DNA of 64,000 bases from contig OZ037767.1 of the NCBI GenBank assembly GCA_964035545.1, forward strand, positions 11,914,581 through 11,978,580, given 5' to 3'. Each line of letters begins with the position of its first letter. Positions within the stretch are counted from its first letter, which is position 1. The notes under the pieces are model-generated. The model was given only the letters and a program-made list of their open reading frames with translations. It had not been told where the DNA came from and made no database searches. Origin of the DNA: Bugula neritina. Lineage: Eukaryota; Animalia; Bryozoa. Position numbers and translations under genes: made by a program. Shown one piece after another: positions 1-64,000 of the stretch.

Positions 1-68
1 GGATTTTGCCATAAACAAATAAAACTTATTTTACCACTGCTGACTTCACATTAATATAAAACACCTAC

Positions 69-1999
69 TGGTTCTTCAACAGTAATTGGCTGGTTAGCAT
101 ATACTTCCAGTTCTTTCACCAAGTTCTTCGGAAATAACCCTTGGGCCACAGGCTAAAACAATTTGGTGAAGACCATAGAATGTAACAAAAATAATTCTAA
201 GCTGTCTTTCTAATTTACATGCTAACCGCAAATTTTTATTCTCAATGAGAAATACCAACATGTTACCAAAACCTTAAATAGCATATATTGTATAAGCACT
301 AGTTATAATAAAAGCATTAAATGCAACTGAAAAATATGCAATAAAATACCTTACCTTGACTCCCACCACTTCTCCATACCACAGTTTGTTGAAGGGAGGG
401 GAGAGGTAGTGGCTAAACACATTTATCTTTTCATGCCTGTAGAAGGTGAGGTAGCCTGGTTTAGTGGCAGTGTAATCCTCATTTGCTTTGACAAGGCTAA
501 TGGGCTCTAAAATACAGCACAGAAAAACACAACTAAGTAGCCGATATCCTTGATAATTCAAGCAATATAAAAAGAGTGGCATGGGTAAATGGGTGTTGCA
601 CTAAAAACAACCATCATTTGGGGTATAGCCACATATTTAAAGGTAGAGACAGAATGTAGTTTATCAACAAGAACAGTTCTAGTCTACTGCTATATTCCAA
701 GAAGTGGTCTATGAAAAAAATAATCACCTTAAAAACTCAAACTATGAACTCATGCTACACAAAATGTACATTCTTTGCCCAGAAAAATGATTTAATTTTC
801 CCCTATTTAACAAAAGTATTACAAATAAAAATAAACGATTCAAAATCATAATAATATTGGCAACAATTTGATTACTAAAATAGATTGCTATCACCATGAA
901 TGTAGTGGCTGGTGAGATGTTTGTGACAAAAATTGAACAGAAAAACCTTTAAAAAACTAATAAATTACAATCCTAAATCATAGTAGACTGATGTTAAATC
1001 AATATTTATAAAATTTGATAATCATAATGATGATAAAAAGAAATCAATAAATGAATAATCATAATGATGATTATTAAAAATAAAATACCTAATCTAATAA
1101 TTGAAATCAATTAACATAAAATACTATAAAATTAATTCAAACCTTTACTTTTAGAATTAGTGAAGTACGCTAACTCTAAGTTGAATGGAAACCATCACCA
1201 GATAACTCAATTATCAATTAGTGAACATATTTAGTATAAGTATTACTACTACTTTTAATATTAGTATTAGTATTACTATTAGTATTAGTGTAAGTATTAA
1301 ATTATAACCGATTAATTTACCTGAATTTTTACTGAAAATAGTACTTAAAAAAACTAGAAATGTAGAACTCATGAGAAGTAGAGCTACCACTAGAAGTGCA
1401 ACAAACTGAAAATTAAACACAGTATAAATAACTACAAGTATAAGTATTAGTATAAGACTGACTGAGAAATAATCACAATGAGTATGACTGTATCAGTATG
1501 AGTAACTCAAACTGTAATACTGATAATAATAGTATCAGTATGACTATTGCAGTAATACTATTATTATTAGTATTGCTATCAGTATGAGCATGACTATGAG
1601 TATGAGTATAAGTATCAATATTATTATTACTATTAGTATTACTATTAGTATTACTATTACTATTAGTATTAGACTATTACTATTATTTAACATAATGATA
1701 ATAATAACCATAATGTTAACAGTATTAACATTACCATTATGATTATGGTTATCATTATCATTATGTTATTATTGTCATTACGAACTTGCTAATATAAACT
1801 CAAACTTAACTTTAAACGATCAATTATGATCATTTAATACTGATAGTGAAAGCTTACTTGAGCACTCCTTGTTTGCACACGCCTTCAGCTTTACGTTAGA
1901 ACCGCTTAGAGTATCCGTAGGCAAAGGTTGTGCATGAACAGCAACTGTGAACCCCAAAAAGAGCAAAGGTATGATAATATGTCGACCAATAATTTGCAT
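69..1999 (-). CDS. 5' part of a MIA/TANGO1 (MIA3)-family secretory protein: signal peptide + MIA-type SH3-like domain; continues beyond the left edge
   Basis: Exons 1999-1858, 506-355 and 152-69 have GT-AG ends and matching phases. They give MQIIGRHIIIPLLFLGFTVAVHAQ...KLKACANKECS/KPISLVKANEDY...LTFYRHEKINVF...LWYGEV.../PVAQGLFPKNLV, matching the MIA/TANGO1 pattern KLCADxECS...A.EDY...V.V..K...W.G....G.FPK.LV. TANGO1 versus a short MIA/otoraplin cannot be decided here. Confidence 0.85.
900..1850. repeat. Degenerate 6-bp/3-bp-periodic low-complexity tract in intron 1 of the MIA/TANGO1-like gene
   Basis: Runs of agtatt/actatt/agtatg/actatg units, e.g. 1240-1300 and 1480-1780. Confidence 0.75.
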
Positions 2000-3120
2000 G
2001 TTTAAGGATGCGTTTCAATTTTTTTACAAAGCTCTACAACATCTAACTAAAACATCAAAACAAAGGTAGATACTAGATAGACACAAGGCTAGTGACAAGG
2101 TGTTTTTTAATACAGACACGTCACTAGATGGAGAAACTTTGATAGTAGTGCTTTGTGATTAGCGAGTAAATCAATTTTCATTTGCCATGTTCTTCTTTTT
2201 CTTAGACGACAGTTTATTGGCTAGGATTTAATCACTGCAGCCCAATCAAATCATCCTTTACTGTAATACCGTTGACCTCAGCCGAACCTCGTGTTACTGC
2301 GTAGTTTGAGAAGACAACTTCTGGTTATTTCCATCGAGCGCAACATCTATTACAATCATGATGTAATGTTTTGCGTGTGATGAATAAAACTACAAGTTAT
2401 CTTCTCAAACTACAATGATTGCACTTCTTACAAGAAAAAATCCTAAATTTGTTCAGTGACAAATCTATAAATTACAAAAAAAAAATATAGTGTTCTAGTC
2501 TTGCTAGTTAGTACAAGTGTGGATTATTAGTGTGCGTTTGCAATACTAGAACATAACTCTTATAAATAGGTTTGAGGGAGAGAACCAAGTATCCGTTGTA
2601 GTGGAACAGATGTATTTGTAACACTAATTACAAAAGGAAACTACATCGAGGAAAAAAGTAACAACAAGATAGAGATTTATGCACTAATGAGCTTTGTACT
2701 AAGTCCAAGAGCGAGGTGAGTCTGGGCGCCCGGAAGGTCTTCCTTACAAGGGCAGGCTGGGCTGTGATTGAGCGGTAGGTACCCTGCGCCACTATCTGCA
2801 GAGAGTGCGACATTTCACAGAGTAGCTCCGGCAGAATAACGGAATGTCCATAATACATTTATAACAATGATATATTTGTGCTTGTGCATGGACGTGGTTT
2901 TATTAGCGCCTAATGGAAGGGGGATAACACAGCTTGTTCCTCGGCCATCACAATAGTAGATGGTTAAGTGCTGAAGCTAGTTGAACTTATTAGTAAATTG
3001 GTAGGACCTACAACAGTTTATATACAAATTATATATGCAAATTGGCAGGAAATAAGTTTTTGGTATGAATTTCAATTCCTATTTTTGCCAGCTGTTGGAG
3101 CTAACTTAAGACTTGAACAT

Positions 3121-3380
3121 AGGGGTAACGGGGGGGGGGGGGGGGGGGGGGCACAACGGGCCGAATTTTGCATTTTTTTTGTTCTCATTCATCCATTTTT
3201 CAAGTTACTAGTTCAATAATCTCTAGTCTTAATGCTGCATCTGTTGTCTATTACAAGTATCAGTTTGTTGTTTCTATCTCTCTCACAACTTTTAGAATAA
3301 TGAAATTTTCATGACGAAAAAATCGGCCCATTGTGCCCCGGTACCGGGGTACAACGGGCCACTGGGTGGGACACAACAAA
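3121..3380 (+). mobile_element. Isolated end of a pogo/Tc1-like DNA transposon
   Basis: TA followed by GGGGTAAC and poly-G, then the motif ggggcacaacgggcc repeated in both orientations at ~3147, 3325 and 3346. The architecture matches the pogo end at 62795-63224. No partner end was found. Confidence 0.5.
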
Positions 3381-4845
3381 TATATTGAAACTTTGCGGAT
3401 TTTTTGCATTTGATCTTTATTTATTTAATATTGCAAATAATTAAAAATAATGAAAATGGTATACCGGAGCTGCACATACATAATTATAGTTTTGTAAATT
3501 AACAAATGACTATGTATACATAAGCTTTTGCTACAGCTATTTAAAAGTTTAATCCTTCAATCTAATAGACATTGAATAACTCCCAAGTACAGCCTATAAA
3601 AACTCAATCAACTATTTAGTAGGAATATTAATTTTTCAAAGAGAATCGTGTGTTAGCAGCATGTATTGTGTGAAGCTGTAAATATATAACATGACAATAT
3701 GACTAAACAGAGAAAAGCTGGAGGATTATATGACTATGATTGTAGCTGTGGGTATTATGTGAAATCTAAACATTGGAGAACAAAATTACTTTGTCCAAAC
3801 TTTGGGGTAAGCGCTGTGTAAAATAGGTACTGAGTATGCTATATTTGCTAAATTTATTAAGATTCATTTCAAATCTAAGTTGACTGGATGCTTTTGTATT
3901 CTCAATAGCCTTTACTGGAAATTGAACTCATGACCAGCACTCTAACCCCCTAGGGCCTAGAATAACACTGCTCCCTAAAAGTATATTAACTTATTGCATA
4001 CAACAATAGTTATACCAGTAAATCATAAAAAGACCTTGATAGTAATATAACATCTCAGCATAGTATAAAACAATCTTGATGGTAATATGACGGTACAGTA
4101 ACACTAATTTTTATGCTGAGCAAGAATTTCTCTTATATGTATCTCATATTATGTATTCAAAGGTTGGTTTAACTTAGTAGTATGCAGGTAGCTTTTGTAT
4201 ATAATATAATTTCATATTGTTATTAATAAATACCCTTTTCAGTTTAAGTGATATGAGTATTTTATTGATCGATGATTTCTAAGAATTTACTCTTTTTTGC
4301 CCAGAAAGTGTTCAATCATGCAGCTTAGTCCAAATAGTTGTATACACATAATGAGATATTATACTATCTATGTGCACATACAAGCCATTGGTAATTTTTA
4401 AGTTTGATTAATAGCTTTTCAACAACAATTTTACTTCAAAATAAAATTCAAATGACTATATTAATAGTATTGCTTATTATTTTATTTTATGGAATTCCAG
4501 CATTATATTTGATACTTCAAATATAAGGAAGACTTCTGACAAAAAAAGTATAGCCTAGTATAACTTAAATCAGTATTATTAAACTTAATATGCAATTCAA
4601 CCACATTATTTAATAGTTGCAGCCATAACAACATTTTGGTAGTTGTTCAATCGATTTTGTTTTCTATTTCAAACAAGTTCGTTTATCGAAACATCATTTT
4701 GCTAAAATTTGTTCAAGTCAGAAACCTCTTGAAATAACATCTTTTTAAATTTTTCATAAAAATTAAGTTTTAGATACAGATTAGATGAACTACACAATCA
4801 GTCAACCAGTTTAATTATTTCTGTATAGAAACAGACCTGGTCTCA

Positions 4846-7800
4846 ATGCGAGAGTGTGAAAACGAAAAAGAAGCGCATTCTCAGCTAGGAGAAAGTATTT
4901 CACAACTGAATATTGAAATTGATGACCTAAAAATTAGGGCAGAGATCGAGGAAAAAGATATAAAAAAGAGGCACGGGAATGATGTGGAGCAGAGAGAAAA
5001 AGCATTGAAAAAGCACAGAAAGCAAGTACAGAAAAAAGAGCTGGGATTGGTCAGTAAATATGTGACAGCAGAAAAAGCGTGGGTAGAGCACCGAGATAGT
5101 TTGCTAGCAAAATTATAAAGAAAATTTAATATTAAAGCAACTAAAACAACAGTAAGTATAATTCTTCTGTCTTTCTTTTGCTATATTTTCCGTTCAAGGA
5201 AGATTGACTTGATTTATTGTTTATTTATATGCGACTTTGTCTTATGTTGTTGAAAAGTATACTTGCATTGTTCACAATCAAAACAGTAGGTTCTGATTAA
5301 ATCATTAGAAGTTTGTAGCTACATAAATGCCTAAGCGATAAATAAACTTACATAGAAACAAGTTATGATACCTTTTTGATCAAATTAATTTCATAATTTA
5401 GACCCCACATTTTGCTACTAGCGCCCTAGAAGACTGCAAACAATTTGGCAGGATGTCTCTAAATCAACTCAATGATGTTTTATTAAAACTGAAGAGAGAG
5501 AGATCCTTGAGCTCAAAGAAAAGGGCGAAATCAAAGTCGATCAGTGAAATAAACACACAGCACCTACAATGTTAAATGGAATTTATTGAAGTGAAAATTG
5601 AAACAATCGCCATCATGTTAAACAATATTCATGCAACTCAGTTATTGAGTTTGAGAGATGAATTTGAAATTAAAGCTAAAAGCTGAACTAGTTGTAAACC
5701 AGCAAAGGAATCATATTGAAAGCAACTTCACTGCATACAAAGTGAATCTTGACAAGATAAGAATGCAAGTGGAGGATTTTCATACTGATGCTATGTCTGC
5801 GGAGATAGCAGAACAAATGCAGAGTAAAAAGACTAAAGTTCAAATGGTAATGCTTCAGCTAAAGAAGGTAGAAGCACTAAAAATTGAAATCGACATAGAC
5901 TTCCAGAAATGTGTTTTAGCAAAAGACAAAGATATTGCTTGAGTGAGAGAAATATTGCATAAAAAGTTAGAAAGCAAACATAATAGGGTCATTCCACGTC
6001 AACTCAACCGATGGCCCACGCCTTTGCGTCTCAGATTTTGTTCATATTTACACCAAATGGACCTACACATGTCTTGAGTACTATTCTTGAATATTTCTGG
6101 CCTGACACAAAAACTTTTTGAGAAATGACTATTTTCATGAACAAAGGTTGGGAAAAATTTTGAGGAAAATTTGCGATTTTTACTTTTAGACCAATTTGTA
6201 AACGTCCATATCTCAATCATTTTTTTAGACTGAGCTTTAAAATTTGGTGTGTGATTTGATAAAACCTATCAGTTTGCACTAGTAGTAACACATACTGCAG
6301 AATACTTTGTGTGCATATATGCTAAGCCATTGAATATTGGCAAATTTTTGTGAATTTTGAAAAACTTCGAATATTTGCCACATCACAAAAGGCGTTAATT
6401 TTTATTTTACTTCCATAAATTTTTATCCATAAATAGTTGATTATGGTGACTTTATACTCCTTAATTTGTGTAATTTTGAAAATAATATTTTCCGAGATAT
6501 AGACACCCAAAGTGAAGAAAATGTGAAAATTCGCCCAACTTCACAAGGATGTAACCCGATGTTTGAATATGTTAATATTTTTTAAACAAGCATTTTCTGT
6601 AACGTCATTTAGTGTATTTTGTAGATTCATAAATTTAAATGTCCTTATATTGTCCAAACTTAAAGTAAATCGCACGGAAAAATGGTATGTGTACGAAAAT
6701 CGGCAAAATGCAATTTTTCAATATAATATGTTGGGATCATACATTTTTTATCATTCATATTGTTCAAAATATCAAGTAGATACATATATGTTTCCTATAT
6801 ATGTCAAATCTACTGAAGATTATAATAAAATCTGATTTGTGTGTAATAGCATAAGAAAAATTCTGCCGATATGCATTATATGATATTCCCATTAAGTTTC
6901 AGGTAGCAATTGTTATTTCTGTGAGTGAATGGTGTGAAACAGCTGAGATTTTGCTGGAATCAAGTACATTAAGTAGCTGAAGCAAGGGTGGCTTAAAAAA
7001 CATGCCCAAATATAACACCATGGCCCTGAACACAATAGGCCTAATTAATTGAATGACGGTGGTGTTTAGTACATGCCGGAAATAATTGTGTCTTTTAAAA
7101 CAGACGTGCCTAAATATAGCAGAATGGCCCTAACCTCGCCCTAATTTGGTCAGTACTGGTTAAAGAATCAAGTAATTGGCCTCATGCCATGTCTAATGTT
7201 CATCCTGAAAAAATTTACAACTCTCTTTTTCATAACTGGAAACAATGGTCTTCCAACTTTAATATCAAAATTCCTTTTGCAGTCTTCTGGCTTGCTGTGC
7301 AAGGTAGTTGTTGGGTTTTTACATAAGCTGGAAAAGCTTTTCCCTAATACATGATAGCTTTTTACATATCATCTCAGCTATATTATGCTTTTCCATTTTC
7401 ATTATAGCTAATACACAAAAGCTAACTTTTTTACGACTATAAAGACCCAGCAGTTTTTCTCTTATCCAAACTTGCATTTCACACTTGTACTGGCAACTTG
7501 TAACTCATGAGATAACCTTTTTTTTACGGTGCTATTTCTTCAGTCTGCTACTATAATAAATATTTATTTCTCTAACTTAAAACACAATGATAATTGTTTA
7601 CTCCAAATTCTATAGATGTCTTATCAATGGTCCAGCTTTCTGGTGCCAATGTCAATAACTGGACCTTCTTTTGTCCCAAAGATACTTTCACCTTATTTAA
7701 GGAACATATTAATATGTTCAAATCTTTATGATTATTAGGCTTTATACAGGCATTTGTTGCTTCTGGGTGGAGTTCCTCTCTCTCTATACTTGCAACTGTG

Positions 7801-9950
7801 GCAACCTTTTTAGCAATGACCTCCTCCACTTGATTCTGTTTTTTCCCCATAGTTCACTTTACTGGAAGGGCTAATTTTTGGGGCTCTCCTGGTATAATTC
7901 TACTCTTTTGAACTGTAGAAACTGAGAGAAACTGTGCAATATTAATTGCTTTAAAAAAAGCTGAGCTCTCAGAATACTCTCAAGAAACTAAAAGTGATGC
8001 ATTTCTTGAAGTTGAGAAGGAAGCACAGACACTAAACACTGGAATGACAGAATTGGAAGCTTCTCCCGTGAAAGTTGCAAAATTAGCCCATCCAGTAAAG
8101 TGAGCTATAGGAAAAGAAAACAAAAGAAAGTTCAGGAGGTCATTACTGAAAAGGTAGAAACAGTCTTGGGTATAGATGAAGAAGAACTCCGCCCAGAAGC
8201 AGTATGAAGCGTAGTAATCATAAAGATTTGAAAAAATTAGTATGATCCTTGAATAAGGACGCGGAAGTTTTCTTGTGACTAGAGAGGGTCTAGTTATTGA
8301 CATTAGCATGAAAAGCTAGACCATCGATAGAACAGCCATAGAATTTGGAGCAAACAATTACCTGGCCCAGCAAGCCAGAAAACTGCAAAGGAAATTCTGT
8401 TTGAACTAGATGGTAAAGTTGGAAAACCATTCTCTCCACATTCAAAAGAAAAAGTTGTAGATTTTTTCAGGATGATGAATATTATTCTTAGCCTGGGCAA
8501 ATTGCTAACCTGATTAGGGTGAGGTTAGGACCATTCTGCTATATTTAGACAGGTCTGTTTCAAAAGCCACAATTGTTTTCAGCATGCATTAACCCCCTCG
8601 TTGACCTAATTCGGCCTATTGTATTCAGGACCCTGGTGTTATATTTGGGTATGCTTTTTGAAGCCTTCCTTGCCTCAGCTACTTAATGTACTTGATTCCA
8701 GCAAAATTTCAGTTGTTTCACACCATTCACTCACAGAAATAACAATTGTTACCTGAAACTTAATGGGAATATCATATAATGCATATCGGCAGAATTTTTC
8801 TTATGCTATTACACACAAATCAGATTTTATTATAATCTTCAGTAGATTTGACATATATAGGAGACATATATGTATCTACTTGACATTTTGAACAATATGA
8901 ATAATAAAAAATGTATGATCCCAACATATTATATTGAAAAATTGCATTTTGCCGATTTTCGTACACATACCATTTTTCCATGCAATTTATTTTAAGTTTG
9001 GACAATATAAGGACGTTTAAATTTATGAATCTACAAAATACACTAAATGACGTTACAGAAAATGCTTGTTTAAAAAATATTAACATATTCAAACATCGGG
9101 TTACATCCTTGTGAAGTTGGGCGAATTTTCACATTTTCTTCACTTTGGGTGTCTATATCTCGGAAAATATTATTTTCAAAATTACACAAATTAAGGAGTA
9201 TAAAGTCACCATAATCAACTATTTATGGATAAAAATTTATGGAAGTAAAATAAAAATTAACGCCTTTTGTGATGTGGCAAATATTCGAAGTTTTTCAAAA
9301 TTCACAAAAATTTGCCAATATTCAATGGCTTAGCATATATGCACACAAAGTATTTTGCAGTATGTGTTATTACTAGTGCAAATTGATAGGTGTTATCAAA
9401 TCACACACCAAATTTTAAGGCTCAGTCTAGAAAAATAATGGAGATATGGACGTTTACAAATTGGTCTAAAAGTAAAAATCGCAAATTTTCCTCAAAATTT
9501 TTCCCAACTTCTGTTCATAGAAATAGTCATTTCTCAAAAATTTTTTGCGTCAGGCCAGAAATATTCAAGAATAGTACTCAAGACATGTGTAGGTCCATTT
9601 GGTGTAAATATGAACAAAATCTGAGACGCAAAGGCGTGGGACTTTCTGAAATTTGGTTGATTTGACGCGGAATGACCCAATAGACAGCTGGAAACTGATA
9701 GAGGGGATGTTGTCTGCTGCACTTGCTGCTATAGCACTTCTATTGGGTAAATCAGATGCCAGGATAAAAGGATGTTTTGAGTGAAATGCAAGATGATGGT
9801 CATATCTGAAACAATTATGAGACTGCAGAAAATGTGTGAGAGAAGTCCTAGCATTCGCACCACATTTACATAACTCATATTGATACAGTGCAAGGAGATT
9901 TTGTAAAACACTGCTTATAATAAGTTATATATCACAAAGTTTTCAAGTAA
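4846..9950 (+). pseudogene. Decayed coiled-coil protein reading frame interrupted by the Sola2-like insertion
   Basis: E/K/L/Q-rich heptad-like ORFs at 4846-5118 and 5658-5942 have premature stops. Coding-like sequence seems to resume after the AATA duplication at 9683. No family was recognised. Confidence 0.4.
5986..9678. mobile_element. Non-autonomous Sola2-like DNA transposon with ~1.16-kb TIRs; almost the whole element is palindromic
   Basis: Termini are GGGTCATTCC...GGAATGACCC, with a 4-bp TSD AATA (5982-5985 and 9679-9682). Arms 5986-7145 and 8513-9678 are inverted. Internal decayed peptides (KVQLLTLAPESWTIDKTSIEFGVNNY; NNYLAQQARKL...VVDFF.DDEY..PGK) resemble the Sola2 transposase N-terminus. 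GRG termini, long TIRs and a 4-bp TSD fit Sola2. Confidence 0.85.
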
Positions 9951-10084
9951 CCTGGCCATGATAAATTAAGTATGAATTAACTGTGTTTTGCAAAATTATA
10001 CGAAAATTAACTTATATAAAAAATAAAATTTTTCAATAAACATTAGAATGAAACGAAATAAAATCACATTACTTTATATAATAT

Positions 10085-10129
10085 GTGTGTTCGTTCATGC
10101 ATTCGTGCGTTCGTGCGTTCGTGCGTTCG

Positions 10130-10161
<32 letters not shown>

Positions 10162-10168
10162 TGTGTGT
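10085..10168. repeat. (GTGC)n/(GTTCGTGC)n microsatellite
   Basis: Directly visible tandem tetramers. Confidence 0.95.
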
Positions 10169-10442
10169 AGATATACCATATATTTAATTATTATGATTTT
10201 TAACTGTTTTTATATCTGTAATATACCAAATAAGTTTTGAACATCATATCATTAAAATACTTTAGCAGCATGAAAGGAGAAAAAATGATTTTATTTTATT
10301 TTATCAAAATTAAAATTTTCAAGATGGCATATAAAGATGTACACTAAAAAGCTCAAAAAGAACACATACATATTCAAGAACATTCAAAAGAAATAAAAAC
10401 ATGCATTTATTTCTTCAAATACTTTAATGTAACAAAAATGAA

Positions 10443-13252
10443 TTAACCATGTTCACAAAAGTAGGCAAACTTCCTATGACAAGGAAAATTTGCAAATAAG
10501 AAAGAAGCATAATCTGGGTATGAGAGAATGCAGTTTCCAGTGCCGTATGGTTCACCAGTGTACCACCAGGAGCTTGTTAATTCTAGTCCGTATGATGCAC
10601 TGTTTCCCCATTGGTATGACTCATCTTCAAGAGATCCTCCAACCCACAATGAGTCTGCGTATGTACCTTAATGAAACATAAATTCATACTATTTGAGTAT
10701 ATTATGTCTATACATTGTTTTTCTTTGTTTATAAAACACTTTAAAAGAGTCTGCCCTTATACGAGCCTCTTTACAAGAGCATTTTTTGCCACAAAGTTAT
10801 TAACTAGCATATTTCTTAAAACCGATACGAAATCTTGAAGTTCTTGATTTGTTTTAGAGTACAAGATTTATGAAAAATGCAAACAAGTTAAATACAGAAC
10901 AAATTATTACCAAAAGTTTGACATCAGTTTTGTATGCTGAAACTGATGTAGTAATAATATAATGACACAGATGATTCAGAGAACATTTAACGGCTAATTT
11001 TACAAGTCAATGTTTTATATATACTTTTTAGCTAGCATTTGGTAATTTATTTAATTTACTAGTTTTTAAGTATTTAAATTTATTTTCAGTTTGTCCATAA
11101 GTACCATTAAGTTTTAGTTCATTTCTAACTTCAATAAACCACAAAAAGGCTTTTTCACTGTCCAAGTATATTAGATGAGCTCCCATTTCTTCGCATTTGC
11201 TTTTAGCAGTTGACCAGTTTTCCGAGAATTTAGTAACACTCAGCACACACGTGTTCCTGATTGGATTGTAAATCCACTGATCATCTTTGCAGCTGATAGA
11301 ATGAGTTCCTGCAAATATAGAAGCCTTAGATTCTGCAAACCTGCTAAAATTTTCAGTTTTAAGCTATATCGGTTCCTTGCTATTATTGGTAAATTGTATT
11401 AGTGCATTTGAACTAGTTTAAGAAACATCTAGTAATACATTTGATAAGTTGCAATGTTTACATAAAATGTTTGCTTTCTTTTCATCATCGTTAGCATTTT
11501 AAATTAATTTAATTAGACACAAGAAATCTAGCAATAAAAAGCTTAAATGTAATCTACCAAGTTGCTCTGATCAAATGGCTCATTTTTATTCCAGTCTTAG
11601 AATTGAAACATTCAAATTTTCATTTGTAAAAAGTTATCCATAAAATCGTATTATTATGTAGAAAGTTATTTTATTCATTATTATAATTCCAAACACATTA
11701 ATCAATTTTATTTGAGGTTCATAAACTTAAAATAATGTTTGATGACTGCAAAATGAAAACTTTTAAAGCAAGCAACTGCAGGTAATGCAAACAAGTTAAA
11801 GTATAATATCATGACTTTATTTAAACTTTGCTTTAAGTTTTGGTAACAATTAGGTATTGCAGATATCTAAATCTTTTACTAATTTTTTATAAATAAACTT
11901 GGTGGAGCTTGTACCAAAAATTAATACATATTTCTTTCACGTACTGGCATATACTTGCATGCCGAAATCGTTAACGGTCTCACTACTGTAATGTATCTCT
12001 TGGTTGGATAGTTTACAGAGCTGTTCACCACTGGTGTAAGAAAAAGCTTGACATGTTTTGTTATATCTGCATAGTAAAGCACACGCCTCAACTGTCTCTA
12101 CTCTGACAATCTTAAAAAGGTCTCGGAGAGAATGACTGGGAGACTGTTGAGAAAATTGAATATGTGTTGGATTCTACAAAAATAAAAAAATACCTCACGC
12201 AGCTATAGCTTTGTTTGGTTACCACAGAAATGTAATGCTGAAAAACTTGTTACAAAATCTTTTCTCTGGAACAAGCAGTTCTATGCATATAAATGAAAGA
12301 TAAAAATGTCTATTAACATAACTTTAATTATCATAATGCATGCCAAATTATTTTTGGATGCCTGCAAAATACTATTATAGTCATAACCAACATCAAAAAA
12401 CTTCAGCATCTAACTCTGACTAAAATTGGTTGATATTGAGTCTTACAGAGGTATGTACAGTAATAGAGGAACTAAGAAAAGCATGCATGTGCTCTGGATT
12501 AGAAATGTAGCAAAAAGTATGTTTTCATGAGATTTTAGACCTGCATTTCAAACCAAAACCCATTAAGAAAATTGAAAAACTTTGGCTATTCAAAGTTATT
12601 CAACAACTGTATTTAAATGGTTTTACATACATACAAACATATGTAGTTGATAACATGGTCTCAATTTTTTTTAAACTGTTAGCATGCATATGTACATGGT
12701 AATACTATTGCCACATACCAGCTATGTAAAGAGACTATTTATAATGACTGAGCAAGTTACTAAAAGTAATGAAACATTACAAAACAAACTGTTTTAATAC
12801 AGTAAAATGATAGTGATACAATATAAGACAGTATTTTGACCTAAAAATCACAGTAAAAGATAATTAAAACAATAAGCATCATTTATTTATTGTTGGATAT
12901 TCTATAGTTGTTAGGCATCAATTTGTTCCTATCATGCTGACTTGCTATGGTTGCGTTTAGCTTTTAACTCACAGAGGTTACAAAATTGAGCATATAAAGT
13001 CTATTTGACAGCGAGCAGCTTAATATCTTGGAAGTTATGCATTTTCACAAAACTTCACAGTGCAATTAGCTACCATTTTCTTATAATGATAATATTTTCT
13101 TTGCCATATACACATGTTGAAAGTTTTTTCCTTAAATAATTCTAAAACATAATCAAAAGCATATCAACTATACTGATCTATAGATCAGTAGTACTTACCA
13201 CATCACATAAAAATATCATCAAGTAGAACAAAGATTTGCTAGTAAAGAACAT
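10443..13252 (-). CDS. Secreted PAN/Apple-domain + C-type lectin domain protein
   Basis: Exons 13252-13199 (signal peptide MFFTSKSLFYLMIFLCDV), 12173-11945 (PAN: ACALLCRYNKTCQAFSY...LCKLS), 11308-11105 (CKDDQW...CV...NWSTAKSKCEEMGAHL) and 10666-10443 (LWVGG...W...GEPY..GNC...FPC..KFAYFCE). Phases 0, 1, 1 are consistent. Confidence 0.88.
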
Positions 13253-16200
13253 GCTTGTACTGTCAAGGTACATATACAGTGCAGGTGCTTGCAGCAACTA
13301 TAGCCAATTATGCAATAAATAATACTTAATAACAAAAACATGCCTTTAGCAATATGATTGATTGGCAGGTCAAAATCTATGTACACCTTAGTATTATTTA
13401 GCTTGAGTGCTTTAAAGGAAATGGTTATAAAATAGTTAATAAGCAATTATTAGCTTGATTATTCTAAAATATATAAGTGACTATTGAGTCCCTTTTCAGC
13501 AGTTCTGGGTGTCTTTTAAGAGTAATTTCCTATATTGGTAAACTTGATACTCTGTAAATAGGTTGGCAAATAGCAGTGCATTTCATTACTTTCAAGTAGG
13601 TACAAACTGCTTTTGTAAATATACATAAAGCTTTGGTGTCAGCTGCTAATACATCACTGTTTATATCTGTAAGGAGCAGATTTTTTTCTGGGGGTTACAG
13701 ATCTCTGGCAAAAGGAGCCCTACAGGCGATGAATGGGAATCTCAGAATATTACTTTGGTGATATAATGTCAAAGAATAAGAGCTTTCTAAGTTAATTGCT
13801 CTTGTGTTCCAACATACATAGTCTGTTCAGATGCTCTTGGAAACAAGATTTTCTGTGATTGAGATTTTTAACAAATATGAATTGTTGTACGGTTAGCAGA
13901 GAGTTAGTTGTATGGTATGTTTTCAGAGCTACACTGTAGTTGTCTTCTCTAAAGTCAATTGGTTTCTGATGAGAATGTAGAAATCTCTGAAGGTTCAAAT
14001 GTTCAAGTGAAACACAAACTTTATCACTTCAATAAATAGTTGCAGACAATTTAATCAACATAATTACAAAGCTTTAATAGCGTCTCATAAGATTAGAAAC
14101 AAGAGCCCAATGCCCTAATGTACACTATCAATATTTGTCAACAAAGTACATATGTGTTCGAATTTTGTTTATTTGAGCATTTTTTTCTGAAAACAACAAT
14201 TAGTAACTTTTAACAACACTGTCTATGCTTAGCCTATAATTATTGCATGTTTTAAATTTAATATTATGCAATATGCTTTCTGCCTATATCACAAATATTT
14301 AATAAAATAAATGGTGTAAGAGCTAGACAAAAATGATTTTGCAACGTAGTAAAAGTCATAGATGTCTCCCAGTTCAATTTTATTTCACAAAGCATAATAT
14401 AATCAGCTATACCAGAAAATTGGAAAGCACATTTAAACCATGCACAACAGTAAGTCAAGTGCACACAATGAAGAACAAAAAAAATCATCTATTTTTAATG
14501 TCTGTTTCCCTACAATAATTCCCTTTATGGTAAATATTGTTTTATTACAGACATGCTAAAGGCTTGTTTTGAATGTGCCACATTATATAAACCAAATACT
14601 TTCCCTCACATCAGTGGGTTTCAGATCTGATAATTACTGATGCAGTGCTCTAATCACTAGAGAGCTGCTGCTATCTATACATTATGCTGACTAATAGTGA
14701 ATTATTTAGTTAGACACAATATGTGATGGTCAGATTGTTTTTATTCTAATTCATCTTGAACTAAACAAACATTTTTTGCATAATTGCAAATTTGAGTGCA
14801 TTATAACTTGCAATATAAAGCTTTATGTTTTATTGCTATTGATCGTCACTTGCAATATTATAAGAATCTATTATAGCACAATTGTCATAATAGTGTCGCC
14901 GCATAAATGTATAGCCTAAACAACCTCCTATACAAATAAGCTTCACAATAGTTTGCTGATAAAATTAAATCGTTTTTAATTCAAGCAAAATAAATATTAT
15001 ATACCCATGCACTCACGATTGCACACATATATAACTCAATCTATGTATGTATGCAGCTGTTGATTGAGATTTATCCCCTCGTCAGCACGGAATAGAATAC
15101 CATATAGCCCATACCTTCGAAATAAACAAAATGTGCATATTTCTATACTAAAGCATTATATTTAAATGTCTGAACATGTTGTAGTACATTTTACTTGTGT
15201 CATGGCAATAAAAATAAATTTTTTTTTCAGTGTACATAGGTGGTGATATCAGAGTATACAACAATAAATGAACAAAAATCTACATTTAACATCATGACAA
15301 AAAAATATACAAAATATTATATGATCATGTAGATTATTATTACAGATAGCTTTACAAATCTAAAAATGTACATACTAGAAAACAACATTTTCTTGCTTAT
15401 AAATATTTTTGTGATGACAAAAATTATAATAATTGTTTGTTGTAGACTTCAAAGTTTCCCAACAGCATACGCAGCATGTATTTAATGATAAACTATCTAT
15501 ATCACACAGAAAGTATAACTTAGTGTTCATATAAAGTGTAGCCCATGTTTTAATGCATTTGAATTAATAACACACTACTTGATTAATAAAAGTGCAGTTT
15601 TAGTAATCATCAACAGGCAATGCAGGAAACTCCTGCCATATACCAGTATAATACACTGTGTTTCCATGACTGCACATTGTGGAATGGATGCCCTACGGAT
15701 TAATTTGTGGTTGCGGTTTACATTAACTTATGGCTATGATTTCCTTCGATGTAACTATTTCCATCAGGCAAATAAAAAATTCATTCACAACGCAAATGCA
15801 GTGATAATATCCAGGTGACCATATAGGACATATTATCTCTTTGCTCTGTCATGCGCAGGCAGCGTTCACTGCATATGTGGATACCATACTTATACAGCGT
15901 ATCAGATGATATAAACAATTCATGCATGCATGAAAGGGTTAATAGCTGTGAAAACACTTCACCAGGAAGTTATAATAGGATTGTCAAACAAAACTGCTAT
16001 CACAGACTAAGATATTTTCTACAATGTACAAGTAGCTGATCTCCACTGCACTTCTGTGTGCATGTATGAATTTTACTTAGCGAAAGTCTGTTGAATAAAT
16101 TATTTTCAAGCAAATTACTGGATGGGCAGATAAGGACAAAACAGATTGAGACTGGTAATAATACTTTACCAAACAGTAGAGATATTTTTAGATTGTGATG

Positions 16201-17354
16201 GTAAGCATTAACTCTTGCTTGATAACTAAATAGTTGACTGGAAATGGATAGCATAAGTAAAAATAACTTTGGTGTCTTGATTTATAGTTATATGCATTTT
16301 TTCCACTACTATGGTAATAAGTAATATTGTGTTAGGATATTTTTATCTTTACAATTTCTTACTATTGCTATTTTGCCAAAGATAGATAATTCTTTTTATT
16401 GCCATTTTAAATGCTTTAGGAGATTTAGTGTATGGACATTGCAAGATAGAAATACATATATAATAAACGTAAGGCAACTAAATGATGATAATTATTAACG
16501 TGTAAATAACTTTATATAAAAATATCAACAGTTTTTTAGTTGCTGCATTACAAGCAATATATATTTATAAAGCTATAAAGTATACTTGCAGTAAAATATA
16601 GCTAGAATAAAATAAATAAAAACTTCTTCAACTTGACACAGTTTTACCAATCATATTAGTTCGAGCATAGAGCTATCAGATTCCTAATTTTTCATTTATG
16701 TTTATTCAATTTAGTTATTTTTTATTATTTGCAATTGATAATTATGCATTATCAAATGGATTTCTTATTGCTACTATAAAGCGCAGTTTAGTTAGTGAGA
16801 ATTATAATGGTGATCAATAAAAAAGTCAGTAAAACCTAGTTGAGTGTCATGGCTCTGACTGTAGTCTGAGGTTTTATGAAAAAATTACATAAGATCTTAT
16901 TAATGTCTACTAGCGCTGGTTTTATGTAACCATAGTAACACAAGAAAAAGGAAATAACCATATACATCAGTTTAAGCACTTTTGTGGTTCTCGTTGAATT
17001 AAATGTACATAAAACAAGAAAACTCAAATTAATGTATAATGAGTTTTTGAAGCAGAGACATTTTTAAAGAAGGAATTCTGTTTTTATTTGTTTCTCTACA
17101 AATGAGGTCAACTAGATCTTATTAAAATGTATTAATGTATTTTAGAGCTTTCGTGGTCATAATACCAATTTAATATGTGCATTTTTGCAAGTAGGACATC
17201 AACAAACAAGTACAGTTGCATACAATAATGCAATTTATTAAATGTTTTTAATTAATACAATGCAAATTCTAAAAATTACTCCAATTTTAATAAGAATTGA
17301 ACATTTATTACAGCATTCTATAGAACTGTATCTTGTTATTTTGTTTTCCAGAAA

Positions 17355-20300
17355 ATGAGATTTTCTTCAAGTATGCTGTTGGCATTAGGCTGTTTCTACT
17401 TCTGTAAAGTTTATGCCGTGCAAAGATCATGTAACAGCAGAGAAAGACTTTGCAAAACAGGGCTTTGTAGAATTGAAAAGTGTTCAACATGTGACATTCA
17501 TGACACTTTTTGCATCACTAAAGATCCAAAGGAAATAGTGCCAAAAAATCTCAACCCTTTAACTCAATACTTAACAATCAATTACATCGGTCCTTTAGTG
17601 GAGTTGAGCCAATCTTCGTTTACCTACTTACAGCGGCTAAAAAAAATTACTATTATTGGTAAAAATATCTTTTCTATTGCTTCTGGTACATTTGCACATT
17701 TAGAAAATTTATATTTAATTAATGTGACAAACTCAAAAGTTTCCTTTCTCCCAGATAATCTATTTCATTTCAGTTATCGAATCCGTTATTTTTATTTTGC
17801 AAAAAATCAGTTCACGTCTTTTCCTGTGAATATCTTTCGAGAACTGCCAGTTGTAAGAAAAATGGATTTTTCTTACAATCCTTTGAACAGTTGCAAAACA
17901 AACAAAGCTACTATCCCTCCTGAGTTTGCAAATCTTTCCAAACTTTTGACATTAAAATTGATAGGGTTTGGTAAAAGCCATGATGACTGTAAAAGCGTTA
18001 GTGTGGACTATTTTAGTCCTCTGCAAAACCTAACGACAATTTATTTGAGTGAATCTCACATATTTGCTGCTGGTGAAAAAGTCTTATCATCAATCACAAA
18101 TCTTGTGAGTCTGTTTATTGATAATTTACCGCTGTTCAAGGACTGTCCAGCCAATGCTGCTAATCTGTTTCACTATCTACCTAGAAGATTGGCTTTTATA
18201 TCCATGCGATTCTGGACAACCACTCAGCCAGCAAACAAGTCCTGTTTTCTAGTTCACACAACACTCTTGGGTTTAAAGAAATTGCCTAAGTTATCATTCT
18301 TGGATACTCGATTCAGCGATAAAATCTTTGGGCCTAATCTTTTCAAATCAACATTTGAAGGATTCCCTAATATCCATACATTGTACATTGGTTGGTGTGG
18401 AATCTCATGGATAGAGGAAGATGTTTTCGAGTCTTTAGTAAAATTAAAAGGTTTAATATTGAGCGGAAATCTATTGGGACCAAGAAAATTCAAATTATAC
18501 AGCAAAACTGTGGTATCAAACCTTAACTCCCTGAACCTAATTGATATTGGAATTAATGATGCAAACTCTTATGAACTATCAAGTATACTGGATAACTTTC
18601 CCAAACTAGACCGTTTGTATTTAGACAGCAATTTTCTCAAAGTCATTCCAATATTCAAAAATAATGAGGAGACTAATTTTAAATCGATTAAATTGTACGA
18701 ACTTAAGTTGAATAACAATCACATAAGTCAGTTTTCCGGAGACAATGCTAAAAACCTATGTCAGGTTATGCCTCAACTAAAATCACTCTTCATGGAAAAC
18801 AACAGACTAACTGACCTTTCCGAAATTTGCACAACTATAACTATTCTGCAATTGAACAATAATCATATCGGAAGAAAATTAGAAAAAAACTTCCGTGCTT
18901 TAGCAAGGTTGTCAAAACTAAAGACTATCAATTTATCATTCAATGAAATTGAGTACATTCCTAGCTATTTGTTTGAAAACATGTCAAACTTACGTACGAT
19001 TATGTTGAGTAGAAACAGAATCAGTGCATTGCCACCTAACTTGCCTTATTTATGCCCAAAACTCACAGTTTTAGACTTTAGCTCAAACCTCCTATCTTCT
19101 TTTGACAAATCAAATATCGAGAGATTAATGAGGATTAGATCAATATATTTACAAGACAATTCAATTACCTCAATTTCAAAAGGCTTAGTAGATATCTTAT
19201 CAAACAATTCGAGACATATTAAAATATTTGCTGTCAATGGAAATCCACTTATTTGTTCATGTGAGGACCACTTTAAAAACTGGGTTGAAAATTCATCTAA
19301 TGTGATGCTACCAATGAATATTACATGCACCCCACCTGAATCAAGCAATAAAAGTATTTCAGTTAAAGTTGTTGACTACCAGCCAGATCAATTTTACTGT
19401 TTTGTTAAAACTCCTTTATTAATCATAAGCGCTGCGTTAGCTGGAATAGCTGTTAGCCTAATCATAGCCTTTCCCTGCTACAAGTATCGCTGGTATATCA
19501 GTCATTGTAGCTTAGTATTAAGAGCTATGACAAAAAGAATTAAGGAAGTAAAGTTTGAACAGCAGTGTGAGTATGATGCCCTGGTGTCATATGACAGGCA
19601 GAGTGAAGCAGACACTCAGTGGGTGGTACAGCATCTCATCCCTCACATAGAAGAAAATGAAAATGTAAATGTGAGTGAAATTAACCTTTCAAATCCAATT
19701 ACCTGTCAACAGTATATGTTATCTCTAAATAAGTAAATCTCTTTGAGGTGCCAATTTTATGGCAGAGGCATACGCAAACTCTTCTTTTTATTCATGCCAG
19801 CTGTTGCTTTGCTTTACATTTTGAATATTTGAATTTTGGTATAGAAACTGAATCTATTCATAACTGATAGAGACTCTGAGCCTGGTGCCAGCACATTCCG
19901 TGAGCTATGTGAGACAGTACAGAAGAGCAGAAAGATAATAATTCTTCTCTCAAACTCATACCTCCTTAGTCCAGCCTGTCTTTATCAAACAGAGTTTCTA
20001 GCAAGTAACTTTTAAATATATTATATAATGTAAATTTTATCACTTGTATCACAACTTCTTGCTTATAGATTATATTGACATGTCACTGAGTTCAAGTCGC
20101 AGTAGTTTGAGTACTCACCACCAACAGTACATAAAATACACTGAGTCAAGTCAGCTTGTAAAAAAATAATGAGTAGATATGACTCAACTCAACTCAATGA
20201 AGTAATTTAACTCGAATTGATATAAGCACGTTGAACACTCCTTTTTTTCAAATTTAAAACATCTCAGTCATGAAATTGTTAAACATATTTTTAGTATTAT

Positions 20301-22366
20301 AGGGAACTAGTTTTCTAACTAGTTTTCTAGTTGCCTAAAAGTTTTGTCATCGATTCACATACTAAAGCTTTTAAGTTTTTGAAACTTCATTTATTCTATC
20401 AGAAAATAAAATACTGCTCTCACACGGTTAAGGTTTGATACAGGAAGGAGAAGGGTTTGAAACATTATTATTTATATGTACCATAAAAGCTGTTTATGCT
20501 CTTTCATCTGTTTCCTGCTACTTTAATAAAAATCTAGCTGCTGCTTATTGGCAGCTAAATTTTTAGGGCTAAACAAGTAATTAGAGCAAGTTTTGATGCT
20601 TATCATATTATAGCCTATGGCCATACACAGTCATACTGTAGTTAAGCATAATGATTGCACCTAGCCGTATATATTTTTACTCGTTTAATTAAAATAATTT
20701 TGTTAAATGTGCTGTACCAGCTTGTACAAATTGTTTTGGATGCACTGCTTTATCAGAGGATGAAATAAAAATATCTATACTATTTACGAAACGAAAAGGT
20801 TATAGTAAAAAGGCTGGAAGAAAAAATGCTATCGGCAATAAGGCCTAAAAACAATGCTGAAAATTGAATTATTTGACTGGTGAGTTTTTCAGCATTAAAA
20901 ATTGTTGCTATATTTACATGTGTAGCAAAGGCTGTTTTTACATAGGCCTACTATAGGTGCAAGACAGTGCAAATCCTGTAAGTAATAGCAAGATGTAATT
21001 TGGAAGAACACAAGATAATGAGCAATGTTAGTGCATCAACTGCCTAATATAGATAACCAGGATTCTTTTGCATTGACAAATTGTTATGTTTGACTGTTAT
21101 GTTAGAATAAAGTGTTGAAAAACTAATAAAAAAGTGCAAATATATTTTTTTAAACAAAAGACTTAAAATTTAAAAAAGTTCTTCTGAAGCTAGAAAACAA
21201 TTTGAATACTTTATTCAAGTAGCATTGAAATCTCAGTACAAAGGCCAGGAGGAAATTTGAGTGATTGTCAATGCAGAAAGTCTGCTTTGTAAATATTGTA
21301 AATGTTGTTAGCAGTTTTAATTCGACTCTACATTTGTAGCTTTTGTTCATCTTCAATTAGCGGTTCTGTTGCTTGCATGCAGTGGGTTTATCTATCACTG
21401 CAGATGCTAGTATGGAGGATAATGTGAACATTTATCAGCCTAACAGAATACTTGTACTAATCCTAGAAGAGCTCAATGAAGATATAATTAACTCACCAAT
21501 GACCTCTCTACTTACTTCAAACACATGCATCATAGATATAGTAAGATGTCTTTTAAATTTTCTTAATTATATGTAACATTTCTTTATTTGCTTGATTATA
21601 TTTTTATGTGTATTGAAAACCCAGCTTTTCTGTTATAATATCAAAAGCGACTATATACTTTTACAGTGATTATTTAACAAGTTCTCAGTAGTTATATTGT
21701 AGTTTCAGATTGGTATTTCAAGTACTCTAAAATGGGTTTGCATACAATAAATATTTTTCGAATAATATTCAAAAGAATCATTTGAAAAATAGTGGTGCAT
21801 TAGCATAGTCCTGTGCATTATCATAGTTTTATCAAATGTATTACACAACTTTTCTAAAGTCAAAAGTTTTTATAGGTGCCTTTTTCTTGCTTTTCAATTA
21901 TTTAGAATACCTGATTTTGTACATCATTAGAGCACAGAGCGTCATTAAATGGCTACCTGCTGCAAGTTTTTTTATAGTAATTATAATTGGTACTATAAAA
22001 AACTAGATATATATATATAATAATATCAATAATTATATCTAGAACAGTATTTACTGTTGAACGAATCAAACCTATGCAGTCAAGGTTTTACCATCTTCTA
22101 TCTTATAGGCAATTAATAATTTATTTTGCTAGTATTATCATTTACTTGCATATGTTATGCTCTTATGTTATGATTTGTTTGATTACTTCAAGACTAAATG
22201 CCATGACAACAAGAAAAAGATGGAACGGGTCTGGAAAAAATTGAGATACTTCATTTCAACACCCAATCGGGTCTATAGCAAGCAAAAGCCTAAGAAATTG
22301 AAGCGATGGGCTAGCTACAAGCGTATGCAGTTTTCAGAGCATGAAAGTGAACAACTTATTGTTTAG
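17355..22366 (+). CDS. Toll-like receptor A (signal peptide, LRR ectodomain, LRRCT, TM, TIR)
   Basis: Exons 17355-19670, 19845-20004, 21404-21540 and 22193-22366 (~928 aa). Motifs: LxxLxLxxN repeats, NPLICSC LRRCT, TM LLIISAALAGIAVSLIIAF, TIR box1 YDALVSY, BB-loop DRDSEPG, SRKIIILLSNSYL, box3-like VWKKL. Confidence 0.95.
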
Positions 22367-25300
22367 CTAAAGTCAGTGCTATAATTTGCACTTGTCAAGG
22401 GTTAATTACAATATTTATAGCAACTAGAGTAGCACACTATTTGTTTAATAATCTTTTTGTTAGGTGTGTTCTAATAACTGTTGAATTTTAACATCTTTTT
22501 AAAATTTTGTCATTCTCAGAAATTGATTTAATTAGAGATGCATCAGATCATAACAGTCTGCAGTCGACTGAAATTTTTGCCAAACTGACGTTTTTTAGGA
22601 AAATAATTTCCGTTACGTAATAGTCGAACATTTAACATTTTATTATGTTACTTGTCTCAACATGGCAATCTTCTATCACATTAGTTGCTTAGTCATACCT
22701 GTTCATGCTATATAATATATATAGTGATATACTTCCTATTTGTCTATAACCAGCTCCTTATTTTTCATACTAATATCGTATTATGCTTATAGACTTTGCT
22801 AGAAACCGAAGACTTCCCAACAGCCATATTAACTAAGTTATCCATTACTGTTGATAGGTCTAGTTAGGCTATAAAAGATCCTTATTAAAATAGAGCTAAT
22901 GACCAGTTTCTGCATAAAATATGGTGTGCTAATTTCAATTTACTAACTTTTCAAAGATTTGATGCTCTAACAAACTTTAATTTCATAGTTATGAGCAAAC
23001 AACTCTCATGTGACAATAAAATGTTAAAGCTGGTGATACACTGAACACGGTGTGGTACATAGCTCAGTAACTGCACGCTTACAAGTTTACAAATGAACTA
23101 GAATTTTCAATATAATCATCAATTTACTTAAATAGTATTTCATCAATTCTAGCTGCAAAGAGAGTTTCAACTATTTTAAAGACAAATATTTTTAAGTCTT
23201 TTCAAAAAGCTGCAATAAAATAATAGACTAAAGAAAAAACAAAGCTAAATGACATGCACCTGTTAAGTATGCTATATAGTAAATTTGTGTTAGAAATCAT
23301 TTAATTCAAGCAGCACATTTGCTTTTCTAGATGACTTTACTTCATCCTCAATCTGGTATTATTATTATCTCAAGATAACACGTTGTGTTTCCAATAAGCA
23401 ACATGTTATTTATTTATTCCAAAGAGGCTAAGAATCTTGTGCTTTTAATTTAACGTATTCTCATTAAATTTAGGTAACAATAGCATTTAGCTCAGAAAGC
23501 AATTATAAGTTTAACCCAGCTATCAGCTGACAAAATTTACTAATTTTAGCTACATTGATGAGAATAAAATATAAAAATAGATGTCTACTTAATTAAACAA
23601 TTATCACATTAACGTACATTGTCAACTGTTGAAATATTTCTAAAATAAGGCTCACAATAATTAACAAACTGATTGTTGTCTTGAACCAGTTGATTCAGTG
23701 TCTATAAAAATTAAAAGTGTCCTAATTATTTTAACTATTGTAAATTGATTTGAATGTCAGATAGAACAACTGCTGCAACTTATTTTCCCTGACTACAGAT
23801 AAAAGTCAAAAACTAGTTTGTTAGTAGGTAGTAAGTTTTCTTTACATTTATACGTTTAAACAATGGTTCACATATACCTATATGCGAAAGTTTTTCTTTC
23901 TGTTTTTCAATTTTATACTGTAATTTTAAACAGTACATCTTTGAAATTTTGAAACAAAACCTCAGCTTTTAAACTAGCTCTGATGGTAATGAAATTGTTG
24001 GCTAAAATAAAGCCTCTTTCCTACCACACTTCAGTAACAAAAATAATGTTTGAATAAAACTGTTTTTTATGCTATTGATACAGTCTTGTGGTTTTTGAGT
24101 TTTGGTTCATTTAAAAAAGCAGAAGCAAGTTAGGGTTTCTGCTCAGTAAGTAGATCAAATATTTCCCATCCTGAAGGTCAAAAGGGGCTTTAATACTAAT
24201 AGATAATCCCAGCAATAAGTTTTCAGCAGACATGTTCCTTCTACTGATTGCTCTCTTACCAGGTCAAGATATAGATTCTGTCACAAATTGTATTTTGTTA
24301 ACATTGCTGCTATTAAACTTGTTGTATATGTAAACACCCACCTTCTTTGCTTATGTAAGGAATAGCTATAAGTACTAGCAAAATGTGTAAAACTTTCACC
24401 TCTTTGCTGCAACTATTGACTGTTGAAGGTAAATTTTTTACAACAAAACAAAGAATAGAAAAGATGTGGTCGGACCTTCCTATGCTAGTTGCATTTACAC
24501 AGCTCAGAGTCTCAGCTATATATAGTATCAGCTTATCTAATGGCAATCTCATATGCAGATGAATTATTGTAAGTAATTATAAAGTGCACATTTCATTGTA
24601 TATATTTGGTGATGATGGGAAATTATAAGAGATGAAATAGATAAATCGAACAGAAAGCATTAAACATTGTGCTATATTGCCAGTAATTGCTATCCCTGTG
24701 GGATTTCCGATAGGCATTATGTCTGGATGCTCTTCCTGACATCACTAATAGTTTTTACTGAGCCAGTAATGCTGCTGCACAGCATTTAGTGGTCTATAAG
24801 TTGCTATAATATGTATAATAAATCTAAAAAATATAACAATATATAATACATTTAGCTAGTGTAAATTGCCTCCCAGTTTCTGAGATTTAGCAACTGCTAT
24901 GTTTTTCATTGGTTAGAAGTGAGGCAAAGTTATTTATGAAAAATTTTCTCATTTTTCTCATTTTCTCATTTGAAAAAATAACGTCAGTTTCATTGACTTT
25001 ACAGTAATGACTTTACAGTCGTCTTGATGCATGAAAAGGCTCAGATTAGTATCTGATGGCAAACCACAAAATACTTGGCTTTCCACAATAGATTTCTGCA
25101 AAATAATAAATAAATGTAGCGAGAAGCGCCAAAAAATCGAGTCTTCTTGGAAGTCAGTCATTATATGACTAAAATAACAACAATGCTCTGCTGCCTATTT
25201 TTTGCTGATATTTTTAGTGTATAAAAGTGGCATTGTTTTCATTTTATGTTATTTAGTGGCTGTTAGTTGTACCCAAACATTTGAAACTTAAACTGAAAAT

Positions 25301-25774
25301 ATTCAACAAGACTTGACTGGCAATAGCAACAATCTACTATAGCTAATTTATTCAACAGAAATTAATATAATTCATGGAGAGTAAGTAAACTTATATAATT
25401 TACTGTTGGAATTTTACCAAGAGCATGCTTTCATATTACATATATAGCTACATATAATATCATGGCAGTAGTTATTTAGCTATACAATGTAGGCCTAGTT
25501 AATGTTATATAATATAGATATATCAATCATTGTAGTGAAAACAGATACCTTTCAGTAAAAATAGAAATTATTAAAATATGCAATAAAGTCTTAACTAAAT
25601 GTATGAGTTCTATGGTCGTGAGATTAAAATTTTCAAAATGCTGCTTTGTGCCTCCTCAATCTTGTATGTTGTGTTAGACAACTCACTGTGTGTAAAACTA
25701 AAGTCTGATTCTTTTAAGGAAATTATTACATTAAGGTTTTAATTGTTTCTCTTACAGATATCAACAGACAAGAA

Positions 25775-28700
25775 ATGTTTGTGTTATCAATGATTTTGCT
25801 AACATCAACATGGTTATCTGTGGCCAAGTCTTTGCCAGCTTTTAACCATCCAAACCAAACAACATATGATAACATGCAAGAATTTTTAAACTATAAAGCA
25901 GAAAGTGCTGAAAACTTTCGTGTGTTTGGTAACAAGCAGCTCAGTTTAAAAGCGGGTAATAATTCATTAAATTCATTGTCAAGTACCTATGAGATACCAC
26001 CAGAAAAATGGTTAAAAGATGAAGAGGTGAATTTGAGCCAACGGCAGCAGCGCACCAAAAGAGGTCAGCCAGTTAATGATATGAGTGACAGCATTTTGGA
26101 GTTAATCAATTTAAGTCAATCTAACAAGAAAAATGATGGTATGAATGTACTGAAGACAGAGCCAAACTTCAATGTATCTGTAAGTCGTCACGACCCGGTG
26201 ACTGTTGACTCTAAAAGACTCTCAAAAATTGTTAATTTCATGCAAAGAGATTGCTCAAAAGTGCCTGCCTATAGAAGCCCGATCAAGTGGGTGTCAGATA
26301 CCACAGCTATCCGATTTCAATGTGTAAATGGCGCTTGGGTAACCCGATATATAACCAAGTTTAATGGAACTCCTAAAGCAAGCTCAGTAAAAGGTAATAT
26401 ATGATCATGAAGTTCAACACTGGCATACAAGAAATTTGTTGACTAAATACAATATTACTTCATTCATTCAAGTTGTTTTACTCATATTATTATGCTAGAG
26501 CATTATAAGAAAAGCTTGAAAATTTAAAAACTGATAGTAGATGCATTTATTTTTTATAAGAATAATGAATTCAACTCTAATTCAATGATAGTTTTTGAAA
26601 AAAGGCAACGAAAATGTTTAGCCATGCATCTCCAAGTGTATGTTTCTTAGTCTAGAGTAATTTTTCTAGATAGTTGCAATATTTTCAAACATTGAAACAC
26701 CAAATTAGTTATAAGCTACTTTCCAATTGCTATAAGTTTCATTTTTAAAAAGCACCCTCCCTTTGTATGTGGTAGGAATACGTTCCAGTTTGTTTGAAAG
26801 GAGCTGATCTCATATGTTTCTTCTTATATAACTGTGATAGATTCTCATCCTCTACTGTAACTGCGTGTGTCAGTATTATAATTACTGTTGCGTATACTTT
26901 GAATGCTGTAATTGTAGCTAAGTTGGGCTAGCTTTCTAATGCCTTATTATTGTGATTGTTGTTAAAGCTTTCAGTATAATGTAATTTTCATGAAATACGC
27001 GTTTCCAGAGTTATTTTCCCTTTTTGCTATTTTATCGTTTTGCATTAATACTGATACTGGAAATTTGTGTAGCTTTTATGAATGCCTTCAATAGGTTGTT
27101 ATTATAGCTAAATTCTTGGCCTATTGAATGATTCATTCTCCTTTGTCTATTTTTTTTTGTTACTGTCAAGCTTAACTTTCTTTTGTCTGTTGGAACATTC
27201 TAGATGTGAAATCTTGTGTATAAAAGCAGGCGAGTTTCCAGTGTAGATTCAGACTACTACTGGAGCTCGCTGGTAGTAGGACCACATAAGCTGTATCTGA
27301 TACAATAAAGGTTATCCTCATTTGTACTCAAATACTTGGCTTATTCTTTCTAGAGCATGTAGGCACTAGTTGCATTCAGAACCCACAGTTTACTACATAA
27401 CTTTATGTATTACTTTAGTGATAGACACAAGTTTTATTGTTAATTCAACTGGTTCAACTTAAACATATTTTTATAAAAGCATTTGTGATAAACTCTATTA
27501 GTGAATGTTAGGACAGATCAAGTCACATCAAAAGATATTTCAAGAACATTTTGTAACCATTTTAGATTGCAATGATTTACACCAAAAGCAGCTACAAGGT
27601 AAACTTAGGTATAATGTCACTCGTTTGACCATCAGATATGAAAATGGAGAAAGCAAGAAAATGAAAGTTATGTGTAAAAGCAAGAAGAATAAACCTGCTG
27701 ATCATACCAAGAATGTCAAGCAACTTGTTACAGGTCAGGTTAAATTTCTTTTTTGAATAGGTATGATATGTATTTCATAGGATAATCACTCTGTATATTT
27801 GACTGAATATTATAGATTGAAAATGAATTATACTTCGCAAAGAATATTTAAATAATCAGTACAACTCCCTGTAAATTTATAGTTGCTATCACTATAAGAA
27901 ATTTAAAAAAACAACTTTTAGAGCAGGTTAAAGAAAATTGTTTAATGTGTCGCTAAAATAATTTAACCAAATGCTCTTCTTGGCATCAGCAATGGCGTTT
28001 GAACTCAGACCGCTACCCAGGCTAGCACTCTAATCACTATGCCATAGCTAATCTCTGGGTTGTCAATACTCGTGCAATTGTAAACTGTTGAAATGCTATA
28101 ATAAATTTATGTGTTTCACTATAATATGCACAAACTGAGCCATAACTTGAGTTTATACTCATAAATACATTTCAAAGTGGGTAGATAACCCCAGCTAGCA
28201 AGAAACTTTAAAGAAATAGTCATCATACAAATTTAAGTTTATTGATTCATTACAGTTATTTTCTGCAGCATCTTGCCTACAGTTGTTATCTGAAATGTTT
28301 TAATTACAGCCATTGCCTAAAAAACTAATTGCTGCAGTAAAATCATCTTCGATCTTTAAATGTACGTACTGAAAGATTTGGTAACTTTTACTAGGTGAGT
28401 GGACAATAATACAAAGGAGAGTCAATGGAGACGTCAATTTTTATAAACCTATGAGTAAATATGAGGAAGGATTTGGGAACATGGAGAGTGGTGAATACTG
28501 GTTGGGTGAGTCATTCTAATTTACTCACTCACAGAAAAACATTTGTTCGGAATTATTTATGTTAATAATGATTTCTTACCAGATTTATTGACTGGTTGCC
28601 TTAACAAATCTATAATTTTTAATACTTGGTCAGTTTTTGTGCTTTTTCCTGTTAATTAGCAAGTGGAAAATGTTTTGTATTTAAAAGCTGAAGAAACTAA

Positions 28701-29970
28701 AACTAAGCATAATTTATTGTTAAAAAATTGTTATTTGTTTGCTGATTGCCTGACAAGTTTGTTTTATGCATGATTGGCTAAGTTTGCTCAATACATATAA
28801 TTTAACCATGAAGTTTTACGGTATCTAATTTCTCTTCCATCAACATAATATATCAACAATGATGTGAAGTTTCTATTATTGTTGACAGGTTTGTTTGAGT
28901 TTTTGAGGTTTTAGGTTTAAAGAATCTCCATGACATTACCAGTGTTAGAGATTACATGCTGAGAATAGAGATAACAACTGGGAGTAATATCACCTATACC
29001 AGTGAATATAAAAAAATTGAAGTTGGTGACCGAAAAAGGGGATACAGGTCAAATCTTTATCTCAATATAATTTTACGAAAACTAAAATCAATATTTTAAA
29101 GTTGCTACATTTTACCAATATAATATGAACTAAATAGTTAATTCTTTCACAAAATGTCAATTATGAGTTATCACAACCTATATCAATCAGAAAAATCTTT
29201 ATTTGCATCTCTAAAAAGTTTATGTATATGAGCTCAATGTGTTTAATAGAAAATCTATGCCAAACTTAGTTAGAAGTTCATTTGACTTCTTCAAAGTTGG
29301 CTTAGTTGGGTATTAAGGCTCAGATCTGTTGATATGTTTTAGTTTCTAAAGTTCAAAGTGTTATTGATTATAATAGCAGCCTATTCAGTCCGGTTACTTT
29401 ACATTGTGATAAAGCGTGTGTGCTTGCCCCTTATAAAGCATGAATTACATTTTACCGAGTTCATATTTGGTAATATTATATTGATGTACCCGCCAATCTT
29501 CTCTTTTATTTATGTAGTTGCAATTTTTTTTATACCCGTAGAAGTTTCTTGTTTTCAACACACTATTATTTCATGATGCATCATGTAAATGGATGATGTG
29601 CTGGCAAAGACTCCAGGGTCAAACTATCCTTAACTGCATGCTGAATATGATTGAAACAGTGCGGGTTTTTTGTAGATTGAAGCTTGGTAATTTCCTCGTG
29701 CCTTCCAATCAAACTCTGTCATCTGGAGACTATCTCTCATCCCATAATGGTGGATTATTCCAAACCAGAGATTTCGCTCTGCTCCGAAACAACTGTGCCA
29801 GATTGTACAAAACAGGATTTTGGTTTAAAGACTGTTGGTCAAGCCTAAACCTGAATGGCCCTTACATAACAAGAAAGAACAAATCTGGTATTCACTGGGC
29901 TAAAAGCAATCCTAATAAAATGGTCTTTGTGTGGAAAACCGAAATGATGATCAAATCTTTAGCCAGTTAA
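25775..29970 (+). CDS. Secreted fibrinogen-related domain (FReD) protein with long N-terminal pro-region
   Basis: Exons 25775-26393, 27566-27733, 28395-28505, 28915-29047 and 29676-29970 are in phase. Motifs: GEWTIIQRRVNGDVNF, YEEGFG, GEYWLGLKNLH, LRIEI, NCA...GFWFKDC...NLNG, TEMMIK. A probable 5'UTR exon donor lies at 25381. Confidence 0.92.
27960..28050 (-). mobile_element. Decayed tRNA-derived SINE fragment
   Basis: The minus strand reads tggcatagtgattagagtgc...gagttcaaacgccattgctgatgccaagaagagcatttgg, homologous to the SINE at 52351. Confidence 0.55.
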
Positions 29971-30650
29971 TAACATGTCAATCTAACAATTTATGTTAAC
30001 CTTCATCCTATCGATATATTTACATACAAATTTTACCAACTGCATGGGGTTCATTTGGACCCCCAAGTATACAATATGTGAATTCTTTTGAATAAGTATT
30101 GACAACAAACAACATTTTTAGTCAGAACTTATTTTATTAATTAAAATGAAAAACCTATAACCATACAAACTGCTCATTAGCAGCAGTTAGTCTATTCTAT
30201 CTAAGCCATAATTATTAGAACATGATGCCCTTAAAAATAAGCACAGTTTCATATTGTAATAATTCTGGCGATTATTATTGAGTGTGGATTTCGTACATAC
30301 AATGGTATTTTATCCAATCAACTATTCAAATAAATTACTCAGCTGCTAGCGTAAATAAAGAACTATATTTATCATATATACATAAAATATAAGAAAGAGA
30401 CACATCCAGTATCTAAGCCACATTCACCGTCTAGTTAAAACCTGCTACCTTTATCAACATACTACTCTTAACTAACTATACAGTCCTCTGGAAACATTCT
30501 GCTCCTCAGGGGGTAGTCACGTGCTTCAACAATATTGGCTATTATGAACGTGCACGATATGTACGCTTCGCTAGCCACTACACCGCCCCCTCCAGCAGGG
30601 AGCCCACTTCCTGCTAAACTCAAAGTGGGGAAAGAAGCGTACTACACAAA

Positions 30651-30658
<8 letters not shown>

Positions 30659-30714
<56 letters not shown>

Positions 30715-30717
30715 TTT

Positions 30718-30756
<39 letters not shown>

Positions 30757-30759
30757 TTT

Positions 30760-30808
<49 letters not shown>
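30659..30808. repeat. (TA)n microsatellite with a duplicated aatattttttgtgt interruption
   Basis: Directly visible. Confidence 0.95.
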
Positions 30809-30810
<2 letters not shown>

Positions 30811-31346
30811 GTTTTTGCTCTAAGCTAACAAAAATTAAAAATTACATCTAAATAATCAAGGTTCTTTTAATTTTGCCTAATTATCCATGCTTTTTCCTAA
30901 TTATTCAGCTAATTTGGATTTGCTGACAATCACAACAAACAGTGAGGGTCCAATTTCGAGTGTGTACTAAATTAGGTAAAGTAACCGTTATAGAATTATT
31001 AGCATTGGTTCACCTTTTACAAGGGGCTGTTCAATTTACCCTTCCCAAGTAAAATCTTTATGCATTTAGTTTTAATGGACAAAGGCAACAACATATGACT
31101 GCATTTTATGGTGCTGGTCTTTGGATTGGCAAGGAGAATAATTTCTTCAAAACTTATGCTTAAAACCGCTATTTTTGGTTCAACTAGCCCCACCCTCACC
31201 TATCAGTTTTAGTAAAACTATAATTATGAACATATATAGTCTTAAGTAATATCTGATGCAAAAGTAAAGGAGTAGTAATGTATTAGTATTGTTCATTAAA
31301 CATTAGAGACTGTACAAGAGCTGCAATGGAAGTGAGTCTGGGTTAA

Positions 31347-33383
31347 AGGATTGCTCTATCTTAGTTTATTACAATCACATTATAATTATGAACTATAATC
31401 TAATGTGTATGCAAACAATTGTGACTTTGCAAAGGGATATATGCCTAGAAAACAGCTTTTCAAAATTCCAATTTTGAAGGAGGTAAAATTTTCAGCCATG
31501 AAAAAGAATAGCCTAATACGTGACGTGTGAACGCCAGTAACTATGCTGCACGTGCTAACTATAACGCTAGTATTCAAGGTTGCTGAGCGCAACATCAACC
31601 AATAACGCTCAAGCAGTTACAGTGCGCTATATAGGTCAGCTTTGGTGTGCCCGTAATATTGCACAATCTGACCTAGTTTAGATCAATCGCAGGCATTCAT
31701 CCTAAAGAATGCATGTTTTTGCAATGCTTTTTTCTATGTTTACAAGCAAAATATTGTAATGGATTTTAGATTATGTTATTATCGAAAGGATAACTCTTTG
31801 TGGCTTACTCTCTATACGCTGGGCATAATGGCTATAAGTACTGGAGATCAATTATCATAATAGCTGACAATTGGAATGCGTACAATCTGCTGGACAATTA
31901 TTGCTAGTTACTAATGCACGCAGTTAAACAAGGCAAGACTAATTAAATGGAATCAACAACTGTAGGAGGCGTAGATGGTTTGCACTGGCAGTTAGCTGCT
32001 TAGTAGCAGATGCTAGTGTTACCCCTCATTCACACTTACCGTATCGTACGCCGTAACAGCAAAAATAAAATGGCGACGCTGTTGCATTTTGTCAACGGGT
32101 GTTCACACATTGCCGTAAAAGTACAATGCATGACGTTGAGCTGTGACCAATCATAATAAAGCCAACTCTTGTCTGCGATGATTTGAACGCCTTTGAATAT
32201 TGTTTACAAATTATTCGCAACATTCTTATCAAAAGATGTTATATAAATGCTATTTACTAAAAAAAGCAATTACATGAAAAGAATCTTTCTTTCAAAAATA
32301 TCCGTTTTTAAAATAATTGTGGAAACTAATTTAAATAATGAATATTTAAGCCGTCCAAATCAGTTTTAAGTTTTTGGTTTGCTCGATTTTGTGATTAGGG
32401 AAAGCTAGATTTTTAAGCTGAGTTTAATTCAAACAAGCCGGATAAAGATTTTTTAATCTTTTAAAACTTTTGAATTGGTTAAATTAAATCAAAAATAAGC
32501 GAATAAAATAAACTAGCGAAAATTTTCTTTAAATTTTAGTACCAGACCAACTCTACCCAATAGGAGCCCGCCGTGATTTTTTGAATCAAGCACTGCTTGA
32601 TCAGCGCCGCAACGTATACCGGAGTACGATTTATCCCGGATGTTTACAAAAATCGCTAAAATTTGCTGTTACGGCGTACGGTACGGTAAGTGTGAATAGG
32701 GGGAATATCTTACAGTCGACAGTGGCACCACTAACGCTAGCCAATCAGGACAGTCACACTAATTGATAGCAGGTGGAGCTAGCTACTCGTAGTTGCAGTG
32801 CGCTGAGTAGCTAGCCGGCAGAGCAGCTTGGGACTTCATTTAGAGTAGTTGTGTATTAAAGCTCGCTAATTATGTAATCGTTTTCTATTCATGCTAGCAG
32901 TAAATAACCTTCTTGTATTTGTGTAAATAATAAAGTATCTTATCGTAAACAACCTGGTGCAGTGGCTTTGATTAAGTAGACCCACACATAATAATAGTGA
33001 ACTGGCAAAATTCACTACAATATGGCCTAATGTTATCACATACATGTTACTTAACATGTCAAAAAACTATAGATTGAGGTAATTCACATTTGCACTTCTA
33101 TAAATATACAAATTACGAGCTGAAAGATCACATCTCACAGTCATATTTCTATAGTTATTCATTTGTATAGTCACGTGACCAGCAAGAATGCTGGCGCTGT
33201 TACGTCACATTTCCCAGCTCATTTCAAAATCGGCGTTTTGGCTGTTACCAATCTACACCCTCAACTTCAACTAACTTTTTCTACCTTTGGTCAAATGATT
33301 TTTGTCAATGCATGCTTAGAAAAACACAATATTATGTGTGTTTGACCTAAATGGCCATTTATTAGACAAGATAGAGCAATCCT
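31347..33383. mobile_element. Non-autonomous TTAA-targeting DNA transposon (Kolobok-like)
   Basis: Perfect 16-bp TIR AGGATTGCTCTATCTT / AAGATAGAGCAATCCT, flanked by TTAA at 31343-31346 and 33384-33387. Purine-purine termini; no transposase ORF. Confidence 0.8.
32022..32703. mobile_element. MITE (PIF/Harbinger-like) nested inside the Kolobok-like element
   Basis: ~42-bp TIR cccctcattcacacttaccgtatcgtacgccgtaacagcaaa / tttgctgttacggcgtacggtacggtaagtgtgaataggggg. The TSD is not clean, so the family call is tentative. Confidence 0.7.
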
Positions 33384-33835
33384 TTAAGAGTGCTGCAAAT
33401 AGTGAGCAGAATAATCTATATACTATTCCAAATATTGAATGGCTGTCACAGTTGAGTACCAGGTGACCGTACGCTAATGGTATCAACAAACTGCTATGTT
33501 AAATGGTTGGAGCTGCTTTCCTATAGATGACGATGTTTGATGAATCTAGAGAAAACAATGCACTGCTAACCAGATAGCAACAAATGCTGTGATGAATTGT
33601 ATGTTTTAAATTGGTTATAAAAAGTTTCACCTGTGCACAAAAAGTATATTTAAGGCTAATGCAAATATTGCAACATGCATTGCAGTAACTTCTGAAAACA
33701 TGATTTGCTATGCTGATCAACTTATAATGCATATGTATATATTTGCACATTATTTGTAATTTTTACTGTTAATTTTGAGTAGGCCTACAGCAATATTATT
33801 ATTTTGCATAATACCTCAAGCAGATTTTATTTTTC

Positions 33836-36800
33836 TCAATCAGAAGTAGCCAATCTTCTTCCTTTCTTGCACTTTCTTTTCTTGTAGACAATATGAGGTG
33901 CTGATATAAAATTGTGTATCTTTTTCCAAACTCTTTGCATCTTTTTCTCACTATACTCATACTTGAAATATACACATAATATTTTGACTCTATAAAAAGT
34001 TTTTTTTGATAACAAGCAGCAAACAACAAAACTGCAAAAGTATTTCTTGTAGTTATTTTTAATTGAACGCCATTAGCTGGTATCATTTGGAAAACAAAAA
34101 ACAAAAAAATTTAATGCTTCCCTGTATTAATAGAATTATCAGTTTGAAACCTGGCCAGTAGGTGCTGCACTTTTTGTGCTTTACTCTGATATGGAAAAAT
34201 ATAGCATGAATCTAAAGCAGTCAGGAGTACAAACTTTTAGATATGAGTCCATAATTAGGATAGCAAATAGCTACTTTTGCTTTTGAAGCCTGCAAAAAAT
34301 TTTATTTATTGCTGGCTATCACAATGTGAAAAAAGTTAGAGAGGCCAGATTTTAGATAGGAATGCATTATGCCAGAATTCATCTAAAAATAAACTTGACT
34401 CGCCTTTACAGTAACATCCATTTCAGATATATCACTGAATGTTTAATTGCAATAGTGAACTAGCACCTCTTGATTTGGATAGGTGTGCAACTTAGAATGT
34501 GTTATTTGGTGAATTATACAAAATTAACACTCACCATATTGATCACATTTGTGTTTGAAGTAAGAAGAGAGGTCATTGGTGATTTAATTATATCTTCATT
34601 GAGCTCTTCTAGGATTAGTACAAGTATTCTGTTAGGCTGATAGATATTCACATTATCCTCCATACTAGCACCTAAAAAGATGCTCAATGTTTCAGCTTGA
34701 ATTTACTTTGAATGATAATATAAGGAAATTGCTGTAATAGTTCGAACAAAAGTCTTCCTTGTTTTTCTAAATGTTTTCAGCATAAATGTTAGGCAATCTA
34801 ATTTATTGAGCTCACTAAGATATTTTTTAACTTTCTGAGTGAAGGCCAATTTTCTAATTTTACAGATTAAATCTTTTAACAACTCCTACAAAATGCTATA
34901 GTCATATGATAATAGATAACTAAGGTGCAACAGCAATACATTTGTATCGACACATTTTCACAGTACTACAGTGATACAGTAATTAATTGCTGCAATAATA
35001 CCGTAATTAGTACATTATCACAGTAATATAGTAGCATCATATTACAATAATATAGTAAAACATTATTACAGTAATACAGTATCACCACACTTCAGTGATA
35101 TAAGCAATATTATAGATGAAAGTCAAAAGTCAAAGTCTGGAAAAATTTGTGGGGGGGGGGGAATTTACTCTAACAAAAGCTACTACTAATTATTTTAATG
35201 TCCAACATGCCATGGTTCTTCAAGTTTCAAAGCCTTATAAAGTAGGATACTAAGAAAAAATGGCAAAGTGATTTTTTCAACTTTGAGGCAAAATAAGTTA
35301 GAAAAAAATAATGACTATTGAGTTCTAACGACATAAGTATAGATACTTGTGAGCTGTATCTGTAAAAACATAAACCAGGTGACACGTTACAGTAATACAA
35401 TAATACCGTGATGCATTATTGTAGTGTTACAGGAAAGAAGTTTTATATAGAATTGCAACAATCCAGTCATTTGCATTTAAATCCTAGATGTTAAAAATGG
35501 ACAGTGATTATATGGTTACATGCAAGTAAGATATACAATATTTCAAAAATATTCTTTTGAAACAAACAAAAAACCTGCTAGAAACTCTGTTTGGTAAAGA
35601 CAGGCTGGACTCAGGAGGTATGAGTTTGAGAGAAGAATTATTATCTTTCTGCTCTTCTGTACTGTCTCACATAGCTCACGGAATGTGTTGGCACCAGGCT
35701 CAGAGTCTCGATCAGTTATGAACAGATTCAGTTTCTGTAAAATAAAAATTAAGAGCAAATTAGAAGCTCACTGTAGTTATGTTAAATTTTATTCAAAGCA
35801 GTACATGGAAATCAAATCTGGTCAGTCACTCATGGGATGGAAGATAGGATATACACGACAAAACTGAAAATGCTGAGGCACATCTTTAGAATCAATTGTG
35901 AGAAGCAAGTTGAAAATGAGTTGATCAGAAAGCAGACTGAGTAAAAGAAAGATGAACAAAACATTGGAGGAGAAGACGTCTGCAGTAGTTTGGGCATGTT
36001 GGCAGAAAATAAGACAACGGTATTTACCTCTTTTTCAACATAGAGATCACAAGTATACAAAGAAGAAAAAGACCTTGACAGGTGCCGTAAAATTTAACAA
36101 GAAGCCATAGGTTTTTAAACAAGAAGATGTCAACAGCCGAGTCAGATAGCGATCGCTGATTGACCTTGAAGCCTACATTACAGCTACCCATGCAGAGCTA
36201 CAGTTGCTTGGGTGAGATAGATGACAAAGTACAGTTTTATAGAAAATATGTTTGTGACAAAACCAAAAAGAAGCATGTTATGAAAAACTATCAATTTATT
36301 AAAGTGAATGGTTAGCATGGGTGATATTTTCAAATCTGACAGGTAATTTAATTTAGGCTGTTTACTCACATTTACACTCTCATTTTCTTCTATATGAGGG
36401 ATGAGATGCTGTACCACCCACTGAGTGTCTGCTTCACTCTGCCTGTTGTATGACACCAGGGCATCATACTCACACTGCTGTTCAAACTTTACTTCCTTAA
36501 TTTTTCTTGTCATAGCTCTTAATACTAAGCTACAATGACTGATATACCAGCGATACTTGTAGCAGGGAAGGGCTATGATTAGGCTAACAGCTATCCCAGT
36601 TAACGCAGCACTTATGATTAATAAAGGAGTTTTAATGAAACAGCGAAATTGATCTGGCTGGTAGTCAATAACTCTCATAGTAATACTTTTATTGCTTGCC
36701 TCAGGTGGAGTGCATCTTATGTTTTTGGGTAACACTACAATAGATGAATTTTTGATCCAGTTCTTTAAATCGTTGGTACACGTGCAAATAAGTGGGTTGT

Positions 36801-38694
36801 CATTAATTGCAAATATCCCAATGTACTTAAAGTCTCGTGATAAACTGTCAAGCAAGTCATTAGATATTGAAGTAATGGCGTTGTCTTGTAGATATATATA
36901 ATTGAGAGCCTTCAGTCCTTGAATATTAGATTGATCAAAAAAAGATAGAAAGTTAGAGCTATAGTCTAAAGCTCTCAACTTTGGACATAAATTAGGTAGG
37001 TTAGGTGGCAGTGTACTGATTCTGTTTCCACTCAACATAAGTATTGTTAGGTGCGGCATGTTTTCAAACAAGTATCTTGGAATATACTTAATTTGATTGT
37101 AGGATAAGCCTAAAGTTCTTAATTGTGGTAATCTAGCAAGAGCACGGAAGTTTGTTTCTGCCATTTTCCCGATGTGATTATTAGCCAAATGGAGAATTCG
37201 AAATGTTGAGCATATCTTTGAAATATCAATTAGTTTATTGTTTTCCATGTACAATGCCCCAAGGTAAGGCATAACTCCACAAATGGTTCCTCCACCTGCA
37301 TCTGAAAACCTGGTTATATAGTTATTATTCAATGTGAGATGCCTTATTTTAGTATGCTTATAGTTAGTTTTAGTAAAAGAGTCATCAAATATTGGAATAA
37401 CCTCAAGAAGATTGCTATCTAAATACAAAGTACCAAGTTCTGGAAAGTTGTCAAGCAAACTTGACAAATCATATGGTATAGCAGAATTAATTCCAATACC
37501 AATGATGTTTAACACTTTTAATTTTGAAATGAAGGTTTTATTGCTGTACAACTTAAACTTACGAGGTCCTAGAAGATTCCCGCGCAATGAGAAATCTACT
37601 AATTTTTTTAAAGATTCAAAAGCATTTTTTTCAAATGATGAAATTCCGCACCAGCCAATATACAGAGTATGAATATTAGTCAACCCTTCAAATGTTGACT
37701 TTATGAGACTAGGGCCAAAAATCTTATCGCTGAATCTGGTGTCGAGAAGTGACAGTTTTGGTAATGTCTTCAGACCTAAAAGTGAAAAATGATTTAAAAA
37801 ACAAGATGTGTTAGCTTGCTGAGTTGTTGTCCAATATTGTATGGAAAGAAGAGCCAGTCTTTTAGGTAGATGGTGAAACAGATTGGCTGCATTTGCCGGG
37901 CAGTTCCTAAATATAGGTATGTTGTCAATAAAAAGATTAGTGAGATTTTCAAGTGATGTAAGAATTTTCTCACTGGCAGAGAATATGTTAGATTCACTCA
38001 AATAAATAGTAGTAAGGTTTTTTAAAGGAGCAAAGAAACTTTCACTGATGTCCCTACAATCATCATGGTTTCTGCCAAAGCCTATTAATTTTAATGTCAA
38101 AAGCTGCGTTAAACTTTCAAATTCCGGTGAAATGGTGGATTTATTTGTTCTACAACTATCTAAGGGATTGTGAGAAAAGTCCATTTTTCTCACATTAACA
38201 AGTTCTTGAAAAACATTTGTTGGAAACGATATAAGTTGATTGCTTGGAAAATAAAAGTAACGAATTCGGTGGTGATGATGGAAAAGGTTGTTTGGCAGTC
38301 TTGATAGCTTGGAGCCAGTCACCTTGATTAAGTATAGATCTTGCAAATGTGCAAATGTTCGAGAAGCAATTGAAACTATGTTCTTGCCTTCAATTGTTAT
38401 TGTCTTCAAGTTCAACAAATGCTGAAATGTTGAAGAACGTAGCTCTACGGGCGCACCAATGTAGGTAAGAGTTAGATATCGAGTGGTAGAGGTGAGATGT
38501 CTAGGTACCACTTCCTTAGGATTACTGGTAGTACAGATAGCATTGTGTATATTACACTTTGAGCATTCCTCTATTCCACAGAGTCCAGTTTTGCAAAGTT
38601 TATCATCATTTTCACAGAATCTTTGTACCGCCAAACTTTCCTTACCAATAATGATGGTCCAAACCCAAAACAGTACTTGATATGACAGCTTCAT
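33836..38694 (-). CDS. Toll-like receptor B, paralog of TLR A in convergent orientation
   Basis: Exons 38694-36370, 35734-35575, 34671-34535 and 33961-33836 (~915 aa). Intron positions and phases and internal exon lengths (160 and 137 nt) equal those of TLR A. Last exon reads YEYSEKKMQRVWKKIHNFISAP... Confidence 0.95.
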
Positions 38695-40084
38695 GTTCTA
38701 AATTCTAAAATGTTTCGCGCCAACCCTTTAACTGCAAGCACAAACTTAAACTCTGGTAAAAATAACAACATGCTGAAAATCTATGTGGGCATTATAAAAT
38801 AGCTCCTCAACAATAGTTATTCTGTAGTACAATTTACACCATGATAACTGTATTGTAAGGTTTGAATACTTATCAGTACCAATTCGCTTAAGCTTCTATT
38901 CAAAACTCTTACAACTTAAGCCTGGTAGTGAACAGTAAAATGATGCAGTTGCATTCACACTCAATTTACTATTATCCTACCTAACACAACAAACAGCTAA
39001 GAATATATAACAATTTACACCAGTGAGCACTTATTGTCACTTACTGTGTTGAAGTATGCGTTTGATGAGTTTTTCTAGTATTTTCTCTCACCACTCTGGG
39101 CATTACCTTTATGCACAGAATATCAACTAAATGTAATAATACTTACACATATCATAACTCATATGCAGTTTAGCTTTCAAATTTAAGCATAAGGTGTTCA
39201 CCTGATTGGTTGGAAGCTAAAATTCACCGACTGATACTATCAGCCAATACAGTAAACACAGACATTCAATATGAGAGGCTATGACACTGTAGTATACAAG
39301 ACTTATGTCAGTAGTTCCGAGTAAAAGTCTATCTAAAATAAACAACATATATGCAAAAGGCAAATTGGCTACAAAGCTGATCATTGCAAAATAATGATAA
39401 AGATTGTCATCCAGTGACACTTGCAGCACAGGTGCTTTAGTTAGCATGCAATAAAAGCTATACTTACATTCACCACTAAAGCATTGGCCAGTCGACTGAC
39501 AGAATGTTTAGTTTCACATGTTGCTGTTATGTACATGTAGCTTGTACCTCCAACAGTGTTGTTTTTAGAAATTTATTGGGGGAAAGTCGACTGTGATCTA
39601 TTGAACGTATTAGTGATTTAGATCGAGATGAGAATACCATGTGTATTAGATGGCGTCAGGCACTTGATTTAAAACAAACTAATTTCAGTGAAGACTTGTA
39701 GACAAGATGATAGCTTTTTTCATTTGGATGAAACTTCCTTAATTTCTGTGTAAGGCATTCCATAATAAATACCATCAATTCTTGGTGGTTGATAGTGCTA
39801 CTATTTGATAAAATTGGTATGGCTATTGAATTTTCACACCCATGAACCTTCATTTTCATTTCTCAAATGTCAAACTATTCATTCAGTTAACTAGCAAAGG
39901 ATAGAAGTGTTTATATAGAGGTGTCGTGATAGGCAACTGCTCCACTTGTAGTGCGAATGACTGAGCATGTAAATCCTTACTAACTAGTCAATCAGTGGGA
40001 GTAATCAAAGTGATAATTTATTGTAATATAAATATACATCATATGTACAACTGTAATGACAATACACCAACAAGACACAATCCG

Positions 40085-43000
40085 TCAAGGTTTAACTTTT
40101 CCGCTATACACTGATAACAGCAGTTCCATTTTATGAGTAAAGTTACGTCCTGTCATCTTGTCCATGTCTACTTGACGAAAAGATTGACGGAGAAGAGCCC
40201 ACTTCTTGTCTGTGATTAGAGAATCAGTGAGGAAATCGCTTTGACCTTTCTCAGATACAAGCACTTCTAATCCAGAAACTGTATTAGCTCTCACGGCCAG
40301 TGCACTAGATGTGACCAAAACATATAAATCACTAAATACGTAGAAAACACATGCTAGTCATGGCAGACATGATAATCCTTTCCCTCTCTGGTATTAGTAG
40401 CAGACACTGCTGCAGTAACAAGTCAAGTCAGTATACAAAAAGTTATATAAAATACAAGTCATAGCCTTAGAGCTTAATGTTACATAAGGACAATTTTGAC
40501 AGAAAGGCATACCTGCTGCCGTCAGAGGAGGATACGAGGATACTGGGGCTAGTGCCAAACACTTCTGCCTGGTAACTGGTTGAATTATAAGTGTAGGAGA
40601 GAACATTACAGCCCAGTGTGGTGGAGAGTCTGTATACAGCTTTGATCTGGTACTGGCTGACCTGCAGTAGAATACAAGATTATAGTATTTAGAGTAGCTA
40701 TAGTAGCTAGAGTATTCAGAGTAGCTATAGTATTTAGAGTAGCTATAGTAGCTAGAGTATTCAGAGTAGCTATAGTATTTAGAGTAGCTATAGTAGCTAG
40801 AGTAGCTATAGTTGTTAAAGGAGCTATAGTAGCTAGAGTATTCAGAGTAGCTATAGTATTTAGAGTAGCTAAAGTAGTTAGAGTATTTAGAGTAGTTAGA
40901 GCAGCTACAGTATTGAGAGTAGTTAGAGTAGTTAGAGTATTTAGAGTAGTTAGAGTAGCTACAGTATTCAGAGTAGTTAGAGTATTTAGAGTAGTTAGAG
41001 CAGCTACAGTATTGAGAGTAGTTAGAGTAGCTACAGTATTCAGAGTAGTTAGAGTAGCTACAGTATTGAGAGTAGTTAGAGTAGTTATAGTATTTAGAGT
41101 AGTTATAGTAGTTAGAGTATTTAGAGTAGTTAGAGTAGTTATAGTATTCAGAGTAGTTAGAGTATTTAGAGTAGTTAGAGTATTTAGAGTAGTTGGAGTA
41201 TTTAGAGTAGTTAGAGTAGCTACAGTATTGAGAGTAGTTAGAGTATTTAGAGTAGTTAGAGTAGCTACAGTATTGAGAGTAGTTAGAGTAGTTATAGTAT
41301 TTAGAGTAGTTAGAGTATTTAGAGTAGTTAGAGTAGCTACAGTATTGAGAGTAGTTAGAGTATTTAGAGTAGATACAGTATTGAGAGTAGTTAGAGTATT
41401 TAGAGTAGTTAGAGTAGCTCCAGTATTGAGAGTAGTTAGAGTAGTTAGAGTATTGAGAGTAGTTAGAGTAGTTAGAGTATTGAGAGTAGTTAGAGTAGTT
41501 AGAGTATTGAGAGTAGTTAGAGTAGTTATAGTAGTTAGAGTAGTTATAGTATTTAGAGTAGTTATAGTAGTTAGAGTAGCTATAGTAGTTAGAGTATTTA
41601 GAGTAGTTAGAGTAGTTAGAGCAGCTACAGTATTGGGAGTAGTTAGAGTAGTTAGAGTAGCTAAAGTAGTTAGAGTATTTAGAGTAGTTAGAGCAGCTAC
41701 AGTATTGGGAGTAGTTAGAGTAGTTATAGTATTTAGAGTAGTTAGAGCAGCTACAGTATTGGGAGTAGTTAGAGTAGTTATAGTATTTAGAGTAGTTATA
41801 GTAGTTAGAGTAGCTCCAGTAGCCGGCGCTGTTGATAAATTGCATGCATTGTGCACAATTTATAAATTTCAGAAATGAAATGAGCAATTTACAAGTCCTG
41901 TAGTTCAATATTATAGCATGACTTCCTTCTTTCAAGCTAAGCATTGTGTACTTTGTCATGAAGTGAGAAAAAGATTTCCCTTAAACCTGAGCTAATTAAT
42001 CCATTTTCCATTTATACTTTACTCAACTGTCTCAATTTCATAACAAATAAGATGAAAATAACTCCTTTCTCCGCCTCTATATTCAAAGTATCAGCAAAAA
42101 TCTGAACGCAGATCACAGTGACAATCAGAAGCAGTAAAATGTATCTATCCACTAAAAAAGAATCCAATCCATCAATATTTCTATAAGTTAACCAAATATA
42201 AGAGGAAGTAGAGAATAAATAGCAGACCTGCCACATGATATAATCCTCCAACCTTTGAGATTCATGAGACAAACTAATCTCTATGCCAGACTTGCCAATA
42301 GCAGTTACTTTTCCTTTACATATTCTAATGATGAACCATGACCTGTAAGTTAAAACAGCTTACCTGCAGTTACTATGCCAATTTAATGCAACAGGTAACC
42401 CTGTTAGGGAGATCAACCTTGTCAACTGAAAACTATTCCACAGTGAAACATTTACTGAGAGACTGAACAGTAAAAGAGGAAGTAAGAAAACTTCATGTAT
42501 CTTTATTAGACTTGCTCTGGTTTCCATTGCTTCGCATTACACGAATGGATTCTTTATTCAATATTAGGAAACAGTTGCATTGAATGAAACCAAACAATAA
42601 GTTCATGCAAACTGCAACCCTAAATTCATCCGTATAGAACCATTTGAAGCAATGGGAACGCAGTGTATGAGTTTGTAAGGAGATGGTTTACTTGATGAGG
42701 TCATAGCTGGGCGAGGTGATGGTGACTCGCAAGGATGAGTTGAGTGCATCACTGAGACCGTCTGTGTGTATGTGAAGGAGGGGGTCACTGATGGTGAGGG
42801 CCAGGTGCTCTATAGTCTCTGTTACCATCAGTCTAAGCACAACGTTCCTGCCCATGTCAATAATCTTCTCCAACACACTCTCCCTGTGAATGTATCATAC
42901 CAGTGAGTTGTTTGTATTGAATAAATTCCTATTACAGCACTACTGCACTAGTATATTGCAGCGCTACTACACTATTGTATTGCAGCACCGCTGTACTGCA

Positions 43001-46000
43001 GTATTACTACACTACTTTATTGCAGCACTACTGCACTACTGTATTGCATCACTACTGCACTACTGTATTGCAGTACTACTACACTACTGTATTGCAGCAC
43101 CGCTGTACTGCAGTATTACTACACTACTGTATTGAAAACTACTGTACGAATGCACTACTGTATCAATGCAATGCAGTACTACTTCACCAACACACTACTG
43201 TAATGCAGCACTACTGCACTACTGAACTAAGCGACTACACAATAAAGTACAACAACTTACTGGAAAGGATTCTCATAAGAGAGAAGTTCACTGCGAGATG
43301 TGGCGTTAGGGCCGGCTAGCCGACGCCTTTTCGTAGGTCCAATGGAGCTGGTGATGGGATGCGGAAGATCTCGGTGTAGGGAGTTGTAATGCTGAGCTCT
43401 GAGCAGCTGGTGGAGGGCCAACTGTAAGACGGGGTCAGACACTGGGGGTACAGCATCTGCAGCCTGAAACATCACACAATATAAACACGTGACAGAATAT
43501 AAACATATGAAACAATATAAATACATCACAGAATATAATATACAAGCGCTGTAAGGGGATGCAATGAAACTAGCAGATGATTCGACTCTACAAACCTTGT
43601 CTTCAGTGTTACTGTGTACAAACATGATGTGCATCTTAAACCCAGGAAAGAGCTGCAAACACAACGAATAGCATGTTAGGACAAGCATGCATCTTCTTAT
43701 TGCAGTTCACAACAAAACTAGACATTGAGTTAAGGAGAGAAGTGAAGGCAGACATTCAGTTTAGGAGGAAGTAGAGACACTCACGTGAATAATGACCTGG
43801 TTGTTGGCTACCATGTGGGATACGGAGGAGTTGAGTTTAAAAGCCTCCCGGCAGAGCTACAAAAACAGTATGAGGGCCACATGAAACTCACAAAGCCAAC
43901 AACACTGGTTTCCATAGATTATTCAGTGAAAATATCAGATAGAGTTTATATAATATATTCTACTGTGTGATTGCGTGATGTAACCTAATAGCCATCAATG
44001 GTCATAATGTAATAACACAAAATACATGTATGACTTATATTACTCACATACACTATATATTATCACATATATTACTTAAACACACTTTACATATTATCAC
44101 ATGCATATATTACTTACAAACACTACATATTATAACATATATGACTCACACACTACATATTATAACATATATGACTCACACACTACATATTATCACATAT
44201 ATTACTCACAAACTACATATTATCACATATATAACTCACACACACGACATATTATCACAGATATTACCCACACACACTACATATTACCACATATATAACA
44301 TATTGACAGTAGAGTTACAGACCTGAGAGAACAACTCTTTACAGTAGATGACATTCTGTGCAGCATCTAGTTTGGTTTGCCATCTATTGGAACTGTTTAC
44401 AAGAGTGGGTAACCTCTGAGGTACAGTTAGCATGGCATTCAGCTTAGATATGCTGTCCTCGGGGCTGGTCATGTGTATAGACACCTGGATGTAGGCACTA
44501 CCTTCCAACTCCGGCGGCAATCGCACGTCTATAGCTCCCCCAGACGGCTGAATACTGACTTTCTTAAACACCTCAAAAGTTCCTTTATGCCAGAAGGCAG
44601 AGCCAGCTGTAAATAACAGCATCTTTATAATGCGATAAAGAAAATAGTACAAGACATAAACGCTCATATAACCTAGTAGCCTCCATCACAACTGCTAATC
44701 CAGCACTTCCCTTGGTTTAATGACAGCACGTCAAATGTTGGCAGCAGAGCACCTTAACCCTCAGGAGCACCAGCTCCTTCCTAAATCACCAGATAACAAC
44801 TCACCAGACTTGTAGCTCAGGTCTCCAATGATGTGCTGCCCAACCCGCTTGATACGCCACTGCTGCCGTAGAGCCCACAACTCGGAGTAGAACTCTGACT
44901 GCTTCTGAGAGCTGTCCACAGTCTCCTTGTGAATGCCTTTTATCTTCTCGGCACCCAGAGAGAAGATCACACTGGCATTCTGCATAGCCTGCATCATAAT
45001 CATGCATTTCAGTGCAACTTCTGTCAGCTGTTTTCATTTCACTATTTGAAAATGGTGAGAAATTTATTCAGTAAAAAGCAAATAAACATTGTATCTGCAG
45101 AAAAGGTTTTCAGCATAGAAATTTTGAAACAAATCTATAAAATAGAAGAAATTTGCAAACAACTTATCACTGAACTCACCTGTCTTCTAGTTACAAGCTG
45201 GTAAGCTGATTTAGATTCAGAAAAATCGTTTCCAATCTTATCTAAGACCATTAGGCGCTTCTCCTTGGCGATGGCTAAGCAGTCTGACAGCACGTCCATT
45301 TCAGTGAGGGATGAGCTATAACAATATCAGACAATACAATTGAGGGAGTTAACAGGAAAACATGAAAGTCAATAACATCAGTTTATTCTGATTGAACAGC
45401 CCTCTTTTGTCAAGCAACCAGATACAGGTGTAAATAATTTGTATAGCAGGGAACCCTAAATTTGTGTAAGTAACTTGTACTCCTTACGTCTATAACAACT
45501 AATCTCACTTATTTAATATGAAACTACAATTTTCACAAAGCAATGTTTAGCTTTGAATGTTATTACAGAAAAGTTTGAATAAAGCACAAGTATCATTGCT
45601 ACTTGGTAGATGTGTATGTTCGCGGTCAGATTAGCTTATCGTGGTCTGTTTAGAAGGAATGGAGAATGTAATTACAGATACTCCATAAATAAAGCCCATA
45701 AAATTCCTAATAATTTTCATGTTATAATAAAAACACATAAAGACAAAGCTGGAAGAAAAGGCAGCTTTAAATAAAAAAACTACTTTGCTTACGCTAGTGC
45801 ATTTCGAAGCCATTCCCATGGCCAGATTTTAGGCTGTTTTGCTTCAATTGCTTTATCTTTGTTTATTAGCTCTTCTTTCTTGCTGCTATCTTCTTCTTTT
45901 TTCTCCCCAAAGTCAATTAGTTGAGCCAATTTGGCCAAATTATCAGACAGGTGCATTGGTCTGCATAAACAAAATATATGGTTGCAACGATACAGTTAGT

Positions 46001-46559
46001 TACTACTAATTTATAACACTTAATTATCACAGCAGAAGAACATACCGGCAATAACAAAAGAGATGAAAAACTCCATTGATGGCCCAAATAAAATTGATGC
46101 GTATCTGCAATAACTACATTATGCCTGCTTGTTTAGAGTTCAATAATAAAAGTGAACACATGCTTGATATAGATTAGCAAGCAGATTCAAATGTTATTGC
46201 AAAACCTACTTACTAATATTTATTAAAAAATCCAGTAAAAATAGTTCTGAAGCATAGAGAAAGAAATTTAAAAGGGGTCTTATTGAGTAATGCTGATAGC
46301 GAGCATAAATATATATAAAATAGTAGCTGTGTGAGACCATAAAACCTATAACACATTCGATTAAAATTGTACACAGTAAAACATTTTTAGTAAAAAGAAA
46401 ATTAAAAAGACTAGAATAAGCACTAATAATATTAAGCATATTTATAATCATATAAATGTTTTCACACATCACAGTCTTTTCTGTTCCATCATATGAGATC
46501 TCCTGGATTTCGTTCTCAGCAAGTGGCTCCAAGGATACCCTGTGACTACCAGTCGCCAT
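40085..46559 (-). CDS. MED17: Mediator of RNA polymerase II transcription subunit 17
   Basis: 12 exons (46559-46468, 45960-45793, 45315-45180, 44988-44805, 44606-44323, 43856-43785, 43652-43596, 43463-43261, 42883-42692, 42342-42228, 40661-40513, 40304-40085) sum to 1872 nt (623 aa). Motifs: EISYDGTE, LSDNLAKLAQLIDF, WPWEWLRN, LRQQWR...IIGDLSYKSAGS, AQNVIYCKELFSQL.REA, KMTGRNFTHKMELLLS. Confidence 0.96.
40680..41820. repeat. 9-bp-unit combinatorial satellite in the penultimate MED17 intron
   Basis: ~125 phased units drawn from agagtagtt, agagtattt, agagtagct, acagtattg, atagtattt and related variants. Confidence 0.97.
42930..43240. repeat. ~24-bp minisatellite (tattgcagcactactgcactactg) in a MED17 intron
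   Basis: Degenerate tandem copies are visible. Confidence 0.9.
44030..44300. repeat. ~30-bp minisatellite (cacactacatattatcacatatattactca) in a MED17 intron
   Basis: Degenerate tandem copies are visible. Confidence 0.9.
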
Positions 46560-47379
46560 TTCCACATCAACTGCAAAAATCAATATACTTTTGACTTATA
46601 CATTATAACTTATATGAAAAAGTTATATCACTTATATGAGAAATAAACAAAATATAATAACATTATTAAGGTAATAGTGATAATAATTATATTGATGGTA
46701 AGCATTTTGACGTAATCATAATAAAGTGTGTTCTTAAAACTATAGCCAGTATTATATATAGCAAAAATCAATAATACAATTCCATTACAATATTTATCTA
46801 TATAGGTTTATTGATATTTATGACACTTTAAAATATGTGAATTACTACATAAACTATCACCAATTGCAATATGCCACAATTATTAGCACTTTATTATGTG
46901 CAGAATTAATGAATTGAATATGCAAAAAAAAGAGAGAGCATGAACCACAATTATTTTCTAAAAGTAAAAATCAACAGACAGAAGCATTGGCTACATTTTC
47001 AACGCTATAGCCTTTCATAGTCTCATTGATCTGAGCCTGTAATATCTCACTAAGTTATCAATGAAAAAATCTAACTAGTACATGTAGCTACAAGTAGAAA
47101 TAAAAACTTAGGCTTGCAATTTACAAATTGAAAACAATGGGTGCTATTTATTTTTTTAATAATTCATGTAACTATAACTATAACTGTCACTACCACTGTA
47201 AATACATTATGTCAGATTTCCACTTATCATTATGCTTATAATTATTTATAGACTAACAGTAGCACTAAAACAAATTCATTACTATCATAAAACAGCAAAA
47301 CCTTGCAAGAAATAATAATAATAGTAACAATAATACCCTTAGGGCTTACAGTGTTTTTAATAAACAGCTAGTGATACTC

Positions 47380-49400
47380 ATAGTCATACTGATAATGATG
47401 ATCATGATTATTGACATTAATATTGGCGCTGATAGTATATGACCACTATGCGTATAGCTATAAGTATTAGTTCTACTGTTAGATTAGTTATAATACAATT
47501 ATTATTACAATTATTATATTGCATCAAGTTCAACTATTACATCTAGTTCTACTACTACTCATAGTCAATGTCTTACTGCAACTGTTACTACATATACTTA
47601 TAGTGCAACTACTTCTACCAGTACCACTAGCAACAGCAGCATTAGTAGTAGTTGCGGTAGTAGGCTAGTAGTAGGCTAGTACTGTAGCAGTAGTAACAGT
47701 GATAGTAGCAGTAGTAGCAGCAGTGGCAGCAGCAGCAGCAGCAGCAGCAGTAGACGTAGTAGACTAGTAGTAGTAGTATCAGTATGAGTATTACTAGTAC
47801 AGTACTAGTAGTAGTAGTACTAGTAGTAAACAGACTACTGACTGTTACTGTTAGTAATACTTAGTTTTGTAATTATACTAATACTGTAATAGTAATACTG
47901 ACTAATAGTATAACTATAAGTAATACTAATAGTAATACTAATACTAATAGTAATAGTAATATCAATAGGCTACATTAGTGTATTACTATAACTTGAACTA
48001 TAGAGTATAGTTATACTAATACTTAGCGTAAAACTAAAACTAAGTCTAATAGTTATAGTAGCAATACCAATGCACTAAAGTCTGAGATTAATGAAAACAA
48101 TTTTCATATCTTTAACGTCAAAGAAACCTTGTGCAATCTGAGGGATTTGAACTGTTCTAAGCGCAGCTTCGAGTTGGTGGTAAGGAACGGTTTTAGTTAG
48201 AGGTCCGACATTAAAGTTTCCTCTCCAACCCGGGACCTCCCAAATTACTGCGCTCATTTTCTACCGATTCAGAGCTGCTTATAGAATCGTTCGACGGATA
48301 GAATCGGTAGTTCGAACTTAAAAAAATGCTGGAGATTCCGATGCTGTTTGGTATGGGGATCAATGGTAATTTAAATCCCAAATTTCACAGTCACAGCTCA
48401 AGTTTTTTTTGTACCAAATGATCAAATTGATTTGTTAAATTCACGCATTCACAGAACTTGTAGAATACCAATATGAATTTACCTCGCAGGCTTGCAATAT
48501 ACTCGCACTCACACTCACTCTCAGTGCAGCTGTCAGTGTCACGGATACCGATGGCGATAGTCATACTCAATCTCATACTCATAGTGATAGTACCAGTCTC
48601 GAGCTGGTGGTATCAGTATCAGTATGGTAGTTTTGGTAATATCAAATATCGTAATGATTAATGATATTGATACTCAGCTTCATAGTGATAGTCATGTTGA
48701 TCATCATTATGATTATGATAAACTCATTATGAATATGATTATGTCATAATATTAATAATAACTAAATAAGTAATAACAATAATCAATACTGATACTAATA
48801 GTAATAGTAATACTGATAGTCATAGTGATAGTGATACTGAACCTGAGGCTGATGGTCACAGTTTGAGATTTAGTTTGGCTTTCAGTTTCACTTTGAGTTT
48901 CAGCCTGGGTTACTTATACTATTTCACTCAAGTTTGACTTTCACTTTCAGCTTGGAGTTGACTGTAATCGTAGATCTAGATGACCAACACCAAGCTGAAC
49001 CTCAAACAAAAGGGCTAAGCAGCTAAGGTGAACAGCCTTTTGAAATTTAATCCAAACAGCTAACAGTAACACTGATTTCTTTACATATGATCATAACACC
49101 ATTATAATATTAAATTTAACAATAAATATTATGTTTGTGTTAAAATTTTTGGCATAGACCTACTCATAAATGGTAAGATTAACATAGACTTAAAGTTATA
49201 CTTATTTTATTATTTTTTCATATTCATATTGACATTCTGATAGTCATACTACCTAATAGTGATACTTATAGTTATACTTACAGACCATCGTTATACTGAG
49301 TATCAGTCATACTGATGCTGATGATCATACTCATAGTGATACTGATAGCGATTATTTAGTGTGCTTATGCTTATCAATTCTAAATGTACTCACCTATACT
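47380..49400. promoter_or_regulatory. Candidate promoter region between divergent MED17 and aminopeptidase genes: high-complexity core (~48075-48540) flanked by 3/6-bp-periodic tracts
   Basis: It lies between head-to-head genes, and its core is richer in CpG than the flanks. MED17 has an acceptor just upstream of its ATG (~46572), implying an upstream 5'UTR exon, and a minus-strand donor-like gag|gtaaat sits at ~48482. No TSS is directly shown. Confidence 0.35.
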
Positions 49401-51284
49401 GATAATCATGATTAAAGTAAAATAAATCAATAGTAGGTAATACGAATAACAAAATTTTTCGAATTCTATCTTAATGTTATTGTTAATGTACATTAAAAAC
49501 CTTTTTAATAACTAATTTCATTATTGCAACTGAAAGTCAAGATGATTGTCAGTTGAATAATAATCACTATTATTATTAATATTTGTTACTATAATGTTGT
49601 TGCTCCTAGTCTGCTACACTGGTGTCCTATGTAAACTAATTAGACTTAGACTTAGTAAGTGCAGTAAATTGAGTTTGCTTGAGTTTGCCTTACGATTAGA
49701 GTAAAATACCAAAGAAAATATTGCTATGTTTACGTCATTCAAAGATTATAGCATTACATTTACACTAAATTTATATAGCTATCATCATAATCACTAAGTT
49801 AAGCACTTGCAAAAAGTGCGAGACGAGTAGACATTCATGCTGGTAGGTTACTACTTATAGTATTGCTGTACTAAAGTTATGGCTTTTTATGTCAATTTTT
49901 CTTACCAATAATTTTTAATTGATGGTTTACCTTCACTTTGTATAACCATCACTGGAACTATAGTCTAGCTAACAAGTGTTCAGTGTAAGTCAAGCATAGC
50001 AACAGCTTTAAATTATAAATTGAAATGAAAAATATGGATGAATGCGATTTCTTGTCAATCTAGTTTTTATTTCAAACAGTTACATAATTTTACTTGGTCT
50101 GAAGCCTGATGAGTAAGTTTCAGTTTAGTTTCTAGCAAATTATTTATGTTGCAACTGTTTTTTGGCAATTTGTTGTGGTGGTAAGTAAAGCTAGGAGAAA
50201 GATTTTACAATCTCTCAACAAGTTAATAATAGAATTATAGAATTTGTCCAAAATACTGCATGGGCTTGTTTGTTACTTGTTATACCCTTGTTTTGCATCA
50301 AATGTGGTGAAGTTTTATAAGTAGAAAACCACATTTTTTAGCAAACTCAATACAACAAATAATTAATCTAGATTTTATAATATATAGCAATATCCAGCTG
50401 TAATATTTTCTTTTGCTATAACTATAGTCACAACTGCTTGTTTTTTATTTTGTAGTTAATGTATGATGTAGTTTCAATTCAAATTATTATCTTTATAATA
50501 ATCATTGTTGACTTACAGAAAATCCACTTAATACAATAGTTTTACAGTTATTGTATTATTTATGTTCTAGTGTTTGTCCCAACATTATTATATATTGAAG
50601 GCTGTGCTAGATTTACTGATTAAATTACTGAATCATTTATGTTTTTATGATTGTTTAATGTGTATGTGTTTGTTTCTCACTACTTTATATTTATTATAGA
50701 CTTTGAAAGAAGCATTTTGTAGTAATATCTTTTGCTTTTCAAGCATTGTGTTAAATATATTTTATAGTTTACTGGCAGATTTTATAATGTTTGTACCAGA
50801 CTGTTTGGTAATGAAAAGCATGCGTTATGGATCGTTCTTCTGCAGCCTGTGAAGTAAATTCACATCTCACTTCATATTTGGGTGTCATAAATTTAAGCTT
50901 CTTTTTAATGAACATAGTGTCATGTGGAGTTTTTAAGTTGTATTTTAGAATAATTTTTAGAATTTATGCTTACATATATGGCAAATGGCTTTTAATTAAC
51001 TACAGTAAAACTATGTCTTAAAATTATTTTTGCAATCTTTAGCTTTTAATATTTAAGCAAACTAATACAGGAAGTTTTTTTAACTTTAATGGGCTTCGGT
51101 TGAAATGAAAACTACTTATTACTGTTGAACTTGTAGAACACCCAGTAATGGAGCAACTAAAACTGTGACTCAAAGGCTAAAGTTAGACTGAAGTTTAAAT
51201 ACCAGATTCAAGCTGAAAGCTCTCTGAACTGGACAATAGCTAACCAAGCTAATAGGACATAGAGGTGCATACGGCAGAAATATC

Positions 51285-54200
51285 ATGTCTGAACTAGAAG
51301 AGGTATCTTTTTGGCCTGGTGAGCAATTTTAACTCTTTATTCACAATAAACTTTAGTTTCATAAAATTTTAATTTTCAGTTTCTTTGGTTTCATCTGATT
51401 AAATTTAAAGAATCCCTGACACACTTCTCACTTATGCAGTATTAAAATATTCATACATATATTGTTTTTCATCTACGTACTGTTTTAAGGTTGTATGTCT
51501 AAATAATTTTGTTTTAAGGTGAATTTTGTGCTAGTAAGTGCTGGAGTGATTTAGGATTTCTGATCACTTGCCGATGACTTTTCTGAGATGGCTTGAAAGT
51601 TAAAACTTTGAACTTCAGAGCTATATCAGCAATTAGGCTGTGCAGTGCAGCATTAAAAATAGCATGCAATGAAAGTTAACTATAATTAGTATAAGTTATA
51701 TCATAGCAGTAGAGTCAATGCCAACTGGAAACGTCATCAGCAAGTGATCAGAAATCTCAAATCATTTCAGCACTTACTCGCACAAAATTCACCATAAAAC
51801 AAAATTATTTAGACATATAACCTTAAAACAGTACGTAGATGAAAAATAATACATGCAAGAATATTTTAATACTGCACAAGTGAGAAGTGTGTCAGAGATT
51901 CTTTAATTAAGATAGTTTCCTTACAGAGTAAAAGTATAAATGTTTAGTAAACGAGCAATTTTTTATTATGTACACATTATCTATGTAGTAATAGTTTTAG
52001 ATGCACACACATCAATGCAAGTAAAATATAGCTAAATTCTGTTGCAAATTTTTCTATGTATGGACCTTATAACCATTTCTGCATATATTTGGTGTATAAG
52101 GAAAGTAATTATGAAAATATATATTTTTTAGTAAAATGTAAGAATTGGTATAGTATCATTGTAGACAAAAATTTGTAACTGTTAGTATCATGCACTGGAA
52201 ATTTCAGTTTTTTATACTTTTTGGAAAGAATATCACTTGAGCTTATTTCAACTCAATTAACTTGGTGTTCCTCTTTACACTCTTTCTAGCAGTTGGAACT
52301 GTAGTTTAATTATCTACTTGTCAATATTTTGACAGTCTCTCATGTAACATTAGCAGTGGTCTAGGGGTTAAATCGTTTGCTTAGTGAACAGGAAGTCATG
52401 GGTTCTGAACCCAACAAAGGCCATTGGTGATGTTAGGAAGAGCATCCGGTCATAATTGCTCCTGTGCCTCATCTAAACAAGTCCTTAGCCTGTTATAACG
52501 AAAACCTTTTCCATCAGGAGTTTCTCACAGGGATAGTGACTGTAAACTTGCATGATTTTTTTATGTAGCATTAGCTATTTACATTGCATCAATTTCTAGG
52601 TCAAAGCTCATATGGCTCTTGGAATGGTAAGTATTACTGGTCTCAGCAAGTATTAATATTCTATACGTAGTAAGCGATAGCCGTGTGCTCTTTATGTATG
52701 TTTACTATCATTGCATTTCTCTCCTGTATATATAAGGAAGGCATGAGGGGAGGGGGAGTAACTTGCAGCTTACCACTGAAAACATACCCTCAACTTTTAC
52801 TTTCACATGAACTCAATTTTAGTAATGCAGCTGTAATGATTCTGCAGTTGAAAGCTTCTATTAGTGCTATATTTTCAAAAGGTTTAAAGTAGCAATTTTG
52901 AAGTAAGCCAGTGAAATGCTTCATTTCCTGTAATAGTCAGCTGGCAAGTGAACCAAGTTTTAAAGATGTTCTTGTGTGTTTAAACAGATGCAATTTACCA
53001 AAATATGTGGTTTTTGTGAACTAAAATGTTATTAATGGTTGAAATGCATCTCCTACTTTACTATTATCTGAATCTTGGGATGGTGGTGGGTGGCTTTAAC
53101 TGCTGTCCTGTCGCTGCCTCACTATCTCTCCCTCACTATCTCTCCCAACAGTCCAAACTAATTCAAGAAGTATATGTAAAAATTGAAAATGTTGGAATAA
53201 ATCTAAGCAAACCTAATCTTATATTTGAGGTCATACTGTAGTAGAGCTGTCTATATGCTAAATTGACTTGGCTTGACAACTGTTATTTCCATACCCCATA
53301 GACACATTTTGTCATAGTGTAGCCCAAATAATATTTTGAATGCTGATGTAGTGGGGTACCTTGCAGGCAGTGCTGATGGTTCGTACTCAAGAGTGGGTGG
53401 TGCTATGCACAAAGAGGTGTCATGTCGAAAGAGGACAGTTGTTGTTATAGCAGTTGTGGTGTGCATACTCTTTATTATCGGCATATCTATTCCAGCAGGT
53501 AAGATTATACCTGAGATTTAGCGTTGCTTTAGTACTTGTTTTCAAATATACAACTGTTGCTGTTCAAATAAAATTGTGTATATTGTCAGCAGTGGAAATG
53601 ACATTTAATTTCCATATCTGCTAGCAATGTGCTACAGGTATATATGTTAGCAATGTGCTACAGGTATATATGTTAGCAATGGGCAGTACCTTTTTAACAG
53701 GGATGTTGCAGCATTTAAAAAACAAAGAAGAGGTGAAGGAATTGCCTGTCAGTACTGATAAACCATCAACCACCTCTCTAAAATCAAGTACAGCTCAGCC
53801 TAGCCCTAGTCCTCATTCTCCAAAGTGGAGCTCCCAGAGACTGCCCCGCACACTTTCTGTTTCAGAGTAAGTATTATTCCTTTATAGCAATTAAGATTAC
53901 TAGTTGTTGTAGTGATCGCTACCTTTCACTTGACTTGCATGCACTTCTACATGCAGTTGTAATACAGTAATACTATTTTATTCTATATACAGTTATAATA
54001 CAGTAACAATATTTTATTCTACATAGAGTTATAATACAATAATACTATTTTATTCTACATAGAGTTATAATACAATAATACTATTTTATTCTACATGTAG
54101 TTATAATACAGTAATATTATTTTGTCTCAGGTACAATATAAAGCTTACAATGAAAGTCCTGAATGATACAAATCATATACCCTATAATGGAACTGTTGAT

Positions 54201-57200
54201 ATGCTGGTTCATGTTGCAAACTCTACAGATCTAATTGTTCTGCATGCTTTCAACATCAACATATCTAAGGTAATGTATGGTATCTAATGGAGTTCTAGAA
54301 ACTGTTAGTGGATCTCCCTAATCTAGGGGTGGATGACATGGTTCACATAGTAGGGGGAGTGTTCTGCAGTTCTGTCATCTTTCTCGGGCACTTAACTTAG
54401 AAAGGGCAGGCCAGCTGCTTTATTCACATCAAATTTTATTGCCTAAATTTTATTAAATTAAATTGAAAGGCTGGTACTAATTGCCTCTCTTAGTAAATTC
54501 TACCATTAACCACTTACAGCTTTAATAATTTTATTAAATTTTGGCACCATAATATAGTGCTATATATTATGTATAGCATGTATAAATATGTGTAAATAGC
54601 ACTATATTTCCTGTGTAGTATGTATGTAAGGGCCTTTTGTAATGCATGCAGTTAGTGTAAGTAAATAGTAATCCAAGTTAAGAAAATGCATTCATAAACT
54701 AGTTATAATTAACTTGTCAACCCTTTGTCATTAATATTTGACCATATTTGTTTTCCATAGAATTAGTGTCCTGTTATGAACTGCATTATGTTGGCAAATA
54801 CATCTTGTAAACTTATCAGTTTAAGTAGCTATATAAATACTTGTAAGCTGCACGGCATGTTTTAATAGATCAAGTGCTAGAGCCATGAGTAGTGCAGCTG
54901 TTTTGTAGAACTAGTAGAGCCAATCAGGTTATACAGTATTGAGCTATTCTTAACAATATCTTTGCATTTTAATAGAATAGAATAGTTTAAGTTTTCATTT
55001 CTATATAGAATTTATTAACTGCACTATATTTTTGTACAGGATATATAAATAGCATTCTGTTCTTTCAGGTTGAAATACTTTCACCTTCCAGTCCTACTGA
55101 TTCAGAATTGTCTGGCTATGAAACCTATGATGAGTTACAGCAACTGCAAATATCTTTGAAAAAGCCTCTAGACACAGGGAGTAACTTTACGCTTCGAATC
55201 TCTTTCAGCACAACATTGCGGGAAGACTTGCATGGTTTTTATAGAAGTGTATACACCAGTCCACCTAATGTGTAAGTTACAGAATGCTCTGTGATATGGG
55301 AGAAACTTTCAAGGGTTATCTCATTATTATTTCTTTCAGTTTAGCAAATCAACAGTTAATGTTTAACTTTCCATCATACAAAGTAGACTTCCTTAATCAT
55401 TGTGCAGCTCTTTATCAATATGACAGGGAAAATTATGCCATGCTTGCTCTTCAGTGCTGACATATAATACACTGATATATAATACACTGATATGTAATAC
55501 ACTGATATACAGTACACTGATATACAATACACTGATATATACGATGTGTTTGCAGTAAGAAGGCCATGGCTGTTACACAGTTTGAAGCTACACATGCTCG
55601 CAAAGCCTTTCCCTGTTTTGACGAGCCTGATTTCAAGGCTAGATTCAGGTTGACTGTTACTAGACCTTCTCATTGTCACACTCTCTTCAACTCGCCCCTC
55701 AATAAGACTGTAGATGAAGGGAATGGACTTGAGACTGATACATTTGAGTAAGTCTATACATACATGCATACTGTATATGCTATATATGCGTACATACATA
55801 CACATACCTACTATGCATACATACATACATATGTACATACACACACATACTATACACACGTACATACATACATACAAGTATACATGCATGCATGAACTAA
55901 TTAATAAATTTAAAGAGATTTCAACTCTAAAGTTTTTGATTTTGATGAGTGTTCAAACTCGTACTTTGTAACTAATAGCTATGTACACTTTATATGTACA
56001 CTTTTTATGTACACATTCTATCTACACATTCTATCTATATCTTCCGGTAACTGCCCAGTGTTCACTGTATTGTCTACACTACAGTAGACTATCCCATTGT
56101 GTACTAGTTTCCTATATACAACAGTTACACACTATTATATATTATACAATCATGACTCTTGCAGGTACTCTCCTAAGATGAGCTCATATCTGGTAGCCAT
56201 AGTAGTGAGTGAGTTGAGTCACACTCAGCCTCTCCTTATTCATAGTGCTCTAAATGCCAGTCAAACTATCGAAGTGAGTTAACATAGTGCATATATTGTA
56301 ATTATATTATATAATATAGTCCATACTGTCACAGTTCATAGTATTTACCTAGTTTAGTATCCCTAATCTGTCTAGTTCTAGTCTCTACACTAATGCACAC
56401 TTACTATTGAGTTTGTACCTGCTACATATAGCTCTATAATCTAACTACTCTTTCATCTCGCCTATGCCCATGTATAGTTTTTTGGATGTTTGCAGCATAC
56501 AATAGAGTTGTTAGTTATTACTGCATAAATCAGATGATATTGACAACTGTATGATGTCAGGTTCTGTATATGCGTGCTCGCGAGTGTGTGTGTGTGTGAG
56601 CGCGTAGATTTACAAATAGATATATAGTTTTTAACCTTCAACCAAGTGCAGTCTCTTCAGCATAAGTTTAGAACATGCAACTAACACAACGTAAAACCAT
56701 GTGCTTAAGTTGCTTCTCTCTCATGTTTTCCAGATAACTTTGTACGGAAGGGAGAATCAGCTCAGCCAGCTGGAGTTCGCTAAGAATGTCACGGCAGAAG
56801 TCATTAAAGTGTTTGAACAATTCTTTCAAGTTGCTTACCCGCTGCCTAAGCTGGGTAAGATGGACACCCTCTCATTCCTTCAACATATTATATAACATAC
56901 TCTGTAGAAAAGTAAAGCTTAGTACATTGTGGGTTGCGTTGTAGATATCGTTGCTATACCAGACTTTGAGAATGGGGCAATTGAGAACTGGGGACTCATA
57001 ACATTCAGAGAAAGTGCCCTTCTTTATGATCCCACCTTGTCATCAACCAATCAGCAGCAGTGGGTGACAGAAGTGGTGGCACACGAGCTAGCGCATCAGG
57101 TGGGCAAGTTTATGAACTGCTCACCCAACTCTTGTTAGTCATCAGTTGGTGAATTGCTGAGACCCTGCTGTCGGTGTTGTAGCCGTCTGTTTCTATCTTA

Positions 57201-58257
57201 CTCGATATGACTCATCTTCAGTAGAACTCGTGCTGTTGTAGAAACCTCTTCACTCAGTCCTAATCGTGTAGCCTTTGTCAATGTACTCCATAATATTATT
57301 AAATTATATAATCTAATGATTATATGTAATAATGGTTGTATGAAAAGTATGATGTTAGTAATAGTATAATATGTTGTGTATCACTTCATTCTGACAATTT
57401 CTTTGTTGGTGATCGAAGGGTGTGATGTGTAGGGAGACATTCACGTCCATGATATTCTATCAGTACAATAATAACTGCCGACATGCTCTCTCCAGTGGTT
57501 TGGAAACTATGTTACTATGAAGTAGTGCCACTTACAGTGCCCATAGAGCTAGTAGCTCACCTGTATATCTGCATGTTTGTATTTTCTGCAGTGGTTTGGA
57601 AACTACGTTACTATGAAGTGGTGGAATGAAGTCTGGCTGAATGAAGGATTTGCCACTTTTGTCGGGGAAATGATCGGCACTAAAACATTTGCTAAGAACC
57701 AAGGATATGATTGGCCAGTTGTGAGTACAATATAGTCGCCTGTATTACACTTACTCATAGATCAGCTATAATTTGCTCTTGTTTCTCAACATTCTGTTCT
57801 CTTCATAGACTGAGAACTTCATCCTTGCTATAGCTCAGGCTATGGCAGTTGATGGACTGCTGAGTAGCCACCCACTATCTCAATATTTTATAGTTATAAT
57901 GTGCTTTTGTTGCTGGAGTTTATTTAGGCGAAGAGTTCACAGTCATGAGCATTGCATGCTCTAAATTTCAAATATTTCCATTCTTTATGAAGCAGTAAAT
58001 TCATTGCCTGAATACTTTATAACCCCAGATTCGCTGAACAGGCCATTTTATGCAGCGGAACGTATCTCACCCCATCCTATGTTGTACATTGGTTTGAGTG
58101 TTTATTTAGAGGCGGTTTGTGTCATTAAAAGACAATTTGCAAAGAGGTTTTCAACCCACACCTCTAACCAAAATTCTTTGATACAATTGAAGACTTGGGG
58201 CTACTAAAATCTTTCTGCTATTGCGCTAAATGCTAATTTATCACTGGTTAATATGTT

Positions 58258-58304
<47 letters not shown>

Positions 58305-59250
58305 GAGAGCTGAAAGTGTTGAAAATGAGTGACTACTTCAAATAAGGAAGACTCAACATTACTCTCTTCTGTATGCTTATAATCAACTCTTCTAGGAAGA
58401 AAACTTCCTCCTTTCCGTAACCTCTGCAGCTCGTGTGGACTCCCTGCACAATAGTCACGCTCTTTCCAGATCAGCGGAGTCGGTCGAGTCTCCGTCTGTG
58501 ATAGACTCCATGTTTGACAGTATTTCATATACTAAGGTGTGTGATACAGTCTACATATATTTGACTGTATTTCAATAAATCTTAGGAATTATATATATGA
58601 CAAGCTTAGTGGTGCTTATCATTATAATATAATTCATCATAATAAATGTTCAGTGATTGAGTTTTGAAGATTGTTTTAAGTTTCTAATGCTATATAATTT
58701 TGACACATATAAGAACAAAAAAAAAAGTGTTTGGCAATAACATATATATAGTATCGGTTAGCCATAGCCAACTCAATGACATATGTATTTCTCTATTGGG
58801 ATGATGCTTGTATGTCTGGTTGTCAATCAGTCTACAACTACGTCAGGAATTTATACTTGTGTTTCCTGTTGTTACTACGATGTGTTACTATTGTAACTAC
58901 TATGATGCGTTACTGTTGCTACTATTTTATAGTTTAGCTTCACAGCTTACTCATTATGTTGGTATATTCATAGCCTAAAATATTCCCCTGTATTTTTCTC
59001 TACATTCTGATAAACTAAAGACTGTTGTAATAACCAACACATCAGCCCTTTCTATACATATCCAGTGATCCTCCTGTCTAATATTACAATTTTACAAGGA
59101 GTTGTTGTTCACTGACAGGGTGCTGCTATATTACGGATGTTAGACTCGTTTGTTACTCGTAATGTTACACAAACTGCACTTCAAGACTACCTCAACACTC
59201 ACAAATATGGTAATGCTGAAGCAAGTGATCTCTGGGCTTCCTTTGACAAG
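51285..59250 (+). CDS. M1-family zinc aminopeptidase (aminopeptidase N/A-like type II membrane protein); 3' part beyond the window
   Basis: Exons 53318-53498 (TM), 53701-53866, 54131-54269, 55069-55271, 55556-55747, 56165-56273, 56734-56854, 56945-57099, 57592-57720, 58396-58536 and 59119-59250, plus tentative upstream exons 51285-51302 and 52600-52626. Motifs: [30 protein letters not shown]-x18-E (WLNEGFA), [16 protein letters not shown]. Confidence 0.93.
51409..51902. mobile_element. 494-bp TTAA-targeting MITE with ~180-bp TIRs (Kolobok-like)
   Basis: AGAATCCCTGACACACTTCTCAC... / ...GTGAGAAGTGTGTCAGAGATTCT, with TTAA at 51405-51408 and 51903-51906. Confidence 0.88.
52351..52540 (+). mobile_element. 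tRNA-derived SINE
   Basis: A-box-like tagcagtggtctaggggttaa and B-box-like gggttctgaaccc are followed by a SINE-type body ggccattggtgatgttaggaagagcatccggtcataattgctcc. A second copy lies at 27960. Confidence 0.7.
53955..54120. repeat. ~35-bp minisatellite ending at the aminopeptidase acceptor 54130
   Basis: agttataatacaataatactattttattctacat repeated ~5 times. Confidence 0.9.
55455..55540. repeat. 15-bp tandem repeat (tacactgatatataa) before acceptor 55555
   Basis: ~5-6 copies are visible. Confidence 0.9.
58262..58302. repeat. (TA)n microsatellite
   Basis: Directly visible. Confidence 0.95.
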
Positions 59251-60811
59251 GTAAGCTGCTCCTAATGTAGATATACTGAATCATCTAACAGTAGTATATG
59301 TGGAGCATACCGCCCCATCCCTGTTTTATGTTCCCATTACTCAAACCGAGGTAGTATTTTACTGGCATCTGGGAAAAACAAGTTACAGTTTAATTTTATT
59401 GTATGCTAGAATGATTGTTGCCGTAGGTAATAAGCTATATTCAAGGAATAATAGTATATAATATGTTTGAAAATGTTTACTCAATAATTTTTACCGAAAA
59501 CAATTCATGCACAGATTATGCATCATCATTTTGGGAACTTCCAAATGAAACCCTGTCAAGTTATTGGGGGGAACTCATTTAATGATCTCTTCTATGTGGT
59601 ATAAAGCATTCTGAACAAAAGAAAAAGAAAAACCTCTAGCTCGAAGCATTAAAAATATTGTGGGCAAGCCAAAGGTTTACTTTGAATTTGAATAACTTGA
59701 AACAAGCACATTTGATAAAAGTAAATTTTAGACAAAATTATTCTGTAATAGGCTTAATGCCATGCTAATCAAAATATTTCATTTAACGTCTTGGGGTATA
59801 AACACTGCCACCCAGTGATATCCTGGCTTTTCTGAAGTATGATAGTTGAATATTATTGAAAAAAAAAGAAAACTTGGTCTGCATAAATTTGTCTAGTGGG
59901 CGAACTTGATCAAATCTCTTTGACAAATACGATTCTTTGCTCGAAACTTCCAACAAGTGAAGAGCGTGCATGGATGTTGAAGCTTGCGCTGCCACTCAAG
60001 TCTCATCAATCTTAAGCTGCATGTACACATGCTGATTTTTTATTAAAATCGGCCGATAAACTGTCTGACGATTTTTTAGGATTTTTAATTTATCGGCCGG
60101 TTTTGCTTTTAGCCGATTTTTGAAGCGACATACAGAATTGAGCATGTTCAATTTTTCGCCGATTTTCTGTTGAACCAGCCAATCAAAAGGTGGCAAAAAA
60201 TCATGACAGCGAGCGAAATTGTTGAAATACAACCAGTAAGTAATTAATACGTTGCTATCACTACTATACGTCATTTATGAAATACAATTAATTAAAATAA
60301 CTATAAATAGCAATAGTAGTAATAACAACGCATTGGTTGTTGTGTAACTTTGAGAAAGTTAGTTTCACTTTCATGGAAAATCCTTAAATATTGCTCTGTT
60401 TTTAAATAGAAAATTAGTATTATTCTTAACTTTTACTAATGTATAATATAATTTATGACTTGTAGTTTATATGTTGTTTTTTATATTCATGTAACCAGTA
60501 TTAGTATAAATATCTCAACTTTACAATTTAAATATTTTCTTAGAGAACAGATTTGCTGTGATCTAGAATTTTCATTACCTATATAAACAATAACGCTTGA
60601 GTTGAACTTCTAGTTTTAAACTTATATCAACTTACATCAATGGTGACATCGCGCTAGACCGCCTAGTGGCATAAGGGGTGCGCCTTAGTTTTTGGTTATG
60701 GTTGAGCAGTAGAGTAATATTTTTTAACAGTGTATCAAATCTCATATTGCTTCAAAGAGGGTGTTTCAACCCATTCAGTATTTTGTCATAAGCTTTCTTT
60801 GTTTTTATGCA

Positions 60812-63224
60812 TTATTTCTTTAAATCCCGAATCGTGCGTAGGACGAAACTGTTGTAGAAGGAGTAACCAGTTGTGGAGATAGATCTAGGTTCATTTCTGG
60901 GCTGTGATCTGGTATGAATTGCTCCCTCAGTTTGTTTTATAACTTCGTCATAGGTACCGCAGAGTACGGGATGGGCATCTTCTTCCGCTATAATATTCAG
61001 CAGCAGTTTAATTCTGCTGTTTTGGCGTCTTTCACTAAGCAGTTCCAGTCGGAGCTCCTCTCTGGCTTCCGTAACGCCTCTTCTGCCTTTCAGGTCACTA
61101 ATCATTTTTCTCGCTAGCTTTCGCTTCATTCTAGGTTTCTTCATATTTGCTAGCTTCTCTTGCTCAAGTTGCAGTTTGACTGGTGTATTTGTAAGTATTT
61201 GGGATTTTGATTTTTTTCGATAGGTGTTGTGTTTTCGTGGCAGCGCTTTACTAAAAGGTCTGATTTCTTCTGTAGTAGGATGTTGTTTAGTGGTGATATG
61301 TACCTCACTTGTAGAAAAGCCATTTGGAGTAAGCCTGTGTGCTGATGGCTGTGATGTACTTGATCGGCCAGGTCCGGGACTGTTCAGCGGCTCACCAATG
61401 TTGGGATCAGGCCGATCTGTGACAGCTGATAGGAGAAACTCATCTTCTCCAAAAATATCCGGGTTAAATGGATAAATTCCTGCAACGAAAAATCCTGATG
61501 TTATGTTGCATGGTGTAAAAGCTTTTGGATAAGCATCCCTAAGAAGACCACCGACATCATTAATAGAGATAGTGCGACCAGGATGGTTCAACATCCATCT
61601 AGAACAGGCGTCCTTGTAATATCTTTTCAATGGGCCGTAAACAGACCTGTCCAGAGGTTGGAGCTTATGGCTGCAATGCGGGGGAAATGTGAGTAAAATC
61701 ACTCCATTTTCTTTCGCATAATTGATGGCTACAATTGACAAATGACTCATATGGTTGTCTAGTAGCAGAAAGGCAGGCTTTTCTAAAGAGCATCTAGTTG
61801 ACTCCACAAAGTGCTTCAACCACTGTTGAAATATCTCTTTGTTAACCCAACCAGATATTTGGGCTGTTCCAGTTGAGCCAGGTGGAGCCCCACTTAGCAT
61901 AGAATCTTTGAAGTGAACTCGTGGGAACACTATGAATGGCGGTATAGACCCACCCTGGGCATTAATACAACCCACAAGTGTAGTGAGAGTACCCCTTTCG
62001 GTCAACCTGCTTTAAGTTTTTTTTCGTCAGGATCTTTTCAGGCCTATGGACGGTGATCAAAGCAGTTTCATCCACGTTATATATATCACTGACTGAATCT
62101 ATATTTCTTGAGAACAGATTGAAGGTTCTCAAAAAAACGCTGATACATTGCTCTTGTTAAAACTCGGAGCCCAAGCAAGGTTTGTCGCCCCCGGTGTTCT
62201 AACCGATAAAGTGGGGTGAAGCTTTTTAAATTCATAGATCCAATCCTCTCCTGAAATAAAAGTTATAATCGGTAACCACTAGGTACAATTACCTAGCAAG
62301 TGGGAAGCATACATAAAGTATCTTGATTTATCTGCTTCCTAGTGGTAAAACGTAAATGATGACCATCAATTTACATTATATTGGTGAATAGCCTTATTCC
62401 CAACATTAATATTTGTGTTTATGTACCTGCACATGTTTCAAAATTTATATTCCAAACTTTGGTGTTAGAATTTATTCTTTCAAACTGTTCTCTTGTTCTT
62501 CAGTAAACACTTTTTAGTGACCATGTTGAGGTTGAAAAGATAATAATATGTTGCCATTGGGTGCATTCCTTCTTTTTGCGATAGCTCGATACAAGGTGGC
62601 TCTATGCATACCAATCATTGCAGAAGCTTTCCTAATGGACATAGTGTTGTTCACACATTCAACTGCGTCAGCAATGGTGGAATCATCTGGTCTAGTTCTT
62701 TTAGTTGGCTTTCTATTTCTCACCATAGTGCTACTGTACTAAAATTAGAATAGAAGTCTCACAATATAATGTTACAGACAATATTTTATATTTAGGGGGC
62801 TGATTGAGACATGTCTCAACCAGCCCCCCTCCAGTGCGTCTCAATCAGCCCCAATGGGTACTTTTGTGAACATGATGGTGCTATAAAAATTTGCATAGGT
62901 ATTTTATTTATATTAACACTAATATGCTTAATACTGACTTGTGAGAACATATTTACTTGAAAACTAGTGCACATTGCAAATATTTTAATAACAACACAAT
63001 TTATCAAAGTATTCAAAAATTTACGTTTTACCTAATAGAACAACTTTAACTCACCAATCCCTTGGACTTGCTCCTAGATTCCTAATTTCGAGATGGATGA
63101 CAAAGCATGGTGTTTCCTGTCACGTGACCAAAATATTTAGTTTCTAAAGAAAGACAATTTCAAAAAATTCAAAGTCTCAATGTGCCCCACTGTTCAATGT
63201 GCCCCCACCCCACCCACCCCCCCC
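60812..63224 (-). mobile_element. Decayed pogo-superfamily DNA transposon (HTH-psq + CENP-B-type HTH + DDE_1, DD35D)
   Basis: N-terminal HTH at 62726-62514 (MSIRKASAMIGMHRATLYR). Catalytic motifs are YNVDET, LLLDNHMSH and LQPLD, with 35 residues between the last two Asp. Frameshifts and stops are present. The 5' terminus at 63224 has TA, poly-G and repeated ggggcacattga motifs. No 3' TIR was found. Confidence 0.9.
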
Positions 63225-63229
63225 TATTT

Positions 63230-64000
63230 GCAGTTGTCAGTGTGTTCTAAGGTTATATTGTTCATAGTCTATTCAGGGACTAGTCTGCGGGCTTGAAAGG
63301 CAATGACTACATTTAGTAACATTAAAGCTCATTTCTCATCTGCCAGCCCACTCAGCTAGCAAATCCAGATTTGCCTGAAATCTCCTTTCATCCTCTGTGT
63401 TGTTTGCGACTTGATACATAAGGATATCATCAGCAAACAGCCCAACAGAGCAATCAACTTGGCTAGGAAGGTCATTTATATATACAAGAAATAGCACAGG
63501 GCCTAACGCCGATCCCTGTGGAACACGTAATGTCACAGGAAGAGAGCTAAATTTAGTACCATTGAGAATTACTGATTGTGATCTGTTACATAAAAAGTCA
63601 TGGATCCAGTCAGGTAGATAACTATCAACTTCTGAGATGGCTGCCAGTTTTGCCATCAACAGTGAATGCGGAACACGATCAAAAGCCTTTGATAAGTCGA
63701 GAACAGCGGCATGAACACTCGACTTTTTATCAGTAGCTGCTATAATCTCATGAAGAGTAGAACGTATTTAAGTTTCGCAAGTTATTTCTTGTCTGATTCC
63801 ATGCTGCCTTTTATGCAGCCAGCCATCAATCTTACCTAGAGAGTTTCTGAGCACAATATGCTCAAGCAGCATACAGAGAATACTTGTTAAGAAGATCGGT
63901 CGATAGTTTTTTGAGTCATGTTTACTTCCCTTTTTGAAAATCGGTGTAGCATGAGCAATCTTCCATTCAGATGGCAGTTTGCCATGTTTGAGGGATTTGT
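63230..64000 (-). mobile_element. Degenerate non-LTR retrotransposon (CR1/L2/Jockey-like LINE) reverse-transcriptase fragment
   Basis: NYRPIF, DLSKAFDRVPH, VPQGSALGPVLFLVYINDL and LFADD motifs, with stops and frameshifts. Confidence 0.9.

Follow-up and report, generated by a model that had tools for sequence, protein, structure and literature searches.

The window analysed, a stretch of 64,000 nucleotides from the bryozoan Bugula neritina (GenBank assembly GCA_964035545.1, contig OZ037767.1, positions 11,914,581 to 11,978,580), harbours two neighbouring TLR genes in inverted orientation, here termed gene A and gene B, each with four exons and an LRR-TM-TIR architecture (Table 1). Domain and structure searches were run exon by exon. 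An extracellular LRR domain was identified in both genes (Pfam LRR_8, E = 5e-30 in A and 2e-35 in B), and the translation carries LRR-CT cysteines (CSCEDHF...CTPP...YCF) and then a hydrophobic run, LLIISAALAGIAVSLIIAF, which is predicted to form a single TM helix. Exon 2 of gene A on its own scores 41 bits against PF01582 (cut-off 21.3) and matches the TIR structures of MyD88 and TIRAP, whilst exon 3 alone gave no Pfam match, and its profile gave no meaningful match to solved structures; TIR boxes 1 and 2 and a box 3-like motif can be read in the translations. Exon 1 of gene A ends at a GT donor (19671), and an RNA-Seq contig joins 19670|19845 across a GT..AG intron. This joint is present in X8, presumed to be an RNA-Seq run, in which B/C-like copies also show spliced exon 2-3 and exon 3-4 joints, and the intron 2/exon 3 joint of gene A is covered by a unitig of sample X1 with 0 mismatches. 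The intron lengths given in a preliminary description of the locus (174 versus 635 nt and 1399 versus 903 nt) were reproduced by the gene models built here, and three introns occupy the same positions in all five genes compared, namely A, B, their paralogue C and the pair E and F (intron loss 0/5). A further open reading frame, at 40394-41959, was rejected as a gene, being a minisatellite of 9-nt units.

Table 1. Gene models and homogenised patches, given as positions in the window.
Feature	Position	Strand	Description
Gene A	17355-22366	+	4-exon TLR gene model
Gene A exon 1	17355..19670	+	LRR ectodomain, LRR-CT, TM and TIR start with box 1 YDALVSY; ORF and Pfam LRR_8
Gene A intron 1	19671..19844	+	174 nt; B counterpart 36369-35735, 635 nt; aligns only at edges
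Gene A exon 2	19845..20004	+	160 nt; TIR core with box 2 DRDSEPG; Pfam TIR PF01582
Gene A intron 2	20005..21403	+	1399 nt; B counterpart 35574-34672, 903 nt; does not align to B's
Gene A exon 3	21404..21540	+	137 nt; TIR; homologous to exon 3 of B, C, E and F
Gene A exon 4	22193..22366	+	TIR end, box 3-like RVWKKL, tail; unconverted; translation, alignment, saturated dS
Gene B	38694-33836	-	4-exon TLR gene model
Gene B exon 1	36370..38694	-	ORF and Pfam LRR_8
Gene B exon 2	35575..35734	-	TIR; Pfam TIR 41.4 bits
Gene B exon 3	34535..34671	-	Homology to other family copies
Gene B exon 4	33836..33961	-	Tail shorter than in A
Patch 1	A 19376..19708; B 36664-36337	+ (A)	Similarity reaches ~38 nt into intron 1
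Patch 2	A 19845..20003; B 35734-35576	+ (A)	97% identity; final exon nucleotide 20004 unconverted
Patch 3	A 21405..21525; B 34670-34550	+ (A)	Exon's first nucleotide 21404 and last 15 nt unconverted

The two genes share a homogenised tract of 577 nt, distributed over exons 1-3 and encoding the juxtamembrane, TM and TIR regions, in which dS between A and B is 0.11, compared with a saturated value of ~2.6 in the ectodomain (Fisher p = 5e-34). Identity had previously been described as jumping at the LRRCT/TM boundary and as collapsing once more over the final 15 nt of exon 3 and throughout exon 4, and both changes were located. The 5' switch falls in a transition zone between 19325 and 19376, where site patterns change from BC|A to AB|C, and the 3' switch lies within exon 3, between 21513 and 21526, with dS saturated again in the final 15 nt of that exon and in exon 4. 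In 30-codon NG86 windows, A-B pS ranges from 0.6 to 0.98 over codons 1-660 (except two windows at 0.38 and 0.49), drops to 0.05-0.22 at codons 661-870 and rises to 0.86-1.0 in exon 4, and an inverted-repeat search returned the ectodomain at 72-73% identity and the three TM/TIR pieces at 88%, 96% and 90%. Mismatches between A and B number 26 of the 577 tract positions; the earlier counts were recovered exactly, with 11 mismatches falling in 19410-19670, 6 in exon 2 and 5 among the 122 leading nucleotides of exon 3. A permutation test, our own implementation of GENECONV logic on third-position polymorphic sites, gave 19376-21465 as the best A-B fragment (p = 0.0008; 10,000 permutations). Per-patch dS is nearly equal (0.11, 0.12 and 0.12), each value being derived from 3-5 synonymous differences.

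The introns, described previously as lacking similarity, bear this out: blastn at word size 7 finds similarity between those of A and B only in three short edges, which adjoin the 3' end of exon 1 (~38 nt), the 5' end of exon 2 (~18 nt) and the 3' end of exon 3 (~28 nt). The first of these edges, in which A and C are identical at 29/38 positions (background 10.3 +/- 2.8), is similar across A, B, C and D and could represent a conserved element rather than converted sequence, since in E/F the homologous stretch is coding. Between the introns of B and C, 400 nt can be aligned at 76%, of which 211 nt belong to intron 2, and those of A, edges apart, align to neither, such that intron relationships follow the ectodomain tree. 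In the orthologous pair E and E', whose third-position divergence is like that of the A-B tract, introns are still 84-85% identical and alignable throughout; co-converted A-B introns would therefore have been detectable.

In the ectodomain, the three genes are related as (A,(B,C)), at support values of 100/99, and the AU test rejects a grouping of A with B (p = 0.0024). The branch separating A from B/C shortens from 0.47 in the ectodomain to 0.017 in the TIR partition, where B+C receives 83/83 and A+B is not rejected (p = 0.21). Given this weak resolution, a supported topological conflict inside the TIR was rejected, and the case rests on the collapsed branch together with dS, which between A and C is saturated in the ectodomain and 0.27 in the TIR. 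Polarisation of the tract sites with E/F gave ~12 AB-derived and ~8 BC-derived sites, interleaved and conflicting. Orthologues of A, B or C were sought in sister species, where the exon 1 product retrieved only relatives at 40-46%, namely E/F-like fragments, and a 190-aa query spanning the boundary matched none; an exact 22-mer and a protein-guided scan of metagenome contigs likewise found no A/B/C orthologue.

The same homogenisation pattern is present in paralogue C, 2.2 Mb away and oriented like A, and in the E/F pair, whose members lie 1.4 Mb apart and have unalignable introns. Because of this, the inverted arrangement of A and B, which the preliminary description had considered favourable to pairing, is dispensable. 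The further claim that the tract is continuous in mRNA coordinates does not hold. Positions 20004 and 21404, which flank intron 2, both differ between A and B and both show the state in which B equals C (p ~0.004 for both being unconverted); the residue encoded across this junction, at codon 826, is N or G. In E/F, two homogenised patches are separated by a diverged stretch formed by the final ~80 nt of exon 1, and are thus discontinuous in mRNA coordinates.

The reading that we favour, at a probability of roughly 0.8, is that the TM/TIR regions of A and B have been homogenised by interlocus gene conversion that was recurrent and proceeded in short patches, each templated by DNA and confined to one exon; that conversion is limited to the TM/TIR exons is strongly supported. 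A and B would be ancient TLR paralogues, their ectodomains at synonymous saturation, in which the coding sequence for the juxtamembrane/TM/TIR part was homogenised, probably on several occasions, with the genomic DNA of the paralogue as donor. Strand invasion and re-annealing would require homology on both sides and, with introns long diverged, every exon would constitute a separate homology island. Patches would be confined to single exons because the diverged introns provide no homology, each one either ending at least 1 nt inside its exon or spilling over by a few tens of nucleotides into a flank that is still similar. Purifying selection on the TIR would preserve a baseline identity sufficient to start conversion, and conversion would then sustain the identity that permits the next round, whilst the ectodomain would be spared either because it is too diverged for pairing or because selection for distinct ligand specificity purges converted variants. 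Several receptors with differing sensors and a near-identical signalling module would result. We infer this short-patch, DNA-templated mechanism, its recurrence and any selective benefit from the tract, its boundaries, the dS contrast, the non-aligning introns and the repetition of the pattern in C and E/F. A genomic DNA donor is indicated by the broken exon-exon junction, the E/F gap, the apparent bleed into intron 1, the partial coverage of the CDS and the absence of intron loss; the near-equal dS of the patches, however, would also be expected from a single event, which counts against repeated ones.

Two mechanisms had been offered in the preliminary description, repeated short conversions and conversion from a spliced cDNA or RNA, of which the former is retained and the latter is disfavoured by the unconverted junction nucleotides and the E/F gap. 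With a spliced template, acceptor introns would loop out and stay whilst three exons were converted in one event, which would suit both the confinement of homogenisation to exons between unalignable introns and the equal A-B dS across patches; the same argument from dS far below intron divergence has been made for fungal ribosomal-protein paralogues (bioRxiv 10.1101/751792). However, the two unconverted nucleotides beside intron 2 are adjacent only in mRNA, similarity runs ~38 nt into intron 1, the tract starts and stops within exons, and five members keep all of their introns, some of which cDNA recombination would be expected to delete. Transcript-templated (RNA/cDNA) repair that kept the acceptor introns, with the junction nucleotides left by patchy mismatch repair, is very unlikely; if true, it would be a natural animal case of such conversion in an immune receptor family.

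It is also conceivable, though very improbable, that no exchange took place and that the TM/TIR exons are extremely constrained even at synonymous sites, by splicing enhancers, RNA structure or codon bias. In keeping with this, TIR dS is ~2.3-fold below ectodomain dS in B-C and E-F as well, and GC3 is slightly raised in the TIR (0.37-0.39 versus 0.31-0.33 in the ectodomain) of all five genes, outgroups included, a difference that is not specific to the tract. Against it, synonymous sites in the TIR approach saturation when the A/B/C clade is compared with the E/F clade (pS 0.61-0.68), and between E and E' their rate of divergence is much like that seen in the ectodomain (third-position identity 0.92 and 0.94 in TIR pieces, 0.91 in the ectodomain). 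Judged from these sequence comparisons, TIR synonymous sites are free to change. The boundaries are, moreover, abrupt and inside exons, and only the branch between A and B/C collapses so strongly, by ~28-fold compared with 1.6-2.6-fold on other branches. A single large replacement of the 3' half, introns included, through segmental conversion or exon shuffling and followed by rapid intron turnover, would fit a tract of ~2.1 kb genomic length in A with similarly diverged exonic parts, but is extremely unlikely: B's introns still align to C's, and are therefore B/C-lineage originals, A's align to neither, and orthologous introns at like synonymous divergence remain alignable, as seen in E/E'. 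Near-identical paralogous exons are a recognised polishing hazard, yet the chance that assembly or polishing pasted the exons of one paralogue onto the other is almost negligible. The residual A-B differences within the tract, and X1 unitigs covering 21181-21434 and 21514-21920, which link homogenised exon and A's own intron without a single mismatch, rule out the assembly collapse raised in the preliminary description; in addition, A's exons were recovered at >=93% identity in two studies, including 2016 runs, and both C and the E/F pair show the pattern as well.

The system was initially put forward as undescribed, but homogenisation of LRR-CT/TM/TIR with a diverging ectodomain has been published for mammalian TLR1/TLR6 (Kruithof et al. 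2007, PMC2077338) and for the vertebrate TLR1 family, including avian TLR1A/B and TLR2A/B (Huang et al. 2011, PMC3125219). As in TLR1/TLR6 and the avian genes, the bryozoan paralogues are neighbours whose homogenised tract takes in the last LRRs/LRR-CT, the TM and most of the TIR and stops short of the TIR end, whilst the N-terminal ectodomain diverges; the published reading of the vertebrate genes is that of a common signalling module with diversified sensors. The converted region of vertebrate TLR1/TLR6-type genes lies within a single coding exon, and one continuous tract suffices. In contrast, the bryozoan TIR is split over four exons, the patches are separate and bounded by exons, the introns that lie between them cannot be aligned, and the A/B pair is inverted rather than tandem; the host, too, differs, being a bryozoan. 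For TLR1/6, conversion has been shown to recur independently in different species. The A/B pair is a clean invertebrate example of the process known from vertebrate TLR1/TLR6, extending to a lophotrochozoan a mode of TLR evolution, with diverging sensors and a homogenised module, that has so far been documented in vertebrates, and the pattern is present in two independent paralogue groups of the one genome.

In the fungal ribosomal-protein paralogues, exon-only concerted evolution was ascribed to cDNA donors (bioRxiv 10.1101/751792, citing Derr & Strathern 1993 and Storici et al. 2007 for cDNA/RNA donors). The likeness lies in homogenised coding sequence with introns and flanks far more diverged than synonymous sites; unlike the fungal tracts, that of the bryozoan is interrupted at an exon-exon junction and inside E/F exon 1, appears to bleed into intron 1, takes in no more than part of the CDS and is accompanied by zero intron loss. 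Region-restricted conversion, with other ectodomain parts staying diverse, was reportedly described for the clustered protocadherins by Noonan et al. in 2004; these are a different gene family, in which variable exons are spliced to shared constant exons. Because its TIR is split by introns, the bryozoan locus amounts to a natural experiment on the limits of conversion tracts, which end at exon edges where homology ends, and the junction-flanking nucleotides provide a simple discriminator between DNA and spliced-RNA templates. TIR-based TLR phylogenies will be misleading in such genomes, where ectodomain and TIR need separate analysis.

Variation in other samples bears on whether exchange persists. 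In fragmentary A-like contigs from X4 and X8, which represent a sibling lineage, 8/10 differences from A fall on paralogue states, as do all listed exonic variants that can be assigned to the A locus in X1. Since the differences lie mostly on paralogue states, these sequences suggest that exchange is ongoing, although they derive from Logan contigs, which may be chimeric between near-identical paralogues. Bugula neritina had been reported to be without TLRs in two surveys (PMC8609888 and PMC10279657); the genome holds at least five genes with TLR architecture, by which this literature is corrected.

The window spans C3:11.91-11.98 Mb in a genome 216,009,554 bases long and contains two convergent Toll-like receptor (TLR) genes, A and B, whose introns begin and end with GT..AG throughout and whose exon frames join without stops. 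The gene models reproduce exactly the intron lengths of the preliminary description (174/635 and 1399/903 nt in A/B). The product of exon 1 comprises an LRR ectodomain (Pfam LRR_8, E = 5e-30 in A and 2e-35 in B), followed by an LRR-CT, a hydrophobic TM segment and box 1 of the TIR. Exon 2 by itself passes the Pfam TIR cut-off (41 bits vs 21.3) and matches the TIR structures of MyD88 and TIRAP, with the remainder of the TIR encoded by exons 3 and 4; domain and structure searches used single exons, one at a time, and exons were joined only for codon alignment. From this predicted domain order, A and B are genes of TLR architecture with the TIR divided among four exons. The GT..AG joint 19670|19845 between exons 1 and 2 of A is present in a probable RNA-Seq run, which also contains B/C-like copies spliced from exon 2 into exon 3 and from exon 3 into exon 4. 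According to two surveys, Bugula neritina is without TLRs (PMC8609888; PMC10279657). At least five LRR-TM-TIR genes are nevertheless found on chromosome 3, alongside additional TIR exons on C2 and C7, and the surveys may have missed them because the TIR exons are short and split, only exon 2 being detectable alone.

Coordinates of genes A and B, their relatives on chromosome 3 and other features (window positions unless given in Mb or by locus)
Feature	Position	Strand	Description
Gene A, exons 1-4	17355-19670, 19845-20004, 21404-21540, 22193-22366	+	TLR
Gene B, exons 1-4	38694-36370, 35734-35575, 34671-34535, 33961-33836	-	TLR
Gene C	9.68 Mb	+	A/B relative
Gene D	12.56 Mb	-	decayed relic, stop codon in exon 2
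Gene E	6.77 Mb		more distant four-exon TLR
Gene F	5.36 Mb		more distant four-exon TLR
Intron 1 start, A	19671-19708		conserved stretch
Intron 1 start, B	36369-36337		conserved stretch
Intron 1 start, C	L012 4600-4637		conserved stretch
Intron 1 start, D	L013 ~7567-7600	-	conserved stretch
5' switch of tract	19325-19376		juxtamembrane/LRR-CT region
3' switch of tract	21513-21526		15 nt short of exon 3 end
ORF between A and B	29593-29967	+	C-terminal part of fibrinogen-related domain (PF00147, E = 1.5e-11)
Microsatellite	30649-30816		(TA)n, ~150 nt
Minisatellite	40680-41813		1.1 kb, 9-nt unit TAGAGTAGT-like, ~125 copies
ORF	60815-62005	-	DDE_1 transposase domain (PF03184, E = 2e-23)

Across the ectodomain A and B are 72-73% identical, whereas the three pieces of the TM/TIR module reach 88%, 96% and 90%. 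Computed over windows of 30 codons, pS ranges from 0.6 to 0.98 through codon 660 (except two lower windows, 0.38 and 0.49), drops to 0.05-0.22 in codons 661-870 and climbs to 0.86-1.0 in exon 4, whilst dS by partition is 2.6 in the ectodomain vs 0.11 in TM/TIR (Fisher p = 5e-34). A GENECONV-like permutation test returns 19376-21465 as the best A-B fragment (p = 0.0008). The windowed synonymous comparison and the GENECONV-type test, both suggested in the preliminary description, each recover the homogenisation that it had claimed by eye; its mismatch counts (11, 6 and 5) were exact, and the loss of identity that it placed in the last 15 nt of exon 3 coincides with the 3' switch. Within the tract, 26 of 577 positions still differ. 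Sensitive blastn agrees that the introns lack visible similarity, except for short stretches at exon edges: ~38 nt following exon 1, ~18 nt preceding exon 2 and ~28 nt following exon 3.

The same chromosome carries four genes related to A and B, namely C, D, E and F. The ectodomain places B and C together as sisters (dS 0.62), with A distant from either, at saturation; the tree (A,(B,C)) has support of 100/99, and an A+B grouping is rejected by the AU test (p = 0.0024). For the TM/TIR partition, A-B dS is 0.11, A-C and B-C both stand at 0.27, and the branch between A and B/C falls from 0.47 to 0.017, whereas other branches shorten only 1.6- to 2.6-fold; inside the tract, B+C is supported at 83/83 but an A+B grouping is not rejected (p = 0.21), and polarising its sites with distant outgroups gave conflicting, interleaved signals. 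These trees rest on paralogues of one genome; a search for orthologues of A, B and C in sister species retrieved none. The relic D (L013, chromosome 3, 12554000-12563999, - strand, ~6964-7688) consists of an exon 1 end (~70% identity) and an exon 2-like piece (85%) that carries the in-frame stop, with no recognisable ectodomain upstream; its intron flanks are similar to those of C, and it is a decayed member of the family.

Similarity of the TM/TIR exons could also arise from constraint on synonymous sites, from replacement of the whole 3' part, introns included, followed by intron turnover, or from misassembly, and controls remove all three. In comparisons of the A/B/C clade with the E/F clade, synonymous sites of the TIR are almost saturated (pS 0.61-0.68). 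A JGI metagenome contig (L016) carries the E orthologue of a sibling lineage (91% amino-acid identity); between the two, the ectodomain has a third-position identity of 0.91 and the two TIR pieces 0.92 and 0.94, so synonymous sites evolve at about the same rate in TIR and ectodomain. The introns of this orthologous pair, whose synonymous divergence resembles that of the A-B tract, are alignable throughout at 84-85% identity, so co-converted A/B introns would still align. B introns do align with those of C (400 nt at 76%, 211 nt of intron 2 included) and A introns with neither, which indicates that introns share the history of the ectodomain. Against an assembly artefact stand the 26 residual differences and X1 unitigs (from a sequencing run of another sample) that cross between the introns of A itself and the homogenised exons without a single mismatch (21181-21434, 21514-21920). 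In L016, the E orthologue is without 130 nt of the exon 1 end (L016 3905-3907 vs L014 4398-4527, L014 being the E locus) and the gene call breaks at this point; the gap may be genuine (a deletion or pseudogenisation) or an error of the metagenome assembly.

The preliminary description left a choice between repeated short conversions and a spliced cDNA/RNA template. Separate patches templated by DNA are favoured, on four grounds, over a tract copied from a spliced template and running through the exon junctions, and the continuity at the mRNA junction is not seen. Nucleotides 20004 (last of exon 2) and 21404 (first of exon 3), neighbours only in mRNA, are both unconverted, codon 826 across this junction being AAT in A and GGT in B and C; this is unexpected for a tract crossing the junction, and random placement of 26 mismatches would leave both junction nucleotides mismatched with a probability of ~0.002 per junction (0.004 for two junctions). 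If each patch needs flanking homology inside its own exon, junction-flanking nucleotides would stay unconverted. A-C similarity also enters intron 1 by ~38 nt (29/38 vs a background of 10.3 +/- 2.8, maximum 22 in 20,000 draws), although this stretch is homologous to E/F coding sequence. The three introns are retained in all five genes (A, B, C, E and F), and in mRNA coordinates the homogenised patches of E and F do not form a continuous tract. That dS is equal in all three A-B patches (0.11-0.12) is also compatible with a single event, but each patch holds only 3-5 synonymous differences.

The E/F pair (L014 4300-5177 vs L015, the F locus), 1.4 Mb apart, independently displays exon-bounded homogenisation like that of A/B. 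Identity is ~93-95% from the LRR-CT through the TM to the TIR start and 92% in exon 2; exon 1 is diverged over its final ~80 nt, and introns 1 and 2 are both unalignable. The start of intron 1 is conserved in A, B, C and even the relic D, and its first ~38 nt may constitute a conserved intronic element. In E and F this stretch is coding, the donor site lying 21 nt further downstream than in A/B/C, so the donor site shifted in the A/B/C ancestor.

Exchange among the paralogues may be continuing. A 9-kb contig from another run (X4), A-like across the diverged stretch 19300-19330, has the state of B and/or C at 8 of the 10 listed differences from A (binomial p at most 8e-5), and in X1, of the same species, the listed exonic variants that can be assigned to gene A (19361, 19362, 19371, 19646, 19891) all match paralogue states. 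As residue of recurrent short conversions these variants are suggestive only, since near-identical paralogues can be fused into chimeras in Logan contigs. X1 and the assembly differ at five positions inside 30 nt of A intron 1 (19765-19793); allelic diversity in the species is therefore high (~2% in one 225-nt contig).

Conversion of this kind, which the preliminary description took for an undescribed system, is already published. In mammalian TLR1/TLR6 the last LRRs, LRR-CT, TM and most of the TIR are homogenised and the N-terminal ectodomain diverges, independently in nine species (PMC2077338), and the same pattern is reported for the vertebrate TLR1 family (PMC3125219). The A/B case belongs to this known type, differing in its invertebrate host, its inverted arrangement and its intron-split TIR, in which conversion is visibly exon-bounded; a further particular is that this genome shows it in at least two independent groups of paralogues. 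In fungal ribosomal-protein paralogues, homogenisation restricted to exons, with introns diverged, was ascribed to cDNA donors (bioRxiv 10.1101/751792); in long-lived mammalian conversion pairs the tracts include introns (PMC2720389).

Elsewhere in the window, the ORF with a fibrinogen-related domain probably represents a single exon of a FReD lectin-like gene between the inverted TLRs, and the DDE_1 ORF is probably a pogo/Tigger-type transposon remnant. The minisatellite gives long spurious ORFs on both strands (including a 521-aa 'SNYSKY' repeat), and the microsatellite is the source of most short intergenic 'inverted repeats'.
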